Shown piece by piece: positions 1-63,545 of a DNA stretch of 63,545 bases. The notes below the pieces were generated by a model. The model was not told the DNA's origin. It made no database searches and worked only from the letters and a program-made list of their open reading frames with translations. Each line of letters begins with the position of its first letter. The stretch's first letter is position 1. Origin of the DNA: a virus (lineage: Duplodnaviria > Heunggongvirae > Uroviricota > Caudoviricetes). The translations under genes were made by a program, and so were the position numbers. The stretch lies in the IMG/VR virus record IMGVR_UViG_3300022555_000017, positions 64,001 to 127,545 of that record. The stretch is one strand, 5' to 3'.

Positions 1-496
1 CATCATATATATGGCTATCATGTATCTGAGTGCATATTTCTTGAACTGTTTCAATATGATTTTCTTTTTCATCTTTATCAATATACTTTAATATATCTTC
101 ATAGTTAAATGATTTTTGAACATAAGATGCTTCATTTGTCATTATAGATTCATTATATCCCTTATAACAAAGGTCTTTTATTACACCATGTTTATTTTGT
201 TCTTTAATATAAAGTTTGAATGAATTGTTATAGATTTGTGTTATGTATGCGAATGCATTTGTAGATTTTTCAGGATCGAAATTTTTTAGATATTTAAGGC
301 AAGTCAATATGGCTTCAGATACCATATCTCGTCTCCAAGTATAACTAGAAAAATTGCCTTTAGATGAAAAGTTCTCAGCAACCATTAAGAGCATTGATCC
401 TAAGTTTTCAGATGCCCTACCTGTTTCTCTATATAATATTACCTCTTTAAGTAATTCATCATTACTTATATAATACTTACCTCTTTTACGACTCAA
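1..496 (-). CDS. gp55: Late-transcription sigma factor, T4 gp55-like; 3' end runs off the window; absent from the ORF track
   Basis: Translated by hand from TTG at 496, with GGTGG upstream: MSRKRGKYYISNDELLKEV...AENFSSKGNFSSYTWRRDMVSEAILTCLKYLKNFDPEKSTNAFAYITQI...; NF-x-x-YT, DM and NFDPEKSxNxFAYxTQI are hallmark gp55 motifs. The frame is open to position 1. Confidence 0.92.
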   Translation of the reverse strand, partial: MSRKRGKYYISNDELLKEVILYRETGRASENLGSMLLMVAENFSSKGNFSSYTWRRDMVSEAILTCLKYLKNFDPEKSTNAFAYITQIYNNSFKLYIKEQNKHGVIKDLCYKGYNESIMTNEASYVQKSFNYEDILKYIDKDEKENHIETVQEICTQIHDSHIYD

Positions 497-517
497 TTTA
501 ACCCACCTTTACATTTT

Positions 518-553
518 TATTTATATTTTAACAGAGTATGGGGTAATTGTAAA
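518..553 (-). promoter_or_regulatory. Overlapping sigma70-type promoter (TTTACA-17-TAAAAT, 553-525) and T4-type late box TATAAATA (525-518) upstream of gp55
   Basis: The minus strand reads GTTTACAattaccccatactctgtTAAAATATAAATA, about 20 nt upstream of the gp55 start. Confidence 0.65.
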
Positions 554-904
554 CTAATTTTTTATATTTTTTTCAATCTCATTTTTTATTTTAGCAAACA
601 TATCATTTGCTTCAAAATAATTCATTTTAATTTTTGTTATCAATCGTTCATTAATTTTTATATCACTTAACTCACAACCTTCGCTTAAACAGAAATCAAA
701 CTTATACTTACCGCCATATATAGTTTTTAACTCTTTATTTAAGTCATCTATAATGATTTGAGAATCAATATTATACTTTTCATTAATATAAGATATAATT
801 TCATCATACCTAGTTTTAGTATCAACTAGCTTGATACTTAATGCTCTAAAAATATTTGTGTTCTCATCAAAACCGGAGTATGATAAATAGTTTAGTAATC
901 TCAT
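554..904 (-). CDS. Hypothetical protein, 116 aa
   Basis: ORF is colinear with its neighbours and has AGGA upstream; no recognisable motif. Confidence 0.65.
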   Translation of the reverse strand: MRLLNYLSYSGFDENTNIFRALSIKLVDTKTRYDEIISYINEKYNIDSQIIIDDLNKELKTIYGGKYKFDFCLSEGCELSDIKINERLITKIKMNYFEANDMFAKIKNEIEKNIKN

Positions 905-908
905 TTTA

Positions 909-1580
909 TTATCCTATAAGAGTAATATGCGTATCGTCATCGCTTATCCTGCAATAAATTAAATTATTTCCATCAAGGGATTGTAAATATGTAGTGCAAC
1001 CACCAGATAAAACATCTGTTTCTGTTGTCCAGCTACCATCAATACTAACATATGACGTATATACTGGATAATTGTTATTCAAATTATGCTGAAGTGTGCA
1101 TTTATATATACCATCTTCGTCCAATGTAAGTTTCAATGTTTCAGTTGATATAGTTGAGCCCACTAAAGCCTTATATACACCGGCCTTAGATTCCCACCTA
1201 TATGCCAACTCATTACTAATCATTTTATTTTTTGCTAAATCAGTACCAGAGTTATCTGTTTCATCCACTTCAGCTGATGGAACTATAATATCAACATAAT
1301 CAACCGTTCCTTCATCTATAACACCAGCTTTAGACCATTTTATCTTAAACTTTCCACTTGCATATCCATTTGTTTCAGATGAATCAGCTATCCAAAATTC
1401 AAAATAACCATTCTCATCTGTTGAAATTTGCGGTAATGTATTTGTTGCCGAACCGCCATTTTCTGATGTATATACATATGCGGCAGTTGAAGAATTTGCA
1501 ACATATACTGATATATCAACTCCATTTATAGGTTGCCCTTCTTCATTACTGATATATTCCCAATGATGCGCACGAGCCAT
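909..1580 (-). CDS. Probable virion structural protein (fibre or baseplate associated)
   Basis: Beta-rich N-terminus (ISTDENGYFEFW) and one HNL-type repeat (TLQHNLNNNYP) like those in the upstream gene; GGAGA RBS. Confidence 0.55.
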   Translation of the reverse strand: MARAHHWEYISNEEGQPINGVDISVYVANSSTAAYVYTSENGGSATNTLPQISTDENGYFEFWIADSSETNGYASGKFKIKWSKAGVIDEGTVDYVDIIVPSAEVDETDNSGTDLAKNKMISNELAYRWESKAGVYKALVGSTISTETLKLTLDEDGIYKCTLQHNLNNNYPVYTSYVSIDGSWTTETDVLSGGCTTYLQSLDGNNLIYCRISDDDTHITLIG

Positions 1581-1594
1581 AATGTAATCTCCTT

Positions 1595-4516
1595 TTATCT
1601 CATATCTTTCTTAACACGATACCATATTGTAAATGTAACATTATCAGGTTTAAATATTAAATCGCAATAAGTGTAAAATACTATATTATTATTTATATCA
1701 AACAGACCAATTTCATAAATGTTCATATCTCTATCATCATCGACATTTATTTCAAAATAGAAAAATTCATTATCACTCTTTCTTCTTACTATAGGATACT
1801 GCCCATATGATTTTTCCATACCATGATTACTTTCTGGATTCCATTTTCTACCAGATGTACCATATCCAACTTCAGCATAAGTCACATTATTAATAATACC
1901 TGTCATATCTGTTGGAGAAATACCTATCTTTCGTATAATAGCCGTTCCTGTTATTGAAGAGCCAAAAACAACAGTACATGAATTTGCATTATCAATAGTA
2001 AAAGTTTTTGGATAAACTATATAACCATCTTCATCATAAAACTGTGCTTGTATAGCATTAGCATTCAGTCCATGATATATATTCCATGTAGTTGAAGCAC
2101 TATCTCTTACATATCGTGACAAATCGGTATCAAATCTTGTTGCTGTATATGCAAAACCAGAATCGGAATATGCTAAATTTACTAAATATTCGGTTTGACT
2201 ATCAGCAACTATTGATAAGGGTAAGAACTTGAATCTATCAACATCATCTGTCTGAACAATATTCCATTTCTCAGCATCGCCATCAAAATTTAATCCATGT
2301 GTAACTGTCCATTGAATAGCATCAGATGCTTGTTCTAATGTAAATTCCGATACAGTTAAATAAGCAAATCCAGCAGTAGGTGTCGCAAATGTTATTTTAA
2401 TTCTGTTTGCATCAATATTCTCAATAGATTTAGGTTCAAACATAACTTGCCCTAAAGTAAAACATTGTGTAATAATATTAGTTGAATTTAAATCATGTTT
2501 TATAATCCATGCTAACGAATTTGAGAATGACGCATATACTAAGTTACCTTCTATACTACTCAATATAGGCTGATAACATTTAGAATACATTGCAGCTGCA
2601 TAGTTTCCTGTATATAGAGGTATATTTTTTCCTGTAAAGTCTGTAATAGGTGCAATCAATTCATAATAATGTGAAAATCTACTAACTGGCCTAAACTTTT
2701 CAAAGTTACTTATAAGAATAGTTATTAAATCTTCATTGATAATAAAATTTGTACCTAATGGCTCTCGGCTCAAATCCATTTCAACTTTATAATGAGGTGA
2801 TAAGCACAAACCGCCACTTACTTCTTTTGAATATGTGGGATACTCAATAATCTCAGTATTATCAAAAACTATAGCATTACCAGATGCTTCATAACTAAAT
2901 GTAATTAATAAACTATTTTTATCTAAGAATGTAATCTCATCTGGTACTTCAACCATATCATCAACTACAACTTGAACAATGGGATATTTTGTATTTAAAT
3001 CATGTTCAACAATCCAAGACGATGAGGCTGCTGAGGTCGAATATGTATATAATTGATTATCAATACCTATTACAGCTGAGCCATCAATAGGATTATCAAA
3101 ATAAACAGATAAATTATTTATATCATCAAAAATTATCCTATTAGGTACGATAGAATAATCAGTACTCGAAACTTGCGCCATAGGATATTTGACACCTAAA
3201 TTATGATTTATATGCCAAGTTGCTAAAGGTGTTCTCTGATCGAATTGATACCTATATGCGTTATTATCAGTTGTCATTGTAACTACTTTACCTGTTACAG
3301 CAGTATCAAAAGTTGCGACTAAATTATTTGAATCTGTAAAATATATCGAATCAGGTATAATAACCTGTTCATCATTATTTATAAACTGTGTAAAAATAAA
3401 CTGCTCATTATATCCGTGAGTTACTTTCCATTCGGTAGAAACATCTTCAAAATATGTTAAAGATACACCAGCATCATAATAATAACCAGCACCAGCGCCT
3501 AGTGATGGTGGCAATGTATTATAACTTGGATATGATATATATAAATAATCATCAAAATAATTCAGTGGGGAGCCAGAAACTTCCCAATCATGCCATCTTT
3601 CATAAATATTAAGATAATTTAATGTATTATAAGTTAAAATTTTCCATATAATAAACAAAGAAGTATAAGTTCCCTTTCTCTTTAAGAAGTCAGGCAACTT
3701 ACTCACATATTCTCTTTGTTCCTTTTCTGTAATTCGTTCTAATAAATTAACATCATACATATTAGAAATATAATATAGATAATCAAAATCAACTTCTGCT
3801 GGATCGGATAATGTCCATATATTCTTTAATAAGTTATAGTTCTTACTGAAAACCCTATCAAAATATAGCTCTAAAAATCTAGCCATTAACATATTATACA
3901 CATCATACTTATAACCATTTGCTGTGTCTATTACCACTTTGGACTTATCACTACCTCTATTATTATAAGGCAAGGCATTAACGACAAAATCCTTAAAAGT
4001 ATCTATAATAATATCAATTCTATTAGTTGCTGATATATATAACTTGCCAATATAATAGTATAACTTATTTGTATTTAAGTAATCAGTATAATCTGTATTG
4101 CTATCAATATAATCATTAAACTGGCGGTCTTTCTTAAAATAAACTTCACAACCATTATTGTCTATCAAATCTTCAATAGTTAGTTCGCAAAATCTATATG
4201 CATCACTCTCGTAGTTGAAACTAAATATATTACCTATTGGTGTTCCACTTATAGGTGTTGCTTTTATTCTATAATATGTTCCTTCCACTTTAACATACAA
4301 CTCAACACCAAAACCATATTTTGCAATGATGCCCGACTTAGCACCTCTAAGTGAAACAGAAGAAGGATAATGATAGTTATGAGGTACTATTCTATTTCTT
4401 ATTATAGTTGATGGTATATTAGTATCTAAACTAGTAAGATTTTTATGTATATCATTATCTTCATCTGTAAAATAGTTACTTAATATAAAATAAGGTGTAT
4501 CAGAAAATTTTGCCAT
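1595..4516 (-). CDS. Baseplate wedge protein, gp7/P2 gpI-like, with six ~55-aa W-x3-H-(G/N/D)-L repeats
   Basis: Contains DPAEVDFDYLYYI...KRKGTYTSL (tail protein I type) and C-terminal IYEIGLFD...KP; lies directly after the gp6 paralogs; six repeats are visible in two blocks of three. Confidence 0.65.
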   Translation of the reverse strand: MAKFSDTPYFILSNYFTDEDNDIHKNLTSLDTNIPSTIIRNRIVPHNYHYPSSVSLRGAKSGIIAKYGFGVELYVKVEGTYYRIKATPISGTPIGNIFSFNYESDAYRFCELTIEDLIDNNGCEVYFKKDRQFNDYIDSNTDYTDYLNTNKLYYYIGKLYISATNRIDIIIDTFKDFVVNALPYNNRGSDKSKVVIDTANGYKYDVYNMLMARFLELYFDRVFSKNYNLLKNIWTLSDPAEVDFDYLYYISNMYDVNLLERITEKEQREYVSKLPDFLKRKGTYTSLFIIWKILTYNTLNYLNIYERWHDWEVSGSPLNYFDDYLYISYPSYNTLPPSLGAGAGYYYDAGVSLTYFEDVSTEWKVTHGYNEQFIFTQFINNDEQVIIPDSIYFTDSNNLVATFDTAVTGKVVTMTTDNNAYRYQFDQRTPLATWHINHNLGVKYPMAQVSSTDYSIVPNRIIFDDINNLSVYFDNPIDGSAVIGIDNQLYTYSTSAASSSWIVEHDLNTKYPIVQVVVDDMVEVPDEITFLDKNSLLITFSYEASGNAIVFDNTEIIEYPTYSKEVSGGLCLSPHYKVEMDLSREPLGTNFIINEDLITILISNFEKFRPVSRFSHYYELIAPITDFTGKNIPLYTGNYAAAMYSKCYQPILSSIEGNLVYASFSNSLAWIIKHDLNSTNIITQCFTLGQVMFEPKSIENIDANRIKITFATPTAGFAYLTVSEFTLEQASDAIQWTVTHGLNFDGDAEKWNIVQTDDVDRFKFLPLSIVADSQTEYLVNLAYSDSGFAYTATRFDTDLSRYVRDSASTTWNIYHGLNANAIQAQFYDEDGYIVYPKTFTIDNANSCTVVFGSSITGTAIIRKIGISPTDMTGIINNVTYAEVGYGTSGRKWNPESNHGMEKSYGQYPIVRRKSDNEFFYFEINVDDDRDMNIYEIGLFDINNNIVFYTYCDLIFKPDNVTFTIWYRVKKDMR

Positions 4517-7272
4517 TATCCTTCCTCTGTAAATGTGCAGTTATCTATTAGAACTTGCGGAAATTGATTATTACCCAACTCTATATCTCTAAGTTTATTA
4601 TATCCATTATGAGTTATCTTATCTACAGTATATTTAGGAAAACCAATAAAGTTTCTTAAAACCATACCAAAACAATCACCTGCCTGAACATCAGTCACAC
4701 CGTAATCTATGATTTTTACGGGATCAAATATATCATCATTACTATTATTACCTAGTTGCCCGTAAGCATTCCAACCCCATGACCAAACAGCACCTTCAGT
4801 ATCAAGGCCAAAAAAACTAACACTATTACTACAAACTGCAACATTTGTAAAACTAACATCCATAACTGTTGCAACCGGACTTAATGTTGGTGGAGCCATA
4901 ATATCAATATCCATACCCCAAGTATATACATTATCTTCCGATATACCAATAGAACATCCCAATCCGCAAGCTACATCCTTAAAACTTAAAGTTGATAGAA
5001 CAGCAACTGGACTTGAACGACTATTTGTAGTACCATCGCCTAACTGACCTTTATCATTATAACCCCACGCCCAAAGTGAACCATCTGAACTACGAATACC
5101 TATAATATGATCCATGCCAACAGATATTTTACTGAATTGTATTCCGCCTAAAATCAAAGATGGTATTGAAGTATCAATATTTGTAAAATTAGCTAGCTGA
5201 CCATAATTATTAGCACCCCATGCCCAAACTTCTCCATTATTATCAAGTCCATATGAAGATGTATAACCAGCTATGACCTGAACCAAACTTGCACTACATG
5301 ATACTAATACAGGGCTTGAACAACTATTACCACTTGTATTATTTCCAAACTGTCCATATGTATTATCACCCCACGCCCATAGCGAACTATCTGAACCATT
5401 AATACCTAAACTATGCATACCGCCAACAGAAATATCACTAAAACTAATATTACCTTTTACAAAAACAGGACTTATTCTATCAATTACAGTACCATCTCCT
5501 AATTGGCCAAACATATTGTTACCCCAAGCCCATGCTGTACCATCCTCTTTTAAACCGATGGAATATACACCGAATGTTGATATTTTAGAAAAATTATCGG
5601 TATCAGCTAACAATACTGGTATAGACCTATCAGCCCAGTTTATATCATTATTGCCTAACTGCTTAGTATTATTCATACCCCATGCCCAAACAGCACCAGT
5701 AGTATTAGGTTCATATATAATATTTGCATTTACATCTCTAAACATTATATACTGAACTCCTTTTATATATGTAAAGTTATCAGTAGGCGAAACTTTACTT
5801 GTATCCATTAAATAGTCTATTATATCTGTCAACTTAATTGTTTCATTAAAACTTCTATTAACATAGTTAAAATAGTATTCTAACTTATTCTTCACTGCTT
5901 CTTCTACTAAAGCAAAAGAATATGTACGTTTAGGCTTTATACCAATATCAAAAGAAAAATATACAAGATCAGGTACTTCATATTGTTCATAGATACATAT
6001 AACCTTTCTAGGTTCAAGATACTTAGCTAAATCCGTTTTATATTCATCAGCATATAAGGTTGGAGTCAAAGAGCCATCAGCATTTGTAGTCTTATTAATC
6101 GTAGTAGTTCCCCATGTATCAGGTATAACAGAAATATAAACTTTATTATACTCTAAAATTGAGCCAGATGGTGTCACACTTTGCTGGCCCCATGCATTTG
6201 CAGCAATAACATTATCCTTCTCTTCAAGAAACTTTACATAATCATAAGATGTGACATCTCTAAACTGGTCATACATACTGCCAACAGAGTTTATTTTAAT
6301 ATCAGCAATACTTTCAGGACTTAGGCCACCTGTTGCGGAACTATGAGTAGTAATAACATAATTAGCATTATTTCCAGAGCCAGTTTCAAGATATGAAGTT
6401 TTTGTAGTGTTATAAATAAAATTAATAGGTAACTTAGTTACCACATTATTAGATACATTACCATTTTCACCCAAAGATTCTAATAAAGTTATAGAAATTG
6501 TACTATATGTTTCAGGTAAATTATTAGAACTTGAAAACTCTACAACATAGTTTTGATACTTATTATACTTGAACATATAAATATTATCTCTGATACTTAA
6601 ACCAGATATAGTATCATAGAAATTTTCAACTCTTGCCCAAGTTACGTCATCTACTTTTACTTCCATACAAGGATATACATTAGTTAAGTCATCATCATAG
6701 TCAAACTGTAAATAAGGTAAGTATATTTTATTGTCTATCAAATCAATACCTGTAAACGTATATGTATGAACTTTACCTTGCCTTACTGGAACAGAAAAAC
6801 TAAAAGGTACGGCTGTAACTTGTACTGTAGTTGTTTCAATAGTAGAAAATCGTATATTATTACCTTCAGAATCTTTAACATTCAAACCAGTATCGGGATT
6901 ACATTCTATTTCAACCCAAGCAGGAATGGTAAGTGCATCATATAAACTAATCCCTGTTGATGCGCCAAGAGTAAATGTTAAATAAGTACTTGAAGATATA
7001 TAACCTTTTGGATTATAACCCCTAAGTCTTGATAACATATGTGTTGTTTCATATATATCAGATGAACTAAGATATTGGTTTTTTGCAACTTTATTAATAT
7101 GATACATTGTAAGCATATTAATATAAGAAACCAGTTCACTTAAAATTGTTATATTGTTTCCTTCTATGTTATAATCCTTATATATTGGATTAGAACTCAA
7201 TAAATCAAACAATCTCGTTCTCATTGTTTTATAATCAATATTTAAATAATCAGGTACTAATGTATTTGACAT
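4516..7272 (-). CDS. gp6: Baseplate wedge subunit gp6-like (paralog A) with ~7 inserted RCC1 repeats
   Basis: gp6-type N-terminus (DYNIEGNNITILSELVSY...LSRLRGYNPK) and RDVTSYDY motif, followed by W-x-WG-x-N-x2-GQLG repeats from ~5700 to ~4660. Confidence 0.88.
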   Translation of the reverse strand: MSNTLVPDYLNIDYKTMRTRLFDLLSSNPIYKDYNIEGNNITILSELVSYINMLTMYHINKVAKNQYLSSSDIYETTHMLSRLRGYNPKGYISSSTYLTFTLGASTGISLYDALTIPAWVEIECNPDTGLNVKDSEGNNIRFSTIETTTVQVTAVPFSFSVPVRQGKVHTYTFTGIDLIDNKIYLPYLQFDYDDDLTNVYPCMEVKVDDVTWARVENFYDTISGLSIRDNIYMFKYNKYQNYVVEFSSSNNLPETYSTISITLLESLGENGNVSNNVVTKLPINFIYNTTKTSYLETGSGNNANYVITTHSSATGGLSPESIADIKINSVGSMYDQFRDVTSYDYVKFLEEKDNVIAANAWGQQSVTPSGSILEYNKVYISVIPDTWGTTTINKTTNADGSLTPTLYADEYKTDLAKYLEPRKVICIYEQYEVPDLVYFSFDIGIKPKRTYSFALVEEAVKNKLEYYFNYVNRSFNETIKLTDIIDYLMDTSKVSPTDNFTYIKGVQYIMFRDVNANIIYEPNTTGAVWAWGMNNTKQLGNNDINWADRSIPVLLADTDNFSKISTFGVYSIGLKEDGTAWAWGNNMFGQLGDGTVIDRISPVFVKGNISFSDISVGGMHSLGINGSDSSLWAWGDNTYGQFGNNTSGNSCSSPVLVSCSASLVQVIAGYTSSYGLDNNGEVWAWGANNYGQLANFTNIDTSIPSLILGGIQFSKISVGMDHIIGIRSSDGSLWAWGYNDKGQLGDGTTNSRSSPVAVLSTLSFKDVACGLGCSIGISEDNVYTWGMDIDIMAPPTLSPVATVMDVSFTNVAVCSNSVSFFGLDTEGAVWSWGWNAYGQLGNNSNDDIFDPVKIIDYGVTDVQAGDCFGMVLRNFIGFPKYTVDKITHNGYNKLRDIELGNNQFPQVLIDNCTFTEEG

Positions 7273-7293
7273 AGTTATCTTATTTCCTCTATA

Positions 7294-10218
7294 TTATTCT
7301 TCTTCTATAAATGTGCAATAATCAATTAAAATATTTGGAAACTGACTTTTATCTAAAGCTATATCTCTAAGCTTGTTGTTTCCGGTATAAGTAGATTCAT
7401 TAACAGTATATTTGGGAAACTCGGTTACGGTATCCTTTAGAGCTGCTACAAAATTAAATCCTATAGTAAGATTATTAACACCAGTAAAACCAGCTATACC
7501 TACCGGACTTTGATATGATATAATACTATTATTACCTAACTGGCCATTTGTATTATTACCCCATGCCCACAAAGAAGTATCAGAACCCCGAATACCCATT
7601 GTTGTATAAAAGTTATTCATTTTTATATCCTTAAAACTTATACCACCTTGAACAGAAACAGGGCTTGAATAATTCGTAGCATTACCAGTACCTAAGTTGC
7701 CTTGAGGATTATAGCCCCATGACCAAGCAGAGCCATCTAAACCATTTATAGCAAAACAACTTGCACCATCAGTTATAAACTTTGTATAACTACGATTTCC
7801 TATTACTGAAACAGGATTTGATTGACTGCCTATAGTCCCATTACCTAACTGGCCATAATTATTAGCACCCCAAGTCCATAAATTCCCTGTTTCATTTTCA
7901 ATACCGCCAATAGAATTCAACTGACTAAATTGTATTCCTCCAGCTACAGAAATAGGGCTTGAATAGTTATCAGTAGTATTATTTCCTAACTGGCCAAATG
8001 TATTATCGCCCCATGCCCAAGCAGTTAAAGTGAGAAGATTCAAACCATATACATAGTTATTATCTACAACTATCTGCTTATAACTTATGCCGCCAAGAAC
8101 TGAAACTGGCCTTGATTTATCTATTGTTGTGCCATCACCTAATTGCCCATAAGTATTCAATCCCCATGACCATGCTTGATTACTCTTAGACAAACCAATA
8201 ACAAAATTATTACCATTAATATATAATTTTTTATATTTATTACCGCCAAGAACTGAGGTAGGACTTGACCTATCATTATAATCACCAACACCTAATTGTC
8301 CATTTGTATTATATCCCCACGCCCAAGCAGTATCATCAGACATACGAATGCCTATGGCAGTTTTACCATCACAAAAAATATCACTAAAAATAATATTCCC
8401 TATGACAGAAACAGGGCTTACTTTGTTAGTAATAGTCCCATCACCTAGCTGCCCTTTATCATTTTGGCCCCATGACCATAATGTACCATCTTCTTTTAAT
8501 CCATAAATGGAATTACTGTTTGATACAATCTTTGTAAAGCTCAAATTATTATGTATAACAACTGGCGAATGAACTTCTGCCCAATTAGAATCATTATTAC
8601 CTAACTGCCCATATGTATTATCACCCCAAGTCCAAGCCATATTATTTGAATCAGGCTCAGATATTGTAACACTATCTATATCTATATCTCTAACTAAAAG
8701 ATATTGTATTCCCTTTACATTAGAAAATGTTTCAGTTAAAGATATATTATTTGTATTCAATATATACTCAATTATATCAGTAATCTTTATCGTTTCTTGA
8801 AAACTACGATTATACTTTGAAAAATAATAATTCAACTTACTTTTAACATCAGCCTCAACTAAACTGAAAGAATATGATGGCTTTACCTTTATGCCTATTT
8901 TGATTATAAAATTTAATATATCAGGTAAAACATAAGTATCATATGTTGAAATTATTTTTCTTGTTGCTAAATATTCTGTTAGTTTTCTCTTGTAATCTTC
9001 TGAATATATAATAGGTATAACTTCATGACCTGATTCATCTTGTGAAATACTTATAGTTCCTGTACCCCATTCATCAGGTATAACAGTAATAAAAATTTTG
9101 TTATAATCTCCAGTATTACCTAATGGCGATTCTTCCATCTCACCCCAAACACTTGCAGCAACAACATCAGTTCTTTGCTCAAGATGCTTAATATAATCAA
9201 TAGAAGTAACATTTCTAAACTGTGAATGAAATGTGCCACTTGAATTATCTTTCATATCCTTTATAAGTTCAGGGTCAACACCACCAGTTGCGGCGGTATG
9301 GGTAATAGTTACATAATCAGAATCAATAGTATTGCCATTAGTAAGATATGCTAATGTTGTTATATTATAAATAAACTCCGTATTTACAGGATTTATTATA
9401 GTATTTTCTTCAACATTTCCTTTCTTACCATATGATTCTAATACCTTTACAATAATTTTATCTGTGGGTTTAGGAACACCACTTGATACTAAAAATTCAA
9501 TAGAATATGTTTGATACTTGTCAAACTTAAACATATAAATATTACTTTCATTTAATAGACCTGTAACTTCATTATAAAAATTATTCACTCTAACCCAAAT
9601 ATCATTTCCAACTTGAACTTCAATAGATGGCAGATCATCATTCAAATCATTATCATAATCAAAGTTTAATGAAGGTAAATATAACTTATTATCTGATAGG
9701 TCTAATCCTGTATAGCTATATGTTTTAACTTCACCTTGCTTTACTGGAACTTGAAATGCGAATGGAAAAGAATCTTCTGTAATTGAAACAGTTGTAGTAG
9801 TTGTAGTGGTAAACTTTACTAGGTTCCCATCTTCGTTTTTCTCTGTAGATTCAATTTCTGTCCAAGCAGGAATAGTAAGTGTATCATATACAACTGCACC
9901 CGCTGATGGCCCAACACTTATTGTTAATGTTGTATTAGAAGATACATAACCTTTTGGCTCATATCCTTTAAGACTTGATAACATATGTGTTGTTTCATAT
10001 ATATCAGACGTATCAATATAATGATTTTTTACAACCTTATTAATATAAAAAGATGATATAGAACCAGCATATGAAACTAGTTCATCCAAAATAGCTAAAT
10101 TATTACCATCTTTCAAATAATCCTTAAACACCATATCATTACTAAGAACATTTAAAAAATCACTTTTAATTATATCAAAAGTCTTATCAAAATATTCAGG
10201 TACTAAATCATTTGACAT
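7294..10218 (-). CDS. gp6: Baseplate wedge subunit gp6-like (paralog B) with ~8 inserted RCC1 repeats
   Basis: Colinear homolog of 4516..7272 (YETTHMLS, RNVTSIDY, FPKYTV...NKLRDI); eight WxWGxNxxG(Q/N)LG motifs from ~8645 to ~7430. Confidence 0.88.
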   Translation of the reverse strand: MSNDLVPEYFDKTFDIIKSDFLNVLSNDMVFKDYLKDGNNLAILDELVSYAGSISSFYINKVVKNHYIDTSDIYETTHMLSSLKGYEPKGYVSSNTTLTISVGPSAGAVVYDTLTIPAWTEIESTEKNEDGNLVKFTTTTTTTVSITEDSFPFAFQVPVKQGEVKTYSYTGLDLSDNKLYLPSLNFDYDNDLNDDLPSIEVQVGNDIWVRVNNFYNEVTGLLNESNIYMFKFDKYQTYSIEFLVSSGVPKPTDKIIVKVLESYGKKGNVEENTIINPVNTEFIYNITTLAYLTNGNTIDSDYVTITHTAATGGVDPELIKDMKDNSSGTFHSQFRNVTSIDYIKHLEQRTDVVAASVWGEMEESPLGNTGDYNKIFITVIPDEWGTGTISISQDESGHEVIPIIYSEDYKRKLTEYLATRKIISTYDTYVLPDILNFIIKIGIKVKPSYSFSLVEADVKSKLNYYFSKYNRSFQETIKITDIIEYILNTNNISLTETFSNVKGIQYLLVRDIDIDSVTISEPDSNNMAWTWGDNTYGQLGNNDSNWAEVHSPVVIHNNLSFTKIVSNSNSIYGLKEDGTLWSWGQNDKGQLGDGTITNKVSPVSVIGNIIFSDIFCDGKTAIGIRMSDDTAWAWGYNTNGQLGVGDYNDRSSPTSVLGGNKYKKLYINGNNFVIGLSKSNQAWSWGLNTYGQLGDGTTIDKSRPVSVLGGISYKQIVVDNNYVYGLNLLTLTAWAWGDNTFGQLGNNTTDNYSSPISVAGGIQFSQLNSIGGIENETGNLWTWGANNYGQLGNGTIGSQSNPVSVIGNRSYTKFITDGASCFAINGLDGSAWSWGYNPQGNLGTGNATNYSSPVSVQGGISFKDIKMNNFYTTMGIRGSDTSLWAWGNNTNGQLGNNSIISYQSPVGIAGFTGVNNLTIGFNFVAALKDTVTEFPKYTVNESTYTGNNKLRDIALDKSQFPNILIDYCTFIEEE

Positions 10219-10221
10219 ATA

Positions 10222-10617
10222 TTATCCTCTTTTAAGAATTGTGGTAACAGAATATATATTACTGGAACTTATAGAACCTACGATAGAAAAATTAACGGTT
10301 ACTTCATATTGGTTATTATCATAATTTGATTGAACATTCAAATTTTCTATTTTAATTCTTTTTTCCCATGTTTGAATTGATGATAAAAATTCAGAACCAA
10401 TTCTTCTAGCTGTTATATCGTCCATTGGCTCAAATAATAACTTATAAAAATTACTACCAAACTCAGGTAACATTCTTCTGCTACCCATCATTGTTGTCAT
10501 TATATTTTTTAATGAGTTTCTAATGGAATCTATATCAGTATTTAACTCAACATCACCATCGTTTTGTCTGAATAGATCGCCATTAAAATCTGAATACATA
10601 TAATCTTTAGTTGCCAT
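10222..10617 (-). CDS. gp25: Baseplate wedge subunit gp25
   Basis: SIRNSLKNIMTT-x2-G-x-R-x3-PEFGS-x5-LFEP and WEKRI motifs of the GPW/gp25 family. Confidence 0.93.
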   Translation of the reverse strand: MATKDYMYSDFNGDLFRQNDGDVELNTDIDSIRNSLKNIMTTMMGSRRMLPEFGSNFYKLLFEPMDDITARRIGSEFLSSIQTWEKRIKIENLNVQSNYDNNQYEVTVNFSIVGSISSSNIYSVTTILKRG

Positions 10618-10634
10618 TTTTATTTCCTCTTATG

Positions 10635-10642
10635 TATTTATA
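10635..10642 (-). promoter_or_regulatory. T4-type late promoter box TATAAATA upstream of gp25
   Basis: Exact TATAAATA in the intergenic gap, 18 nt before the ATG. Confidence 0.65.
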
Positions 10643-10663
10643 CAATAAACTATTTAATCAATT

Positions 10664-11323
10664 TTAAGGTATTACATCTTCAATAATTTCATGTAATGAT
10701 GGAACTTCTGGTATTGTTGGTAAAGTAACATTTGGTAAAGTCACATCTCCAATACCACCACCTAAAGATGATATTTTTGCTTGTATTTGCGGCACAATTG
10801 TAGGTATTTTTGTAGCTAATATAACTTGATTTTCTATAATTGCTATATATGGTTGAGTAAATTGATTGATTACTTTCTTTATCCATGTTAATAATGAAGT
10901 TGGATTGATTGAAGGTACAATCATTAATGGCGCTAAAAATGATAACTCAGCTTGCATATTACTCACAAGATTGTTAAGTTCTTGATCAATTTTTAATGAA
11001 TAACTTTGTAGTTCTCTCAAATCATTTATCATTTCTATTTTTGAAGTAATACCATCGAGATATGATGAAACATCCATAGTTGGTAATTTTGGTATGGATG
11101 CTGTATAATCAAATTTTGGAAACTCAAGGTTTGATAATGTATCCAATTTAAATTTTACATTCGGCAACTCTGGCATAGCAGGCAATTTAGGCAAAACTGT
11201 TGCTCTTTTATTCAAATCTATTTTACTAAATGCTGCTTTTTTTGCTGTTTCTATAGCAGAAAAATCAACTTTTGGTACAGATATTTCTGGTGGTACTAAA
11301 TTAGGTAAAAGTGTGAATGGCAT
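10664..11323 (-). CDS. Hypothetical Pro-rich protein between gp5 and gp25
   Basis: 219-aa ORF with GGAGG RBS and LP/IP-rich termini; no PAAR motif seen. Confidence 0.7.
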   Translation of the reverse strand: MPFTLLPNLVPPEISVPKVDFSAIETAKKAAFSKIDLNKRATVLPKLPAMPELPNVKFKLDTLSNLEFPKFDYTASIPKLPTMDVSSYLDGITSKIEMINDLRELQSYSLKIDQELNNLVSNMQAELSFLAPLMIVPSINPTSLLTWIKKVINQFTQPYIAIIENQVILATKIPTIVPQIQAKISSLGGGIGDVTLPNVTLPTIPEVPSLHEIIEDVIP

Positions 11324-11335
11324 ATAAACCTCCTA

Positions 11336-12163
11336 TTAAATTATTGATACAACTATACCATCTTTTACAGTAACATTTTTATTCCCAGCATCAAAACTAC
11401 CATTAGCACCATTTCCAACTGAAACACTTTTAGTAGTCGTTACATCACCAACACATATTATATTCTGCGAAGTTAAAGTAATATTACCAATAGCTTTTAT
11501 TGATACATCACCACCTGTTGTAATATCCCAATCACCACCAATTTGAGCTGTTTTATTACCAGCAATACCGTCTGTACTATTTGCAATACAACTAAGTAAA
11601 ACATCACCATCTTTATCTATTTCTATATAAGTTCCTGAACAATGAAATAATGTTATTTTTTCATTACCGGGAGTTGAATCAAATTCTATATAATGCCCAC
11701 TATGAACAGATAAAATAACACTATGAGGATATACACCATATCCAGCATTCCAATCTGGTTGACCTACTTTATCAGGATATACACCATCTGGATCACTAAA
11801 TCCTTTACTTGTGTCTGGTGATTCAGTTGGTATGGCTGGAGCGGATGCAAAATATCTAGGTTGCATTATATTACCAGCCTCAAAGAACACAAATACATGA
11901 GAACCCTGTAATGGTACACCAAACCAACCATACTTAGAAATAGAACCCTCAATCAAACTTAATGCTGGTTGAGCCCAAGGCAATTCAGCTGTTGGTATAC
12001 CTTCAGTTGCTGATTTAGTTTTCATTTCAGTATGTATACCAAAAATACGAACTTTACATCGTCCTGCTTTTAAGGGATCAACATTATCTTCAACTACACC
12101 ACGATATATTGAATTTAATTTATCCTGTGGTAACTTAACATCTTTAAATGTATTTTTATCCAT
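11336..12163 (-). CDS. gp5: Baseplate central spike gp5-like (OB fold plus beta-helix, no lysozyme domain)
   Basis: YRGVVEDNVDPLKAGRCKVRIFGIH...LPWAQP...PLQGSHVFVFFEAG...P, then SGHYIEFDSTPGNEKI. Confidence 0.9.
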   Translation of the reverse strand: MDKNTFKDVKLPQDKLNSIYRGVVEDNVDPLKAGRCKVRIFGIHTEMKTKSATEGIPTAELPWAQPALSLIEGSISKYGWFGVPLQGSHVFVFFEAGNIMQPRYFASAPAIPTESPDTSKGFSDPDGVYPDKVGQPDWNAGYGVYPHSVILSVHSGHYIEFDSTPGNEKITLFHCSGTYIEIDKDGDVLLSCIANSTDGIAGNKTAQIGGDWDITTGGDVSIKAIGNITLTSQNIICVGDVTTTKSVSVGNGANGSFDAGNKNVTVKDGIVVSII

Positions 12164-13452
12164 TATCTTTTTCCTAATATAGAATCAACTTTAATATTTG
12201 TATTTGTAGATTTTGACAATGTTTTATCATTGCTTTCCGTATAAGCATTTTTCAATAGAACTATTTTTTGCTTAAATACAGGGTCTTGTTTTCCACTAAA
12301 ATGATTTGTAACTGATTTTATTAAAAATTTACCATCTAATGTGCTATTAAGAACTTGATCCCTCATTTCAGTACTTGGCCATTTTATATTCGTAAGTAAG
12401 CCAGGGTATCTTCTTTCATGTCCTTTAACTGTTATTGTTGCTGATAATTGTTTAGAGTATCTTTTTATAAAATCACATTCATGAATATTTCTAATTACAT
12501 CAGCATCATCTTCACCTGACATAACAAAATTATCATTTGGTGAACTTATTGTATCAGGAAATAAAGTATTTTTACCTAGCATAGTAAATTTAGAAATAAC
12601 ATCTGTATAAGTAAATGATTCATCTATTAATTTTTTCTTTAAAAAATCATAACCTAAAACTCTTGATCCTTTTAATTGCTTTATTGCTGAATTATCTATA
12701 CTATCCATCTTCCAATCTAAAATTGTATTATATGTTTTTGTTTTATCGCCATCTTTATTAAAAAATTCATAATAAATTATTTTATTATTTTCATCCTTTT
12801 CAACATCGGTACTTTGAAATAATTTATTTATTGTAACTAAATTCAGTCCTCTTGTATTAAAATAATATAAATATCCAGCCGTTTTGGATTCTGAGCCTGA
12901 TCCTCTTTCAACTAACCAACGTATTGCTTCAGATGGCGTCCAATAGGGCATAAAAAAATATGATAATTTTTCTCTCGTATTCTCAAATATTTTAAAAGTT
13001 TCAATACTTAACATATTTTTAGTTATATCTTTAATAATATCCGATATTCTTTTATCTGTCCATGATATATTATATCTTTTATCCATTAGATTAGAATAAT
13101 TAGTATCGACAAGAAATAAATCTATTTGACTCATTGAATTAGACTTTATTTTATCCATAGGATTCATGCTATCGACATTAAAAATATTAAATATAATAGT
13201 TACTACTTCTAACTCACCATATTGAATAACAATATTTTCATGCCCTGTAAATGGTAAAAATTCTGCTAACCCTCCTTTATCATAAAAAGATATTTTACCA
13301 ACTAAACAAAATGAAAATATATCTTCTATAAAGTATATTTCAGATATATCTTCAAGATTTATATGGAAAACTCTTCCGTTTGAAAGAAGCTTAACATTAA
13401 ATACTCCTTTATCTTCTTTTATATTTGCATTTACATCATCAGTATTACTCAT
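12163..13452 (-). CDS. Baseplate hub protein, gp27/VgrG-like
   Basis: IYFIEDIFS...G-x-I-x3-D, then G-x-E, MPYWTP and YLYYFN motifs; lies between gp53 and gp5. Confidence 0.65.
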   Translation of the reverse strand: MSNTDDVNANIKEDKGVFNVKLLSNGRVFHINLEDISEIYFIEDIFSFCLVGKISFYDKGGLAEFLPFTGHENIVIQYGELEVVTIIFNIFNVDSMNPMDKIKSNSMSQIDLFLVDTNYSNLMDKRYNISWTDKRISDIIKDITKNMLSIETFKIFENTREKLSYFFMPYWTPSEAIRWLVERGSGSESKTAGYLYYFNTRGLNLVTINKLFQSTDVEKDENNKIIYYEFFNKDGDKTKTYNTILDWKMDSIDNSAIKQLKGSRVLGYDFLKKKLIDESFTYTDVISKFTMLGKNTLFPDTISSPNDNFVMSGEDDADVIRNIHECDFIKRYSKQLSATITVKGHERRYPGLLTNIKWPSTEMRDQVLNSTLDGKFLIKSVTNHFSGKQDPVFKQKIVLLKNAYTESNDKTLSKSTNTNIKVDSILGKR

Positions 13453-13829
13453 TATAAATCCGCCATATCCCTCATTTCTCTCATTAAATAAGATATATAA
13501 TAATTTCTCAATATTTTTATATTTTGACCATCTTCTAATTCTTCAAATGGATTAATAACATTATTGATCAAGCATACTACCCACCACAAATTTATATTAT
13601 CGTGTACTTTATCAGCTATATTTTCCCAAAAATCTTTATTATCAATTTCATAGGTGTCATAAAAAACAATATCATTTTTTACAGAATCATTAATAGAATA
13701 TGATCTAAAAATATTTAAAAATTTTGTACCATCATCATCTAAAATATTAAACATTCTTAAAAACGATGAATTTAATAATGTATGATCTGTTAAATCAAAA
13801 AAATTATCAGTTGCTTTATTTGTTGACAT
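13452..13829 (-). CDS. gp53: Baseplate wedge subunit gp53-like
   Basis: YEI-x4-FWENIADKVH-x4-LWWVVCLINNVINPF, a LysM-like gp53 signature. Confidence 0.85.
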   Translation of the reverse strand: MSTNKATDNFFDLTDHTLLNSSFLRMFNILDDDGTKFLNIFRSYSINDSVKNDIVFYDTYEIDNKDFWENIADKVHDNINLWWVVCLINNVINPFEELEDGQNIKILRNYYISYLMREMRDMADL

Positions 13830-13932
13830 TTTATTCTCCTGTTAAATAATTACATTAATGCTTGCCCAGAATCTGCGATATTAAAGAAATTATTATATAC
13901 TTTATCCTTAAAACTTTCAGTTGCTACACCAT

Positions 13933-14718
13933 TTATTTTTTACTTGTAGTTAATAAAGTACCATTAAATGATGTATTAAAAACGGGTAAAAGTCCTTGAA
14001 ATGATAATGTAAGTTCGCAAGATGTAGGTAAATTAAATATAAAAGGCGCTTTATATGTATATTGAACACCTGTTAAAACAGCGTAATCTAAATTTATAAG
14101 ATCGCCACCATTAGATGATTTTATAAAAAAAACATGAGGTGGTAAAATAACTTCCATATCCCCTTTCCTTTGTGGGGATGAGAATGATTGTAGAGCACGG
14201 ACTGTATTAATTATATTTTGTTTTGGCGAGCCGCAGTCATATAAAGTAAATGTAAATTCCATTGCTCTTCTACCTGTATTTTTATACACCATAGAAACAT
14301 CAGGTCTTGAATAATTTACAGGTGTTTTATTTAAAGCACCTACTGCATTACTTGACATTTCTCCCGTTTCCCCGCCACCAAAAGCACCTTTTGTACCTTC
14401 TACTAATGCATTTTTTAAACCACTCAATTCTTTTCCGGCTTTTCCAAGTGTCTGACCCAATTCAGCACCTCTCGATGCAATACTATCATAATCAGCATAT
14501 TCATGTGTTAAAGTTTCTGTTATATCATTTGGCGCTAAAAATTTAAATGTATGAAATTTTGATTCTAATTCAATAGTCATTCTAGCACCTGTTGGCTGAC
14601 TTTTTAAAGGATATACATCTATTTCAATCCAAACCAAAGAATCAAAATTTGCAATATTTAACCATCCCTGTACTGGATTCTGTGTAATAGAACCTACTAA
14701 TTCTATTTTATTATCCAT
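13933..14718 (-). CDS. gp48: Baseplate tail-tube cap, gp48-like
   Basis: VYKNTGRRAMEFTFTL...PPHVFFI...AVLTGVQYTY...CELTLSF is the gp48-type pattern. Confidence 0.7.
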   Translation of the reverse strand: MDNKIELVGSITQNPVQGWLNIANFDSLVWIEIDVYPLKSQPTGARMTIELESKFHTFKFLAPNDITETLTHEYADYDSIASRGAELGQTLGKAGKELSGLKNALVEGTKGAFGGGETGEMSSNAVGALNKTPVNYSRPDVSMVYKNTGRRAMEFTFTLYDCGSPKQNIINTVRALQSFSSPQRKGDMEVILPPHVFFIKSSNGGDLINLDYAVLTGVQYTYKAPFIFNLPTSCELTLSFQGLLPVFNTSFNGTLLTTSKK

Positions 14719-14728
14719 CGTATTCTCC

Positions 14729-16816
14729 TTAGCTATTAATCAATGCAAAAGGCATTGGCATTGAAATAGGTATATCATGCTGTGGTTGAGAACTTTCATC
14801 TATAGTTGTAGATGCTTGTAAAACTGCATTACTTGTATTTATATTATTATTTGTATTTTCCGAAACCATTTTTCCAAACTCATCTACACTCTTTTTATCC
14901 TTTTCATTTTCAACTTTAGCCTTTTCATCTTCAGCTTTAATAATATTATTTGATGACTCCTTTATCGGAGAATTTAGCATTTCATTTTTTGTTACTGCTA
15001 AACCACCGACACTAATATCAGCCGTTTGTAAAGTCTGTGATAATTTATTTGATATATTGTTTGCTGATGGTAATATTGATTGAGTACTAGCAGGTGTAGA
15101 TGTAGATGCTGACTTTCCTATTGATGATGTACTAGCAGATGCAGATGTAGATGCTGACTTTCCTATTGATGATGTACTAGCAGGTGTAGATGTAGATGCT
15201 GACTTTCCTATTGATGATGTACTAGCAGGTGTAGATGTAGATGCCGTAAATCCCCTAGATGCTCCGCCACCACCAGACATCCCACTACCTACTACTGGTG
15301 CAGTTACTGTACCGGATACTTTAGCTTTTTGTTCATCCTTAACTTTTTGCTCATCTTGCTGTTTTTTTGTTGGTAAGCCAAACCATCCCCTAGCCCAATC
15401 AGGAATAAATCCAATCATTTTTTCAAAAAGCCAATTAAAACCATCACCTATCATATTACTAAGACCTGTAAATGGCTTCATCCAATTTATATTAGTAGCC
15501 CAGTTAGTTAAATCCATCCAGCTTTCAGAAACCATTTGTCCAAACATCATCATAGCTGTAGCGACATCTTTAGTACTCACCATTCCAAATGTAATACCAC
15601 TAATAGCACCAGCAATAGCACTACCAATTTTTGATAATATACCATCACCACCAAAAATATTATTTACTTCTTTATCATTCCATCCACTAAAAGCCTTATA
15701 AAGTATAAAACCTAAATATAGAAATGCTAAAACAGTAGGATTTTTCATAAGACTAAAAATAAGTTTTATTCCAGAACCTAACATACTAAAAATAGGGCCT
15801 ATTAAACCACCTATAAATGAAAATAGTCCAGAACTCATACCTTTTAATTTACTCAAAAGACCTTTCTTTTCGCCACCTTCTCTTTCATCTGCTAATTTAT
15901 TTACTTTTACATATGCTAAAAATGCCGTAGCAATACTCTTTATCTTTCCCGCTAAATTATCTTTTGTTTTTTCTATATCAATTGTTGGTTCTATAGTTTT
16001 TGCACTCCACCAACCTTGCTGTCCAGAAATATTAGGAAGTAAACTTTTTGTTGCTCCGCCACTTAAATGATCATATAAATCCTTAAATATTTCAGTTTCA
16101 ATATTAACTGCTTTTGTTGTTGCAGATTCTTCTATTTTAGGTTCTTTTAATTTGTCTCTTTTAAACATACTACCAAAAGTTCTAAATCCATTCCATAATG
16201 ATTTGAATGAACTTTTAGCTAAAGTATAAATTTTCATTATTTCAGGGCCCATTAAATTTTCAAATTCTGATTGTATTATAGTTTTAGCATCATTAAAAGC
16301 ATCTTTAAAAGATTCTACAGCTTCACCTTCTTTATCTGCAAATTTTTTCCACATATTAGACCATACACTATTTTGTTTAATTGTAATATCTTTTATACTA
16401 GAAGATAGTCCCCTTTTAGTTTTATCTGTAATATATTTTTTCCATCCGCCACTTGCAGAATCGGCAATAGTTTTATTATAGCCAGTTAAATAATTTCCAA
16501 TAACTTTTGCTGTTTTTAATGTATGTTCATTTATACTTTTAGAAATTGTATCTTTCCTAAATAATGAAAATATTTTAGAACCAAAACTTCTAAAAGTACC
16601 AATATATGATTTTTCTATATAATCATTTGTTTGCTTTCCAACATCTTCACCAATTTTATCATCAGTCTTTTTAACAGCATCGGCTAATGATTGATTAAAA
16701 TGTTTAGCAAGAGAATCAACACCTCTTTCAATACTATTTAATACTTTAGTCTGATCACCTAAATGCTTATTAATTCTTTTACTTATATCAGCTACATTAG
16801 AAAATTCATCTGCCAT
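14729..16816 (-). CDS. Tape-measure or hub-like protein (paralog 2) with Ser/Thr-rich repeat
   Basis: Long helical amphipathic Gly/Phe/Leu region; shares an E-x2-LMGP segment with 16829..19315; located in the tail module. Confidence 0.6.
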   Translation of the reverse strand: MADEFSNVADISKRINKHLGDQTKVLNSIERGVDSLAKHFNQSLADAVKKTDDKIGEDVGKQTNDYIEKSYIGTFRSFGSKIFSLFRKDTISKSINEHTLKTAKVIGNYLTGYNKTIADSASGGWKKYITDKTKRGLSSSIKDITIKQNSVWSNMWKKFADKEGEAVESFKDAFNDAKTIIQSEFENLMGPEIMKIYTLAKSSFKSLWNGFRTFGSMFKRDKLKEPKIEESATTKAVNIETEIFKDLYDHLSGGATKSLLPNISGQQGWWSAKTIEPTIDIEKTKDNLAGKIKSIATAFLAYVKVNKLADEREGGEKKGLLSKLKGMSSGLFSFIGGLIGPIFSMLGSGIKLIFSLMKNPTVLAFLYLGFILYKAFSGWNDKEVNNIFGGDGILSKIGSAIAGAISGITFGMVSTKDVATAMMMFGQMVSESWMDLTNWATNINWMKPFTGLSNMIGDGFNWLFEKMIGFIPDWARGWFGLPTKKQQDEQKVKDEQKAKVSGTVTAPVVGSGMSGGGGASRGFTASTSTPASTSSIGKSASTSTPASTSSIGKSASTSASASTSSIGKSASTSTPASTQSILPSANNISNKLSQTLQTADISVGGLAVTKNEMLNSPIKESSNNIIKAEDEKAKVENEKDKKSVDEFGKMVSENTNNNINTSNAVLQASTTIDESSQPQHDIPISMPMPFALINS
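15084..15244. repeat. 45-nt tandem repeat, ~3.6 copies, encoding ASTSTPASTSSIGKS
   Basis: Unit gtactagcaggtgtagatgtagatgctgactttcctattgatgat starts at 15084, 15129, 15174 and 15219; the second copy has two substitutions. Confidence 0.95.
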
Positions 16817-16828
16817 ATCTCTATCCTA

Positions 16829-19315
16829 TTAAACTCTATTATTAATCCCTATCATTTGTCCGCCACCTAATTTATTATCAGACTTAGGTATATTATCTTG
16901 TGGTTTTGATACTTTTGTAGTATTAGAAGCAACTTGTGAATAAGCGTTTGTTTTTACCAATGGTGTTGCCACCTTTGCCATAGCTTTATTTTTATCATCT
17001 TTCTTTTGTTGTTCTGTTTTTGTTACATCACCTTCAGCAGAATAAACTCTCGAAGCCCCACTGCCGCCAGATTTCCCACCTTCACCAATAGCCGATACTG
17101 AAGCTGACGTTCCCTGACCTTTTGAAATTTCTTGAACATCTTTATTTTGAGAATACAATTCAGCTTTAGTTAAATCATCTTTACCTTTACCACTACTTAA
17201 TGATAATGAACCATTTACAGTTTTTTGCATTATAGCATTTTGTGTTTCCAAATCTGCTGAATTTACATCAACACCTAATTTTTTAGCAGCTCTTTTTCTT
17301 CCTTCCGCCAAAAACCAAGCAACAACTTTTGCAGCAACAACAGGATCATCATTAACTAAATCTGGATTATCTATTAAAGCATTACCCATACCAATAGCTT
17401 TACTAGCTTTAGCATAATTAGCTTTACCAGTTAATTGTATATATCCACGACCTCTATATTTATAAGCATCCCCTTCAGTTGTATTACCTAGTTCTTTACC
17501 TTTAGATGAGCCTGTACCATATAAAAGTTCAGCAAGTTGTCTAGGGTCTTTTCTAATAGAATCCAATTGAGCATCCGAATAACCACTAAGTTTTGTACCA
17601 AAAGTTTTCCTTAATCCTTGAACTGAATAATTAAGATTTTCTTCTTGCCTTTTCCCTTTAGATTCTTTCATTACCTGGCCAAGACTTGCAGCAACAGCTT
17701 CATCATTTAAACCCTGAGCTTTTAATTCTTTTGCTATCTGAGATAAATTTTGTTTTGTATTCTGCCCACTTAAACCTACAGCAGTTCCGGCAGCCATACC
17801 ACCTCTAAAAATTGCAGTACCTGTACTTATCACAGCATTACCAACATTTTTTCCAACATTTTCTCCAACAGTTCCTTTAGTAGATTGTGTAACAAATTTA
17901 CCAAACCGATCTAACGATGATGATGCTTTAACAGCAGACCACTTAAAAATTTTAGAGATAACATCTAAAATACTAAAATTTCTTAATTCCTCTAAAAATC
18001 CTTCCCATGCATTACTTAAACCCGTTTTTATTATACCTATTGGATCACTTATTAAATTAGAAAAAAATGTTGATATAGTTGTAAAAACATTCTTAATCTG
18101 TTTACCTGTTTCTACTAACCAATCAATAGCTTTTGTAACCGGCTTAAAAAAATCTGTCATTGATTTCCAACAATCCGACATAATTTTTAATGTTTCACTA
18201 ATTATATTATGTGTACCAAGCCATTGTTTAAGTTTAGAATTATCCCATATTGAAATCATGTTTTTAAACAACATAAATACAGCAACACCACCACCAATAA
18301 CTAAAAGTGGTATTATCATTTTTTTCATATATCCTAAAATAAAAACATTCACACCCTTAAAAAATCCTAACATATTAGACCAAAATTGTTTTTTAAATAC
18401 ATTTCCAATTCTTGCTTTCCATAATATACCAACTGCTAAAGAATCCTTTATAACTGTTCCAACCATACCAGCAGCTTTTACAGCAGATTCATATGCTTTA
18501 ACTTTTAAATTTTTCTTTTTTTCTTTTGGACTTTCTTCCTGTTCATCTACATCCGATCCTTCTCTATTATTCTCTTTTTTAATAACTGAAACTATCTTTT
18601 TTACTACAGATTTTCTTCCTTTTATCGGCTCAGCAGTTTCTTTATCTCTATCATCAAGATTATCATCCACATCTTGCTCATCTTTTGAAAATAAATACTT
18701 TATACCTCTACTAACTTTTTTTAAAATAGAAGCGCTAGTTATTATATAATCCCATAAAGGGCCCATAAGAAATTCTAATTTTTCCATAAAATAATTCCCA
18801 ATTTCTTTAAAGCCATTTGCAAAAAAATCGCCCATAGAAGTTGACGCAGTTTTCCAACCATCTTTAAAAAATACAAATGTTTTACTAATTGCACGAGTTA
18901 AAAAATTACTCTTTGTATGCTTCCATATTTTGGATAAAGCATTTTTTATAGACTCTGATACCTTTTTGGTATTTGTTAATTTTAACCCTTTAAATGGTGA
19001 ACCGATGATATTAAAAAGTCTTTTAATTCCGTCTCCAAAATCAGTAAAAGATGTTTTAAATATATCTAATACATTTGTAAATATTGAAGATATTTCAGGA
19101 CTTTGTTTAGGAAAAGCTTTACCTAAAATATTTCTACGACTATCAATTTTTAAATCAATACCTTTAGCAGTATTCTTTATACCTTCATCAATATTTTCTA
19201 ATTGTTCTGTTACTATACTATAATTTTCAGCAACAGAGCCGATATGACCTTGTTTAATCTTCTTAGTATGTGAAGCTCTTATTAACTTTTGAAATTTCTG
19301 TTCTTTTGTACTCAT
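16829..19315 (-). CDS. Tape-measure-like protein (paralog 1) with C-terminal glycoside hydrolase family 19 (lysozyme/chitinase-like) domain
   Basis: EENLNYS...LGNTTEGDAYKYRGRGYIQLTGKANY...LIDNPDLV...AAKVVAWF is the phage GH19 signature; the N-terminal part is helical and amphipathic. Confidence 0.8.
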   Translation of the reverse strand: MSTKEQKFQKLIRASHTKKIKQGHIGSVAENYSIVTEQLENIDEGIKNTAKGIDLKIDSRRNILGKAFPKQSPEISSIFTNVLDIFKTSFTDFGDGIKRLFNIIGSPFKGLKLTNTKKVSESIKNALSKIWKHTKSNFLTRAISKTFVFFKDGWKTASTSMGDFFANGFKEIGNYFMEKLEFLMGPLWDYIITSASILKKVSRGIKYLFSKDEQDVDDNLDDRDKETAEPIKGRKSVVKKIVSVIKKENNREGSDVDEQEESPKEKKKNLKVKAYESAVKAAGMVGTVIKDSLAVGILWKARIGNVFKKQFWSNMLGFFKGVNVFILGYMKKMIIPLLVIGGGVAVFMLFKNMISIWDNSKLKQWLGTHNIISETLKIMSDCWKSMTDFFKPVTKAIDWLVETGKQIKNVFTTISTFFSNLISDPIGIIKTGLSNAWEGFLEELRNFSILDVISKIFKWSAVKASSSLDRFGKFVTQSTKGTVGENVGKNVGNAVISTGTAIFRGGMAAGTAVGLSGQNTKQNLSQIAKELKAQGLNDEAVAASLGQVMKESKGKRQEENLNYSVQGLRKTFGTKLSGYSDAQLDSIRKDPRQLAELLYGTGSSKGKELGNTTEGDAYKYRGRGYIQLTGKANYAKASKAIGMGNALIDNPDLVNDDPVVAAKVVAWFLAEGRKRAAKKLGVDVNSADLETQNAIMQKTVNGSLSLSSGKGKDDLTKAELYSQNKDVQEISKGQGTSASVSAIGEGGKSGGSGASRVYSAEGDVTKTEQQKKDDKNKAMAKVATPLVKTNAYSQVASNTTKVSKPQDNIPKSDNKLGGGQMIGINNRV

Positions 19316-19325
19316 TTTTCCTTAA

Positions 19326-19363
19326 AATAAGGGTCTAAAAGACTTGCTCTTTAGACCCTTATT
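19326..19363 (-). terminator. Probable intrinsic terminator or stem-loop after the gp26-gp51 unit
   Basis: 14-bp inverted repeat aataagggtctaaa / tttagacccttatt, followed on the minus strand by a U-rich run. Confidence 0.7.
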
Positions 19364-19394
19364 AGTCCTTTAGATTTTTTTATCTAAGTGAGCC

Positions 19395-19589
19395 TTATTT
19401 TTCTAATAGTTGTTCCTTCTTTCTATTAATATCTTTAATAATTAAATTAATATAAGCCTCTCTTTCAAAAATCGGTAACATATTACTTTCGGTCAAACTT
19501 ATGTTAGCTCTACTAGATAACATATATTGTTCCTCAGTTAGCGAATATATACTATCGCCAGAACATACAAGATGGTTTAGAAGAAAAAA
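19395..19589 (-). CDS. gp51: gp51-like baseplate hub assembly segment; open frame with no upstream ATG/GTG/TTG before 19523, probably reached by a -1 frameshift from gp26
   Basis: Hand translation FFLLNHLVCSGDSIYSLTEEQYMLSSRANISLTESNMLPIFEREAYINLIIKDINRKKEQLLEK* resembles gp51-type SLTE-x-(E)-NM-x-P-x-ER-x2-Y; absent from the ORF track. Confidence 0.75.
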   Translation of the reverse strand, partial: FFLLNHLVCSGDSIYSLTEEQYMLSSRANISLTESNMLPIFEREAYINLIIKDINRKKEQLLEK

Positions 19590-20395
19590 TCTTCTAAAGG
19601 TATCTCCCTCTTAGCTTCAATACCACAATGAGGACATTTTTGTTTAAATGAAAACTCCAAACCAAAATCATTATCATTAAACCAAGTAGTAATTTTTTCT
19701 TGATCCATTTGACGAATATTATTCAATAAAAATAACGCATCATCAAAATTATTATTAACATCGCCATCAGGAGTTATTATAGATTTTACACTCAATGCCT
19801 GGACATATGTAATCATTTCAACATTCTTCTGTGTTTCGGTTAAATCCTTATTATCATTGAACAAACTGAATACTTTTTGCTGCATACCTCTTGTTGGAAA
19901 TGTAAGTTCAAGTTTTAATTTATTTTCTAATTCTATAACGGGATTTAAATATACAATTTCACTATCTGTTTTAATGTTATTTTTAACCCTTTTAACAGTT
20001 ATAACACTTGGTTTATCATCATCAACAAAGATAGGTTTTAATTTATTCACTATCAAATTATTCAAGGTTATATTTATCATTGTTTGAGAATCACATGATC
20101 CGCACTTAGCTTGAAATGAATAAACATTTCCTTTAGAGCATTTTCTTATTTCAACTAAAAGAAAAAATCTATCCTGTAAATATAAATCATTAATATCAAA
20201 ATCTTCTGACACAACACACTCTGTAATCAATTGATCTAATGCTAGTTCAATTTTACCAGCATCTTCGACATCCTGATACAACAACATATTTTTTAACTGA
20301 CCTGTTGTTATAGGTTTGAATTTAATTGTTTTACCTGATCCCGGCAATACAGTATCAAACACAAAAGTATTTAAATAATTTTTAAAATCTGACAT
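19577..20395 (-). CDS. gp26: Baseplate hub assembly protein gp26-like
   Basis: LPGSGKTIKFKPITT, QDRFFLLVEIRKCSKG, CGSC, CPHCG and terminal LEDFFF. Confidence 0.88.
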   Translation of the reverse strand: MSDFKNYLNTFVFDTVLPGSGKTIKFKPITTGQLKNMLLYQDVEDAGKIELALDQLITECVVSEDFDINDLYLQDRFFLLVEIRKCSKGNVYSFQAKCGSCDSQTMINITLNNLIVNKLKPIFVDDDKPSVITVKRVKNNIKTDSEIVYLNPVIELENKLKLELTFPTRGMQQKVFSLFNDNKDLTETQKNVEMITYVQALSVKSIITPDGDVNNNFDDALFLLNNIRQMDQEKITTWFNDNDFGLEFSFKQKCPHCGIEAKREIPLEDFFF

Positions 20396-20415
20396 ATTTA
20401 CACATCCTCCAATTT

Positions 20416-21141
20416 TTATAATCCACCGGCTATACCTATACCAGCTTTACGAATTGTTTCTCTAACAGCACCTTGAGGTTGATCATATACATTAAAAAAT
20501 TGATATGAAAAGGTTACATCGACTGTTGATACCTCATTACTTCCATAATCTAATGAAACTTGCCCTATTGATTTTGGCCATGCATAATACAATTTATATA
20601 CTGAAATAGTATTTCCTGTACTATTTAATAGATATGCTTCTTGATTTACCATAAGTGAACTAGGTTTTGATTGCATATTTGATATAGGATCACGCATCAT
20701 TTTCTGCCAATCATGAAACTTTTTAAGTATATAACCCTCAGAATCCAAATTAAATGTAACAGTCCAATCTTCATATGTTTTATTTCCTGGCACTTTAAAT
20801 GTATTTCCCATCCAAGTTGAAGTCATATCTTCAAATGATGAAGATGGTAAACTAGATGATTTTACATAGAATGGTATATCAGCCATTGACATTTTTTTAG
20901 ACATTGTACCTATTTGCATACCAGCAACATCTACTCCTGCTAATGCGCCCGCTTCAGCCCCTTTTATAATAGCATCTGTTGGATTTGTAAAAATACTTCC
21001 GCCGCCAGATAATCCAGCCTCTAAACCTGTTAATAATGCATTACCAACGCCTGGAAATTGAATATTCATCCAAAACAAATATTGTCTTGAAACATCAGTA
21101 AATTTACTCTTATAAGTATTAATATCTATTTGTATATTCAT
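20416..21141 (-). CDS. Tail-tube-fold protein (gp19/gp54-like paralog)
   Basis: SSLPSSSF...W-x-G-x5-PG-x2-TYEDWTVTF...AWPKSIGQVSLDYGS...VTFSYQ. Confidence 0.8.
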   Translation of the reverse strand: MNIQIDINTYKSKFTDVSRQYLFWMNIQFPGVGNALLTGLEAGLSGGGSIFTNPTDAIIKGAEAGALAGVDVAGMQIGTMSKKMSMADIPFYVKSSSLPSSSFEDMTSTWMGNTFKVPGNKTYEDWTVTFNLDSEGYILKKFHDWQKMMRDPISNMQSKPSSLMVNQEAYLLNSTGNTISVYKLYYAWPKSIGQVSLDYGSNEVSTVDVTFSYQFFNVYDQPQGAVRETIRKAGIGIAGGL

Positions 21142-21794
21142 TATATCAATCCTGTAATTTTTCCGACTACACTTTTAATAATTTGATCTTTAAATGACTT
21201 TGTTATGCTACTAGTCTTTATAGGTTCAAAATAAGAATAACTAAATGTAATTTGAACTGTTGCATGCTCATTTGAAGAATAATCTAAAGCAACTTCACCA
21301 ATTGATTTAGGCCATGCATTAATTAATGTATAGCCAACTACTGTATTACCTCGACCATCCAGCAAAAAGATTTGCTGATCCTCTACAATATCAGAAAATG
21401 TATTTCTATTAAACTCGCCATCTTGAATTAAATTATTCCATTCATAAAATTTAGTTAATATTTCAGCATCCCCATCAATATTAAATGTTACAACCCAATC
21501 ACTATATGTTTTAAATCCTGGCATTTTAAGAGTTATAAACTGTATTTCATGCGATCTTTCTTCAAATTCTACTGCTGGTATATTAGCAGACTTAACCAAA
21601 TATGGATATTTATCTCTTGCAGAACCAAATCCAAATGGTGTAAGTGCTGAACTTACAGATTTTATTATACCTGTTAAAGCTGAATCACTAGAAGAAATCT
21701 CTGACGGAAAACTAAATAAACAATAAAATAAATTAGCTTTTTGAGCTTCTACAAATCTAGTTTTATATGTTTCTATATCTAACTGTACATTCAT
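21141..21794 (-). CDS. Tail-tube-fold protein (gp19/gp54-like paralog)
   Basis: SANIPA...PGFKTYSDWVVTF...AWPKSIGEVALDYSS...ITFSYS. Confidence 0.8.
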   Translation of the reverse strand: MNVQLDIETYKTRFVEAQKANLFYCLFSFPSEISSSDSALTGIIKSVSSALTPFGFGSARDKYPYLVKSANIPAVEFEERSHEIQFITLKMPGFKTYSDWVVTFNIDGDAEILTKFYEWNNLIQDGEFNRNTFSDIVEDQQIFLLDGRGNTVVGYTLINAWPKSIGEVALDYSSNEHATVQITFSYSYFEPIKTSSITKSFKDQIIKSVVGKITGLI

Positions 21795-21811
21795 TTTTTC
21801 TCCAAAATAAA

Positions 21812-21854
21812 AAAGTCCAAAAGGTATATTTTTTTAATATACCCTTTAGACTTT
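21812..21854 (-). terminator. Intrinsic terminator downstream of the tail tube gene
   Basis: 19-bp stem whose two mismatches both become G-U wobbles in the minus-strand RNA, followed by UUUUUUAUUUU. Confidence 0.8.
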
Positions 21855-21933
21855 AAATCCGTTGAGTTAAGTATCTCAAGTGGGTAACAACATATATTTA
21901 TGTTATTCTATGTAAACTGTCAATCTCTATTTA

Positions 21934-22467
21934 TTAAAATGTAACTCCTATCTCATATGAAGTCTTATCAATAACATGATAAATATATGAAAATGTAACC
22001 TGAACCTGTGCAACTTCACTTGCTGAATAATCTAAATCAATAGTGCCAATAGACTTAGGCCATGCGCCAACTAATTTATATTTTATAGTTGTATTACCTT
22101 CATGGTCAAGTAGTTCTAATACCTGATCTGCCATATAAGTGCTTGGTTTATTAGCCTTATTACTTGTTGGATCATGAATTAATCTAGCCCAATCATGAAG
22201 CGATTTAATAACATCAGATTCAGCATCAACATTAAATGTAACTGTAAAATCAGAATAAGTATATTTTCCAGCAAACTTGAAATCAAATCCTTGCCAATTT
22301 GTTGTTATTTCTTCGGTAGTAGTTTCAGGTAAAGTAGTTGTTCTTACAAGATAAGTAAGTTTATCAACATTTGTAGTAATAGGAAAATTAGGCTTATAAT
22401 AAAACAAATATTGTTTTGCTCCACCTTGAAATGACGCTCTATATGAATCTATGTTAAAATTAGGCAT
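21934..22467 (-). CDS. gp19: Tail tube protein gp19
   Basis: TTLPE...WQG...AGKYTYSDFTVTF...GAWPKSIGTIDLDYS...VTFSY; 177 aa, directly downstream of the sheath gene. Confidence 0.9.
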   Translation of the reverse strand: MPNFNIDSYRASFQGGAKQYLFYYKPNFPITTNVDKLTYLVRTTTLPETTTEEITTNWQGFDFKFAGKYTYSDFTVTFNVDAESDVIKSLHDWARLIHDPTSNKANKPSTYMADQVLELLDHEGNTTIKYKLVGAWPKSIGTIDLDYSASEVAQVQVTFSYIYHVIDKTSYEIGVTF

Positions 22468-23344
22468 TCTTTATACCCTCCAAAATAAAATTGTCTATCT
22501 TATTAAAAATATTATATCTATCATTTATTAACTCTTGCTCTTTAATAACAAGTATATTTATACCTTTCTTAAAACATTGTTTCTTTTTCATTTCATCATG
22601 CCATTTTACTTTATCGTTATTATGCCAGTATTCACCATTATATTCTATAGCTTTTTTCATTTCAGGTAGCCAAATATCAAGTTCTAAATTTTTACCTGTC
22701 CAGTAATTTTTAACTTGCATTCTATCATTTTCTAAAATAATACCTGAATATATTGTTTTAACGTATTCAACTATTTTCTTTTCTGGCTTAGAACCACCAC
22801 TTATATTTTTACACAATGGGCATCTTTGACCCTGTTGAAAATCATTATATCTCATTAAAAATTGGTGCCCTTTAATACATTGTAATCTTAATTTAGATTT
22901 ATTAGCTATGTATTCATTAGATAATAATTTATAATCAAAACTTTCTATGTACTCTTTAATTTCATTTAATATTTTCTTAGGCGTACCAAAACATTCAGGG
23001 CACCTTTGACCCGTATAAAAATTACCATATCTCATTTTAAATAAATGACCTTCAGGGCATTGTAATTTTAATTTAGAAAGAGCATTAATATATTCAGTAG
23101 ATAATAATTTATAGTCAAAACTTTCAATATATTCTTTAACCTTTTCTATTGTAAGTTTTTTATTGCCAGCACATTCTGGGCATCTATGACCTTGTTGAAA
23201 ATCACCATATTTTATATTAAATATATGATTTTCAGAACACTGCAATTTTAATTTAGCCCTGCTATCTATATAAACACTATTTAATAACTTATACCCATTA
23301 TCTTCAACATATTTTTTTACATCGACATAATCCAACTTTTTCAT
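22460..23344 (-). CDS. Free-standing putative homing endonuclease: three ~60-aa zinc-finger repeats plus PD-(D/E)XK (Vsr/DUF559-like) domain
   Basis: Three C-x3-H-x13-C-x2-C units; C-terminal LELDIWLPEMKKAIEYNGEYWH. Confidence 0.82.
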   Translation of the reverse strand: MKKLDYVDVKKYVEDNGYKLLNSVYIDSRAKLKLQCSENHIFNIKYGDFQQGHRCPECAGNKKLTIEKVKEYIESFDYKLLSTEYINALSKLKLQCPEGHLFKMRYGNFYTGQRCPECFGTPKKILNEIKEYIESFDYKLLSNEYIANKSKLRLQCIKGHQFLMRYNDFQQGQRCPLCKNISGGSKPEKKIVEYVKTIYSGIILENDRMQVKNYWTGKNLELDIWLPEMKKAIEYNGEYWHNNDKVKWHDEMKKKQCFKKGINILVIKEQELINDRYNIFNKIDNFILEGIKNA

Positions 23345-23363
23345 AAAACTTCCTTTATTCTTA

Positions 23364-23416
23364 ATACCATATTATATAGTTTATCAACATAAATGTAAAC
23401 TATATAATATTGGTAT
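23364..23416. promoter_or_regulatory. Long inverted repeat overlapping a minus-strand sigma70 promoter (TTTACA 23399-23394, 17 bp, TATAAT 23376-23371)
   Basis: Arms 23364-23383 and 23396-23416; inner 15 bp perfect with one bulge beyond; exact 17-bp promoter spacing. Confidence 0.7.
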
Positions 23417-23425
23417 AATGTCTAA

Positions 23426-25180
23426 TTACACTGCTGCTAACTCAGAGAACGATGCCCCTGTTTTAGTTGCAATAAAGTTAAGAACAATAAATTCTGCGGC
23501 CCTTGTTGGCTTAATATATATGTCGCACCACAGCTCATTTCTATCAATTCTTTCAGGTGTATTATTTGTTGCATCGCAAACAATCATGTAATCATACACA
23601 CCTCTACGACTTCTAACATCTCTCAAAAACGGATCAATCATGTTAATCAATTGCAATCTTGTTAAATCATCATTAGGTTCAAACAAGAAATACTTTGCTG
23701 CTGTACTAATTGCCTTTTCAAGAATAATGAATAGTCTACGAACATTAATTCTATTAAATGCTGATTCCTTCTGTAACAATGTTTTCTGTCCCCAAATAAC
23801 TTTACCCTGACCAGAAAAACTTACAATAGGATTCAAGCCATTCTTATAAAGAAGGTCACGATCACCCAATGTAGGATTCCATGCTAATCTTCTAATATTT
23901 GTAATAAGTGCTCTATTCAAACCAGCTGGCGCAAACCAAGGATCAGAAACATTATCTGTATTAGCTACAATTCCAGCTACATGACCAGATGCTGGGCACC
24001 AACGATATTTACCATTCCATTTATCATATACCTCAATCCAGTTAGAATAAATAGATGCGTAACTTGTATTTTCATTTAATGTACCGTTTCTATATTCCAT
24101 TAAATCAACTGTTTCATTTCCTTTATTAAATACGACATCGCCATACATACAATCAAGAATTGCAATACAATCCTTTCTTGCTTCGCATATAGTTATCAAC
24201 TCTTGCTTTACGCCTGTTGATTTATCAGAATCAATGAAAATATTAACATCAATCTCTTCTGGATTTGCATAAAGATCAAAACCTGCAATAATTATAGGAT
24301 CGGTAATTTCAGTCCCTAATGAAGTTATAGTTCCACCATCAGAATCAATACCACCACCAAACTGTTGCCATGCTGATGTTGAAATAGTGATTGTTGCATT
24401 AGAAATCAATTCATTTCCTGATATTCTAATATAATTTGATTGCGCATTTATTACTGTTTCAACAAATTTCTTTCTACCCTGATCATCAACACGATTCTCA
24501 TCTGTTGAAACATTCCATACTTCCTTTGTTTCCCATTCAGCAGATGATGCTGATGTATTTACAGCATTTTGGGGAAGAACTTGAACAATAATAAGAAAAT
24601 CCTTATTATCTGTTAGTTGGCTATCTATTCCTCTAATAACGCTAAATGTTTCCCAAGATGCATTTGTAGATGTTCTTGCAATAGTATTATAAGTTGCATA
24701 ATCTACTACTGCTACTCTAATATTATTTCCCCATGAACCCCTAGATGAAGCAATAAGCCAGAAAGGATCGGAACCAGTAACAGTCTCTGACCCAAATTCA
24801 TCAGGATCATCGCCATCCATATCCATTAATATAAATGCCGAACCAGATGCGTATGCTGTAAATGTTGTTGCCGCACCACTAGCAGCCTTTGTACCAGCAA
24901 AAGTTGCTGATGTTGGCATTGTTCTTGTACAATAAAGTGCAGAACCATATTTTAAATAACCAGAAGCTGATAAAATATCCTCATAACATCCTGAATATGA
25001 TGTTGGTCGCCCAAATGTATCAATGAGTTCATTTACATTTGTTATAAGTGTTGTTTTATTCTCCGGGCCTTTATATGTTCCTCTTAAAACAGTTGCTGCT
25101 ATTGAAGTCGCAACAGCTGGAATTGTTGTTGTAAGATCAATCTCATTAACATCTACAACAGGACTTAGATAAAATGCCAT
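23426..25180 (-). CDS. gp18: Tail sheath protein gp18
   Basis: MAFYLSPVVDVNEIDLTT, PWFAPAGLNR, GQKTL, FNRINVRRLF, FEPND and IKPTRAAEFI. Confidence 0.97.
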   Translation of the reverse strand: MAFYLSPVVDVNEIDLTTTIPAVATSIAATVLRGTYKGPENKTTLITNVNELIDTFGRPTSYSGCYEDILSASGYLKYGSALYCTRTMPTSATFAGTKAASGAATTFTAYASGSAFILMDMDGDDPDEFGSETVTGSDPFWLIASSRGSWGNNIRVAVVDYATYNTIARTSTNASWETFSVIRGIDSQLTDNKDFLIIVQVLPQNAVNTSASSAEWETKEVWNVSTDENRVDDQGRKKFVETVINAQSNYIRISGNELISNATITISTSAWQQFGGGIDSDGGTITSLGTEITDPIIIAGFDLYANPEEIDVNIFIDSDKSTGVKQELITICEARKDCIAILDCMYGDVVFNKGNETVDLMEYRNGTLNENTSYASIYSNWIEVYDKWNGKYRWCPASGHVAGIVANTDNVSDPWFAPAGLNRALITNIRRLAWNPTLGDRDLLYKNGLNPIVSFSGQGKVIWGQKTLLQKESAFNRINVRRLFIILEKAISTAAKYFLFEPNDDLTRLQLINMIDPFLRDVRSRRGVYDYMIVCDATNNTPERIDRNELWCDIYIKPTRAAEFIVLNFIATKTGASFSELAAV

Positions 25181-25214
25181 TTGTTATATCCTCCTACCAA
25201 ATAAGGTTTGTATA

Positions 25215-25252
25215 TATTTATAAAACTTTTGTATTTCACATTATTATTTATA
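25215..25252 (-). promoter_or_regulatory. Two T4-type late boxes TATAAATA (25215-25222 and 25245-25252) upstream of gp18
   Basis: Two exact matches in the gp3-gp18 gap, ahead of an AGGAGG RBS. Confidence 0.7.
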
Positions 25253-25275
25253 TTTATTTATGAAAAACATCTTTT

Positions 25276-25773
25276 TTATACAACTTCATATCTATCATAG
25301 GAAAATGTTACATCACCTTCTAACTGAGCTTCACCTTCCCTGTTAGATAATGTTATTTCTCCTAAAGATATTGGCCATATATTCTTAAACATAACCTTTT
25401 GTATAGTTTCGTGATAATTATTTGTTATAAGTAAAGAGGCATCAACCATATACTCATTTACTGGTCTTGTTGGCTTAATAGAATTATCAGTTATATACAT
25501 TAACCAATCAAATAACAGTTTCCAGTTCTTTAGCTCTGAGTCCACAATATAATTTATAGTCCATTCACTAAAAGTAATACCGCCTACATGGAAATGCATC
25601 TTTTTTCCTTGCCAATCAGAATCAGTTGGCTCCAATGCTACAGAAGGAATAATAGTACCATGAACATTCAATATAAATTCTTTATTTTCTCCTATAATTA
25701 ATTTATGAGGTAATAAAGGAAATATCAATTCATAATTACAAGCTGTACCTTTATTTAGATTTATATTATTCAT
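25276..25773 (-). CDS. gp3: Tail tube terminator / completion protein gp3-like
   Basis: IIPSVAL...GGITFSEWTINYIVDSELKNW...FDW; T4 synteny between gp15 and gp18. Confidence 0.78.
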   Translation of the reverse strand: MNNINLNKGTACNYELIFPLLPHKLIIGENKEFILNVHGTIIPSVALEPTDSDWQGKKMHFHVGGITFSEWTINYIVDSELKNWKLLFDWLMYITDNSIKPTRPVNEYMVDASLLITNNYHETIQKVMFKNIWPISLGEITLSNREGEAQLEGDVTFSYDRYEVV

Positions 25774-26581
25774 CTAAATTAAACACCTCATATCGAGATA
25801 AAATAGCGGCATCCTCATCATATCCTAATCCTATTATAGCTGTTGATTCTGCTGGAATGCCTTCTGGTTTAGGTACTGTTTCTAAACCACCCTTTAATTC
25901 ACCACTAGATACTACTGTTGAACTTGTATTTCTACTACTCCATGTTTCAGTATCTATATAATAATTGGTATAAATTTTATCAATAAGTTTAGAATCATCA
26001 ATAGGTTTAAATAACCATGTTTGTGCAGTAAAAGTACTAGACCATTTCAATACTCTTGCCTCTTCTTCATCAGCATCTTCTGTCATTTCAGGTGTACATG
26101 ATTCTAAAATAACCTTAACTTCTACTTTTGTATCCAACTCTGGTATATCAATTCTCATAAAAACATGAGGCGCAAAATAAGGTAATATCTGTTCATACAT
26201 TTGATCAATATCAACCATGTGTAAGGCCCACATCGTCATATTAAATTCTAAATTATATGGTACGGCATTTTTATAATAATCAACTGACAATTCTGGTATT
26301 GATTTAGAAATCGTAATATTTTCATGCCTTGCACCCATTCTATTAGGATCATATGAGATACCTTGAAGTTCAACTGTTATCATTGGTAACATTTCTTCAG
26401 TCTTTTGTTGATTTCTTATAAACATATATGCTTTAGACTTTGGGCCAAACTTTATAGGAACATTAACTTGCCTTAATACATTTCCGTCAATATCATATCT
26501 AGCAATATAAATATCATTAAATATATCAAGAAATTGAATGATAGTTTTTCTAAATGTTTTATAAAAGAAATATTGTTTCAT
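25766..26581 (-). CDS. gp15: Tail sheath stabiliser / completion protein gp15
   Basis: FRKTIIQFLDIFNDI...VPIKFGPK...LPMI...VPYNLEF...QILPYF. Confidence 0.92.
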   Translation of the reverse strand: MKQYFFYKTFRKTIIQFLDIFNDIYIARYDIDGNVLRQVNVPIKFGPKSKAYMFIRNQQKTEEMLPMITVELQGISYDPNRMGARHENITISKSIPELSVDYYKNAVPYNLEFNMTMWALHMVDIDQMYEQILPYFAPHVFMRIDIPELDTKVEVKVILESCTPEMTEDADEEEARVLKWSSTFTAQTWLFKPIDDSKLIDKIYTNYYIDTETWSSRNTSSTVVSSGELKGGLETVPKPEGIPAESTAIIGLGYDEDAAILSRYEVFNLDE

Positions 26582-26594
26582 TTATCTCCTAATT

Positions 26595-27242
26595 TTAATA
26601 GCCATAAATTTTAGTATCTACATCACTATATGTATCTATCGCCACACTTTGTTCTTCAATATATTCATTATCACCAAATGCTGTAATAGATGGCGTTTCT
26701 GTTGTAATATTTGATGAAACACCAGCAGCGGATTCTGATTCTTCTGAATATCTGAAAGGCTTTAAATTTAATACCCAAATCAAACTTTTTAGCATAAAAA
26801 TTTTATCATCTTGAGCCACATGAAGAACTTCAAAACTTCTACTAAAATATGGTATATAAATAGCATCTCCAACTAAAGGAATGGTAGAACTATTAGCAGA
26901 ATCGGGGTCTGTAGGATCAACATCACGCCTATAAACTGACTGTGGAATGTGTGCTATAATAGAATCTGTTGCTAACATACCAAACATAGAATATACAGTA
27001 GGAACATCGCCTACATCATAGATAATCTTTGTTTCTTTTCCTTCAAGGTACTCAGCATTCTGTGTTTCACCATATAGCTGATCAGGTGGTACAGATGGAT
27101 CACGCCTATAATATGTGCATGCAATCCCAGTTATATCAGTAAATTCAGCAACAAGAGATTCAGCTAACTGATGGTCTGGATTATCAGTTAGATCATATAG
27201 ATTCCAAGTAGGCTTGTTTAGTGAATCCTGTGGCAATCTCAT
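26595..27242 (-). CDS. gp14: Neck protein gp14
   Basis: E-x4-G-x2-C-x-YY-x-R, LYGE, YSMFGM, PLVGDAIYIP and F-x-YS-x-E motifs; follows gp13. Confidence 0.85.
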   Translation of the reverse strand: MRLPQDSLNKPTWNLYDLTDNPDHQLAESLVAEFTDITGIACTYYRRDPSVPPDQLYGETQNAEYLEGKETKIIYDVGDVPTVYSMFGMLATDSIIAHIPQSVYRRDVDPTDPDSANSSTIPLVGDAIYIPYFSRSFEVLHVAQDDKIFMLKSLIWVLNLKPFRYSEESESAAGVSSNITTETPSITAFGDNEYIEEQSVAIDTYSDVDTKIYGY

Positions 27243-28095
27243 TTATTATCTCTATACTCCAACCATTATATTTTTTATTTCTCTTTAAATTATACGAAAC
27301 AGTACTTCTATTAAGATTATTATCAACACAAAATTTTCTTAAACTATTTGTTATGTATTCAGTTCCTTCTGGTGATATAAACTTATACATATTCTTAACC
27401 ATTTTTTCTCTTTGCTTTTCTTTTTGTTCATCGGTAACAGGAACAGACTTTTTAACACCTATATGATTTTTGGACATTTTTTCTTTTATACTATCAGCCC
27501 GTTCTTTACCAAATCTATCTTCAAATGATTTATCTTTATTAGATTTATTATATTCACTAAAATTATAATTTACAACACCCTTTCTTTTTTCGCTGATTTT
27601 TTTTCTTACATCCAATCGTTTTGCTGGATTTTTATCACCTAGCATATCAACCCTAATCTTACCATACATGGGGTTATTTTCACCAGAATTTAAAACACTT
27701 ATTCTTTTACCCCATTCTTCTCTATATTCATCACTTACATTAAGCCAATAGTTTTTATTACTTTCACTTATATTTTTTCGTGTATCTTCAGTAGGACACC
27801 AACCTAAGTTACCTTCGCCACCTAAAGTTAAATTATAACCATTTGGCCTTTGTGTATTCAACTCTTTTATATAATATATTTCTCTTTCATTTAAATCATC
27901 TTTACTTAAACATTCACAAAGTATAGACCATTTAAAATTCTCATTACCATATTTTCTTATTGCTCTATGTAAATAATAACTGCTATCATTTCTTACATCA
28001 CATAAATGCTGTAATTTTCTTTTTTCTAAACTTTTTACTGTTTGTCCAATATAACAACTACCATTTATTAGATTTTCAACTTTGTATATTAACAT
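27193..28095 (-). CDS. Free-standing GIY-YIG homing endonuclease (Seg-like) with NUMOD3-like DNA-binding region
   Basis: MLIYKVENLINGSCYIGQT...R...H...E...GYNLTLGGEG; GENNPMYGK. Confidence 0.9.
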   Translation of the reverse strand: MLIYKVENLINGSCYIGQTVKSLEKRKLQHLCDVRNDSSYYLHRAIRKYGNENFKWSILCECLSKDDLNEREIYYIKELNTQRPNGYNLTLGGEGNLGWCPTEDTRKNISESNKNYWLNVSDEYREEWGKRISVLNSGENNPMYGKIRVDMLGDKNPAKRLDVRKKISEKRKGVVNYNFSEYNKSNKDKSFEDRFGKERADSIKEKMSKNHIGVKKSVPVTDEQKEKQREKMVKNMYKFISPEGTEYITNSLRKFCVDNNLNRSTVSYNLKRNKKYNGWSIEIINEIATGFTKQAYLESI

Positions 28096-28120
28096 ATAAA
28101 ACCTCCCATGTGTTTTTATA

Positions 28121-28128
28121 TATTTATA
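28121..28128 (-). promoter_or_regulatory. Late box TATAAATA upstream of the GIY-YIG gene
   Basis: Exact match 26 nt upstream of the ATG, with a GGGAGG RBS between them. Confidence 0.65.
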
Positions 28129-28153
28129 TCAAAGTTTAACCAATGTAAATGTC

Positions 28154-28930
28154 CTACCCTATGAGAAACCCAAGGCCCTCTGTCACCTCTTCCAATCGCA
28201 ATTGTTCTTCTAATTTTTCCATTTCTGCCTGCCCTTCACTTATTAAAGAATCACCATCCATTGCCAATCCAGTATTACTACCTATTGCTGTAAAATTAGC
28301 AAACTTTGTTCTTATTCGTCCTAATGTCATTTTACACATTGCTGTTGCATAATCTGTAAGCCACATATTATTATATAGATCATCAGGTTCGCCTTCTGCC
28401 ATATACGCTCTAACTAAAATAAAGCCAGGTGTTTCATATGTAATATCATTAATTGTTAATTGACCACCATAAGGCGGTGTAGGTTTTATTTCTAGTTGAT
28501 TAGTATATTGATGGTATATAAAACTATAAGCATCAACTACATATCTTTTTATTGTTTCTAAAAATCCTCTTGCTATATGATAAGAAACCATATCATAACC
28601 AGAACCAGCACTTCTCATCAACAACTGATCATACATACCCTGATTGTATAAATAATTTTCTATTGTAAATAATGTATGAATAGAACCAGCTGATTGAGTA
28701 CTATACCCTATGACTTCAGTTATATTCGCTGGCATATCATAAAAGGCTTCACCAGCTGACAGCATTAGAGTAAAAAACACTTCCTGCGTTGCTTGACCCA
28801 CAGCCCATTTTATATACTTTGTTCTTGCATAGTCTATAGCATCATTAATTTGCATTGGATCAAGTTCTATCTTTACAACAGGGGCGCCCAATCTGCGTTT
28901 AATCTTTTCGACCATATCAGATTTTTTCAT
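28154..28930 (-). CDS. gp13: Neck protein gp13
   Basis: IKRRLGAPVVKIEL-x3-QI-x-DAID, W-x2-DYA-x-A-x-CK-x3-G-x-I-x2-KF, MDGDSL. Confidence 0.93.
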   Translation of the reverse strand: MKKSDMVEKIKRRLGAPVVKIELDPMQINDAIDYARTKYIKWAVGQATQEVFFTLMLSAGEAFYDMPANITEVIGYSTQSAGSIHTLFTIENYLYNQGMYDQLLMRSAGSGYDMVSYHIARGFLETIKRYVVDAYSFIYHQYTNQLEIKPTPPYGGQLTINDITYETPGFILVRAYMAEGEPDDLYNNMWLTDYATAMCKMTLGRIRTKFANFTAIGSNTGLAMDGDSLISEGQAEMEKLEEQLRLEEVTEGLGFLIG

Positions 28931-28964
28931 ATTTACATCCTCGATAAAATATATTCAATACTAT

Positions 28965-28972
28965 TATTTATA
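28965..28972 (-). promoter_or_regulatory. Late box TATAAATA upstream of gp13
   Basis: Exact match in the gp17-gp13 gap. Confidence 0.6.
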
Positions 28973-28979
28973 TATTATT

Positions 28980-30536
28980 TTAATTGATGTTATAATCCTG
29001 CAGCCAACTGAAGTCATCATCAGTTTCAGTAGATACATCACTCAAAAATCCCCATACTTCTTCTTCACTATTGTTATTGACAGGTTTAGAATCCATTAGA
29101 TCATAATCATCTATAATGTTCATCTCTACAAAATAACAAGCCCAATACAATGCAGAAACTAAATCATCTGGTAAATCCTTCCCCATAAAACGACCATTTG
29201 ATTCAATAAAAGAACCTAACTGATATACTGTATCCTTATCATATATATCTACGCACTTATCTTCTATCAGTTTTTTCATTAATAGAACAGCTCTAGGTTT
29301 TGTATTTTTACTAGCTCTAATACCTAAGTCTGCATTTTTACTTCCAGTATTTACTAAGTTAGAGTTCTCAAATTCCCACCATAGTCTATTCACAACAGCA
29401 GAACCTTCTGAGTTATTTTCACACATAATATAAGCATTGTTATAATAGTATGATAATCTATTTATAATCTCTGCGAACAAATAAACATCTGTCTGATTAT
29501 CATTATATACGGCAACTTGTTGATACTTCAATGGTGTTAAACTTATAATCTTCATGATCTGTAATGTAGAAGCATTTTCACCAGTTCCTTTAGCAGTATC
29601 AGCACCAATAATATACTGTGCACCAGCTTCAGGTTCTTCATAAACAGAATACTTATTACCCATTTCTGTTTTTATAGGTTCTCTAACATTATCAAATAGG
29701 TATTCAAGTGTAACAGGGTCTATAACTGTATTTGTAGAACCTAAAAACTCACAGGCATATTCCTGAGTAAACTTTACCTTACCTAAGTTCTTTAATTGCT
29801 CTTGCGCCCAAGCCTCATCACGGCCAGGCACTTCTCTCCAAGTAACACGAATATGTTTAAATGTATTCTCTCCACGCTCTGCTTGACTGTATATCCTATG
29901 AAATAGATTGAACACTCCATTAGGTGTTGAAATAAGAATAATCTTTGCATCCTCAGAAGCTGAAATGGTCGGATAGTTGGCTGCCCAAAAATCTTCACAT
30001 ATACCTTTAGGAACGAATGCTATTTCATCACATATAAGTAAGTTGATTGTTCTACCACGGAAAGCATCAGGAGAAGTTGCGGATACTATTATTCTTGTAC
30101 CATTATCAAATAAAATAAAAGTCTTAGAATATTCACGGACACCCGGCTTTAACCATATTGGTAGCTCTTCATACATCAATTTAATTCTACTCATAATATC
30201 TATAGCTGATGTCTGCTTATTAGATACTATACCGATTGTTTTATCAGAATTAAAGATTGAAAACCACAAAGCATAGACTGAAACAACAGTAGTTTTTCCA
30301 GCTTGTCTTGCGCATAGAGCACAAACAAATCTATTGTCTGCCATTTTTTTAAGAATTGTTTTTTGAAAGGAATAGGGTTCAAATTCAATTCGGCCCCTAT
30401 CAGGATGGACAATCTTTATATATTGTAAAAAATTGTTTATATTTGTCGAACAATTTAATAAGGCTCTTACATCTTCAGGCTTATATTCAAACTGCTCCTC
30501 TGGCCTCTTCACATAATCATTATACTTAATACCCAT
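28980..30536 (-). CDS. gp17: Terminase large subunit gp17
   Basis: ARQAGKT (Walker A), LLICDEIAFV (Walker B), ISTPNG, FTQEYACEF, IGADTAKG nuclease domain and DDLV. Confidence 0.97.
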   Translation of the reverse strand: MGIKYNDYVKRPEEQFEYKPEDVRALLNCSTNINNFLQYIKIVHPDRGRIEFEPYSFQKTILKKMADNRFVCALCARQAGKTTVVSVYALWFSIFNSDKTIGIVSNKQTSAIDIMSRIKLMYEELPIWLKPGVREYSKTFILFDNGTRIIVSATSPDAFRGRTINLLICDEIAFVPKGICEDFWAANYPTISASEDAKIILISTPNGVFNLFHRIYSQAERGENTFKHIRVTWREVPGRDEAWAQEQLKNLGKVKFTQEYACEFLGSTNTVIDPVTLEYLFDNVREPIKTEMGNKYSVYEEPEAGAQYIIGADTAKGTGENASTLQIMKIISLTPLKYQQVAVYNDNQTDVYLFAEIINRLSYYYNNAYIMCENNSEGSAVVNRLWWEFENSNLVNTGSKNADLGIRASKNTKPRAVLLMKKLIEDKCVDIYDKDTVYQLGSFIESNGRFMGKDLPDDLVSALYWACYFVEMNIIDDYDLMDSKPVNNNSEEEVWGFLSDVSTETDDDFSWLQDYNIN

Positions 30537-30541
30537 AAAAA

Positions 30542-30576
30542 AATCCTCCTAAACTATTTAGTTATTTAGGAGGATT
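30542..30576 (-). promoter_or_regulatory. 12-bp perfect hairpin that sequesters the gp17 RBS, with CTAAATA late-like boxes in the 5' arm and loop
   Basis: Minus strand AATCCTCCTAAA taactaaatag TTTAGGAGGATT ttttATG. Confidence 0.75.
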
Positions 30577-30603
30577 ATGTATATTTTATAAATTGATTTA
30601 TAG

Positions 30604-32136
30604 TTAACTCTTTTTTGGCGGCCTTATAGTTGGGTTTGTGTCTATTTTTACTTCATATCTTTTATCGCCTATTGTAGTAGAAAGAACTACTGGTCTACCC
30701 CAAAGAGTATAAATATGCTCTAAAGTTTTTACTGTATTTAACTTATCCAACTCAATACCAGAAAAATCATGAGATAAATATAATGAGCCATCAAAATGAT
30801 GATTTCCATCTATTATATTTATTTTGGGAATACCACTATTAGAAAAACTATTTACAATCAGTTCCCTAATCTGAGCTGCTGTATGATCTGTTCTAACATA
30901 GTCTACAGTATTTGCATAATCTGCACTTGGGACTTCAGTATAAATATACATATCCAACTTATCAATGACATCTTCTGTAAGAAAATCCTGCATAAAGAAC
31001 CAATCTGTATATGTTCTCATTACATCCTTACACTTTTCAAAGCCACCCATTTCCTTTGTATCCCACTCTTCTTTTAACTTGTAATCACTACATTCCATAT
31101 ATTCTTTACCATGACGACCTTTATCCCATCTTTCCTCAATATGCTCCCACATACCAGAGCCAATAAGATACGGATTCATACTATATCTACTCATAGCTTT
31201 TACAAGTGAGTTGGAATAGTTATACTGCCCATGCTCTTCTGCTGTTAATAGTTCTTCATCAAATAGTTTATTCATAATCTTCTGATGAATGAATGTAGCC
31301 CAACCCTCATTCATATACCTTGACCTCATAATAGGCCAATAATACTGACCCTCAATTCTCAAGATTTCAAGAATGTCCTTCTGCCAATCTTCTAAAATGC
31401 GTGAGTTATCAATAATAAATCTAAGCAAATCTTCAGTAGGCTCAACAGGAATCTGCTGTTTCAGTTCTCTCCATAAACGATTATTCATTAAATCAATAGA
31501 CGCATCGTCAACAAAAGCATCAACAGATTTATGGGTATCTGTTAAATCACCAAAAGAAGATAGATTAGTAATCTTCCTTTTTTCTTTCATCTGATCAAAT
31601 ACACGCAACCTTTTTTCTTCTTCTGTTTCATTATCAAAAGGACTTGAATGAAACTGAATAGAATGCGCTGCATCTACAATCTTTTCAACCTCACCAATAC
31701 CATACATTCTTTCGTATTCATTAAATCGTTTAGAACCTTCCCTCATAACACTCATTATATCATTACGATTATTGATAAACCATTTACTTTCCGTAAAGAA
31801 ATTTGTATGGCCATAAACATGGGCAATAACCAATGCCTGTACTGCCAATGTATTACTATCCATTAAGTATGCTCTTGCAGGATTATCATGTATTACAACT
31901 TCATATGGTAGACTATCACCATATAAATCATAAAGTGTTTTATTCTTCTCATAATCTCGCCCATACTTCCAGTTAGATATATTTGTAGGAAGTCTATATG
32001 CCATAATCTCAAGCATCCTCTGAGGTGGGATAACATCAAACTCTACATCAACACTTTTCAACTTCATATCATCAAAAAGTATTTGTTTAATCCTGTCCTC
32101 AATTTTAATAAGTCTTTGTAAATTACCCTTTTCCAT
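30604..32136 (-). CDS. spoVR: SpoVR/YcgB family protein
   Basis: YEVVIHDNPARAYLMDSNTLAVQALVIAHVYGHTNFF, MNEGWATF, NPY-x2-G and terminal WGRPV-x-L. Confidence 0.95.
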   Translation of the reverse strand: MEKGNLQRLIKIEDRIKQILFDDMKLKSVDVEFDVIPPQRMLEIMAYRLPTNISNWKYGRDYEKNKTLYDLYGDSLPYEVVIHDNPARAYLMDSNTLAVQALVIAHVYGHTNFFTESKWFINNRNDIMSVMREGSKRFNEYERMYGIGEVEKIVDAAHSIQFHSSPFDNETEEEKRLRVFDQMKEKRKITNLSSFGDLTDTHKSVDAFVDDASIDLMNNRLWRELKQQIPVEPTEDLLRFIIDNSRILEDWQKDILEILRIEGQYYWPIMRSRYMNEGWATFIHQKIMNKLFDEELLTAEEHGQYNYSNSLVKAMSRYSMNPYLIGSGMWEHIEERWDKGRHGKEYMECSDYKLKEEWDTKEMGGFEKCKDVMRTYTDWFFMQDFLTEDVIDKLDMYIYTEVPSADYANTVDYVRTDHTAAQIRELIVNSFSNSGIPKINIIDGNHHFDGSLYLSHDFSGIELDKLNTVKTLEHIYTLWGRPVVLSTTIGDKRYEVKIDTNPTIRPPKKS

Positions 32137-33047
32137 TATGACATCCTTTCTATTAAATCGTTTATTTTATTTAAATAACATACCTTATCATCATACCAAT
32201 CTTGCTCTTTGATAACTAATAAATCTATATTTTTCTTTATACATTGTTTCTTCTTCATTTCGTCATACCATTTTGACTTATCACTAGAATGCCAATATTC
32301 ACCATTAAACTCTATTGCTTTTCTTACATCAGGTAAAAATATATCCAATTCAAGATTTTTACCCGTCCAATAGTTTTTTACTTGTGTTCTATCATTTTCT
32401 AAAATAGTACCCGAATAAATAGTTTTGACATATTCAGCAATTTCTTTTTCTGGTTTAGACCATCCTTTAACTAGAGCACATTCAGGGCATCCGCAATTTT
32501 GATTTTTAAAACGTCTAAAATACATTTTAAAAATATGTCCTTCAGGGCATTTCAACTCTAATATAGATGAATTGTTTTTATACTTGCCTGACAGCCACAC
32601 ATAATTTCTATCTTTAATATATTGCATAACATCTATTAATGATGCTCTTTGTATGATGCTTCTTCTTTTATTAAAACATTCCAAACATCTATGTCCTTGC
32701 TGAAAGTCATTAAATCTTTTTTTAAATATATGACCTTCAGGACATTGTAGTTCTAATATAGAAAAGGCATTTATATATTCACCAGATAACCATTTAAAGC
32801 TAAAATCTTCTATACGATTTTTAACATTAATATATTCTAATCTTTGACTATTACCTCTCATTTTATTATTACATTCAGGGCATCTATAACCTCTTTGAAA
32901 AACATTATATATTACTTTATAAATATGACCTTTTGGGCATTGTAGTTCTAATTTTTCTTTACTATTTTTGTATTCAGTAGATAGAAGTTTATAGTTGAAA
33001 CTTTCTATATAACTTTTAACTTCTTCTAATGTATACTTCCTATTCAT
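32136..33047 (-). CDS. Free-standing putative homing endonuclease: three zinc-finger repeats plus PD-(D/E)XK domain
   Basis: CPKGH/CPEGH...RCPEC units; LELDIFLPDVRKAIEFNGEYWH; paralog of 22460..23344. Confidence 0.82.
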   Translation of the reverse strand: MNRKYTLEEVKSYIESFNYKLLSTEYKNSKEKLELQCPKGHIYKVIYNVFQRGYRCPECNNKMRGNSQRLEYINVKNRIEDFSFKWLSGEYINAFSILELQCPEGHIFKKRFNDFQQGHRCLECFNKRRSIIQRASLIDVMQYIKDRNYVWLSGKYKNNSSILELKCPEGHIFKMYFRRFKNQNCGCPECALVKGWSKPEKEIAEYVKTIYSGTILENDRTQVKNYWTGKNLELDIFLPDVRKAIEFNGEYWHSSDKSKWYDEMKKKQCIKKNIDLLVIKEQDWYDDKVCYLNKINDLIERMS

Positions 33048-34390
33048 TATGCCTTCCTTTCAAACAAAATATGCTTAATTGCACTATAAATATGGGATTT
33101 ATTTCTAATCTCACACATCACAAAATGATTAGCGTCATCCTTATAGAAGTTCGTGCCATTTTCCGTAGTCATAGCAAATTTAAATGTCTTAATATATTCC
33201 TTTAACAATGTATTTGGCGACCATCCGGCTCCATAAACAGGACTAAATGAATTATCCTCATCTTCAACACCATTTACTTCGCAATAAGCTAACATATTCA
33301 CACTCTTATTTAACATTTCCTTTGTTGATTTCATTGTTCTATCAAAGTTAAAATCTTCACCATCAGATGCGTAGATTACATATCTATTCCATGCTTCTTC
33401 AGGGTATTCAGTATCTAATGCGTAGTTAGCCAAATCAAATGCTGTATGGCAGTTAGTTCCGCCAGATTCACCCTTCTTAAAAAATTCGTCCTCAGAGACA
33501 AACTGAGCCTCTGTAGTATGAGTAATAAACCTAATCACAACATTATCATATGACTTCTTCAAAAACTCATTTATCCAAAACAATAATGACCTTACAAGAT
33601 ACTTCTTATTACTATCCATAGAACCTGATGTATCAATCATTGCGATAATAACGCAGTTAGATAGTGGTGTCATCTGTTCTTCTGGTACTCTAAACCTTAA
33701 ATCATCATCTTCGATATACAACTGCTCTGGATCAATAGAACGATCCAATATATTATTCTTTATGATTAAAATAGCTTCTTCCAAATCGCCAAAAGATTGA
33801 ACCAATGCCTGTGAAGCCTCTGTTTCAGTACAACCAGTATCTTCCATTATTTCTTTAATGAAAAGGCTAGTTCGTAACATTGTTTCTTTTAAAGTCTTTT
33901 TCTTATGTAGTCTAGGCTGAATACCTATCTTAGATGTAGTTTCAAACTTCCAGCCAGTAGGAACTAGCATACTTTTATCAGATGTTTTTTCTTCAATGTA
34001 TGGTAGACCCAAGTCCTCAAACATTAACTGAATGATTTGTTCAATATCAATTTCAGTTTCCATATAATCTTCACCCATCTGATCACCTGGCTCATCACTA
34101 CCACCGTCACTCTTTACTTTCCTTCTACCGATTACATCACCTGGCTTTCCTTCACCTTGTCCCACACCGCCAGAACCTTCGTCATTTCTACCATAGACAA
34201 AACGATAGTCCTTAAGACCCTTAATAGGAACCTTTACTTTACCATTCTTTCCTTTAGTAATAATGGATTCTTCACCAATAATGTCCTTAACTTGGCCTCT
34301 AATAACAGCATCAACTTTTTGTCTATGCCTTTCAGCATCCTTTTTTCCTTTCTCAGAAAACTGCCAATCACCATCAGCTACTATTGTCAT
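33047..34390 (-). CDS. yeaH: YeaH/YhbH (DUF444) vWA-domain protein
   Basis: RHRQKV...VKVPIKGLKDYRF-x-YG...GQGEGKPGDVI...EDLGLP; MIDAS-like MIDTSGSM; ESGGT; Y-x-SDGED. Confidence 0.93.
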   Translation of the reverse strand: MTIVADGDWQFSEKGKKDAERHRQKVDAVIRGQVKDIIGEESIITKGKNGKVKVPIKGLKDYRFVYGRNDEGSGGVGQGEGKPGDVIGRRKVKSDGGSDEPGDQMGEDYMETEIDIEQIIQLMFEDLGLPYIEEKTSDKSMLVPTGWKFETTSKIGIQPRLHKKKTLKETMLRTSLFIKEIMEDTGCTETEASQALVQSFGDLEEAILIIKNNILDRSIDPEQLYIEDDDLRFRVPEEQMTPLSNCVIIAMIDTSGSMDSNKKYLVRSLLFWINEFLKKSYDNVVIRFITHTTEAQFVSEDEFFKKGESGGTNCHTAFDLANYALDTEYPEEAWNRYVIYASDGEDFNFDRTMKSTKEMLNKSVNMLAYCEVNGVEDEDNSFSPVYGAGWSPNTLLKEYIKTFKFAMTTENGTNFYKDDANHFVMCEIRNKSHIYSAIKHILFERKA

Positions 34391-34418
34391 ATGAATCCTC
34401 TTTTCTATATTTTAAGTT

Positions 34419-34447
34419 ATTATATCATATAACTTGTTATTTGTCAA
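34419..34447 (-). promoter_or_regulatory. Consensus sigma70 promoter TTGACA-17-TATAAT upstream of yeaH
   Basis: Minus strand TTGACAaataacaagttatatgaTATAAT; -35 at 34447-34442 and -10 at 34424-34419; GAGGA RBS follows. Confidence 0.82.
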
Positions 34448-35072
34448 TAACCAATTTTTCCAAATATTCGTTAAACATACTCTCATAATCTTCTTCATGC
34501 TTTTTTATAGAATAATGGCAGTTTTCACATAAAGTCACACCATTATTTTTATTATATATTAAATCTCTATATAATGCAAATCTTTTAATATGGTGTGCTT
34601 GTAACTTATATCCTCTTTCATTACACATAACACAAGTATAGTTATCCCTTTCAAATACAGATGTTCTCCATTCCTTATATTCTTTAGAACAATATATCTT
34701 AGTATTTTCTGAAGTTATACCACCCTTCCAATTACCATTTAATTCACCTATTCTTTTTGAACTATTTAATGCACATTTTGCTTTGAAATCATCATTCATT
34801 TTTTTACCTAAATTTGCTTGACTGATTTTCTTAGCAGTTTCTTCCGATATACCATACATTGCATTTCTTTTTTTAGCATTACACGAAAAAGAACAACAAC
34901 AACCTTTATTACCACTACAATAAAAAAACTTTTCACCACATACTTCACAAGGAGCATCACTTAAAATATATACAGTCATTCTCCAAGGATTTTCAGCTGT
35001 CGGATTATCTTTATACCATTTACCTGTTTTTTCATTAAATCTTAATACTTTTAATCCTTCTTCATACTTCAT
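34437..35072 (-). CDS. HNH endonuclease with NUMOD3-like region; start probably ATG at 35072 rather than TTG at 35090
   Basis: NGNWKGG...WRTSVFERDNYTCVMC...AHHIK...NGVTLCENCH; GGAGGT RBS upstream of the 35072 ATG. Confidence 0.88.
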   Translation of the reverse strand: MKYEEGLKVLRFNEKTGKWYKDNPTAENPWRMTVYILSDAPCEVCGEKFFYCSGNKGCCCSFSCNAKKRNAMYGISEETAKKISQANLGKKMNDDFKAKCALNSSKRIGELNGNWKGGITSENTKIYCSKEYKEWRTSVFERDNYTCVMCNERGYKLQAHHIKRFALYRDLIYNKNNGVTLCENCHYSIKKHEEDYESMFNEYLEKLVIDK

Positions 35073-35078
35073 AAATAA

Positions 35079-35118
35079 AAATACCTCCAATAAAATTTCC
35101 TTACTGAAGGTATTTATA
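35079..35118 (-). promoter_or_regulatory. Late box TATAAATA (35118-35111) overlapping the 5' arm of a hairpin that pairs with the HNH RBS
   Basis: AAATACCT (35115-35108) is complementary to AGGTATTT (35086-35079), which overlaps the GGAGGT RBS. Confidence 0.65.
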
Positions 35119-35162
35119 TATTTCCTTTGTTGGGGAAACTATGTTGATTTTTCCGTACTATA

Positions 35163-37118
35163 TCACTCCTTGCGCAAAATTTCTCCAACGAAACTTAACA
35201 GGATTTTGGCACATTCCTCACAATAGCCATTCTTCTTCAATCGTTCAATAACAGTAGTCCTACGAGCTTTAGACTTCAAATCTGTACTAGACTTGTCTGC
35301 GATTGTCAAACTTACAACATTCTTCAAATCGGACATAAGTTTCTTCTCAATAGCTGTTCTCAACGGGTCATAGTCTTTGAAAGTAAACTCCTTACCTCTT
35401 TCAAGCTGAGAAGATTTATACACGAAAATACCCTGTCTAAACTCTGTCTTAGCATTTACTGGAACACTGATAAACTCTTCAATCTGCCTCATCAACTTTT
35501 CATCAGGGTCGGAATACTCGCCGGTAATAGAATCCATTACCTTCTCTTTCTTACAATAAGCCGAAGCGTTTAACAAATAGTTATCAAACAAAGATTGTGC
35601 CTGCTCTTCATATGCCGACATAAAAGACATATTTACTTCTTTCTTTGCAATCTCTTTATACTCAGAGCTTACAGACTCTTTTTCAGAAAGTAAAAGATTA
35701 ATAAAACGCTTCCTATCTTCTTCAGAAATACCAATGTGATGATCAAAGTTGGACTTCAAACCTCTAATAATATCAATAGGATTAATACATTTCTTATCCT
35801 CTTTCATACCAAGAGAAATGTTAATGGCGTTAATAATAAATCTCGGAGAAATACCACTCATGCCTTCACCCTTCTCACGGCCTTCCTGTAGAAGTTGTTT
35901 AACATCAAGATTCTGCTTCCTCATTTCTTCAGTAATCTCACCATTATAAATCTTCATCTTATCCAATAGAGAGTTTACCTTAGCTGTGGGAATAAGGCGA
36001 GAAAGAATAGCAAACTGTGCCGCAACCCTTAATGTATTAGGTGCGATATGAATACCTCTAAAAGAAGATTCACCAATCATCTTTTCATAAATCTTAACCT
36101 CATCATCAATTTTAAGATTCCAAGGAACCATTACAGGATACATTCTATCATGTAGTGCTTCATTCTTCTTATCAGACTTAAATGTATCAAACTCTGTCTG
36201 GTTAGTATGACTCAAAACCAAAGTATCAATATACATCTGAGGAAAGCCTGGTGTTTTAATAAGTTGTTCCTGTGCTACTGTAATAAATACATACAGAAGT
36301 TTAGTATCAACTTTAATCATTTCAATCATTTCAATCATACCACCATTAGCTACCTGCAACTCACCATTAAACTGATATGCTCTTGGGTCTGTTTCACCAT
36401 AACGAGTAATCTTAGAAAGATTTACTCTACCAATAAGTTCGGAAATATCCTGACTCTTAGGATCGGAAGGTGAAAATGTTGCAATACCAACACGGTCATG
36501 CTCAGATAATGCAATCTTCTCTACCAAAACATTTTCCCATTGTACATTGCCATCTTCAGACATATAGTTTGCTTCAATATTCTGTTTGCATACAGGACAT
36601 AATGTTCCTTCAATCTGAACACCTAGTTCCTTTTCCCAATATGGCCTATCAACTTCAGGAATCAAATGTAATGGTTCCTCATGAATTGGGCAATCCTTAA
36701 TTGCGTACTTAGGTGTCTTATCTCTTTCCAAACCCTTTTTAATCAAGGAAGCGATTGTTGATTTACCAGAACTAACTGGGCCAACCATGATCAAAATACG
36801 TTTTCCTGTTTCTGTTCTATGAGAGGCTGCTTTCAAGAAACGCATCAAATCATGAATAGGCTCAAGAGTACCATAAATCTTCTTATCAAAAAACTTATAA
36901 CGAACCAAATCTTCATAACTTCTTGTCTTGAATGCATCATCAACAGGTTCTGTGCCATAAGACATGATCATATTATAAATACGACCCGGCGCAAATTGTG
37001 CGATATAAGGATTTTCTTTTACAAAATTAAAGTAATCAAGACAAGTGCCTTCCCATTTATTGTTTTCCTTTTTACTTCTCTGCTCAAGAATCACATTCCT
37101 AAAATCAACATTATTCAT
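35163..37118 (-). CDS. prkA: PrkA/YeaG family AAA+ serine kinase-like protein; start probably ATG at 37118
   Basis: ILIMVGPVSSGKST (Walker A), CPIHEEPLHLIP, SPSDPKSQDISEL-x-G, DPRAYQFNGEL-x2-ANGG and HTNQTEF; GAAGGAG RBS before 37118. Confidence 0.96.
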   Translation of the reverse strand: MNNVDFRNVILEQRSKKENNKWEGTCLDYFNFVKENPYIAQFAPGRIYNMIMSYGTEPVDDAFKTRSYEDLVRYKFFDKKIYGTLEPIHDLMRFLKAASHRTETGKRILIMVGPVSSGKSTIASLIKKGLERDKTPKYAIKDCPIHEEPLHLIPEVDRPYWEKELGVQIEGTLCPVCKQNIEANYMSEDGNVQWENVLVEKIALSEHDRVGIATFSPSDPKSQDISELIGRVNLSKITRYGETDPRAYQFNGELQVANGGMIEMIEMIKVDTKLLYVFITVAQEQLIKTPGFPQMYIDTLVLSHTNQTEFDTFKSDKKNEALHDRMYPVMVPWNLKIDDEVKIYEKMIGESSFRGIHIAPNTLRVAAQFAILSRLIPTAKVNSLLDKMKIYNGEITEEMRKQNLDVKQLLQEGREKGEGMSGISPRFIINAINISLGMKEDKKCINPIDIIRGLKSNFDHHIGISEEDRKRFINLLLSEKESVSSEYKEIAKKEVNMSFMSAYEEQAQSLFDNYLLNASAYCKKEKVMDSITGEYSDPDEKLMRQIEEFISVPVNAKTEFRQGIFVYKSSQLERGKEFTFKDYDPLRTAIEKKLMSDLKNVVSLTIADKSSTDLKSKARRTTVIERLKKNGYCEECAKILLSFVGEILRKE

Positions 37119-37584
37119 CTTTCTCTCCTTCAATTAGTTTAGCATCTATTAATTTTTTATCAACTTTTAACATTCTTAATATTGTTTCTCTATCTGTTAC
37201 AATAATATTTTGATTTCTCACACCAGTATTCTTATCTAAGATTTTTAATTTCACTAGTGTTTCTTTTTCTTTTAATTCTAACATTTTTTCTTTCAAAAGT
37301 AAATCACAATTTTGCGTATTTTTTTTATTTATAATTTCAACCGCCGAATTAATATTTGCTACCATATAACTGGCAACTTCTACTAATCGTGCAGAGAACC
37401 CGCCTGAACCCATTTCAGATAATATTTGATCTAATATCTGATTAGCCTTTGATATATTTTTTTCCATTATATCATTTGGATTATTCACATCTACATCATT
37501 TGTTTGTGGTATACTATCATCAGGATTAAGTCTAAAATCCATACCAAACTCATCTGCTAAATTCTCTCTATCTAAATCAGGCAT
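37111..37584 (-). CDS. gp16: Probable terminase small subunit, gp16-like
   Basis: Helical core with SARLVEVASYMV (compare the PR-x-x-EV motif of gp16) and C-terminal NQNIIVTDRETILRML; size and position upstream of gp17 fit. Confidence 0.65.
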   Translation of the reverse strand: MPDLDRENLADEFGMDFRLNPDDSIPQTNDVDVNNPNDIMEKNISKANQILDQILSEMGSGGFSARLVEVASYMVANINSAVEIINKKNTQNCDLLLKEKMLELKEKETLVKLKILDKNTGVRNQNIIVTDRETILRMLKVDKKLIDAKLIEGEKDE

Positions 37585-38279
37585 CTTACACCTATTAACT
37601 CATTTATTTTGTTTAAACAACATAACTTATCATTATACCAATCTTTATCTTCTATAACTAATAAATTAATACCCTTTTGTATGCATTGCTTTTGTTTCAT
37701 TTCATCATACCATTTAGTTGTATCGTTTGAATGCCACCATGTTCCATTAAACTCTATTGCTTTAGAAAGTTCAGGTAAAAATATATCTAATTCAAGATTT
37801 TTACCAGTCCAAAAGTTCTTAATTTGTGTTCTGTCATTTTCTACAACATCACCAGAATAATTCTCTTTAACATATTCAGCAATTTCCTTTTCTGGCTTAG
37901 ACCATTTTAATACTGACGAACATTCAGGGCATCTTCTCCCTTGTTGAAAATGATTATATGATGCTTTATATATATGGTTTTCTGAACATTGCAATTCTAA
38001 TTTATCTTTACTACTTTTATAAATAGTTGATAATAATTTATATCCATTACATTCTATATATTCTTTAACACTTTTATATTCTAAATATTTACTATTACTA
38101 TAACATTCAGGGCATCTATTTCCTCTTTGAAAATTATTATATCTCATTTCAAATACATGACCGACAGAACATAATATTCTTAATTTAGTCAAAGCATTTT
38201 TATATTCTGTTGATAAAAGTTTATACTTATAACTTTCAATATCTTTTTTAACATAATCTATTAAATGCTTTCTATTCAC
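37572..38279 (-). CDS. Free-standing putative homing endonuclease: two zinc-finger repeats plus PD-(D/E)XK domain
   Basis: CSVGH and CSENH units; LELDIFLPELSKAIEFNGTWWH; GTG start with GAGGT RBS. Confidence 0.82.
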   Translation of the reverse strand: MNRKHLIDYVKKDIESYKYKLLSTEYKNALTKLRILCSVGHVFEMRYNNFQRGNRCPECYSNSKYLEYKSVKEYIECNGYKLLSTIYKSSKDKLELQCSENHIYKASYNHFQQGRRCPECSSVLKWSKPEKEIAEYVKENYSGDVVENDRTQIKNFWTGKNLELDIFLPELSKAIEFNGTWWHSNDTTKWYDEMKQKQCIQKGINLLVIEDKDWYNDKLCCLNKINELIGVRCLI

Positions 38280-38304
38280 TTTATTACCTCTTTATTATGT
38301 TTGT

Positions 38305-38333
38305 ATTATACCTTATATTTATACAAATGTCAA
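38305..38333 (-). promoter_or_regulatory. Consensus sigma70 promoter TTGACA-17-TATAAT with a late box TATAAATA nested in its spacer (38323-38316)
   Basis: Minus strand TTGACAtttgTATAAATAtaaggTATAAT. Confidence 0.82.
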
Positions 38334-38337
38334 GTAT

Positions 38338-39753
38338 TTATTTCATTACAAATTTTATATTACCACAATCATAGATTCTATCCCAACCTTGTTCTTGCAT
38401 TATATCCCATTCAGTTTGAGTATCTTGTGTAGCTAAATGCCTTATCTTATCTTTCCTAAAATTAAAACGATGTATTCTCTTTAGCACATCATACTTAAAA
38501 TACCAATAATTAGGTTCAGTTAAACTCACTTGTGTAAATCCAATTTTAGAATACACATTACCTTCCGACCACCGCCTATCAGCATATGAATAAATTTCAA
38601 CCCAACAATAATTTCTCTTAAAAAATTCTAATAACTTACCAGCAATGCCTATTATACTTTTAGATGTACAAAATCTACTTAATTCCCATACACCATCGAC
38701 ATTTTTAGACCCTTTTGATATATTACCTCTAGCAAAAGTCATTACAGAAACAAGTTCATCATTATAGTATGCACCTAATTTTATAGATGATGGTGTATAA
38801 CCCTGTATATGGTATAATTCAATAAAAGACTTTGCTATAGTTGTTTCTATTTCTCTTATAATGCACTTCCTTGCGTAAAGTTTTTCATCTGATAAACCTA
38901 TTATATGCTTTAATCTGTCCTTTACAATATCATTTTTAAATAACCATTCATCTTCAAAAATAGTTATTAATCTATATCCCTGTTCATTACATAGTTCCAA
39001 TTTTTTAAGATGATATTTTTTATCTGGCTTCTTTAAATTACCATGCCAATATAAACCACAATATTCTATAGCGATTTTTTTATCTGGTATTACTATATCT
39101 AGTTCTAAAGGTCTTATTATTTTTCTATCATTACATATAATACTTAAATTAAAAGTTTGTATATATTCTAATATTTCTTTTTCAGCATTAGAAATTGACA
39201 TAGAGCATTCATAACATCTATGCCCCTGCTTAAAATCATTCCAAATCTGCCATCTATCATGCCCATTATTACAAATATATCTAACTTTAAAATTTTCACC
39301 TTTTATATTTCCACTTTTTTCTATATATTCATAATCAGCATCTTTTAAAGCATTTATAATATCATTTTCTTTTGTAGATGAACTAATGGACTTTTTTAAT
39401 CTCGTATCTTCATTTTTCATGGGGTTATTAATACTTAAATTTAATTTTCTTTCTATATTACCAGACCATGATTTTTTTGTAGCGGACGAAATTTTTTCAC
39501 TCATACTTTCTCTATATTCATTATCAGCCCATCGCAACTTAGATGAGATAGATTGTTTTTCTTTTACATCTTCTCTATTAGCTGTATGTCTGTTTCTACA
39601 TGGCCTGCAAAAATGGCCATCATTCTGTTTTAAATATATTCTATACTGCTGTTGAACTTCAATACCACAAATATCGCAGTTAAAAATAATTTCCTTATGA
39701 CTCCCACTCTTTAATAAAGATACATCACCATTGTCTACTCTTCTTATTAGCAT
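38338..39753 (-). CDS. Hef-like putative homing endonuclease (zinc finger, PD-(D/E)XK, C-terminal GNAT-like region)
   Basis: LELDIVIPDKKIAIEYCGLYWH, then LYARKC...HIQG...WELSRFC...SYADRRWS-x-G-x-VY...PNYWY. Confidence 0.8.
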   Translation of the reverse strand: MLIRRVDNGDVSLLKSGSHKEIIFNCDICGIEVQQQYRIYLKQNDGHFCRPCRNRHTANREDVKEKQSISSKLRWADNEYRESMSEKISSATKKSWSGNIERKLNLSINNPMKNEDTRLKKSISSSTKENDIINALKDADYEYIEKSGNIKGENFKVRYICNNGHDRWQIWNDFKQGHRCYECSMSISNAEKEILEYIQTFNLSIICNDRKIIRPLELDIVIPDKKIAIEYCGLYWHGNLKKPDKKYHLKKLELCNEQGYRLITIFEDEWLFKNDIVKDRLKHIIGLSDEKLYARKCIIREIETTIAKSFIELYHIQGYTPSSIKLGAYYNDELVSVMTFARGNISKGSKNVDGVWELSRFCTSKSIIGIAGKLLEFFKRNYCWVEIYSYADRRWSEGNVYSKIGFTQVSLTEPNYWYFKYDVLKRIHRFNFRKDKIRHLATQDTQTEWDIMQEQGWDRIYDCGNIKFVMK

Positions 39754-40622
39754 ATAAATTTTTTAATCTCCTCTAAACAGTTTTCTTTATTATTAATCCA
39801 ATCTCGTTCATTTATTATAAATAAATCAATTTTCTTTTTTATACATTGTTTCTTCTTCATTTCGTCATACCATTTTGACTTATCACTAGAATGCCAATAT
39901 TCACCATTAAATTCTATTGCTTTTCTTACATCAGGTAAAAATATATCCAATTCAAGATGTCTACCAGACCAATAATTTTTACATATGGTTCTGTTATTTT
40001 CTAAAATTGAACCTGAATAAATAGTTTTAACATATTCAACTATTATCTTTTCTGGTTTTGAACTTTTGTTAATATACGAACATTTAGGGCACCCATATTT
40101 CTTAAATCTAAAATTTCCATAACTCATTTCAAAAATATGCCCATTCAAACATAATATTCTTAATTTAGTCAAAGCATTTTTATATTCTGTTGATAAAAGT
40201 TTATACCCAAAACTTTCTATATATTCTTTAACATAAATATATTTTAATCTAATACCGCCATTACATTCTGGGCATCTTTGGCCTCGTTGAAAGTTATTAT
40301 ATTTCATTTTAAATATATGACCTTTTGGGCATTGCAGTTCCAGTTTTGAAAGAGCATTTTTATAAACAGTTGATAATAATTTATATCCATCAATTTCAAC
40401 ATATTCTTTAACTTGATCTAATGTTTTCTTTTTAAGACCCGCGCATTCAGCACATCTATTACCAGTACTTTTAAAAGTATGAAAAGACATATTAAATAAA
40501 TGGTTCTGAGGGCATTTTAATTTTAATATTTCTTTATTATTTACATATTCAGTTGATAAAAGTTTATACCCCCAACTTTCAATATAACTTCTAACTTCTT
40601 CTAATTTATATTTTATATTCAT
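39747..40622 (-). CDS. Free-standing putative homing endonuclease: three zinc-finger repeats plus PD-(D/E)XK domain
   Basis: CPQNH, CPKGH and CLNGH units; LELDIFLPDVRKAIEFNGEYWH. Confidence 0.82.
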   Translation of the reverse strand: MNIKYKLEEVRSYIESWGYKLLSTEYVNNKEILKLKCPQNHLFNMSFHTFKSTGNRCAECAGLKKKTLDQVKEYVEIDGYKLLSTVYKNALSKLELQCPKGHIFKMKYNNFQRGQRCPECNGGIRLKYIYVKEYIESFGYKLLSTEYKNALTKLRILCLNGHIFEMSYGNFRFKKYGCPKCSYINKSSKPEKIIVEYVKTIYSGSILENNRTICKNYWSGRHLELDIFLPDVRKAIEFNGEYWHSSDKSKWYDEMKKKQCIKKKIDLFIINERDWINNKENCLEEIKKFIC

Positions 40623-40639
40623 TTATTCTCACTTTTTAT

Positions 40640-40679
40640 TATTTATACATATTTTAACATAATACCCAAAAATTGTCAA
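40640..40679 (-). promoter_or_regulatory. Sigma70-type promoter (TTGACA-17-TAAAAT, 40679-40651) followed by late box TATAAATA (40647-40640)
   Basis: Minus strand TTGACAatttttgggtattatgtTAAAATatgTATAAATA. Confidence 0.75.
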
Positions 40680-40682
40680 TAA

Positions 40683-40709
40683 AAAAGGTGAGAAAAAATC
40701 TCACCTTTT
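40683..40709 (-). terminator. Intrinsic terminator after the major capsid gene
   Basis: 11-bp perfect stem AAAAGGTGAGA/TCTCACCTTTT ending in a U-run on the minus strand, 24 nt after the gp23 stop. Confidence 0.82.
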
Positions 40710-40733
40710 ATTATTTTTATTATCTACTCAAGC

Positions 40734-41939
40734 TTATTGAGGTAGATTATAACAACGCACATACTGATAGTAAAGGTTACTACCAAAGATGTGTTCATGG
40801 ATTGCGTAACGACTCATCAAACCAACTGTTGGATGGAATGACTGTTCATATATGGTTTTGCTCACCATAAGTTGGACGTAGGGTAAATAAATGATGCCGG
40901 CATCATATTCTGATGGGCCTTTATATCCAACTGTCAAATAATCAACAGCCGCAAATGTATCTCTATATACCTGCAAACGACCATCTAAACTACCCATTTT
41001 TGCGATACCAGATGTAAGAACATTAATATCGTTATTTACTGGCCATACAATAAATGATGAAAGACCTTCAAGTGCTGCACATACATAAGGAGATGCTACA
41101 ACAAAGTTACCAGCGCCTCTGCGTGTATTGACTGCGATTGCATTTGACTTTCTTACAACCATGTTATAAAGTGTACGATATTTCTCTGCCTGCCATCTAC
41201 CATCTGCATCAACAGGACTATCATAATCCCAATCACCAGATACGGCAACTGTATTCATCTTATTAACAATTTCACGGTCAATTTCTGCCGTAATTTCGTA
41301 TGCTAAAATGTCCATCATTTCTTCTTCCAGATCAAGACCGTGCATTGCTTTCAAATCCTGTGCAACTTCCAATGACCAACGGCTTCTCAATTTTCGTGTC
41401 TTTGCTTCTACCTGTGCTTTCTCAACTGTCATATTAACTTCTTTGATAGCTGTTCCTGCGCCAACACCCAAACCAATATCACCTGATATATTAGAACCCA
41501 AAAGTTCTCCAGCTGATGTTACATATGTACCAGTATATGTAGTATCAATTCTGTTGTATCCAGCTTCATCTGTAGGATAGTTAATACCATACTGACCATT
41601 GGCAGGGCCGTCACCAGTATAACTTGTACCTGGCTTAAATCTCAATGCGAATGCCAAACCAACAGGGCCTGTCATAGGCTGAACGCCAACGATGTCGTGG
41701 GCAATAAGTTCAGGGAAGGTACGGCGAACCATCGGAATAGCAATCTGATGGAAATCACCTGATGTAGCATAACCAGCATCTCTATTAAAACCTGTCTGTG
41801 TATAATCTCCACCTTCAGTAAGATACTTGTTTTCATTTTCTAGCATCAAGGCTGTTGCTTTAAGAATCTTCTGACTCTTAATCTTTCCACCCTCATTAAG
41901 AATTTCTCCCCACTTATCTACTAATGCTTTAATATCCAT
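40734..41939 (-). CDS. gp23: Major capsid protein gp23
   Basis: IPMVRRTFPELIAHDIVGVQPMTGPVGLAFALR, VEAKTRKL-x3-WSLEVAQDLKAMHGLD, EITAEIDREI and GYKG-x-SEYDAG. Confidence 0.97.
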   Translation of the reverse strand: MDIKALVDKWGEILNEGGKIKSQKILKATALMLENENKYLTEGGDYTQTGFNRDAGYATSGDFHQIAIPMVRRTFPELIAHDIVGVQPMTGPVGLAFALRFKPGTSYTGDGPANGQYGINYPTDEAGYNRIDTTYTGTYVTSAGELLGSNISGDIGLGVGAGTAIKEVNMTVEKAQVEAKTRKLRSRWSLEVAQDLKAMHGLDLEEEMMDILAYEITAEIDREIVNKMNTVAVSGDWDYDSPVDADGRWQAEKYRTLYNMVVRKSNAIAVNTRRGAGNFVVASPYVCAALEGLSSFIVWPVNNDINVLTSGIAKMGSLDGRLQVYRDTFAAVDYLTVGYKGPSEYDAGIIYLPYVQLMVSKTIYEQSFHPTVGLMSRYAIHEHIFGSNLYYQYVRCYNLPQ

Positions 41940-41988
41940 TATTTATTTTTCCTCCTAAATTGTTTCTTAATTTTTTAACTCTTACATT

Positions 41989-41996
41989 TATTTATT
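41989..41996 (-). promoter_or_regulatory. Late-box variant AATAAATA upstream of gp23
   Basis: One mismatch to TATAAATA in the gp22-gp23 gap, ahead of an AGGAGG RBS. Confidence 0.5.
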
Positions 41997-42042
41997 ATTT
42001 TTCTTTAATCCTGCTACAATCTCAAAAAGTTCTTAGCCTAAC

Positions 42043-42936
42043 TTAAAATTTGTTCTCTTTCAAAATCTTTACCCATTGTGCTTTAACTCTATTGAATGGA
42101 CTATCATCTTCCTGAATTGTTGCTACTGGTTTTTCTTCAGTAGGAACTTCCATACTACCCTGACCTTCTTCTTCAGCAGGTACTATAGAATCAACAACGG
42201 GTTCCAAACTGGCACCACATTCAGGGCAAGTTTTAATACTCTTATCCTTCAAGATTGCGCCACAAGCTGTACAAATAAATTCTTCTGATGCAGCCTCTGG
42301 TTCTGGAAGTTCAGTTCCAACTGCTACTTCTTCTTTCAATACTGCTTCCATAACAATATCATACTTGCGATCAATTTCTTTCTTGTCTGTAATATCACCA
42401 AGAATACTTAGAACCTTAATCCTAGATGCTTCACTCAGACCATCACATTTCTTTCTCAAATAAAGATTAGATGCCATCTGCTTTGTATCATTTACCAATT
42501 CAGTGTTCTGCGAAATAAGTTCATTTGCCTTTGCTTTCAATTTGGTAATCTCTTCTTTGGCTTCTTTCAAAAGGGCTTTGGCTTCTTCATCTAAAACACC
42601 TTCATCAATACCAATACGAATCTTGAACTGTTCTACCAAATCGGTATACAATTCACCCTTTCTTGCATATTCCATAACCTTCTCTGGAATAGTAAGCTCC
42701 TGATCAAGAACGGAATCCACGAAATTTGAAAACTTTGAAGTAATATCCTTCTTATAATCTTCAAACTTTGTTTCATACTCTGTTACAAGTCTTTCCTTTT
42801 CTTCACCAAGAAGGGAATCAGCTCTTTCTCTTGCTTTAACATCAATTATAGAATCCAATTTTTCTTTAACTAATGTCTGCTGAGATTCATCAAGTTTCTC
42901 AACTCCAAGAATTTTTACGATTTCTTCTATTAACAT
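42043..42936 (-). CDS. gp22: Prohead core scaffold gp22-like with a C-terminal zinc-ribbon insert; start probably ATG at 42936
   Basis: Coiled-coil acidic protein with FVDSVL, between gp21 and gp23; CTAC-x12-CPEC near the C-terminus; AGGAGG is correctly spaced only for the 42936 ATG. Confidence 0.8.
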   Translation of the reverse strand: MLIEEIVKILGVEKLDESQQTLVKEKLDSIIDVKARERADSLLGEEKERLVTEYETKFEDYKKDITSKFSNFVDSVLDQELTIPEKVMEYARKGELYTDLVEQFKIRIGIDEGVLDEEAKALLKEAKEEITKLKAKANELISQNTELVNDTKQMASNLYLRKKCDGLSEASRIKVLSILGDITDKKEIDRKYDIVMEAVLKEEVAVGTELPEPEAASEEFICTACGAILKDKSIKTCPECGASLEPVVDSIVPAEEEGQGSMEVPTEEKPVATIQEDDSPFNRVKAQWVKILKENKF

Positions 42937-42980
42937 TAATATCATCCTCCTAGTTTTGTTATTTTAAAAAGTTTCCTTTC

Positions 42981-43268
42981 TTATTTAAATAATTTTTTCT
43001 TTTTCTTCGGCTTTAATTCTGAGCATTCGTCAACTGAATATAAAGTTGACAAAATCATTTCTTTAAGTTCTGATTGATGCTCATCTAAAATTGAATCATC
43101 TAAACTTTCAAGAAGTTCTGTTATCTCATCTGATATATCATCTTCATCAACAGTATCATCATATTCTACTTCAGGTTCTGGAACATCTTCTACAGAACCC
43201 ATACCAGAAAACCCATACATATCATAATCTTCTTTTAATAATTTTGATATTTTAGTTTCTACATTCAT
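42981..43268 (-). CDS. Small acidic protein, possible prohead core or internal protein
   Basis: 95 aa, D/E-rich with basic tail, N-terminal LLKE; preceded by TATAAATA at 43289-43296 and AGGAGA. Confidence 0.65.
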   Translation of the reverse strand: MNVETKISKLLKEDYDMYGFSGMGSVEDVPEPEVEYDDTVDEDDISDEITELLESLDDSILDEHQSELKEMILSTLYSVDECSELKPKKKKKLFK

Positions 43269-43291
43269 TGATTCATTCTCCTTAAAACTAT

Positions 43292-44965
43292 TTATAAAGT
43301 TTTACTGATATTTTCTAATACTTGCCAAATTGTCTTGTAGTATTGAGATTTTGCTTCATTGATGTCTATAATAGGCTCAACAACAATTACAGGAGGATTA
43401 AAATCTCTACCTTCATATACACCTTTAATCCAAGAAGGATGATTAGACGGCTCGCCAACTAAATCCCAAGTAATTAGGCAATAGTCCTCATTTACATAAC
43501 CATCTGATTCGTTTACTGTTCCAAGACCTCTTGAGCTAATACCCAAGTTACCTTCTCTAATCAATGTTTTAGCTATCTGTCCCATAGGTGTATCAATAAC
43601 TTTTGCTTTACCGCAAATGTTATCGCCATCCCAACCCAATGATTCAATCATAATAGCAATTTTATCAAGGTTTATATCAGGTGAATTTCCTGTGAAAAAT
43701 GAAACGCTATTTTCATTTCTAACATAAAAATTATGATTTTGAACCTCTATACAATAAACATAACCATCATATTCTTCCTTTTCTATTTTTAAAAATCTAT
43801 CATCAGTATATATACCATTAGTAGATAAAATCTTTAAAAAATATAAAGGACTTTTATTTTCAGCTTTAATAATTCTATCTGCAAATTTATAATCAACTTT
43901 GCAATATTGAACAGTTTTTCTGGCAGATATACCACATTTAAAAGCAATTTCATGAAAATCATCTATTAATTTTTCTGAAGTAGAAAAAATATCTTTTTTA
44001 CAATCTTCTTTTAAAAATCCTCTGCCATCACCAATACCAAACCAATATATCAACTCTTCAAGATATTTAGGTGACAACTCCTTAATAAAATCAGGAATAT
44101 ATTTATCATAACAAATACCTAAAGGTCTAAGAAAATTAGCTAATCTTCCATCATATAAACTAAAAGTTATTTTTCCATTATGATTATTTTCATGCCATTT
44201 CATTTCAATAGGAAATTCATTTAAAATATTTCTAATTAAATCTGCTTTCGCACCTTCATTTTGTGTTATATGAATGCCATTATTAAATTTCTTTGATACA
44301 TTACCTTCTGCTAACCAAATGCCAAAAAATTTAATAAATGTCAGCATATCTATTTCAATATCAACATTATGTGTAAAATTAGACGGATATACTTTATCTA
44401 AACCTTTAAATAGTATGGTATCAAAATCTTTGCCATACCAAACACCCGTTTTAGGAATATATGATTTTCTAATAAGTCTTGTATCACATTCATCAATTTC
44501 TTTAGATGTTTTAAACATAGACTTATCATTCCTATTAAAAAGAAGATGCCTATGAGTTGGTGTAAAAGACATATCAATTTGCCTTCCTTTAAATCTATAC
44601 ATTAATCCTTTATAAGGAGCTTCTATTTTTTTATTTACTTTATGATATTCAATTTCTTTTGTATTTGGATTGAGAGTTGCAACCACATCATTTATATCAA
44701 CATCCTTAATATATTTCCATCCATTAGAAGTAAGAATTTCATTATCACCAAAAATACATTCAGGGTGCCCAAGTTCTCCCCATAAGCACTTGCCATTAAT
44801 TTTTTCTGTAATTTTATTTAATTCACGATCAAGTATATCTTTTCTATATTTTCGGCCATTACTATTCTGTATTTCAGCAGAACTGAATATACCTTCTATA
44901 AAAAGGTTTCCTGAATCATTTGAGGATACTTGAACATTTCTTGATAGTTCTGTTATAAGTTTCAT
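43292..44965 (-). CDS. gp21: Prohead protease gp21 interrupted by an intein
   Basis: FIEGIF-x2-AE-x2-N-x-NGR-x-Y, GELGHP, TPMG-x-I-x3-L, GISSRGLG and WDLVGEPS. Confidence 0.95.
   Translation of the reverse strand: MKLITELSRNVQVSSNDSGNLFIEGIFSSAEIQNSNGRKYRKDILDRELNKITEKINGKCLWGELGHPECIFGDNEILTSNGWKYIKDVDINDVVATLNPNTKEIEYHKVNKKIEAPYKGLMYRFKGRQIDMSFTPTHRHLLFNRNDKSMFKTSKEIDECDTRLIRKSYIPKTGVWYGKDFDTILFKGLDKVYPSNFTHNVDIEIDMLTFIKFFGIWLAEGNVSKKFNNGIHITQNEGAKADLIRNILNEFPIEMKWHENNHNGKITFSLYDGRLANFLRPLGICYDKYIPDFIKELSPKYLEELIYWFGIGDGRGFLKEDCKKDIFSTSEKLIDDFHEIAFKCGISARKTVQYCKVDYKFADRIIKAENKSPLYFLKILSTNGIYTDDRFLKIEKEEYDGYVYCIEVQNHNFYVRNENSVSFFTGNSPDINLDKIAIMIESLGWDGDNICGKAKVIDTPMGQIAKTLIREGNLGISSRGLGTVNESDGYVNEDYCLITWDLVGEPSNHPSWIKGVYEGRDFNPPVIVVEPIIDINEAKSQYYKTIWQVLENISKTL
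43685..44758 (-). mobile_element. Intein, 358 aa (residues 70-427), with LAGLIDADG-type endonuclease
   Basis: Starts GHPE|CIFGDNEILTSNGW and ends VYCIEVQNHNFYVR...FTGN|S; internal FFGIWLAEG and WFGIGDG blocks; removing it restores a 199-aa gp21. Confidence 0.93.
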
Positions 44966-44969
44966 ATTA

Positions 44970-45317
44970 TTACTCCTTATATCCTCTAGGAGAAAGACTA
45001 TTTCCTGTAGATATAGTAGGTGTAGGAGTTACTACAGGTTCTACAATATCAGCACCATATCTTTCAGGATATGCATCTGCTACAATCTTCCATATATATT
45101 TTGATTTCATAGGAAAAGCATTAACAAGAGAAGCTACCATATCAAAAACATCTTTAAATCTTTGTGGCGTATTTGCTTTAGAAAGTCTATATGATATTCT
45201 TTTTAATCCTGTTGATATGCTTGATACTTCGGACTCTGCAAAACCACCTGCTTCATCAATAGATTCAGTATCTTCTACAAGGTGCTTTTCAATAATTGCA
45301 TCAAGTTCTTTATCCAT
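44970..45317 (-). CDS. Hypothetical head-region protein (gp67/gp68 position)
   Basis: 115-aa ORF with GGAG RBS and N-terminal IIEKHLVE; synteny only. Confidence 0.6.
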   Translation of the reverse strand: MDKELDAIIEKHLVEDTESIDEAGGFAESEVSSISTGLKRISYRLSKANTPQRFKDVFDMVASLVNAFPMKSKYIWKIVADAYPERYGADIVEPVVTPTPTISTGNSLSPRGYKE

Positions 45318-45335
45318 TCTATATCCTCCACGATA

Positions 45336-45584
45336 CTATTTTTTCTTTAAAAGACGTTTTGCCTTCGGTTTTTTATCTTCAACATCAGTATTATTTATAT
45401 CAATATCTACATTATCTTCAACTTTTACTACTTCTGGTGTTGTCAAAGGATTTTTTAGACCCAATTTATTCTGTATAAATTCATCTCTGGCAGTTCTTAC
45501 AATCTTCTGTAACTTATCCTGTGCATCTACAAAATTATCAGCCTCAAAATCATCAAGTACACCCTTTATTTCATTTTCTTCCAT
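45336..45584 (-). CDS. Small acidic prohead core protein, gp67-like by position
   Basis: 82 aa, acidic N-terminus and basic tail; GGAGG RBS; lies between portal and protease. Confidence 0.55.
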   Translation of the reverse strand: MEENEIKGVLDDFEADNFVDAQDKLQKIVRTARDEFIQNKLGLKNPLTTPEVVKVEDNVDIDINNTDVEDKKPKAKRLLKKK

Positions 45585-45600
45585 TTTACATCCTCCACAT

Positions 45601-47928
45601 TTATAAGTATTTTTCTAACAATATACCTAATCGTTTCTGTAGTATATCATATATTTTACTATCGTTTTTATTTTCTTCTGGTTTATTTGTCTTTTCGGGC
45701 TTCTTTTTAACTATCTTTTCAGTTCCATCTGGTTTTAAGATAATATCATTGTCATCATCATCACCATTTTTTATAATCATATCTGGTTCTTTATATGATT
45801 TATCTATATCCAAATCTTTTCTTTTACTATTATAACTTGCCGCACCACCTTGAGTTCTCACACCGCTCGGACGCCATATATATTTCCAATGTTTTATTTT
45901 ATTTGTTCCTGTTTTATAATCATCTGTAGAAGTATGATATGCACCATCTTCAAAATGTTGATGATTATGCTCAATAACATCTAACCCATTAGATGTTATT
46001 AATAAATTTGAAAATCCAATCATACACATTAAACAAGCTGGGCCCTTCGTCATTGCAAGTTTAGCATTATCGCTACCTAAAATTTTTATAAGTTCGTCTT
46101 TATCTATATATTTCATCATATCTTCAACTGCTTTTACATCTAAACTATCTATTAATTTTCTTGATTTGGATAAATTACCATTTTTACTTGCAATTATTTC
46201 TTGCGTATCTTGTTTATGTTTTTTTATAAATTCACGAAATGCCTTTATATCTTTAATTGAACTCCCAAAACCACTATTTTTCATAAGTTCTTCATATTTA
46301 GAATCATCATCTATAAAATCATCACCAATACCTAATAAATGACCCGTTTTGCCAGGACTACTAGATAGCATTTTTCTTTTCTTTTCATCTGGATGGTATC
46401 TTTGATATTGAGCAGTTTCGCCAGGAAATCCATAATAGCCAAATTTACCACCAGCTAGACCATATTTTACACTTATTGCTGTAATTCTTTCTACTTTATT
46501 TGAGCCTTTACCTTCAGAAGATATTTTTAATTTATCACCACTAGGAAATGAACCATTTGCAGGTAAATAACATTCTTCCCCGTTAGCTATTTCAGTATCA
46601 TAAAGAGCCATTTCAGCAAACTGTTTCATTACACCATTAGCAATATTTTCATCAAGATTATATAAACTAACTGCAGCATTAGAATATAAATCACCTATTG
46701 CCTTACTAGCCATTTCTGATGGAATATCATAGTCTTTTAATACCTTTTGTAAATCATTTGTAAGATTTTCAAAAGTAGTCACAACTTTAGGGTCTATTTT
46801 TCCAGCGTCAGCTAATCTTCTAGCAGCTTCTGTAGATTTAGTTAAAGCTGTATTTGAATTTATAGAATGTTCTAAATAAGCTTTTGAATTTATACCTTTT
46901 TCATTATCTAAAAGTAATCCATCAGAATCTACAGGCGCATATACACTTTTATATTTTGTTTCAAATGTATCAAATGGTGGTTTATCAAAAAGTTTTGCAA
47001 CTTTTTCATCACTCTGAGAAGTTCTAATAGTATCTCTATCAAGTTCAGGTTTAGCCGTTGCACCTAATATACTAGCAGGATTTTTTTCTGTTTCTTGATA
47101 TGAAAGGTCAACATCGTAATGATTAAAAAGATTTACATAATATTTGGAATATTTTTTTATACCCTTTCTAGTATTATCATGATCATCTTTTGATAATCTA
47201 GCATTATTTACATACAGTTCACCATTTTTATTTGTTTCCAAACCATATTCTAAAACTATTTCCTCAGCTCTTTTAATAGATTCATCTCTAGGAAGATTTG
47301 TTAAATCATCAACATCTTTAAAAAATCTCATATATACATTTTTATTTCTATCTTCCATAACATCATTTGACAGTATTAAATCTGTTGCTTGTTTACTAAC
47401 TTGTGTAATATTAATTTCTCTACCATCTGCTGTTTTTATTACTGATCCAATAGTTTCTTCTGGTTTTTTCTCACCACCTGTTTCTTCTGGTTTTTTCTCA
47501 CCACCTGTTTCTTCTGGTTTTTTCTCACCACCTGTTTCTTCTGGTTTTTTCTCACCACCTGTTTCTTCTGGTTTTTTCTCACCAGTACCCTTAGGCAGTT
47601 CTTCAGTAGAACCACCAGTTTTTGATGCTTTATTTTCAGCATCTATAATTATTGCATCGGCATCTTTAGAAAGTTTTTTAGATATATTATTCCCTAATAT
47701 ATGATTAAACGCACCATGAAAACTTTTAATACTATCATATGATAAAGTAGAAAGTAATGATTTTATAGCACTTAAAATTGCTGATGCTGCCTTAGTCTGC
47801 ACCTCTATATTATCTGGATTAGTTTCAATTATCTGAATTAATTGATGTGCTAACTTTGCACCCTTTTTAACTGAAGGATCACTTAAATCCGCCTTTACTT
47901 CGTTTATTAAATAATCTTTTACTTTCAT
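45601..47928 (-). CDS. Large hypothetical protein, candidate internal head (ejected) protein
   Basis: 775 aa, starts MKVKDYLINE|V; internal GEKKPEETG repeats; lies between portal and core genes. Confidence 0.6.
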   Translation of the reverse strand: MKVKDYLINEVKADLSDPSVKKGAKLAHQLIQIIETNPDNIEVQTKAASAILSAIKSLLSTLSYDSIKSFHGAFNHILGNNISKKLSKDADAIIIDAENKASKTGGSTEELPKGTGEKKPEETGGEKKPEETGGEKKPEETGGEKKPEETGGEKKPEETIGSVIKTADGREINITQVSKQATDLILSNDVMEDRNKNVYMRFFKDVDDLTNLPRDESIKRAEEIVLEYGLETNKNGELYVNNARLSKDDHDNTRKGIKKYSKYYVNLFNHYDVDLSYQETEKNPASILGATAKPELDRDTIRTSQSDEKVAKLFDKPPFDTFETKYKSVYAPVDSDGLLLDNEKGINSKAYLEHSINSNTALTKSTEAARRLADAGKIDPKVVTTFENLTNDLQKVLKDYDIPSEMASKAIGDLYSNAAVSLYNLDENIANGVMKQFAEMALYDTEIANGEECYLPANGSFPSGDKLKISSEGKGSNKVERITAISVKYGLAGGKFGYYGFPGETAQYQRYHPDEKKRKMLSSSPGKTGHLLGIGDDFIDDDSKYEELMKNSGFGSSIKDIKAFREFIKKHKQDTQEIIASKNGNLSKSRKLIDSLDVKAVEDMMKYIDKDELIKILGSDNAKLAMTKGPACLMCMIGFSNLLITSNGLDVIEHNHQHFEDGAYHTSTDDYKTGTNKIKHWKYIWRPSGVRTQGGAASYNSKRKDLDIDKSYKEPDMIIKNGDDDDNDIILKPDGTEKIVKKKPEKTNKPEENKNDSKIYDILQKRLGILLEKYL
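47453..47584. repeat. 27-nt tandem repeat, four full copies plus 24 nt, encoding GEKKPEETG
   Basis: gtttcttctggttttttctcaccacct at 47453, 47480, 47507 and 47534, partial at 47561. Confidence 0.95.
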
Positions 47929-48425
47929 TAGTTTTTCACCATTAAATATAGATTAGTTACCATACCATCAATTTTTGGCCCCAACATAGTAAATCCAAGT
48001 TTCTCAAGTCCTTTAATAGAAAACTTATTATCTATTCTAACTGTTGAAAATACACCACTACCTTTAACCTTATTTAACAATGCAGTATTTAACTGATGCA
48101 TTATTCCTTTACTCTGATGTTCTGGTAATGTATAAGACCAACCCATTTCATATTTATAGTTCTTAGCTTCTTCAGGCGCCATTTCAAAAACAGTTTTGCT
48201 TCTATATGGTTTTTTAATAGCTGAAATGGCAATAACTTCATCATCTTTATAATAAAACCCTAAATAAACACCTTTCCCTTTTAAATCACCTTCAGATGGA
48301 TAGGCTTGATCAGCGTCAATAACCATATCATAAAATATATCTAGCTCATCTTCTGTGCATTCTAATGGCTTCTTTATAACTATACCATTATTATTTTCTT
48401 CATTTAGAAAGGCTTGGTATCTCAT
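47928..48425 (-). CDS. GNAT-family acetyltransferase
   Basis: EMGWSYTLPEHQSKGI (motif A) and N-x2-S-x3-LEKLGF (motif B). Confidence 0.85.
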   Translation of the reverse strand: MRYQAFLNEENNNGIVIKKPLECTEDELDIFYDMVIDADQAYPSEGDLKGKGVYLGFYYKDDEVIAISAIKKPYRSKTVFEMAPEEAKNYKYEMGWSYTLPEHQSKGIMHQLNTALLNKVKGSGVFSTVRIDNKFSIKGLEKLGFTMLGPKIDGMVTNLYLMVKN

Positions 48426-48426
48426 G

Positions 48427-50115
48427 CTACACCGATGGGGGTGGAGGGCCTAAATTAGAATAATCAACTTCTTCTCCTTCACTACCTTCTTGCCCTCCAC
48501 CTTCTTGGCCGCCCATTCCTTCTTCACCACCCATACCGCCGAACTCGTCAACTTCGGGAGCCAAGCCATATTCCTTATCAAGTTCAAATCCCTTTTTGTT
48601 TTCTTCTATATCTTCATCTGTCCATTTCAAGTATTTCTTTATCAAATAATACTTAGAAAACTCTGCATTATTTGAAAGTGCATTATAGTTAGCAAAACTC
48701 TGCTCCAAGAAACCTTGCTCCATCTGCTCATTATAATGTGAAGGTGGCGTCATAGTAATAGTTATATCGTCTATATCTAAATCATATTGTTTCTTTATAC
48801 CTTTAAATTCAAGATGAAGTAAAAATAAATCCCTAAACTCTTTACAGAACATACCTTGCTGTCTTTCTAAAAATTTAGCCCATTTAATTTCATCCCTTGA
48901 AATCTCACCGGATTTTGAACCACCAAACAAAGTTTCACTAGTTGTATTGTTATTTTCATTTGCAACTCTTGAAAGAGGATACTTTAATGCTCTATAAAGT
49001 TTCTTTGCGAAATAATAAATATCATCTAGCTCAGTAAACCCAGCAGCATTACCACCACCAACTGTTTCAATAGATGAACCACGGCCATCGGCACTTACAG
49101 GCAGCCAAAAATTTTCTAAAATAGAAAGTACTTCAGGCTCTTGCGAAAGGCTACCTGTAGTTGGATCATAACTTTGTTTCTTTATATACTTTGATTTAAT
49201 CTTCTCAACAAATTTCAATGCTTTATCTCTAGGCATATTTCCTGTATCAATTTTAAATACAAATCTTTCAGGCGCTCTAACTATACGATAAATAATAACA
49301 GATGTTTCAAGAAGTTTTAACTGATTATATGGCACTCTTGATTTTTCTAAATATCCAAAAATTTCATATTTAGTTCTTCCATAAATGCCATAATTAAAAT
49401 AGCCAATCTGTTCTGGATTAAATACAACTATATCAGGTCTTTTTATAGCCTCATCCTTTGATGATGGCCTTTTAATATTAGTCGATAAATACTGATAAAA
49501 ATTCAAAACTTTTCCCGTTCTTATATCATATTCAAAATCCATAGTTTCAGATGGTAAAACTCTTATATTAACAAGACCCTTTTTTATATTACCTTCTTGA
49601 ATAATTCTTTCATAATAAATACGCCCATCAATTAAAAATCTTCTAAACATATCCCAAATCTTATCATTCATTTGTATTCTGTTATAAAATAACTCATGGA
49701 ACTCTTCATATAAAATTTTCTTTATATTTTTATTCTTTTCTAATTTATCATTTGTAATTTGTAACTGAACACTATCTCCATTATCATTAACCTGCGTTGA
49801 TTCATTTACAGCATCTTCTATAACATCGGCAATTTCAGGAGATTCAGCCATTTTTCTATATTCCATAATTCTTGAGACTTCATCTTCAAATGTTTTATTG
49901 ATAAACCTGTTATAGAATTTATTAAAACCATCAAGACCTGTTGTACCATAGCCATTTATAAGAGCATAAACATCATCAATACCTTCACCAGTTGTTTTCT
50001 GTAACTGCTTCAAAGTAGATGTATCATTACCCTTCTTTTCAAATGCTTTTATGGCTTCATCTAATCGGCCATTTAATTCTCTATCTTTGCCATTAAAAAA
50101 ATCATACCAAGCCAT
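48427..50115 (-). CDS. gp20: Portal protein gp20
   Basis: YRKMA-x2-PEI-x3-IED, IDGRIY, LETSVIIYRIVRAPERFVFKIDTGNMP, ENFWLP and LY-x-AL-x2-P-x-SR. Confidence 0.97.
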   Translation of the reverse strand: MAWYDFFNGKDRELNGRLDEAIKAFEKKGNDTSTLKQLQKTTGEGIDDVYALINGYGTTGLDGFNKFYNRFINKTFEDEVSRIMEYRKMAESPEIADVIEDAVNESTQVNDNGDSVQLQITNDKLEKNKNIKKILYEEFHELFYNRIQMNDKIWDMFRRFLIDGRIYYERIIQEGNIKKGLVNIRVLPSETMDFEYDIRTGKVLNFYQYLSTNIKRPSSKDEAIKRPDIVVFNPEQIGYFNYGIYGRTKYEIFGYLEKSRVPYNQLKLLETSVIIYRIVRAPERFVFKIDTGNMPRDKALKFVEKIKSKYIKKQSYDPTTGSLSQEPEVLSILENFWLPVSADGRGSSIETVGGGNAAGFTELDDIYYFAKKLYRALKYPLSRVANENNNTTSETLFGGSKSGEISRDEIKWAKFLERQQGMFCKEFRDLFLLHLEFKGIKKQYDLDIDDITITMTPPSHYNEQMEQGFLEQSFANYNALSNNAEFSKYYLIKKYLKWTDEDIEENKKGFELDKEYGLAPEVDEFGGMGGEEGMGGQEGGGQEGSEGEEVDYSNLGPPPPSV

Positions 50116-50118
50116 AAA

Positions 50119-50469
50119 TTACTCCTTATTTTCTATTTCCAATTTTTCTTTAACATCAAGTATATTTAGTTGCCTTTTACGTTCTGAAACAAAATGTTCT
50201 AAATCTATACCAGAGTTCTTTCCAAGGACATTTGCTACGACTTGAACCCAAACTGTTTCATTCCTCAACTCTTCCTGTGATTTTTGAACGCCAACAAGTC
50301 TATTACTCAAGTCCTGTATCATCAAAAATGTTCTCTTTGGTGCACAATCAGAAACTAAAACTGGCTTACTACCTTGAGTTTCAGGAGGCATCCACCATGA
50401 TTCCATATAATTCGGGCAATGACCATTATTCCAAAACTCGCACTTCTCTTTTACACAAGTATTTTCCAT
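50119..50469 (-). CDS. Hypothetical protein with Cys-rich N-terminus and coiled coil
   Basis: C-x4-CEFW...CPNY...CAPKR; AGGAG RBS. Confidence 0.7.
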   Translation of the reverse strand: MENTCVKEKCEFWNNGHCPNYMESWWMPPETQGSKPVLVSDCAPKRTFLMIQDLSNRLVGVQKSQEELRNETVWVQVVANVLGKNSGIDLEHFVSERKRQLNILDVKEKLEIENKE

Positions 50470-50485
50470 ACAGTTTATTACTCCT

Positions 50486-51628
50486 TTATGATTTTTGAAC
50501 TATAATACCAACATAAGCTTTTGGACGCCATAAACTAGTTTCATTACTAGAACTTGTTGCACCATGATTATGCGGTAAAGCAACACCGCCAGAACCACCA
50601 GATGGTGATGTTTTACCTATTGTTGGGGTTACACCAGCACTTCCACCATAAAACATATAACCATTTTCAGGAAGTAAAGGCGCAAGATAACTAGAATAAA
50701 ATGGTATTGAATTCGTAGACGATAACGCAACCATTGCTGTTTTATTTGTCATTGATTCATTTGTAGCAGTAAAATGATAATGTGCTGGTAAATTCGTTTC
50801 GGTTAAAGTAAAATCACTTGTTGTATGTGTATGACCTGTAATAGTCCATGTTCCAGCTGATGTTCCACCTGCAACATTATATGCCTGTGTCCCACCTTTT
50901 ACAGCTAATAAACCGTCAGAACAAGCAGTAAGAATCGTCCAACCAGTAGGTGCTGAATTTTCATATAACCAAAGTTTTCGACCTGAAGTAAAAAAATCAT
51001 TTACAGTATCAAACATTGTTGTTGAAATAGTAACAGATGCTACACCAACATCAAGATCAAGGGTATCATCATATACTGTATGCCATTCAGATGCTAATAT
51101 AATACCATCGCCTGCTATCAATTCAAGAGCATCATAAGGTGTTGTTGAACTCATAAGAACACCACCAGCAACAACACCAGAATATGCATTAGAACCTGTA
51201 AATGTAACAGATTTTGTAGAATCAACAGCTGTTACTCTAAGGCCATTATCACCTAAAAAATTAATGTCGTCTGATGAATTTTTTGCCAAAACACTTCCAA
51301 AATCAGTAGATACTTCGCCAAAACTATTACTACCTGTTATATACAGTTCTTTATTATATGGGACTGTACTAACTACAATACCATTTTCACCAGTAACAGT
51401 TAAAGTATTATTTGTAGATGTAGCTTCAATTGCAACACCAGATTGAGCTGAAATATACTTGAAAACATTTATAGGCAACGATACCCATTCGATAGCATTA
51501 CCATAAAAAATATTCTGATCTTCTATAGAATACACAATTCTACCTTCATCTGTAGAAGTCCAACTTGGTAAAGACGCTAGACGTTCTAACCAAAAAATTC
51601 CATCCATATCTATTTCATGAAATTGCAT
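50486..51628 (-). CDS. Tail fibre-like protein with collar/tip-type domain
   Basis: APTGWT...GHTH...LT-x2-NLPAHYH...HNH...P-x2-YVGIIVQK are His-containing fibre-tip motifs. Confidence 0.7.
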   Translation of the reverse strand: MQFHEIDMDGIFWLERLASLPSWTSTDEGRIVYSIEDQNIFYGNAIEWVSLPINVFKYISAQSGVAIEATSTNNTLTVTGENGIVVSTVPYNKELYITGSNSFGEVSTDFGSVLAKNSSDDINFLGDNGLRVTAVDSTKSVTFTGSNAYSGVVAGGVLMSSTTPYDALELIAGDGIILASEWHTVYDDTLDLDVGVASVTISTTMFDTVNDFFTSGRKLWLYENSAPTGWTILTACSDGLLAVKGGTQAYNVAGGTSAGTWTITGHTHTTSDFTLTETNLPAHYHFTATNESMTNKTAMVALSSTNSIPFYSSYLAPLLPENGYMFYGGSAGVTPTIGKTSPSGGSGGVALPHNHGATSSSNETSLWRPKAYVGIIVQKS

Positions 51629-51652
51629 ATCTACATTTCTCCCTTATCTTTA

Positions 51653-51660
51653 TATTTATT
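51653..51660 (-). promoter_or_regulatory. Late-box variant AATAAATA
   Basis: Intergenic, 25 nt upstream of 51628; same AATAAATATAA context as 55143-55150. Confidence 0.5.
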
Positions 51661-51686
51661 ACAAAAAGATAATTTGTATACTTTAT

Positions 51687-53300
51687 TTACGTTATTATAA
51701 CTGGTGCATCTTTCCCTATGATTATACCTACATTAGAAAGAGGGCGCCAAGTATCAATATTACCACCAGAATTCGTTATACCATGGCTATGAACTGTAGT
51801 CGAGCCAATATTTGATGTTTTTCCAATAGTAGGTGTTATATCACTACCATATAGCATATAGCCATAATGAGGAGCCTCAGTAGTTGCGCCACAAGTAGAA
51901 TAATCAGCACTATATGGAATAGAATTTAAATTTGTTAAAATTACATAACCATAAATACCAAAAGTACCAGTCATATAATCATGTGGTGGTATATGTCTAC
52001 CTAGCAATGATTCATCAATACATACATAATGATAATGCGATGATATATTTTCTAATGTTAAAGTTGAATCACTTGTTGTATGGGTATGGCTATCTCTCAT
52101 CCAAGTTCCAGCTCCGCTACCGCCAGCTGTATTATATGTTGTAGTAAATGATTGAAAATCTACTATTAAACATCTAACTATAACAATACCTGAACCACCT
52201 GAACCACCAAGAGTTCCAGAACCAAAACGACCGCCACCGCCACCGCCACCACCAGTATTAGCTAATGCACTTGAAGCAACTATTACACTACCAGCTCCGC
52301 CACCACCAATTCCGCCATAGCCACCACGACCAGAATACCATGCACCACCGCCACCCCCACCAGCATACCATCTAGCAGTACCATCATAAATAGTTGATGA
52401 TAAACCAGCTCCTCCATCGCCACCAACATATTCAGTATAAACACCATTAGTATAATTTGCTGCCCCACCTACATTACCGGCGCCGCCGCCACCACCGCCA
52501 TTTGCAGGATCAACATTATGATAATACCAACCACCAAGGCCACCATTATTTCCCTGCCCTAAAATACCTAATCCGCCAGTTGGATACCATTGATTACCAC
52601 CGCCACCGCCACCACCGGAACCGCCAGATTTAGCATTTGGTGTACTTGTAGTAAAATTCCAACCACCACCACCGCCACCCCCAGTAGCAGAAATAGAACC
52701 AAAAGATGAATTGCCGCCATTAAAACCATTAGAAGTTGGATTAGTAGTAAGAGGCCCACCAGCACCGCCAGCACCTACAGTAACAGTTATAGGAACATTT
52801 ACTGAAACGGGAACTGAAGTAGTATATACAAAACCACCAGCACCACCACCGCCACCACCAAACTGTCCGCCAGCACCGCCACCACCACCAGCCACAACAA
52901 GAACATCAACAACACCTGACATATTTTTAGGAGTAAATGTTCCAGAACTTGTAAATGTATGAATCATATACTGACCATATGTAGTAACTGTACCGCCAGT
53001 ATTATTATAATTTATTATTGTAGAGCCTTTTACTGCCAATAAACCATCAATACAGGTATCTAAAATAGTCCAACCATTAGGTGCTACATCCTCATATAAC
53101 CAGATTTTTCGTCCAATTTTTAAAAAATTATCAACGGTTCCAGTACCTATATCACTTATTGTAATGGCACCAACTTTAGGTGGTATTCTTTGTGTAAAAT
53201 ATCTTTTATCTATATAATCTTCTAAAACAAGATAACTATCATCAATATCAAAAGGTGGTGGTGGGACTGGTTCTGTAAAATTCCAACTTATATTAGCCAT
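51687..53300 (-). CDS. Fibre-tip paralog carrying a ~290-aa glycine-rich domain insert
   Basis: Flanks align with the C-terminus of 50486..51628; the insert is HTFTSSGTF...VDVLVVAGGGGG...GGSGGSGIVIVR. Confidence 0.7.
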   Translation of the reverse strand: MANISWNFTEPVPPPPFDIDDSYLVLEDYIDKRYFTQRIPPKVGAITISDIGTGTVDNFLKIGRKIWLYEDVAPNGWTILDTCIDGLLAVKGSTIINYNNTGGTVTTYGQYMIHTFTSSGTFTPKNMSGVVDVLVVAGGGGGAGGQFGGGGGGAGGFVYTTSVPVSVNVPITVTVGAGGAGGPLTTNPTSNGFNGGNSSFGSISATGGGGGGGWNFTTSTPNAKSGGSGGGGGGGNQWYPTGGLGILGQGNNGGLGGWYYHNVDPANGGGGGGAGNVGGAANYTNGVYTEYVGGDGGAGLSSTIYDGTARWYAGGGGGGAWYSGRGGYGGIGGGGAGSVIVASSALANTGGGGGGGGRFGSGTLGGSGGSGIVIVRCLIVDFQSFTTTYNTAGGSGAGTWMRDSHTHTTSDSTLTLENISSHYHYVCIDESLLGRHIPPHDYMTGTFGIYGYVILTNLNSIPYSADYSTCGATTEAPHYGYMLYGSDITPTIGKTSNIGSTTVHSHGITNSGGNIDTWRPLSNVGIIIGKDAPVIIT

Positions 53301-53318
53301 TTATTCTATCTCCATTTG

Positions 53319-55109
53319 TTATCCTAAACCAGCCACACCATTTATTCCACCAATATCTCTAGAATATATAGCACCATCAACTAATTCAACTGAAAGTGTA
53401 ATATATAAAAAAAATTCAAATATCATCGTCATAGAATTTTGCAAACTGACAGTAGAATAATCTATAACAGCACCATCTATATCCAAATGTACTATATAAT
53501 CAGAAAAACTACATGACATAAACATAAAATGTGGCCCTAAAGGAAAAGGAAAAAGAAAAGGAAATAGATCATTAATACTATTAGAACTCACATTAAAAAC
53601 AAGCATCGCAGACAAACCTGTTGCACTTTCCACCATCGCCTGTCTATCTGACATTAAAGAATTTAAATAACCCGCCATGATTTCCAAATCATTAACACTT
53701 AAAGTATCAAAAGATATAGCTGGATGCCCATTTATAACATTTGTTTTATATACAGGCAATGAACTTAAACCTTCTATTGCTGTAAAATCAATAACTGTAC
53801 CATATGAACTTTTATCTGTTATAGTAGTAACAGGATCACCATTATTTAAGGCGACACTATCAGCTCTAAGCCATAAAACTAAATCAGATACATCATCAGG
53901 TGTCCCAGTTACAGTATGAAGTTCATTTGAGAAACTTATATCACGGCCTTCTATAAAATTTATCTTATCAGCATATGTAATAGCATCCATATTTCCATAA
54001 GCCATATCTTCAGGTGTTTGCTGAATAATATTAGCAGTTAATGTAACTTTATCAACCCACATTAAATAACCAGAATTATTATATATATACCAAGAAGGTA
54101 ATCCACCCCCTAATGGATAATCTACTCCTGAAGTACAAGTATAATATAAAGTATCATTAAGATAAAAGTTCATAGTTCTGCCAATAGATGTAAATTTCAC
54201 TTTTACCCACTCATCTACAGGAAAATTATATAAAATCTCATCTGTAAATGATATACCAACTCTATCAACAATATCTACCTCTAAAGTATTAGAACCCGTT
54301 TCTATAAGAACATATGGAACACCATCTGTATAACTCAAAGCAACAAGACATTTACCCGAACCTGAAGAACCTGACCCACCCGCTGATCTAACATATTGTT
54401 CTAATGTTATATTATCGACATATGTAGGTAAAGCATATCTAACTAAACCCCCATTCTCAGGATGGCCTAAAACTAAAGAAGATGATCCAGAATAGTACTG
54501 ACCTGTATCAATATTACCCTCACTACAAACATCTGGTGTATATCCATGAGATTCTTCAACCCAAGAAGAATCGCCATCAACACCTTCAAAATTTAATGTT
54601 AAAATTGACTCTATCGCTGTTGATGATGTATATGTTGTTCCAGCAACTTCTAATGCTGAATAACGATTTGGTTGTGAAAATCCAACACTACTAGACGAAG
54701 CATTAACTATATCTATACCATTCTCACCTATAAAATCTACTGAATCATTTCCACCATCTGCATTAACAGTACCACTATCTGTAGAAATTGTAGAAAATTC
54801 ACTAGCACCTGAAATTATAATATTTGAATTTGCTGATGCGGATACTGTTGTTACACCATTATCACCAATAAAATACAATGAATCTTCAGAACCAACTGCG
54901 TCTATATAACTTACTGTATCACTCTGAACTTTTACTTTATTAAACGCTTCTAATGATAACATTACCCATTCAGTTGCAGAGGCAAAATACATATATTCAC
55001 TTATTTCATCATATATTATTCGCCCCTCATCAGCAGAAGTATGAGCAGGTACACCATTAACTCTCTGTATCCAAAATTTCCCTTGCATATCAACTTCTTG
55101 ATATTTCAT
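53319..55109 (-). CDS. Fibre or adhesin-like protein with lectin (LamG/ConA-like) region
   Basis: N-terminus homologous to 50486..51628; W-x2-V...NFYLND...WVDKV; later LVLWLRAD...DKS. Confidence 0.6.
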   Translation of the reverse strand: MKYQEVDMQGKFWIQRVNGVPAHTSADEGRIIYDEISEYMYFASATEWVMLSLEAFNKVKVQSDTVSYIDAVGSEDSLYFIGDNGVTTVSASANSNIIISGASEFSTISTDSGTVNADGGNDSVDFIGENGIDIVNASSSSVGFSQPNRYSALEVAGTTYTSSTAIESILTLNFEGVDGDSSWVEESHGYTPDVCSEGNIDTGQYYSGSSSLVLGHPENGGLVRYALPTYVDNITLEQYVRSAGGSGSSGSGKCLVALSYTDGVPYVLIETGSNTLEVDIVDRVGISFTDEILYNFPVDEWVKVKFTSIGRTMNFYLNDTLYYTCTSGVDYPLGGGLPSWYIYNNSGYLMWVDKVTLTANIIQQTPEDMAYGNMDAITYADKINFIEGRDISFSNELHTVTGTPDDVSDLVLWLRADSVALNNGDPVTTITDKSSYGTVIDFTAIEGLSSLPVYKTNVINGHPAISFDTLSVNDLEIMAGYLNSLMSDRQAMVESATGLSAMLVFNVSSNSINDLFPFLFPFPLGPHFMFMSCSFSDYIVHLDIDGAVIDYSTVSLQNSMTMIFEFFLYITLSVELVDGAIYSRDIGGINGVAGLG

Positions 55110-55142
55110 ATATATAAATCTCCAAACACTTGATCTTTCTTA

Positions 55143-55150
55143 TATTTATT
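55143..55150 (-). promoter_or_regulatory. Late-box variant AATAAATA
   Basis: Intergenic, 34 nt upstream of 55109. Confidence 0.5.
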
Positions 55151-55293
55151 ATAAAAAAATATTTTTCATATTTTGATTTACATATTCTGGCAATCTGTTA
55201 TAATAAGTGCAACGGTCAGGCAAAAAGGAAAGTATATAATATAGCATAGTATTATGGTATTATACTTGATTAATTTATGTATTATTATATTGT

Positions 55294-58200
55294 TTATATA
55301 CCTAATAATTTTTGTATTCTTGTGATAACCATTTTTATATCTATATTTCTTGTACATTCAAATTTTTTATTATGAGGGCAGAAGTTCCAGTTACCTCTAT
55401 CTAGTGTAACATTTATATCATTCATACATCCATTACATACATCTCTATTTATAATCCTAATACAATCTTTCATTTCAACATATTCTTTTGTACTACCGGA
55501 TATGATTACTACTTTTTTATCTAAACCCCATGCCAACCAAGCAGGGCCAGAACTAACACCTATAAAGAATTCACAATGTATAATGTTATTTATAGTTTCT
55601 TCTATGGACTTATTAGTTTTATCTATTATACTTCTTAACTTTGTACTTTCTTTACTGATTACTATAACTTTATAACCCAAAGAGTTAAGATAGTTTACTA
55701 GAACTTGCCAACCAGCTGAATTATTCCAATACTTCATTTGAAACGTAGAATGCTCTGCTATGCACACATACTTTTCCTTAATAGGCCTTCCAGTATCTAT
55801 TTTAACTATATTTGGTTTAATTTCTTTATAGTCTAATCCCAAATAATCAGATGATACTTGTTGTAATGGTATTGACATCCAGTTATTTTTATTAGAATTA
55901 TAATCATTATCTCTACAACCAACAATATAAGTTGCATAAAAATTAGATAGTGTATCAATTTTTATAAAGTTTAATTCTGGATAGTTATTTTCAAATAAGT
56001 GATTATGGAATGTACCAACATAAACCTTACAATTATGAATTTTTCTAAACTCCTCAACATATGGAAACCAAGCAATTGTATCGCCTAAAGATTTACTATC
56101 TAAAAGAATATATACAGACTTGTTTTCAGGATTAAAAATATATTCTTCAGTTATATTTTCGGTTTTGTTTTTTACTATTATTTTCCAGTTAGTATAGTAT
56201 CTTCTATTACAAGCAATCCAAGTAATACTCTTTATATCTCCACCATGTTTTATATCACCTTCATGTACTATAAGTCCGGTATCATTGTCTATAAATTGAA
56301 CATGATATTCACATTCATTTATACCTGTAATTTCAACTCTAGGTTTATCACTAAAAGTATATTCTATTTTGTTGCTACTTTTTATAAATCCCTTTGAATT
56401 AATTTCTTGCCAATTTTTACATATTATTTTATCATCATAAAACTTAAATGTTGCCTTATAAATTTTATCATCTGTTAAATCTAATATTTTTTTTATATTT
56501 GTTCCCACAATAACTACTTCTAATAAGCCTTCCCTTTCAAATTTTAAATATTTTATATCATCCTTTTTAACAATATCACTACCAGTTGCTACTACAACAT
56601 CATCTTTTATATGTCTAACTATAAATTGATGTTCTTCATCTGACTTAAAGTTACATATAAAAAGTATAGCTTTATCATCATTTGTTTTTGATACTTCTAT
56701 ATTTACATTAAGTTCCTTTTTACCCTGATCTAACATACTTCTCTCAAACAGAATATCCTTTTTTATATTATAAGGGATAATATATGTATTTTTTAAGCAA
56801 TCATTATATTTTAAAAATGTATAGAACCAGTTTTCAAATATATAATCATTAGGTTGATTTAATTTTTCACAGGCATCATCATCAACTTTAACATATTCAG
56901 ACCAATTTCTAATATTATACTTTGAAAATAAATCATTCCAATATTTTAAATCAAAACTTAGGCAATTTGTTATGACACCCTTTTCTTTATCTGGTGGATA
57001 TTTTTGTTCTACATCATATCTAAAACAAACAAGTTTTTTATTTTTATTTCTTTGCATTCCATATACATCTAAATACTTATCCAAATCAACATCTATATCA
57101 TATTCTATAAAATGCCCATATGAATACAGATTTGATAAATATGTAATACCATTTGTCATATTTGTTAAAACTGTTACAGCATGATATTTATTTTCATATT
57201 GAGTAACAATTTTTAACTTTTTAGCAACTGTGAACCATTGATTTAAATTCCAATTTTCACTTAAAGGATTATTTTTGTCATATATTAAATAATCAACACT
57301 ATTTATTATATCTTCAGGTAAAATATAATGAGTTGTAATAGCAATAGGTTTATTATATAACTTTAATTTTGATATTGTATTTCGTAATATATCCAACTTA
57401 AATTCTTCATCGGGATAAGTACTAAGTATAAATACATCATCTGAAAATTTTATATCCCTTTTTGTACATACCAATTTGAAACATTGTTGTGCGTGTGACC
57501 ATATATCTTCAATACTTTCTATATGAAATCCAGCATCATTTACAAAATCTATAATAGAATCTTTAGTAAATCCGGTCTTATGATACTCACCCATATTATG
57601 TTGATTACCAAATATTGTATCCAATGGAAATTCTTCTTTTTCATATTGTAACCAATAATTTACACACCATTCAAAATTTGGAACTTCTAAAATTAATTTA
57701 CCATTATATTTTAATACTCTATACCATTCTTTAAGAATATCTGAAATAAATCTTCTGCCGAAATGCTCTAGTAAATGCGATGAATTTAATACATCAATAC
57801 TACAATCATCACAATTTAAATTAGTCGCATCCATTTGTATATCGCCTAAACCCTCAATTATATCGGCATTTATATATCCATTCAACTTATCTGTACCACA
57901 ACCAATATTTAATTTAATTTCAGGTGGATATAATTTTTGATATAGTTCAGAAATATAACCTTCAGCGGTTTTTATAGCATCTTCCCATTTAAAATTTTCT
58001 TTTATCTTTTCAGCACCTATTAATGCCTTTTCTTTACACTCTTCATAATTTTTATATACATATCTCATAACCCGTTTCAAGTCATCAAAATCCGGTTCAT
58101 CCCATTCGCCTGGTGTATCATCTGACATAAAAACATTTTGCGGCTTTCTATATTCCTTTGTTTTTACTACATGGGAAATCCCCTCCGCAAATTCTAACTG

Positions 58201-59091
58201 AGCACCATGAGAAGAACAAATAGTTGGAATACCGCAAGCAATAGCCTCGCCAAGAGGCAGATGCCAGCCCTCAGCTCTCGAACAACTTAAAAAAACATGG
58301 CCGGCTTTAAGATATTTTACATAATCTTCCCTAGATACAAAACCTATATCTTTAATTCTTTTATCAGTAAATCCATAAAATTTTAATCTTTCTTTTGTTG
58401 TTTTTAAATTATCAACAGCAAATGGATTATCAATAGAAACAATAAGATCAATTGGCTCATCAGATTTAAATTCTTCAAGAAATGCTTTAATCATTTCTGT
58501 TGTATATTTTCTATAATCCCATCGGCCAAAAATAATAAATTTAAATCTGTTATCTTTATATTCATTAGGTTTATCTTCCGATACAATATTAAAAATATCA
58601 AAATCAACACCTTCATGTACTACTCTAATTTTTTCTTCTGGATACCCCTGTTCAATAGTAACCCGTTTTTGCCATTCTGTTGGAACCCATAATTGATCAA
58701 ATTCCAATAATTTATTAAAAAATGGTTCTTTTTGCCTAGTACTCTCCCATACATTATAAGCAATTTTTGGCCCATCATAATTTTCAAAGAAATAATAATG
58801 ATTTGATTCCATTAAAACTATATTTAATAAAGACTTATTATGATCTCTTGTATAAGGAGTACCGATTTTATATGGTTCTCCTATCCATGTTTGTTCAATA
58901 CACATATCTTTTTGTTCTTGTGTTAGATGGGTTAAATTTGGCGTGTGCGCAAAATTTCTTATTCTAGTAGGTATATTTTTATTTAATCTAGTAAAGAAAT
59001 CTCTAGCATGATATGCATACCCTGTATGTGGTATGAAACTTGTATGGCCTAATATAGCATCAAATGTAGTTTTTTGATAATTAGAAAACAT
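55294..59091 (-). CDS. Multidomain glycosylation enzyme: GT-B (GT4-like) + SAM-dependent methyltransferase + uncharacterised GT-like region + Aah/TibC-like O-heptosyltransferase; start probably ATG at 59091
   Basis: FLSCSRAEGWHLPLGEAIACG-x-P (GT4); KLNIGCG...SSHLLEH (methyltransferase); LDSKSLGDTIAWFPYVEEFRK...YVCIAEHST...K-x-WNN...FFIGVSSGPAWLAW...CNGC-x14-C-x7-C (TibC-like). Confidence 0.85.
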   Translation of the reverse strand: MFSNYQKTTFDAILGHTSFIPHTGYAYHARDFFTRLNKNIPTRIRNFAHTPNLTHLTQEQKDMCIEQTWIGEPYKIGTPYTRDHNKSLLNIVLMESNHYYFFENYDGPKIAYNVWESTRQKEPFFNKLLEFDQLWVPTEWQKRVTIEQGYPEEKIRVVHEGVDFDIFNIVSEDKPNEYKDNRFKFIIFGRWDYRKYTTEMIKAFLEEFKSDEPIDLIVSIDNPFAVDNLKTTKERLKFYGFTDKRIKDIGFVSREDYVKYLKAGHVFLSCSRAEGWHLPLGEAIACGIPTICSSHGAQLEFAEGISHVVKTKEYRKPQNVFMSDDTPGEWDEPDFDDLKRVMRYVYKNYEECKEKALIGAEKIKENFKWEDAIKTAEGYISELYQKLYPPEIKLNIGCGTDKLNGYINADIIEGLGDIQMDATNLNCDDCSIDVLNSSHLLEHFGRRFISDILKEWYRVLKYNGKLILEVPNFEWCVNYWLQYEKEEFPLDTIFGNQHNMGEYHKTGFTKDSIIDFVNDAGFHIESIEDIWSHAQQCFKLVCTKRDIKFSDDVFILSTYPDEEFKLDILRNTISKLKLYNKPIAITTHYILPEDIINSVDYLIYDKNNPLSENWNLNQWFTVAKKLKIVTQYENKYHAVTVLTNMTNGITYLSNLYSYGHFIEYDIDVDLDKYLDVYGMQRNKNKKLVCFRYDVEQKYPPDKEKGVITNCLSFDLKYWNDLFSKYNIRNWSEYVKVDDDACEKLNQPNDYIFENWFYTFLKYNDCLKNTYIIPYNIKKDILFERSMLDQGKKELNVNIEVSKTNDDKAILFICNFKSDEEHQFIVRHIKDDVVVATGSDIVKKDDIKYLKFEREGLLEVVIVGTNIKKILDLTDDKIYKATFKFYDDKIICKNWQEINSKGFIKSSNKIEYTFSDKPRVEITGINECEYHVQFIDNDTGLIVHEGDIKHGGDIKSITWIACNRRYYTNWKIIVKNKTENITEEYIFNPENKSVYILLDSKSLGDTIAWFPYVEEFRKIHNCKVYVGTFHNHLFENNYPELNFIKIDTLSNFYATYIVGCRDNDYNSNKNNWMSIPLQQVSSDYLGLDYKEIKPNIVKIDTGRPIKEKYVCIAEHSTFQMKYWNNSAGWQVLVNYLNSLGYKVIVISKESTKLRSIIDKTNKSIEETINNIIHCEFFIGVSSGPAWLAWGLDKKVVIISGSTKEYVEMKDCIRIINRDVCNGCMNDINVTLDRGNWNFCPHNKKFECTRNIDIKMVITRIQKLLGI

Positions 59092-59093
59092 AA

Positions 59094-59135
59094 AATCCTC
59101 CAAACATATTTTATATTATTTATGTTTGGAGGATT
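59094..59135 (-). promoter_or_regulatory. 15-bp perfect hairpin that sequesters the glycosyltransferase RBS, with late-box variant CATAAATA (59124-59117) across the 5' arm and loop
   Basis: Minus strand AATCCTCCAAACATA aataatataaaa TATGTTTGGAGGATT ttATG. Confidence 0.8.
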
Positions 59136-59145
59136 GTTTTGTAAA

Positions 59146-59445
59146 TTAGACCTTTTTATTTAAGTTAAAGAGATTTTTTATTGCGGGATTTTCTTGTATA
59201 ATTGGCCTTATTCGTGTTCGTCCAGCCTCTGTTGCCACACCCTTAAAAACTGTATTAGCATATTCTGTAATCAGTTGCTCTGTTGTTTTTGGCGAAGCAT
59301 TTCTTTCAGCAACTACACTTGCTCTCATATCGACAGGATTATCTCTAATACCTAATCTTCTTAAAATAAATCTACTTTGGCCTGATTTAATCAAAGTTTC
59401 CAATGCTGTTACTTGTTCATCTGTTAATGTGATTGTAATATCCAT
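59146..59445 (-). CDS. Hypothetical protein, 99 aa
   Basis: AGGAGA RBS; colinear with neighbours; no motif recognised. Confidence 0.65.
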   Translation of the reverse strand: MDITITLTDEQVTALETLIKSGQSRFILRRLGIRDNPVDMRASVVAERNASPKTTEQLITEYANTVFKGVATEAGRTRIRPIIQENPAIKNLFNLNKKV

Positions 59446-59468
59446 ATCTATTTCTCCTATATTTTAAT

Positions 59469-62400
59469 TTATAAATCTGGTAATATTTTTACAGGTGACA
59501 TATAATTTTTTGGTGTATATTGAAATGTCAAACAATAATTAGCATTATTACCCCATGCCCATATTGAACCATCTAAACCATTTAAACCGGAAGAATAGTC
59601 CCTACCTGCATATATCTTTGTAAAACTCATACCACCAAGAACTGACGTTGGACTTGAATATGATGTTGTATTTCCAGTTCCTAATTGACCTGAACTATTA
59701 TTACCCCATGCCCACGCAGTACCATCTGAACCTCTAATACCCAAAGAATGGCCACTACCAGCAGCTAATTGTGCCCAACTTATACCACCCTTAACAGATG
59801 TAGGTATTGAAGTATCATAATATGACCCACTAAAAAATCCTGAAGAATATGATGTTAATGTTCCAACATTACCTAATTGCCCATAACTATTGCTACCCCA
59901 TGACCATGCTATACCATTAGAACCACTAATACCTAAAGAATGATAGCCCCCAGCTACTATCTGTTTCCAACTTATACTACCAGTAATAGAAACAGGGCTT
60001 GATACTGAAAGCATTGAGCGATCCGAATCAATTCCCAACTGTCCTAATGTATTATAACCCCATGCCCAACCTGTTCCATCCGAACCTCTAATACCTAATG
60101 TATGATCAGTGCCAAGAACTGTTTCTTTCCAACTTATACCACCAACAACAGAAACAGGACTTGAATATGAAGTTCTTGTATTATTTCCCAAATTTCCCAA
60201 CGAATTATCACCCCATGCCCATGCTGTACCATCTGAACCACGAAGCCCTATACTAGTATCATCATTAGAAGAAACTTGTTTAAAACTTATTCCTCCAAGA
60301 ACAGAAACAGGACTTGAATATGATATTATATTTCCATGACCTAATTGGCCAATATTGTTTCCACCCCATGCCCATGCTGAACCGTCCGAGCCTCTAATAC
60401 CCAAAGAATGGTTAAAATATGGATATGTTCCCGCAACTCTAAGATCGGCACCAATAGCAATCTGCTTCCAACTTATATTTCCTAAAATTAATGTTGGATA
60501 ATATTTACTAGTTATTGTACCATCACCTAACTGTCCAACATTATTAGTTCCCCACATCCATGCTGAACCATCCAAGCCACGAATGCCGCCAATATAATTA
60601 CTAGCACCAAACATATCAGAAAAACTTATAATAGTTGTTACTAAAACCGGACTTGACTGATTTACATATAATGTCATATTATTTTTTTGTGTAGTTTGCT
60701 TATATGTATTATCTCCCCACAACCAAACTTTATTATCATAATATCCTATACCACCAATATTATTATACCCAACTTTCAAATCAGAGAAACTAACACTTCG
60801 TATTATTAAAGTAGGTGATAAACAATTTGTTAAATTACCAGTTCCTAACTGACCATTTGAATTAAGACCCCATGCATAACCAGTATTATTTAAACCATTT
60901 ATTCCTACCGAAGAATAAAAAAATGTATCAATTTGTTTGAAACTTATACCACCTACAACAGAAACAGGGCTTGAATATTGTGTTGTATTATTAGTTCCTA
61001 ACTGCCCATACCCATTATAACCCCATGCCCATGCTGATCCATCTAAACCACGGATACCTAAAGAATAAAAATTACCAGCAGATAATTGCGTAAAACTTAT
61101 ACCACCTACAACTGAAACAGGACTTGAATAACTTGTAGTATTATTAGTTCCTAATTGCCCATTATCATTACCACCCCATGTCCAAGCAGAGCCATCCAAT
61201 CCCTTAATTCCTAGAGAATGATTATAACCAGCCGATATTTGTATAAAACTAATATTACCATGAACTGAAACTGGGCTAGAATATGATGTTGCATTACCCA
61301 TACCTAATTGTCCAATACTATTAATACCCCATGCCCACGCAGTACCATCTAAACCATTAATGCCTAGAGAATGATACATACTAGTTGATAATTGCGACCA
61401 ACTTATATTACTAGCAACTAGAGTTGGACTTGAATATGCTGCACTATCACCTATTCCTAAATAACCTTGACTTCCATATCCCCAGCCAAATCCTATTCCA
61501 TCAGAACCACGAATACCTAAAGTATGAGAAGAATAAGTAGTAATAGAAGAAAAAATAATACCGCCCAAAACTAAAACTGGTGTTGTTTGATTAGTTATTG
61601 TACCATCACCCAACTGTCCGTAATCATTTTGGCCCCATGACCATAATTTACCAAAAGTATCTCTATAAAATACTGTACTATATCCAAGTTCTAAGAAATC
61701 CGTATAATCATTTACATATTCCTGTATATTAATAACTGATGCTTGAGAACCACCAAATAGTCTTGCTGTTGTACCATTTATATTTGTATTTGTACCTACC
61801 TGCTCTCCTATTCTAACTTTAAATGTAATAGTGTTTAATGATCTATTATTATAAACATACATTAAATGAGTCTGTTCCAAACCAGACGCTGAATACTTAT
61901 TTCCTTGCCCTGAACACAATGCATATAAATCGGAATCTTTATATAATGCAGCATTTGTGGAATTTGATGTACCTGAATTAGACACATTCAAATATACTTC
62001 TATCAATAATTTACTATTAGTACTTTTAGGTGTATATATTTTTGTTAAAACTTCAAGTCCCATAGTATTTGTAGGTATATCAACTGTAGTTAAAGCAACA
62101 CTTGTATTCGTATATACTATTGTATTACCACTTTGATGATTAACTAATAGACCAGATGTGCCAGAAGAGCCAGAAGTACCTGAGCTACCTGATGTTTTTG
62201 AACTACCTGATGTACCAGACGATCCAGAAGTACCTGAACTACCTGATGTTCCAGAAGAACCAGCAGAACCAGATGTGCCAGAAGAGCCAGAAGATCTTGA
62301 TAAACCAGACGATCCAGAAGTACCTGAACTACCTGATGTTCCAGAAGAACCTCCACTTGTGCCTGAAATCTTTGAAGAACCAGATGTTCCTGAACTACCC

Positions 62401-62483
62401 GATGTTCCTGAACTACCCGATGTTCCTGAAGTTCCAGAAGAACCAGATGTACCATATAAACCTATTTCTACCCATTCTGCCAT
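59469..62483 (-). CDS. Fibre-like protein: Gly-Ser/Thr collagen-like stalk, beta-sandwich linker and 14 RCC1 repeats
   Basis: GTSGSSGTSG runs over ~100 aa; fourteen W-x-WG-x-(N/G) motifs counted. Confidence 0.8.
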   Translation of the reverse strand: MAEWVEIGLYGTSGSSGTSGTSGSSGTSGSSGTSGSSKISGTSGGSSGTSGSSGTSGSSGLSRSSGSSGTSGSAGSSGTSGSSGTSGSSGTSGSSKTSGSSGTSGSSGTSGLLVNHQSGNTIVYTNTSVALTTVDIPTNTMGLEVLTKIYTPKSTNSKLLIEVYLNVSNSGTSNSTNAALYKDSDLYALCSGQGNKYSASGLEQTHLMYVYNNRSLNTITFKVRIGEQVGTNTNINGTTARLFGGSQASVINIQEYVNDYTDFLELGYSTVFYRDTFGKLWSWGQNDYGQLGDGTITNQTTPVLVLGGIIFSSITTYSSHTLGIRGSDGIGFGWGYGSQGYLGIGDSAAYSSPTLVASNISWSQLSTSMYHSLGINGLDGTAWAWGINSIGQLGMGNATSYSSPVSVHGNISFIQISAGYNHSLGIKGLDGSAWTWGGNDNGQLGTNNTTSYSSPVSVVGGISFTQLSAGNFYSLGIRGLDGSAWAWGYNGYGQLGTNNTTQYSSPVSVVGGISFKQIDTFFYSSVGINGLNNTGYAWGLNSNGQLGTGNLTNCLSPTLIIRSVSFSDLKVGYNNIGGIGYYDNKVWLWGDNTYKQTTQKNNMTLYVNQSSPVLVTTIISFSDMFGASNYIGGIRGLDGSAWMWGTNNVGQLGDGTITSKYYPTLILGNISWKQIAIGADLRVAGTYPYFNHSLGIRGSDGSAWAWGGNNIGQLGHGNIISYSSPVSVLGGISFKQVSSNDDTSIGLRGSDGTAWAWGDNSLGNLGNNTRTSYSSPVSVVGGISWKETVLGTDHTLGIRGSDGTGWAWGYNTLGQLGIDSDRSMLSVSSPVSITGSISWKQIVAGGYHSLGISGSNGIAWSWGSNSYGQLGNVGTLTSYSSGFFSGSYYDTSIPTSVKGGISWAQLAAGSGHSLGIRGSDGTAWAWGNNSSGQLGTGNTTSYSSPTSVLGGMSFTKIYAGRDYSSGLNGLDGSIWAWGNNANYCLTFQYTPKNYMSPVKILPDL
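62150..62455. repeat. Degenerate 9-nt-period repeat encoding G-T-S / G-S-S triplets
   Basis: Repeated cctgaactacctgatgtt / ccagaagaaccagatgt type units; Gly at every third residue in the minus-strand frame. Confidence 0.9.
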
Positions 62484-62502
62484 TATATTACTTCCTCTTA
62501 AA

Positions 62503-63545
62503 TTAAATAACTAATACAGGGCTTGAATAATTTATCATATCACCTATTCCTAAATAACCTTGACTTCCATCACCCCATGCCCATGCTGTGCCATCAGAAC
62601 CTCTAATACCATAAATATTATTATTATATCCAATATAAAGTTGTGTAAAACTTATGCCGCCTAAAACTGAAACAGGGCTTGATCTATCAATTGTGCTCCC
62701 ATCACCCAAAACGCCATAATCAGAATTATATCCCCATGCCCATGCTGTGCCATCAGAACCTCTAATACCATAAATATTATTATATCCAATATAAAGTTGT
62801 GCAAAACTTATGCCGCCTAAAACTGAAACAGGGCTTGATCTATCAATTGTGCTCCCATCACCCAAATTACCTGATTCATTATCACCCCATGCCCATGCTG
62901 TGCCATCAGAACCTCTAATACCATAAATATCATATCCAATATAAAGTTGTGCAAAACTTATGCCGCCTAAAACTGAAACAGGGCTTGATCTATCAATTGT
63001 GCTCCCATCACCCAAAACGCCATAATCAGAATTATATCCCCATGCCCATGCTGTGCCATCAGAACCTCTAATACCATAAATATTATCATATCCAATATAA
63101 AGTTGTGCAAAACTTATGCCGCCTAAAACTGAAACAGGGCTTGATCTATCAATTGTGCTCCCATCACCCAAATTACCTGCTTCATTATATCCCCATGCCC
63201 ATGCTGTGCCATCAGAACCTCTAATACCATAAATATTATTATATCCAATATAAAGTTGTGCAAAACTTATGCCGCCTAAAACTGAAACAGGGCTTGATCT
63301 ATCAATTGTGCTCCCATCACCCAAATTACCTGATTCATTATCACCCCATGCCCATGCTGTGCCATCAGAACCTCTAATACCATAAATATCATATCCAATA
63401 TAAAGTTGTGCAAAACTTATGCCGCCTAAAACTGAAACAGGGCTTGATCTATCAATTGTGCTCCCATCACCCAAAACGCCATAATCAGAATTATATCCCC
63501 ATGCCCATGCTGTGCCATCAGAACCTCTAATACCATAAATATTAT
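62503..63545 (-). CDS. RCC1-repeat protein, C-terminal part; the frame is open to the right edge, so the track start at 63474 is an internal Leu
   Basis: Hand translation from 63543 gives NIYGIRGSDGTAWAWGYNSDYGVLGDGSTIDRSSP..., in frame with the track ORF. Confidence 0.88.
   Translation of the reverse strand, partial: NIYGIRGSDGTAWAWGYNSDYGVLGDGSTIDRSSPVSVLGGISFAQLYIGYDIYGIRGSDGTAWAWGDNESGNLGDGSTIDRSSPVSVLGGISFAQLYIGYNNIYGIRGSDGTAWAWGYNEAGNLGDGSTIDRSSPVSVLGGISFAQLYIGYDNIYGIRGSDGTAWAWGYNSDYGVLGDGSTIDRSSPVSVLGGISFAQLYIGYDIYGIRGSDGTAWAWGDNESGNLGDGSTIDRSSPVSVLGGISFAQLYIGYNNIYGIRGSDGTAWAWGYNSDYGVLGDGSTIDRSSPVSVLGGISFTQLYIGYNNNIYGIRGSDGTAWAWGDGSQGYLGIGDMINYSSPVLVI
62571..63545. repeat. Near-identical tandem repeat of 150-156 nt units (RCC1 blades), about 6.5 copies visible and continuing off the window
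   Basis: Invariant blocks ccccatgcccatgctgtgccatcagaacctctaataccataaat and aaacttatgccgcctaaaactgaaacagggcttgatctatcaattgtgctcccatcaccc recur; differences are confined to two loop regions and one A/T codon. Confidence 0.96.

Follow-up and report, generated by a model that had tools for sequence, protein, structure and literature searches.

The window analyzed here covers 63,545 nucleotides, the latter half of a linear virus contig of 127.5 kb (IMG/VR record IMGVR_UViG_3300022555_000017, positions 64,001 to 127,545), the completeness of which was estimated at 57%. The genome is that of a phage and encodes a portal, a terminase and major head genes; the minus strand of the window carries T4-like head and tail genes. 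The best-matching sequencing runs were freshwater and lake metagenomes, and no close relative was found encoded by cultured phages (best identity 26%). MAG labels on contigs carrying the family were mixed and were set aside as a guide to the host. In order of transcription, the baseplate genes encode gp53, a hub-like tail protein, gp5, an unknown protein of 219 aa, gp25, two gp6-like proteins (gp6B, then gp6A) and a gp7-like protein of 973 aa. The run from gp25 to the gp7-like gene is tightly spaced, with gaps of 3 nt and 21 nt followed by a stop-start overlap, and the 21-nt spacer before gp6A carries a motif resembling a ribosome-binding site. The gp25 and gp7-like genes are present in one copy each and flank the gp6 pair. 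The labels gp6A and gp6B serve only as names for the paralogs and bear no relation to the A and B positions of T4. The features are as follows:

10222..10617, minus strand: gp25-like wedge/sheath-initiator protein, single copy, directly upstream of the pair (Pfam GPW_gp25, E 5e-17)
7294..10218, minus strand: gp6B, T4 gp6-like wedge paralog of 974 aa, transcribed ahead of gp6A
8644..10218, minus strand: gp6B core, residues 1-525, starting with the N-terminal helices and including most of the C-terminal dimerization domain (PHROG 219; hhalign to T4 gp6)
7429..8643, minus strand: gp6B insert, residues 526-930, eight RCC1 repeats; in the model a single propeller of 32 strands that probably has eight blades
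7294..7428, minus strand: gp6B conserved C-terminal tail, residues 931-974, completing the gp6 domain and matching the tail of empty-loop relatives
4516..7272, minus strand: gp6A, second gp6-like paralog, 918 aa, its stop codon overlapping the start of the gp7-like gene
5698..7272, minus strand: gp6A core, residues 1-525
4645..5697, minus strand: gp6A insert, seven RCC1 repeats (repeat 6 degenerate), residues 526-876, propeller fold
4516..4644, minus strand: gp6A conserved C-terminal tail, residues 877-918, matching the tail of empty-loop relatives
1595..4516, minus strand: third wedge chain, gp7-like, present once and located just downstream of the pair, with a P2 gpI/Tri2-like segment at 3497-4024 (family matches)
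59469..62483, minus strand: fibre-like protein with a Ser/Gly/Thr-rich stalk and 14 RCC1 repeats of the subtype found in the gp6 inserts

The original prediction had placed two tandem gp6 paralogs at 4516-10218, and this region indeed holds two intact open reading frames on the minus strand, the gp6 cores of which were recognized both by profile and by structure searches. The two proteins matched PHROG 219 (baseplate wedge) at E 2e-37 and 2e-33, and the family profile matched the gp6 proteins of T4 and Klebsiella phage KP1 at E 6e-17 and 3e-19. Alignment of the family to T4 gp6 by hhalign covered T4 residues ~24-471 (435 columns, probability 99.9, E 3.6e-36), and KP1 and T4 gp6 were the top Foldseek matches of the gp6A model (E 2e-26). 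No significant profile match to T4 was found beyond T4 residue 471, and tail-to-tail comparison with the T4 C-terminus gave E > 0.09; the point at which the RCC1 array enters aligns weakly with T4 residue ~486-490. End to end, gp6A and gp6B are 43% identical in protein sequence (cores ~49%) and ~66% identical in DNA. Both end in a C-terminal tail of ~42 aa, which is 63% identical between them; the spacer that follows FPKYTV in the tail motif is 6 residues long, not 5 as had been claimed.

The 973-aa gene had no direct match of its own, unlike its family. Tail_P2_I was matched by 31 of 64 members of this family (best E 3e-8), and the family profile matched a solved phage wedge protein (8kea) at E 4.6e-5 and, weakly, the pyocin Tri2 protein. 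The gene was designated gp7-like because its family matches both P2 gpI and the solved wedge protein.

Both gp6 proteins matched Pfam RCC1 (PF00415) at E ~1e-57, far above the cut-off, with repeats of ~51 aa numbering exactly seven in gp6A and eight in gp6B, as had been predicted. The array had further been described as lying inside gp6 and not fused to its end, and relatives bear this out. More than 100 homologs of ~555-600 aa share 37-52% core identity with the paralogs, and in ~190 relatives of ~566 aa the RD(I/V)..EPN segment is joined directly to the Y/F-P-x-Y tail; the gap between the RD and QFP motifs is below 50 residues in 191 of the 211 unique sequences in which it could be measured. 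That the same tail immediately follows the EPN segment in these relatives proves the array to be an insertion, and in the gp6A model the tail refolds behind the array with high confidence (pLDDT 79-91 over residues 881-918). A search for fused forms of greater length gave none, which is weak evidence, and a search for the junction in viral contigs gave no match.

The same loop is occupied in several single-copy relatives by other material: a Kelch propeller in P0158 (in gp25-gp6-gp7 context), an FG-GAP propeller in P0148, a module of ~170 aa that has no Pfam match in P0077, and Gly-rich modules in P0156, P0161, P0178 and P0195. Four of these bearers of non-RCC1 inserts could be placed in the core tree, all on other branches, and the loop insertions are therefore independent. 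Since Kelch, FG-GAP and other modules fill it, the loop is an insertion hotspot of the whole family, with RCC1 as one cargo of several. In another relative (L073) it is the gp7-like chain that ends in a fused RCC1 array, of seven repeats, and the gp6 RCC1 arrays resemble domains of annotated phage tail fibres. Uncultured phages thus decorate their wedge proteins repeatedly; what sets the lineage described here apart is the duplication.

Structure models were built separately for the two proteins, gp6A from an alignment restricted to gp6 rows and gp6B for its C-terminal part alone, since joint gp6 and RCC1 alignments were misaligned; the gp6B tail, with almost no alignment depth, lay outside the model. 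The prediction that the repeats form beta-propellers held for the models of both inserts, which match UVR8, HERC2 and RPGR across the whole insert and consist of four-stranded blades. The gp6B C-terminal model had a mean pLDDT of 89.5 (mostly 93-98 in the insert, 86-96 in its first repeat) and superimposed on solved seven-bladed RCC1-family propellers with a Z score of 35.9 (rmsd 4.0 Å over 352 residues) and on a 411-aa phage RCC1 model with 3.0 Å over 397 residues. Its strands are ordered as two strands, seven full blades and two strands (32 in total), and the modelled ring likely closes with eight blades. The full gp6A model had a mean pLDDT of 71.5, the C-terminal domain being confident on both sides of the insert; its propeller (residues 520-876) was modelled with moderate confidence and matched the RPGR RCC1-like domain with a Z score of 25.7. 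Each array would thus close into a single propeller running from the third strand of a blade to the second, and, judging from the strand list, both ends would therefore lie side by side and allow the chain to return into the gp6 tail. The two propellers differ in pI (4.05 and 4.98). ESM Atlas features yielded only leads scoring below 0.8.

The family HMM was run over all fetched loci, giving ~124 family loci, redundant and in part short. No loci but the window, L004 (its near twin) and L003 (a relative 87-93% identical that retains both genes) had two full gp6 genes; each of the ~120 others had one. Four loci with multiple gp6 matches (L022, L024, L029, L036) were rejected as duplications, the matches being parts of single genes split by TGA codons. 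In a core tree of 71 sequences gp6A and gp6B form one clade (support 100/98) nested among single-copy proteins with an empty loop. Repeat 1 of gp6A and repeat 1 of gp6B are mutual best matches and share an odd 52-aa form, the second repeats are 57% identical and later repeats do not pair, and collinearity between the two genes at the DNA level begins at the start codon and extends to nt 1928. The single clade and the common repeats 1-2 indicate that insertion came first and duplication second; independent insertions into two existing copies are unlikely, given the same junction, the matching repeats 1-2 and the collinear DNA. The order insertion, duplication and repeat turnover (seven against eight) is the simplest reading of the sequences and is strongly supported by them.

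As to the source of the inserts, the best matches to the gp6B array included the fibre-like RCC1 protein at the far end of the window. Repeat B2 of gp6B is 65% identical to one fibre-like RCC1 protein encoded there and repeat B7 63% identical to two others, and a 197-kb assembly carries further RCC1 genes past the end of the contig. The genome's own pool of RCC1 repeats is the likely source, several gp6 repeats having their nearest counterparts in the fibre-like proteins, and the fibre-like protein at 59469..62483 is likely a donor or exchange partner, in either direction.

For gp6B, comparison with L003 (dS 0.4-0.8) gave dN/dS values of 0.086 (core), 0.15 (insert) and 0.04 (tail); for gp6A, of which the 162 N-terminal codons were available, the value was 0.086. 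This purifying selection indicates that both genes are maintained. The gp6B insert shows no positive selection, unlike many receptor-binding domains, and at 0.15 its dN/dS speaks against an arms race. Within populations, variant sites fall in the inserts at 6 of 7 positions in gp6A and 8 of 14 in gp6B, and two alleles of gp6B repeats 1-2 occur side by side in lake samples.

The evidence was assembled into the following model, to which we assign a probability of roughly 55% as a whole. The ancestor had a single gp6 of ~566 aa with an empty loop. An RCC1 array of the fibre-like gene subtype entered this loop, which lies on the surface towards the C-terminal domain's end; tandem duplication followed, and later repeats turned over while selection kept both copies, a history that the sequences strongly support. 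Each paralog would then have taken one of the two alternating gp6 positions, giving a 1:1:1 gp6A-gp6B-gp7 wedge. In T4, 12 gp6 chains form a continuous ring in which the N-terminal parts pair within a wedge and the C-terminal parts between wedges (PMC3004832), and in phage 812 the two wedge chains adopt conformations A and B with different partners, adjacent wedges being linked by dimerization domains (PMC13433997). Because the insert-bearing domain pairs between wedges in rings of the T4 type, the propellers would meet between wedges and not within them, so that each of the six inter-wedge junctions would display one seven-repeat and one eight-repeat propeller; where the loop sits in the assembled structure is an extrapolation from T4. 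The propellers would act as non-catalytic binding modules, most likely accessory adhesins for a fairly constant ligand on the host surface. This adhesin role is the weakest step and is suggested by the fold and by analogy to Alg11, Vp4 Gp119, evolved Dit and RCC1-like fibre domains.

That the paralogs hold fixed positions in the ring is considerably better supported than the model as a whole and is probably correct. The hetero-wedge is plausible and indirectly supported by the conservation of both copies, by the single gp7 and gp25 genes, and by the loss of mostly different sites in the two cores. Among 86 family-conserved columns gp6A has lost 6 and gp6B 12, 3 of them in common, compared with a median of 1-2 in single-copy relatives, a figure biased by the fact that these relatives define the columns. 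The losses specific to gp6B cluster in the N-terminal helices and at residues 418-447, the start of the C-terminal domain. A complex prediction with gp6A (residues 1-400), gp6B (residues 1-398) and the gp7-like segment scored 0.30 against a mark of 0.32 and was not used as evidence.

The alternative that survives best retains the same hetero-wedge and differs in the role of the propellers, which would be docking platforms for peripheral baseplate or fibre proteins, make no contact with the host and take the role of the extra C-terminal region of T4 gp6. The gp6 region common to simple baseplates corresponds to T4 residues 340-489, after which the extra ~170 residues of T4 start (PMC10457771); the weakly aligned insertion point falls where this extra region begins. 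The low dN/dS of the insert and the mostly protein-binding function of solved RCC1 propellers also agree with docking. Against it, the loop is empty in the baseplates of most relatives, which leaves no essential partner at this site, its cargo varies freely (Kelch, FG-GAP and Gly-rich modules), and the population variants are concentrated in the inserts, with two alleles co-occurring in lakes. We regard docking as unlikely, if the strongest of the competitors.

Somewhat less credible still is the suggestion that the paralogs are interchangeable and build random mosaic rings, the duplicate being kept for dosage (two gp6 per gp7) or for a broader range of ligands. Both copies do keep most of the conserved residues of both interfaces, and two genes would yield the 2:1 ratio whether or not they had specialised; the cores, however, are only ~49% identical, the losses specific to gp6B are clustered, and free mixing at two interfaces would be expected to hold the copies more alike. 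We consider it improbable that virions carry one main paralog each and come in two types, matched to two hosts or two receptors, or that one paralog is not a virion protein. The propellers do differ in repeat number and in charge, but the genes are adjacent in a tightly coupled run with only the 21-nt spacer between them, and constraint on the two is similar. An assembly artefact or a neutral recent duplication, for which one might cite the varying assembly of other RCC1 arrays of this genome (at least 346 aa at the window end against 210 aa in L176), is refuted by copies only ~66% identical in DNA that recur in many assemblies and in a diverged relative (dS 0.4-0.5) with a dN/dS of 0.09; the same gene order is present in other assemblies, the whole pair is covered by overlapping contigs from two other lake samples, and the protein clusters of the two genes comprise 10 and 12 sequence variants, on contigs of up to 197 kb.

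The hetero-wedge model invites comparison with several known systems. The (gp6)2-gp7 wedges of T4 and KP1 (PDB 5IV5, 5HX2, 9F4A) share with the window the homologous core, the gp25 and gp7-like neighbours and the T4-like tail module. In T4 both positions are filled from one gene, the product of which lacks a propeller and continues, from near the same point, in an extra C-terminal region of its own; the window has two genes, and each bears an RCC1 insert. The inserts share repeat motif and fold with the RCC1/BLIP-II propellers (UVR8, the HERC2 RLD, RPGR, BLIP-II; PMC9218822); RCC1 domains are described as seven-bladed, and gp6B differs in its eight well-modelled repeats. The function of phage RCC1 proteins, such as that of phAPEC6, is not established (PMC7247149), and the present loci give phage RCC1 propellers a defined structural address.

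Inserts in baseplate proteins have been shown to aid adsorption or to bind cells in the evolved Dit of lactococcal siphophages (PMC10688798) and in the wedge protein Gp119 of Bacillus phage Vp4 (PMC11406892), where they are binding modules. As in those systems, a core baseplate protein exists here in plain and insert-bearing forms within one family and at one loop. The folds in evolved Dit and Gp119 are CBMs, carried by Dit or by the third wedge protein, and involve no duplication, whereas propellers in gp6 are found here. The gp6 loop accepted folded domains of 150-450 residues several times and is a possible display site on contractile machines.

The original prediction held that no described baseplate is built in this way. 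The combination was indeed absent from the searchable literature, outside of which most subscription papers lie: no phage with two gp6 paralogs was found there, nor an RCC1 array inside gp6. Both elements nevertheless have precedents in extracellular contractile injection systems (eCIS), the wedges of which contain two different gp6-like chains in the two positions, Pvc11 and Pvc12 (PMC12546770) or Alg11 and Alg12 (PMC8894135), Alg11 having an inserted domain with two carbohydrate-binding modules proposed to serve in attachment (PMC8894135). It appears that each ingredient has a precedent and that their combination is undescribed and confined to one small lineage.

The likeness to eCIS lies in the two different gp6-like genes within one cluster, and the gp6A/gp6B pair may work like an eCIS wedge. 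Wedges of eCIS have gp7 fused to one of the chains, and the insert of Alg11 extends from a middle domain and forms a spike cage. Here the gp7-like gene is separate, on which ground the wedge was not classed as an eCIS wedge; the duplication is specific to the lineage, and both chains carry an RCC1 propeller in the C-terminal domain. It is a tentative proposal, and one that we would not favour in its full form, that a phage lineage made a strictly alternating two-paralog ring independently of eCIS, with six host-binding pairs of seven- and eight-bladed propellers on the inter-wedge junctions, through which receptor binding could act on the ring, the opening of which triggers contraction, while bypassing the fibres. 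The lineage is rare and uncultured, and both the heteromer and ligand binding are predicted. If the heteromer forms, it would be a natural case of a homomeric two-position ring becoming heteromeric after gene duplication, its unduplicated, empty-loop state persisting in ~190 related sequences and the eCIS wedges representing the presumed end point of such a path.

Two alleles of gp6B repeats 1-2 (window 8461-8587) occurred side by side in two lake samples and differed at 11 of 127 bases, and the same block of substitutions was present among the protein variants. Within the gp6 family, a second insertion-tolerant site was located close to core residue ~395-430, as seen in the family proteins P0153, P0148, P0145 and P0159.

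The gp6 frame of five relatives was uninterrupted only with readthrough of TGA, at the following loci:

L022:10001-11809, gp6 with in-frame TGA
L024:1981-3654, gp6 with in-frame TGA
L029:1134-2813, gp6 with in-frame TGA
L036:9998-11734, gp6 with in-frame TGA
L171:1639-3348, gp6 with in-frame TGA

Because most of the in-frame TGA codons in these genes are positioned at conserved Trp columns, a code in which TGA specifies Trp seems to be used in part of the window phage's family.

RCC1 repeats were also present outside gp6. The array at the contig end (window 62503-63543) was read as at least 7 repeats, a count that is unreliable, and its near-identical counterpart in a 197-kb assembly overlapping the window end (L176:9349-9981) is, by comparison, a gene of only 210 aa. 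Another phage contig (L174:1-10392) encodes three large RCC1 proteins, the first of which looks by eye to have a P2 gpI-type wedge motif at its start.

Two groups of tail genes were recorded in the window:

Window 14729-19315, at the tape-measure position, two long genes side by side, encoding 695 and 828 aa
Window 20416-22467, three neighbouring tail-tube-like genes (gp19 family)

The second of the long genes carries a GH19-like endolysin domain; at the tape-measure position of relatives, an SLT domain was found in L002 and a VgrG3-like domain in L006. Relative L002 likewise has three tail-tube-like genes of the gp19 family.

The gp7-like family, comprising the third wedge chain of the window (1595-4516) and its homologs, ranges from ~720 to 2500 aa in length, with modules repeated internally, and looks like a second insertion hotspot. 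One member carries RCC1 repeats:

L073:12131-16282 (= L159), wedge protein of the gp7-like type that has a linker rich in Ser and a C-terminal RCC1 array of 7 repeats

In another relative, three tandem gp7-like copies adjoin one gp6 (L167:11719-21571), an arrangement that is the mirror image of the gp6 duplication in the window.

Follow-up and report, generated by a model that had tools for sequence, protein, structure and literature searches.

Background

The glycosyltransferases TibC and Aah of Escherichia coli and their relatives (bacterial autotransporter heptosyltransferases, BAHT) transfer heptose from ADP-heptose to protein Ser. To our knowledge they have been described in one role only, the modification of autotransporter adhesins, with a link to virulence, and we are aware of phage-encoded virion glycosylation only from a few actinobacteriophages. 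In the collagen-like BclA nap of Bacillus anthracis, rhamnose-anthrose is carried on GPT threonines through other glycosyltransferase families. TibC holds its protein substrate by means of a β-barrel and a four-cysteine (Cys4) finger; its catalytic base is Asp110, Thr226 and Lys230 contact the β-phosphate, Trp305 contacts the sugar, and Arg286 contacts adenine N1, which is the basis of its ADP-sugar specificity, while a β-hairpin thumb with the hydrophobic tip Phe265/Val266 builds the dodecamer (PMC4358343). Multi-domain viral glycosyltransferases are known from the chlorovirus PBCV-1, in which A064R comprises two rhamnosyltransferase domains and a methyltransferase, and A111/114R three glycosyltransferase (GT) domains (PMC9614988, PMC7826918). 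Mimivirus L230 glucosylates hydroxylysine, and this virus encodes collagen-like proteins, L71 and others (PMC9614988). The mycobacteriophages Che8, Rita and others O-glycosylate their own virion proteins with phage GTs, according to the work of Freeman et al. (2023, Cell Host Microbe) as it is cited in PMC11256854.

Here we describe a locus in a window of 63,545 nucleotides (the whole stretch of DNA analysed), which forms part of the viral record IMGVR_UViG_3300022555_000017. An earlier note on this DNA had proposed that a fused enzyme assembles glycans on the stalk of a neighbouring fibre. Comparative genomic evidence suggests that O-glycosylation of the fibre stalk is the best reading of this enzyme, and a probable one, because the pairing of a TibC-like gene with a Gly-Thr/Ser-Ser (GTS) repeat recurs across phages.

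Results

The enzyme gene and its source

The features of the locus are collected in Table 1. The open reading frame (ORF) of the enzyme, at 55294..59103 (-), contains 1269 open codons counted from the TTG at 59103; the likely start is the ATG at 59091, which has a GGAGG 6 nt 5' of it and yields the 1265 aa given in the earlier note. Matches to profiles confirm the GT4 domain, the S-adenosylmethionine (SAM)-dependent methyltransferase and the Aah/TibC-type C-terminus read earlier from the sequence, and leave a middle part, aa 557-905, unassigned. The GT4 domain matches PF00534 (1e-10; 41.9 bits against a cut-off of 26.4), PF13692 (36.3 against 27) and phrog_2170 (8.6e-36), and is 51-59% identical to those of its clade relatives. 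The methyltransferase matches PF08241 (1.1e-6; 29.6 bits against 21.2) as well as phrog_6636, and carries LNIGCGT (aa 397-403) as its Gly-rich motif I. In all clade relatives the gene belongs to the virion module and stands upstream of the gene for the gp20 portal. The source is a freshwater T4-like phage; the sequencing runs in which its DNA occurs are freshwater and lake metagenomes, and there are no RNA runs among those listed as carrying its sequence.

Table 1. Features of the locus (positions in the window)
Feature	Position	Strand	Basis
Gene for four-module enzyme, 1265 aa	55294..59091	(-)	likely start = ATG at 59091
GT4 (GT-B, Glycos_transf_1) domain, aa 5-388	57940..59091	(-)	PF00534, phrog_2170
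Class I SAM-dependent methyltransferase domain, aa 389-556	57436..57939	(-)	PF08241, phrog_6636
Middle domain, aa 557-905: predicted GT-A / nucleotide-diphospho-sugar-transferase fold (~250 aa), then β-sandwich	56389..57435	(-)	AF2 + fold search
TibC/Aah-type (BAHT) protein O-glycosyltransferase domain, aa 906-1269, N-terminal β-barrel + four-Cys finger	55297..56388	(-)	TIGR04414, 4rap
Predicted hairpin, 14 bp; 3' arm includes GGAGG ribosome-binding site (RBS) of enzyme gene, loop includes CATAAATA	59095..59134	(-)	RNA fold
ORF, 99 aa, between fibre and enzyme	59146..59445	(-)	ORF list
Fibre, 1004 aa: collagen-like stalk + RCC1 propellers, candidate substrate	59469..62483	(-)	PF25390, PF00415, phrog_5073
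Proline-free G-[ST]-[ST] collagen-like stretch, aa 11-113	62145..62453	(-)	triplet count

The C-terminal domain is of TibC type

The C-terminal domain matches the equivalog profile TIGR04414 with 266.8 bits against a cut-off of 200, over profile positions 7-373 of 374 (270.5 bits in a genome-wide search), and its PDB sequence match is TibC (4rap, E 9e-45). Its AF2 model (pLDDT 92.4) superimposes on 4rap/4rb4 with a TM-score of 0.87-0.89 over ~383 columns (E 2.6e-36), and on the lipopolysaccharide (LPS) heptosyltransferases WaaC/WaaF (GT9) with only 0.37-0.58 (E ~1e-8). Judged by its modelled fold, the domain is thus TibC-type and not LPS-type GT9. D1008, T1120, K1124 and W1189 are the counterparts of TibC Asp110, Thr226, Lys230 and Trp305, four positions that vary little or not at all in the family. 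When conservation was scored over 147 representatives of the TibC-like family, the position of Asp110 was conserved in 147, Lys230 in 143, Trp305 in 147 and each finger Cys in 146. All four cysteines whose TibC-like spacing had been pointed out before are present, and form a predicted iron site with the spacing C1223-x2-C1226-x15-C1242-x7-C1250 (C339-x2-C342-x15-C358-x11-C370 in TibC).

The counterpart of Arg286 is Thr1170, close to a gap in the TibC alignment, and across the same 147 members this position holds Thr in 74, Arg in 29 and other residues in 44; the position equivalent to Pro300/Ser294 is Ser here. According to the alignment the thumb region is 9 residues shorter than in TibC, the AF2 model shows only a short loop there, and the region is 21 aa long in 80 of the 147. 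Given the shortened thumb and the place of the domain within a fusion of 1265 aa, assembly of the enzyme into a dodecamer like that of TibC is improbable; with the Thr at the Arg286 position, this suggests a mechanism that differs from that of TibC in donor contact and assembly.

Genes for heptose supply were also sought. Neither gmhA nor rfaE domain II was found in this record (127.5 kb; the record is 57% complete), and neither gmhA nor rfaE was present in five near-complete TibC-bearing phage genomes (four at 100% completeness by CheckV, and the complete GenBank record of the cultured Microcystis phage Mel-JY01), two of which contain sub-threshold generic nucleotidyltransferases only; a 'cytidylyltransferase-like' neighbour in Mel-JY01 had no NCBIfam match. 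A supply of ADP-heptose by the phage was therefore rejected for this record and these five genomes. Because Arg286 is replaced by Thr and variable in the family, the thumb that builds the dodecamer is shorter and the search of these records for heptose-pathway genes gave none, the corollary drawn earlier, that use of ADP-heptose would point to a Gram-negative host, is unsupported. Heptose is a possible donor sugar for which we see no indication.

The middle domain has a predicted GT-A fold

The AF2 model of the middle domain, which the earlier note had called uncharacterised, has a pLDDT of 82. A sequence search of the PDB with this domain gave no match, so that its placement comes from fold search only: Foldseek matched LARGE1, EXTL2, COLGALT1 and PBCV-1 A64R, each at ~1e-4, and a VIA comparison of model residues 1-249 gave Z 12-13 and an rmsd of 3-4 Å with 160-200 residues aligned, scores that sugar nucleotidyltransferases equal. 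D669 (of EYDIDVD) and D609 are conserved; in the DxD motif D669 is invariant, and the second Asp varies among distant homologues. The model-based GT-A assignment is new, and the domain is probably a third glycosyltransferase, which may supply a third sugar-transfer step.

The fibre gene and its stalk

The fibre matches PF25390 (6.5e-116), PF00415 in 13 stretches and the tail-fibre family phrog_5073 (5e-15), with at least 12 RCC1 blades after the stalk. The 103 stalk residues comprise 48 Ser, 15 Thr, 32 Gly and no Pro; there are 28 G-[ST]-[ST] triplets, in four in-register runs of 9, 5, 10 and 5. PF01391 (Collagen) scores 21.8 bits on this short and interrupted stalk, under its cut-off of 27.2. 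No other Gly-X-Y runs occur in the 127.5 kb of the record; a second Ser/Thr-rich protein is encoded at 14729-16816 of the window. Pfam and PHROG searches gave no match for the 99-aa ORF. The earlier account of the order, with the enzyme two genes downstream of a protein with ~100 aa of G-S/T-S triplets, holds. Its placement among fibre genes applies to the 1004-aa fibre (tail-fibre PHROGs) and to a 537-aa neighbour, which matches PF21722 and a tail-category PHROG, but not to a 596-aa neighbour, for which Pfam and PHROG searches found nothing.

Promoters and a leader hairpin

The exact sequence TATAAATA is commoner in the window than expected (39 against 23.9 +/- 4.9) and is found before many of its structural genes. 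Before the enzyme and fibre genes no exact T4 late promoter was found, one-mismatch versions only; what precedes the enzyme gene is CATAAATA, inside the loop of a hairpin predicted to sequester the RBS, whose fold (-22 kcal/mol, z -6.5) was equalled in stability by none of 200 shuffles. The late-type switch claimed for the enzyme thus stands as far as the window-wide enrichment goes, but not as an exact late promoter at this gene.

TibC-like genes and GTS repeats occur together

We compared 45 viral contigs picked solely by a GTS/GSS repeat DNA pattern with 47 control viral contigs with a (GPX)5 repeat. A TIGR04414 gene was present in 11 of the former and in none of the latter (Fisher p 2e-4), where the GTS contigs may have habitat and lineage in common. 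Among 50 portal-anchored relatives, whose contigs, being of one clade, are not independent, 12 have both traits, 5 the TibC-like gene only, 1 the repeat only and 32 neither (p 6e-7). Four of the five TibC-only relatives are on contigs shorter than 10 kb, and the other is a 36-kb relative without a repeat on its contig; in the single repeat-only relative the repeat lies at the contig end. The co-occurrence with Ser/Thr-rich fibres that had been proposed as a check is thus strong in both comparisons.

Of the TibC loci, 25 are flanked by 5 kb or more of sequence on either side; 17 of these have a GTS ORF, and the other eight have none within 10 kb. The two genes are no more than 100 bp apart in six loci, where the GTS ORF holds the position that the AIDA-repeat substrate gene, the next-door neighbour in canonical BAHT loci, has beside those enzymes. 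In Mel-JY01 the GTS fibre, a protein of 805 aa, is followed by two genes and then the enzyme, the same order as here. In the literature we found neither a report that connects TibC-like enzymes of phages with collagen-like fibres nor one about Mel-JY01.

At 50% identity and E <= 1e-30 the TibC-like family forms 722 clusters. Its members come from aquatic phages, T4-like and jumbo phages among them, and in most cases share a polypeptide with additional modules for glycan building; partners in other phages are GT4, FkbM or class I methyltransferase, sulfotransferase and GT25 domains. In a tree built with FastTree, the viral domains form the sister clade of the autotransporter-linked enzymes. None of nine loci from bacterial genomes has a GTS ORF, and seven stand-alone gene copies, from five of these nine loci, cluster with the canonical BAHTs.

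Discussion

On the reading that we favour, a cytoplasmic enzyme, expressed late in infection, would assemble glycans in this freshwater T4-like phage. The TibC-type domain, an inverting GT-B enzyme with Asp1008 as its putative catalytic base and an apparently intact substrate-gripping β-barrel and Cys4 finger, would transfer the first sugar onto hydroxyl groups of Ser and Thr in the stalk of the RCC1-propeller fibre, that is, in its (G-T/S-S)n repeats without proline. Extension of the glycan would then fall to the GT4 and predicted GT-A-fold modules, and the SAM methyltransferase would cap it by O-methylation. The sugar coat may lend rigidity, stability or protection to a collagen-like stalk without proline. 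The assembly line put forward in the earlier note gains from the co-occurrence, the TibC-type fold and the predicted GT-A module; its ADP-heptose/Gram-negative part is unsupported, and the late-type switch is not an exact late promoter.

Other targets have to be weighed. The enzyme might glycosylate other virion proteins (capsid, tail, decoration, the RCC1 propeller or the protein encoded at 14729-16816), with the GTS fibre merely a frequent neighbour; mycobacteriophages glycosylate capsid and tail-tube proteins, as far as the citation of Freeman et al. (2023) in PMC11256854 goes, the second Ser/Thr-rich protein may be an alternative or additional acceptor, and some TibC loci have no GTS ORF nearby. 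We nevertheless regard this as unlikely, given that the gene and the repeat follow each other in presence and absence within the clade, that the two abut in six loci and that TibC is enriched on contigs picked by the GTS pattern alone.

That host envelope glycans (LPS core, O-antigen or capsule) are remodelled in infection, blocking superinfection or aiding release, seems quite improbable to us: the domain is TibC-type throughout, with the β-barrel and Cys4 finger by which TibC holds a protein (PMC4358343), the gene stands beside fibres in the virion module of every relative, and a link to GTS repeats is not predicted, even though the synthesis of LPS and polysaccharides typically involves GT9, GT4 and methyltransferase domains and LPS heptosyltransferases are the next-best structural matches of the TibC-like domain. 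Hypermodification of phage DNA with sugars, as on 5hmC, has precedents in phage GT-A/GT-B enzymes that put hexose, HexNAc, heptose or Kdo on 5hmC DNA (bioRxiv 10.1101/2023.12.21.572611), and T4-like phages are the classic DNA glucosylators. For the present enzyme it is very hard to credit: PF12851, PF00145 and PF00303 (Tet/JBP dioxygenase, C5-methyltransferase and ThyA-like (thymidylate-synthase-like) hydroxymethylase) are absent from the 127.5 kb of this 57% complete record, for which a DNA-modification context was accordingly rejected, the gene lies outside any nucleotide-metabolism cluster, and DNA activity is not known for the TibC family.

Glycosylation of the stalk, if true, would give a structurally understood enzyme a new acceptor class in Gly-Ser/Thr collagen-like fibres, would explain the stability of proline-free collagen-like stalks, and would make surface glycans a hidden layer in phage adsorption, stability and immune recognition. 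Since Mel-JY01 is in culture and has the same arrangement, the idea is open to a direct test. A bolder proposal, which we advance tentatively and consider doubtful as a whole, is that a large phage-specific BAHT branch has a new class of substrate and O-glycosylates proline-free Gly-Ser/Thr-Ser collagen-like triple helices, with sugars taking the role of hydroxyproline, that the correct folding or the stiffness of widespread phage fibres depends on such dedicated phage enzymes, and that the E. coli autotransporter heptosyltransferases are a minor bacterial side branch within a family that is chiefly viral.

Comparison with known systems

The mycobacteriophage systems, as far as the cited account describes them, differ in their Actinobacteria hosts, in their acceptors (the C-termini of capsid and tail-tube proteins) and in their unrelated stand-alone GTs, and have neither a BAHT domain nor a collagen-like acceptor. 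Mimivirus L230 and BclA resemble the present case in that collagen-like Gly-X-Y proteins exposed on virions or spores receive their sugars from enzymes dedicated to this task, but involve neither a TibC-type enzyme nor proline-free GTS/GSS triplets. PBCV-1 A064R is likewise a viral multi-domain GT-GT-methyltransferase, which makes glycans on a structural protein of the virus itself and caps them with methyl groups, and the fold search with the middle domain matched, among others, the GT-A domain of A64R; PBCV-1, however, is a eukaryotic algal virus with N-linked capsid glycans and no TibC-type priming domain, and no sequence relationship between its enzymes and the phage enzyme is detectable. 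The closest systems are TibC-TibA and Aah-AIDA-I of E. coli (BAHT; TIGR04414; PDB 4RAP/4RB4; PMC4358343), with which the phage domain shares full-length homology at 30-34% identity, the β-barrel and GT-B fold (TM 0.89), the conserved catalytic Asp, Thr/Lys, Trp and Cys4 finger, and a gene beside that of a repetitive Ser-rich surface protein. Unlike the stand-alone TibC (~406 aa), it forms the end of a polypeptide that begins with GT4, methyltransferase and predicted GT-A modules, its thumb is 9 residues shorter and the adenine-contacting Arg286 is a Thr; its neighbour is a proline-free collagen-like RCC1 fibre rather than an AIDA-repeat β-helix autotransporter, and the viral domains fall into a clade separate from TibC and Aah.

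Domain structure of the enzyme

The C-terminal domain of the enzyme, a 1265-aa fusion protein, matches the NCBIfam equivalog for autotransporter O-heptosyltransferases (TIGR04414) over essentially its full length with 266.8 bits (cut-off 200), and its sole match among solved structures is TibC (E 9e-45). The earlier note had claimed Aah/TibC-type motifs and four iron-finger-like Cys in this domain, and all the residues that we mapped, at positions taken from the structure paper on TibC (PMC4358343), are found in the phage enzyme: the catalytic base Asp110 (D1008), the beta-phosphate contacts Thr226 and Lys230 (T1120 and K1124), the sugar contact Trp305 (W1189), and Cys339, 342, 358 and 370 of the iron finger (C1223, 1226, 1242 and 1250). 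An AlphaFold model of the domain (32 homologues, pLDDT 92.4) superposes on TibC, N-terminal beta-barrel included, with TM 0.87-0.89, but on the LPS heptosyltransferases WaaF and WaaC with just 0.37-0.58; therefore, the domain is TibC-type, and a generic GT9 identity was rejected. The beta-hairpin thumb, which builds the TibC dodecamer (PMC4358343), is 9 residues shorter in the phage enzyme.

Family searches divide the enzyme into four parts, i.e. a GT4 glycosyltransferase at the N-terminus (PF00534, 41.9 bits, cut-off 26.4; phrog_2170, 8.6e-36), a class I SAM methyltransferase (PF08241, 29.6 bits, cut-off 21.2; motif I, LNIGCGT), a middle part without a family match, and the TIGR04414 domain. 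This agrees with the domains previously proposed, except that the middle part, then uncharacterised, can now be given a GT-A fold. In a structure model of aa 550-910 (15 homologues, pLDDT 82), model residues 1-249 form a nucleotide-diphospho-sugar-transferase (GT-A) fold, which is followed by a beta-sandwich. Foldseek matched the model at ~1e-4 to LARGE1, EXTL2, Kre2, the collagen galactosyltransferase COLGALT1 and the PBCV-1 capsid glycosyltransferase A64R, and a Foldseek-independent search (Z 12-13) returned a tie between GT-A glycosyltransferases and sugar nucleotidyltransferases. YD..NN is conserved and one Asp of EYDIDVD invariant, which is GT-A-compatible; not every homologue keeps the second DxD Asp. 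Judging from the model, the middle domain is probably a third glycosyltransferase, the alternative being a sugar-activating enzyme.

The gene, its fibre neighbour and the genome

The enzyme ORF (55294..59103, minus strand) has 1269 open codons counted from a TTG, and the ATG at 59091, 6 nt past a GGAGG, gives the 1265 aa claimed before. This ribosome-binding site is sequestered by a perfect 14-bp hairpin (-22 kcal/mol, z -6.5) with CATAAATA in its loop, which hints at gating of translation or a start specific to the transcript. The late-type switch proposed for this region stands in part: exact TATAAATA motifs are commoner than expected (39 vs 23.9 +/- 4.9) and many structural genes have one in front, but it is absent ahead of both the enzyme gene and the fibre gene.

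The Ser/Thr collagen-like fibre was correctly placed two genes upstream of the enzyme, with a 99-aa ORF in between. Residues 11-113 of this 1004-aa protein contain 48 Ser, 15 Thr, 32 Gly and no Pro, and 28 G-[ST]-[ST] triplets were counted, with four in-register runs of 9, 5, 10 and 5; this stalk is the sole Gly-X-Y run in the 127.5 kb of the record searched. Tail-fibre PHROGs match the protein over its first 227 residues, and at least 12 RCC1 blades (PF25390, 6.5e-116) follow the stalk. Since two baseplate wedge proteins also carry RCC1 propellers, this phage has no fewer than four virion genes with such blades.

In the IMG/VR record, 127.5 kb long and 57% complete by CheckV, the window takes up the second half; GC content is ~30%. 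The genes of the window all lie on the minus strand and belong to a divergent T4-like myovirus, whose structural module they form. The capsid protein of this phage is just 36-37% identical to its closest cultured counterparts, those of T4-like phages of Pelagibacter, Prochlorococcus and Sinorhizobium. Metagenome runs that contain DNA of the enzyme gene (55294-59103) came from freshwater and lakes, in three studies.

Features of the window and of related contigs
Feature	Coordinates	Strand	Remark
gp6-like baseplate wedge protein	4516-7272	-	RCC1-propeller fusion; paralogue of the next
gp6-like baseplate wedge protein	7294-10218	-	RCC1-propeller fusion
Ser/Thr-repeat protein, 695 aa	14729-16816	-	
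gp23 capsid protein	40734-41939	-	structural module
gp21 prohead protease	43292-44965	-	structural module; gene split by intein with LAGLIDADG domain
GNAT acetyltransferase	47928-48425	-	immediately downstream of portal gene, within head module
gp20 portal	48427-50115	-	structural module
Enzyme	55294-59091	-	
Hairpin at ribosome-binding site	59095-59134	-	
Fibre	59469..62483	-	
gp22 scaffold		-	structural module
Tail sheath		-	structural module
Large terminase		-	structural module
Baseplate hub		-	structural module
Mel-JY01, collagen-like ORF	635-3052	+	805 aa
L205, enzyme homologue	1017-6281	+	1754 aa
L255, split enzyme	6728-9364	+	contig 3300033143_004581

A distinct branch of the TibC family

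The TibC-like domain was found in 1416 cluster representatives at E <= 1e-3 (722 at E <= 1e-30), mostly within proteins of 500-2000 aa; its partners in phages are GT4, FkbM or class I methyltransferases, sulfotransferase and GT25. In a FastTree phylogeny of 88 such domains, one clade (SH 100) holds the canonical bacterial autotransporter heptosyltransferases (BAHTs) and seven stand-alone bacterial genes, and the other every viral sequence and three MAG contigs; the phage enzymes are thus a branch of their own within a known family. Relatives of this phage keep the complete GT4-MT-GT-A-TibC fusion just upstream of the portal gene. On one relative's contig (L205) the homologue has an additional N-terminal methyltransferase and a LAGLIDADG intein within its GT4 domain (aa 483-819). 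On another (L255) two separate genes encode the enzyme; the TibC-bearing half opens with a sulfotransferase domain (PF03567, 2.7e-12), a hint that the glycans of some phages are sulfated.

Co-occurrence of the TibC-like gene and the repeat

A degenerate DNA pattern for (GTS-GSS)n was the sole criterion in choosing viral contigs, whose full records were then searched with TIGR04414; the domain was found (E <= 1e-10) in 11 of 45, ten of them over the curated cut-off, vs none of 47 controls chosen by a (GPX)5 collagen pattern (Fisher p 2e-4); for contigs of at least 30 kb the counts were 10/25 and 0/21. Among 50 contigs with homologues of this phage's portal, 17 have the TibC-like domain and 13 the repeat: 12 have both, five TibC only (four on contigs <10 kb), one the repeat only (at a contig end) and 32 neither, one of these being a 236-kb record with 98% completeness. 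As these contigs are related, the Fisher p of 6e-7 is an upper bound on the true significance. Anchoring on TibC, an ORF with GTS/GSS-type triplets was present at 25 of 58 non-identical loci, and at 17 of the 25 loci flanked on either side by 5 kb or more. In six loci the two genes are <100 bp apart, the phage ORF occupying the place that the AIDA-repeat substrate gene holds beside canonical plasmid BAHTs.

The sole cultured phage with a close enzyme homologue (1227 aa, GT4 and TibC at opposite ends) is Microcystis phage Mel-JY01. Two genes upstream of this fusion lies an ORF with ~450 aa of G-[ST]-x collagen-like triplets. What the GenBank record (PP395634) annotates here is a P/V/E-rich ORF on the opposite strand (739-2298) and, of the plus-strand gene, just its final 534 nt; the record thus lacks the fibre, which hides the pairing.

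Acceptor, donor and known systems

On these sequence comparisons, the enzyme probably glycosylates the fibre stalk, as the earlier note had proposed. That interpretation is thus supported in part: the comparative evidence is strong, the heptose corollary unsupported. Glycosylation of virion proteins other than the stalk is unlikely, one candidate acceptor being the 695-aa protein with tandem STSTPASTSSIGKSA-type Ser/Thr-rich repeats around aa 526, which had no match in a PHROG search and is possibly a second O-glycosylation acceptor. Remodelling of host envelope glycans is rather improbable, for it predicts neither the link with the GTS repeat nor the retention of TibC's protein-gripping elements. 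Phages do hypermodify DNA with sugars, heptose among them (bioRxiv 10.1101/2023.12.21.572611), yet the enzyme gene is located among virion genes and the 57%-complete record is without a hydroxymethylase, Tet/JBP dioxygenase or C5-methyltransferase, which makes a DNA substrate very improbable.

As for the donor, TibC Arg286 contacts adenine N1, which explains ADP specificity (PMC4358343); the phage enzyme has Thr there, and the position is variable across 147 family representatives (T 74, R 29). Searches for gmhA and rfaE genes found none in this record, nor in the genomes of five phages with a TibC-like gene (the complete Mel-JY01 record and four that CheckV rates as 100% complete). Nothing in the analysis indicates ADP-heptose as the specific donor, so the Gram-negative host deduced from it is unsupported.

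Our literature search found no paper tying phage TibC-like enzymes to collagen-like fibres. Known analogues are TibC/Aah (PMC4358343), with whose Aah member the phage enzyme shares a Ser at the stereoselectivity position, the multi-domain chlorovirus enzymes A064R and A111/114R and mimivirus L230 (PMC9614988, PMC7826918), and the virion glycosylation of mycobacteriophages (Freeman et al. 2023, as cited in PMC11256854).

Follow-up and report, generated by a model that had tools for sequence, protein, structure and literature searches.

Does an array of near-identical RCC1 blades, uniform in its frames and variable in two short loops, actively generate new binding surfaces, or is it a propeller whose blades were simply copied a short time ago? 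The question arises from the window, the whole 63,545-nt stretch of DNA analyzed here, which is the last part of a 127,545-nt linear IMG/VR record (CheckV completeness 57%) and ends within such an array. The first-pass annotation proposed a dedicated diversity generator, in which recombination between identical frames would reassort two independently shuffled loops and triplet slippage would tune loop length, all without a reverse transcriptase. We found no support for independent shuffling of the loops, and differences in blade order could not be separated from assembly collapse; a dedicated generator is not shown. In our preferred reading, which we regard as probable, the locus encodes a recently amplified, concertedly evolving propeller of the RCC1/BLIP-II type on a probable virion fiber or adhesin of a T4-like phage.

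The carrier of the array is an uncultured T4-like phage. All large open frames of the window lie on the minus strand, the G+C content is ~30%, and a gene at 48427-50115 matches the Pfam family Portal_T4 (E = 1e-99), which identifies a T4-type portal; its closest cultured relatives, from Methylophilales phage Melnitz and Pelagibacter phage HTVC008M, are only 31–33% identical. A megablast search of the region against GenBank phages returned no match. The open frame of the array (62503-63543, minus strand) encodes 346 aa, has no start, and continues past the end of the record (Table 1). Immediately downstream is a 1004-aa fiber gene with a collagen-like (G-X-Y) stalk and PHROG tail-fiber matches. 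Other genes around the array encode collagen-like proteins, again with PHROG tail-fiber matches, glycosyltransferases, and more RCC1 proteins, and RCC1 inserts are present in two gp6-like baseplate proteins of the window. At least six further contigs of this phage keep the gene order, a count that excludes the short contig (L018) of a diverged ortholog. Because the neighboring gene has a collagen-like stalk and tail-fiber matches, we place the array gene in a virion-fiber context, and its product is probably located in the virion, as a fiber or adhesin.

Table 1. Positions of the array, its units, and associated features. Coordinates are those of the window unless a contig is named.
Feature	Position	Strand	Description
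RCC1-repeat gene, 3′ part	62503..63545	minus	346 codons and stop; open at contig end
Array gene, 5′ end	L014:13549-13944		ATG, 70-aa N-terminal domain, first blade
U1 (153 nt)	63382..63534	minus	Loop B YNSDYGVL, then loop A YD; identical to U4
U2 (153 nt)	63229..63381	minus	Loop B DNESGNL, then loop A YNN; identical to U5
U3 (153 nt)	63076..63228	minus	Loop B YNEAGNL (hybrid allele), then loop A YDN
U4 (153 nt)	62923..63075	minus	Identical to U1
U5 (153 nt)	62770..62922	minus	Identical to U2
U6 (159 nt)	62611..62769	minus	Loop B YNSDYGVL, ACA (Thr) for GCA, loop A YNNN
Terminal partial unit (U7)	62503..62610	minus	Loop B DGSQGYL, last strand YSSPVLVI, stop codon
Contig-terminal 362 nt	63184..63545	minus	Exact copy of 62725-63086, offset 459 nt
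33-nt block (GSQGYLGIGD)	62538..62570	minus	Identical to 61445-61477 in the 1004-aa neighbor gene
Next gene, 19 nt downstream of array gene	59469..62483	minus	Collagen-like stalk and ~14 diverged RCC1 repeats

The loops listed by the first-pass annotation were read in the open frame exactly as given. That annotation paired each loop B with the preceding loop A, whereas we cut the array at a GIRGSDG anchor; in this phase five units have 153 nt and one has 159 nt, which replaces the earlier figure of 150–156 nt. Tandem Repeats Finder reported a period of 153 (6.3 copies, 91% matches) and one of 459 (2.1 copies, 97% matches). An alignment of the six full window units and the first unit from contig L014, which carries the 5′ end of the gene, had 159 columns, of which just 24 varied, all within columns 39–59 (loop B, 21 nt), at column 124 (GCA/ACA), or within columns 145–159 (loop A, 15 nt); the invariant stretches were 38, 64, and 20 nt. 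The units are thus identical in DNA outside the loops and one A/T codon, as had been claimed, and the ACA form of this codon uniquely marks the last full unit, U6. The terminal partial unit would complete the ring with strands of the N-terminal part.

Two of the loop B alleles are different at roughly half of their bases and also by a 3-nt indel, yet the frame around them shows no change over more than 120 nt, silent sites included. Neutral divergence after duplication cannot give this combination of silent-site identity in the frame and diverged loops. Moreover, the blades of other RCC1 arrays of the same phage are only 71–76% alike in DNA, so the window array is exceptional within its own genome. 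We propose that the blades were recently amplified from three or four blade types and that unequal homologous recombination, together with short gene-conversion tracts between blades, would keep the frames alike in a process of concerted evolution. Recent amplification followed by such exchange would explain why the frames are identical even at silent sites, and the differences that survive would be those in loops A and B, crowning one face of each blade.

Structural prediction supports the earlier assignment of the array as an RCC1 propeller. PF00415 (RCC1) matched seven stretches with 144 bits (cut-off 21.7) and repeats of ~51 residues, and PF25390 (RCC1-like domain) matched with 167 bits (cut-off 150). 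An AlphaFold2 model of the 346-aa fragment, folded with 65 relatives, had a pLDDT of 95 and a pTM of 0.87 and contained 27 strands in seven blades, four per blade. UVR8, HERC1, HERC2, and RCC1 ranked at the top in Foldseek and phmmer searches with the fragment; UVR8 was the best match both by fold (E = 1.5e-30, with a TM of only 0.65, the whole protein having at least eight repeats) and by sequence (E = 4e-40). Each blade runs through strand 1 (RSSPVS), strand 2 (SFAQLYI), loop A, strand 3 (DIYGIR), strand 4 (TAWAWG), and loop B, with loop A forming the turn between strands 2 and 3 and loop B connecting strand 4 to the first strand of the following blade. The 2–3 turn and the 4–1′ link of an antiparallel meander leave the sheet at the same end, and the loops should therefore share a face. 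Strand topology and the alignment to UVR8 both predict one face for loops A and B. In that alignment, loop A coincides with the W-R of the GWRHT motifs, and loop B falls at the residues after WGWG, which is the D96 region if the deposited chain starts 12 residues in. In UVR8, residues W285, R286, D96, and D107 form the dimer interface on one face. On the model, the loop-bearing face of the array would presumably be the ligand-binding face; a binding role for it is likely, and the loops may be under selection.

Are the two loops shuffled independently? In the GIRGSDG phase, the loop A that comes after loop B has 2 residues if loop B has 8, and 3 residues if loop B has 7 (U6 combines YNSDYGVL with YNNN), a compensation in length that fits the location of loop B and the following loop A in the same structural blade. 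With X for YNSDYGVL+YD, Y for DNESGNL+YNN, Z for YNEAGNL+YDN, W for YNSDYGVL+ACA+YNNN, and T for the terminal part, the array reads X-Y-Z-X-Y-W-T, in which four of six units show coupling between loop B and the loop A after it. Exact permutation tests gave P = 0.07 when loop B was paired with the loop A after it and P = 0.33 when it was paired with the loop A before it; with six units the tests have no power, and neither phase can be told from random pairing. Independent shuffling is nonetheless not supported, as the array reads as a three-unit super-repeat in which U1 equals U4, U2 equals U5, and one event explains the sole discordance. Loop B alleles do recur with different loop A partners, as the first-pass annotation noticed, but this recurrence reduces to that single discordance, W replacing Z. 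The 362-nt repeat at the end of the contig is either a three-blade super-repeat or the product of an assembler passing round a graph loop. Super-periods of 306 and 459 nt also recur in related genes, at L014:2084-2950 and in four genes of L025, a 113-kb phage-like contig in which the relative of the array is one of six tandem paralogs; two- and three-blade super-periods of this kind indicate that block duplication is a normal mode of growth in the family. In the window, inheritance proceeds in blocks of one to three whole blades, not by single loops.

Judged from their sequences, the loop B alleles appear to be old, diverged cassettes with silent differences of their own. The Gly codon that precedes loop B, either GGA or GGT, varies silently in step with the loop allele. 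Only five loop B alleles, three of them internal, occur across about ten assemblies. YNEAGNL, suspected earlier of being a hybrid of the other two internal alleles, has such a junction at the DNA level: its first 9 nt come from the YNSDYGVL allele and its final 15 nt from the DNESGNL allele, with a single T>G change in addition. Loop A, a short TAT-(G/A)AT-(AAT)n tract, varies by gain and loss of triplets.

Variation so sharply limited to short segments could in principle reflect templated hypervariation, driven by a diversity-generating retroelement or fed by silent donor cassettes as in pilin and VlsE systems. We give this idea almost no credence. The loop differences extend beyond adenines to changes at all four bases and include indels, and neither the rest of the record nor L014 contained a copy, 16 nt or longer, of any loop B allele, except for a 33-nt block in the terminal unit. 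The 127.5-kb record, at 57% completeness, contained no reverse transcriptase (PF00078), with control genomes behaving as expected, and to this extent the description of the array as operating without a reverse transcriptase holds.

A static, multivalent, lectin-like propeller is a second alternative. The array would then be fixed, each blade top would present the same sugar site to a repetitive glycan, and the few loop alleles would be functional variants of that site, not a repertoire. The repeated X-Y-Z blade tops, with three internal loop B alleles, are what such a protein might display, its neighbors are glycosyltransferase and fiber genes, and near-identical blades are common among propeller lectins. 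Selection on the protein, however, cannot explain identity at silent sites, for which recent copying or conversion is needed, and a diverged ortholog, P0001, has ten different blade tops. We consider a lectin-like array of this type quite improbable and retain recent amplification with concerted evolution as our working explanation.

Comparison with the same phage in other assemblies, drawn from at least nine other samples with compared flanks at least 99.6% identical, provided a further view of the array. An exact 26-mer from the frame located one metagenome contig, L014, and with it the upstream part of the gene, whose retrieval the first-pass annotation had proposed as a check. The first blade of L014 has GNESGNL as loop B and YD as loop A, and the contig breaks within the array, 46 nt into an invariant stretch. 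An exact 38-mer from the frame was not found in IMG/VR (own records possibly excepted), and exact look-up in a protein collection found neither the window fragment nor the L014 fragment. A protein search with a three-unit query recovered complete but very short versions of the gene from MEGAHIT assemblies, with products of 157 aa (three sequences), 162, 209, 210, and 218 aa. Counted as WxWG units, the window has at least seven and ends within the array; L014, which also ends there, has a complete first unit and a cut second one; L019 and L020 have three, and L021, L022, L023, L026, and ERZ1426555 have two, all in complete open frames; ERZ1426562 has at least three, followed by unrelated residues.

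Several observations identify the short forms as collapsed arrays. First, the 197-kb contig L020, which matches the window at 99.97% identity and L014 at 99.94%, over 6.4 kb in each case, joins the two through only three units, and these equal U5, U6, and U7 of the window apart from a single G/A difference, as expected if repeat collapse had spliced the first unit onto the last ones. Second, L019, L021, L022, and L023 are 99.6–100% identical to L020 in the compared flanks, and the two-unit forms carry ACA+YNN, GCA+YNN, GCA+YDN, or ACA+YIGYIYDN as A/T codon and loop A; near-identical genomes thus mix combinations of frame and loop A drawn from the alleles of long arrays. Third, one haplotype of the two-unit type also runs on into a YNSDYGVL unit. 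We therefore rejected the 157-aa and 210-aa forms as real short genes whose products fold as oligomeric propellers (cf. PMC6805158). With YNN as loop A, 142 nt lie between the end of one loop B and the beginning of the next, so that no 141-mer graph can connect three successive loops.

The unit types are probably real, as are most two-loop junctions. The blade order and blade number shown by the window, by contrast, are a short-read reconstruction and unreliable, because the assemblies disagree (two, three, or at least seven units) and the two contigs that lead into the array from unique sequence both break off within it. The first-pass annotation had named a unit order produced by short-read assembly as a ground for refutation, and this ground applies to the extent that the order cannot be trusted; among the assemblies compared, no population-level order variant could be told from assembly collapse. 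Both unique flanks of the array are now known. The gene would have at least nine WxWG repeats with the YD junction of L014 and at least eight with the YNN junction of L020, depending on which is correct; the real gene possibly has ~10, as in P0001.

Exchange between blades is documented at two places. First, the first-blade segment that codes IRGSDGTAWAWG in L014, L019, and L020 is identical to the internal frame, whereas the corresponding segment codes INDLDGSTWAWG in L021, L022, and L023 (DNA) and in P0242, the product of L026 (protein). These first-blade haplotypes differ at 11 positions in 41 nt, compared to 6 in 7,800 nt of flanks (Fisher P = 2e-22). In the ortholog P0001, the first blade reads GINESDG, which is nearer to the INDLDGSTWAWG form, so the most plausible origin of the IRGSDGTAWAWG form is the copying of an internal unit over the first blade. 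This conversion tract is not an assembly effect, because it adjoins unique sequence and is present in three independent assemblies. Second, the 33-nt block shared with the 1004-aa neighbor gene covers loop B of the terminal unit, and the blades of that neighbor are otherwise ~65–70% alike. Recombination between frames, one element of the original proposal, is thus supported by the conversion tract and the shared block; independent reassortment of the loops, its other element, is not.

Loop A length offers a polymorphism that is less easily lost. On the ACA-marked last full unit, three assemblies have YNNN as loop A, two have YNN, and two have YIGYIYDN (ERZ1426555 and ERZ1426562, read from protein only), and such differences should survive collapse because ACA and loop A are only 20 nt apart. 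The variation between samples in the length of loop A on this marked unit favors the triplet slippage that the first-pass annotation invoked but does not extend to slippage as a diversity generator at the level of the population.

How far could these processes go? In a true diversity generator, frequent recombination between frames and triplet slippage would reassort blades and loops, so that sibling phages would differ in binding face and host range. In favor of this, the frames, with 44–85 identical nt, are good substrates for recombination, the 127.5-kb record encodes a RecA/UvsX-like gene, and both loops are predicted to lie on one face. Near-identical genomes, moreover, differ by the conversion tract and by loop A length, and WD40 repeats of fungal NLR proteins offer a precedent (PMC1805685, PMC2873952). 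Other samples also hold junctions absent from the window (YD>YNSDYGVL, GNESGNL>YNN or YDN, and YNN or YDN>DGSQGYL), but all of these come from contigs collapsed to two or three units, as in L020, whose U5–U7 array bears the mark of collapse and not of recombination. The super-repeat in the window, which leaves independent loops unsupported, the small repertoire of loop B alleles, and the absence of any known link to host range likewise speak against a generator, which we consider unlikely. We are similarly doubtful that the array is truly unstable in nature, with co-existing variants in blade number, order, and loop sets. Part of the junction differences between assemblies could nonetheless be real recombinants, in which case diversity in the population would be higher than assumed here.

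The favored history, recent amplification with exchange between blades, can be set against the wider family. The ortholog P0001 has 570 aa, shares the N-terminal domain, and contains ten different blades; its AlphaFold2 model has ten four-stranded sheets (pLDDT 86), and a fold search with this ten-bladed model found only seven-bladed RCC1 domains, with poor rmsd. The N-terminal 70 aa matched no annotated family and no Pfam NTPase. Among 1,008 blades from 244 relatives, the positions of loop A and loop B have the highest entropy. The mean pairwise blade identity of the window array (0.91 in protein) is the highest of 174 relatives, for which the median is 0.68; several relatives have blades 82–87% identical in protein, and in one, on a short contig that ends inside its array (L024), the blades are 87% alike in DNA; another of these relatives is the L025 gene. 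IMG/VR relatives identified by protein (L009–L013) are only 39–43% identical and were set aside as too distant for population questions. The array gene is the extreme member of a phage RCC1 propeller family with a fixed frame and two variable loops.

These results bear on how such genes should be read. Metagenome assemblies systematically break or collapse genes of this type; a single phage yielded products of 157–218 aa and two broken contigs, and database proteins of the family can therefore be artefacts. Blade order taken from a short-read contig should not be interpreted. If the array varies within populations, a phage could alter the surface that binds its receptor by simple means and without a retroelement, and the propeller would be a natural scaffold in which each blade offers two exchangeable loops. 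Were it truly unstable, it would exemplify diversification of an adhesin face by recombination without a reverse transcriptase, a viral counterpart of the fungal NLR repeats, and the disagreement among short-read assemblies would be partly its footprint.

Among known systems, the array gene belongs with the highly repetitive propellers, of which the RCC1/BLIP-II type is the third largest group (10%) and has a few viral members; blade number varies between close relatives in these proteins (PMC9218822). Like them, the window array has near-identical blades that would have arisen by amplification, and the gene is a member of this recently amplified kind. It differs in its place in a phage fiber module and in having frames that are 100% identical in DNA around loops that are diverged cassettes; loop-confined variation and phage adhesins are not discussed in that survey. 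UVR8, RCC1, and HERC domains (PDB 4dnw, 1a12, and 4o2w) share the four-stranded RCC1 blade with the array, but their blades are diverged, none is known as a phage receptor-binding protein, and the array gene has more than seven repeats. Jumbo coliphage phAPEC6 encodes eleven RCC1-like proteins of unknown role (PMC7247149), and our literature search for RCC1 together with phage tail fibers found no paper on RCC1 receptor-binding proteins.

The gp38 adhesins of T2/T6-type phages provide a comparison within T4-type phages. In gp38, hypervariable segments are flanked by conserved glycine-rich motifs, at which recombination swaps specificity (PMC3157838; Tetart et al. 1996, 1998, cited there), and duplication of a small adhesin domain is reported to expand the host range of T4. 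The likeness to the array, whose adhesin role is putative, would lie in the T4-type carrier and in conserved motifs that flank variable loops. The folds are unrelated, however, and gp38 does not consist of tandem identical units and its exchange takes place between phages, not between repeats. Profile searches with the array gene matched no gp38 family.

A closer functional parallel is found in the fungal NLR WD40 genes of Podospora anserina (het-d, het-e, and HNWD), in which repeats evolve in concert within and between paralogs, residues of one face are hypervariable, and reshuffling has been proposed to create new specificities; positive selection has been demonstrated there, as has polymorphism in repeat number, and short-read assemblies fail, so that long reads are needed (PMC1805685, PMC2873952, PMC12222747). 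Uniform propeller repeats, a few variable positions on the binding face, and trouble with short-read assembly are shared with the array. By contrast, the fungal repeats are WD40 and not RCC1, the host is a eukaryote, the array has neither NACHT nor NB-ARC, and the variable parts are four single codons in the fungal repeats and whole loops with indels in the array. The fungal NLR WD40 repeats are the closest functional analogue of the array, which is not a member of their family.

Two haplotypes of the first blade of the array gene, which differ at 11 of 41 nucleotides, occur in otherwise near-identical genomes, represented by L020 and L021 (assemblies of the same phage from other samples). The internal repeat frame has the sequence of one of these haplotypes, and the first-blade segment that matches this frame is a natural gene-conversion tract. 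The array's terminal blade has a block encoding GSQGYLGIGD in common, base for base, with a blade of the neighboring 1004-aa fiber gene, a likeness in DNA that suggests exchange between paralogs. RCC1 repeats are also present in the C-terminal halves of both gp6-like baseplate wedge proteins, and tandem repeats of other kinds lie within two further genes of the window. A RecA/UvsX-like recombinase gene sits in the first half of the record, outside the window.

Coordinates of the array-related features, other repeats, and relatives on other contigs
Feature	Location	Details
First-blade haplotype segment	L020:6206-6246 vs L021:4206-4246	gene positions 206-246
33-nt identical block	window 62538-62570 and 61445-61477	
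27-nt tandem repeat, perfect	window 47453-47584	4.9 copies, 100% matches; inside 775-aa gene 45601-47928
45-nt repeat	window 15074-15244	3.8 copies, 95% matches; inside 695-aa gene 14729-16816
Two paralogous gp6-like baseplate wedge proteins	window 4516-7272 and 7294-10218	phrog_219
RecA/UvsX-like recombinase gene	G000:C1:57994-58701 (whole record)	PF00154, 57 bits; open frame 377 aa
L020	ENA ERZ27245625 k141_686268	197,316 nt; locus coordinates 1-12633
DNA past the window's end	L020 locus 1-12633; L014:7549-13944	L014, contig with 5′ end of array gene
P0001 gene	L018 (ENA ERZ4223250 NODE_50090), 623-2335	array-gene ortholog, more distant phage
L024 RCC1 array	JGI 3300037851 Ga0394877_0873567, 286-956	
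L025 RCC1 genes	JGI 3300050719 Ga0502758_000003, 8001-16785	113-kb phage-like contig

L020 (99.9% identity) spans the point at which the window's record ends, which makes it possible to extend this IMG/VR record. The DNA past this end encodes two glycosyltransferase-9-like proteins, one methyltransferase, a collagen-like fiber protein of 291-298 aa, and three further RCC1 proteins.

RCC1 genes of relatives were found on other contigs. The blades of the L024 array are 87% alike in DNA and differ at the same two loops as those of the window array; this array is probably a further assembly casualty, because its 956-nt contig ends within it. L025 carries six RCC1 genes in tandem (438-472 aa each), with 69-83% DNA likeness between blades and super-periods of two or three blades, and these genes adjoin DUF4815 and DUF4376 (tail-fiber-like) genes. 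P0001 shares the N-terminal domain of the array gene and has ten diverged RCC1 blades, an unusual number for an RCC1 protein; AlphaFold2 models them as ten sheets of four strands each.
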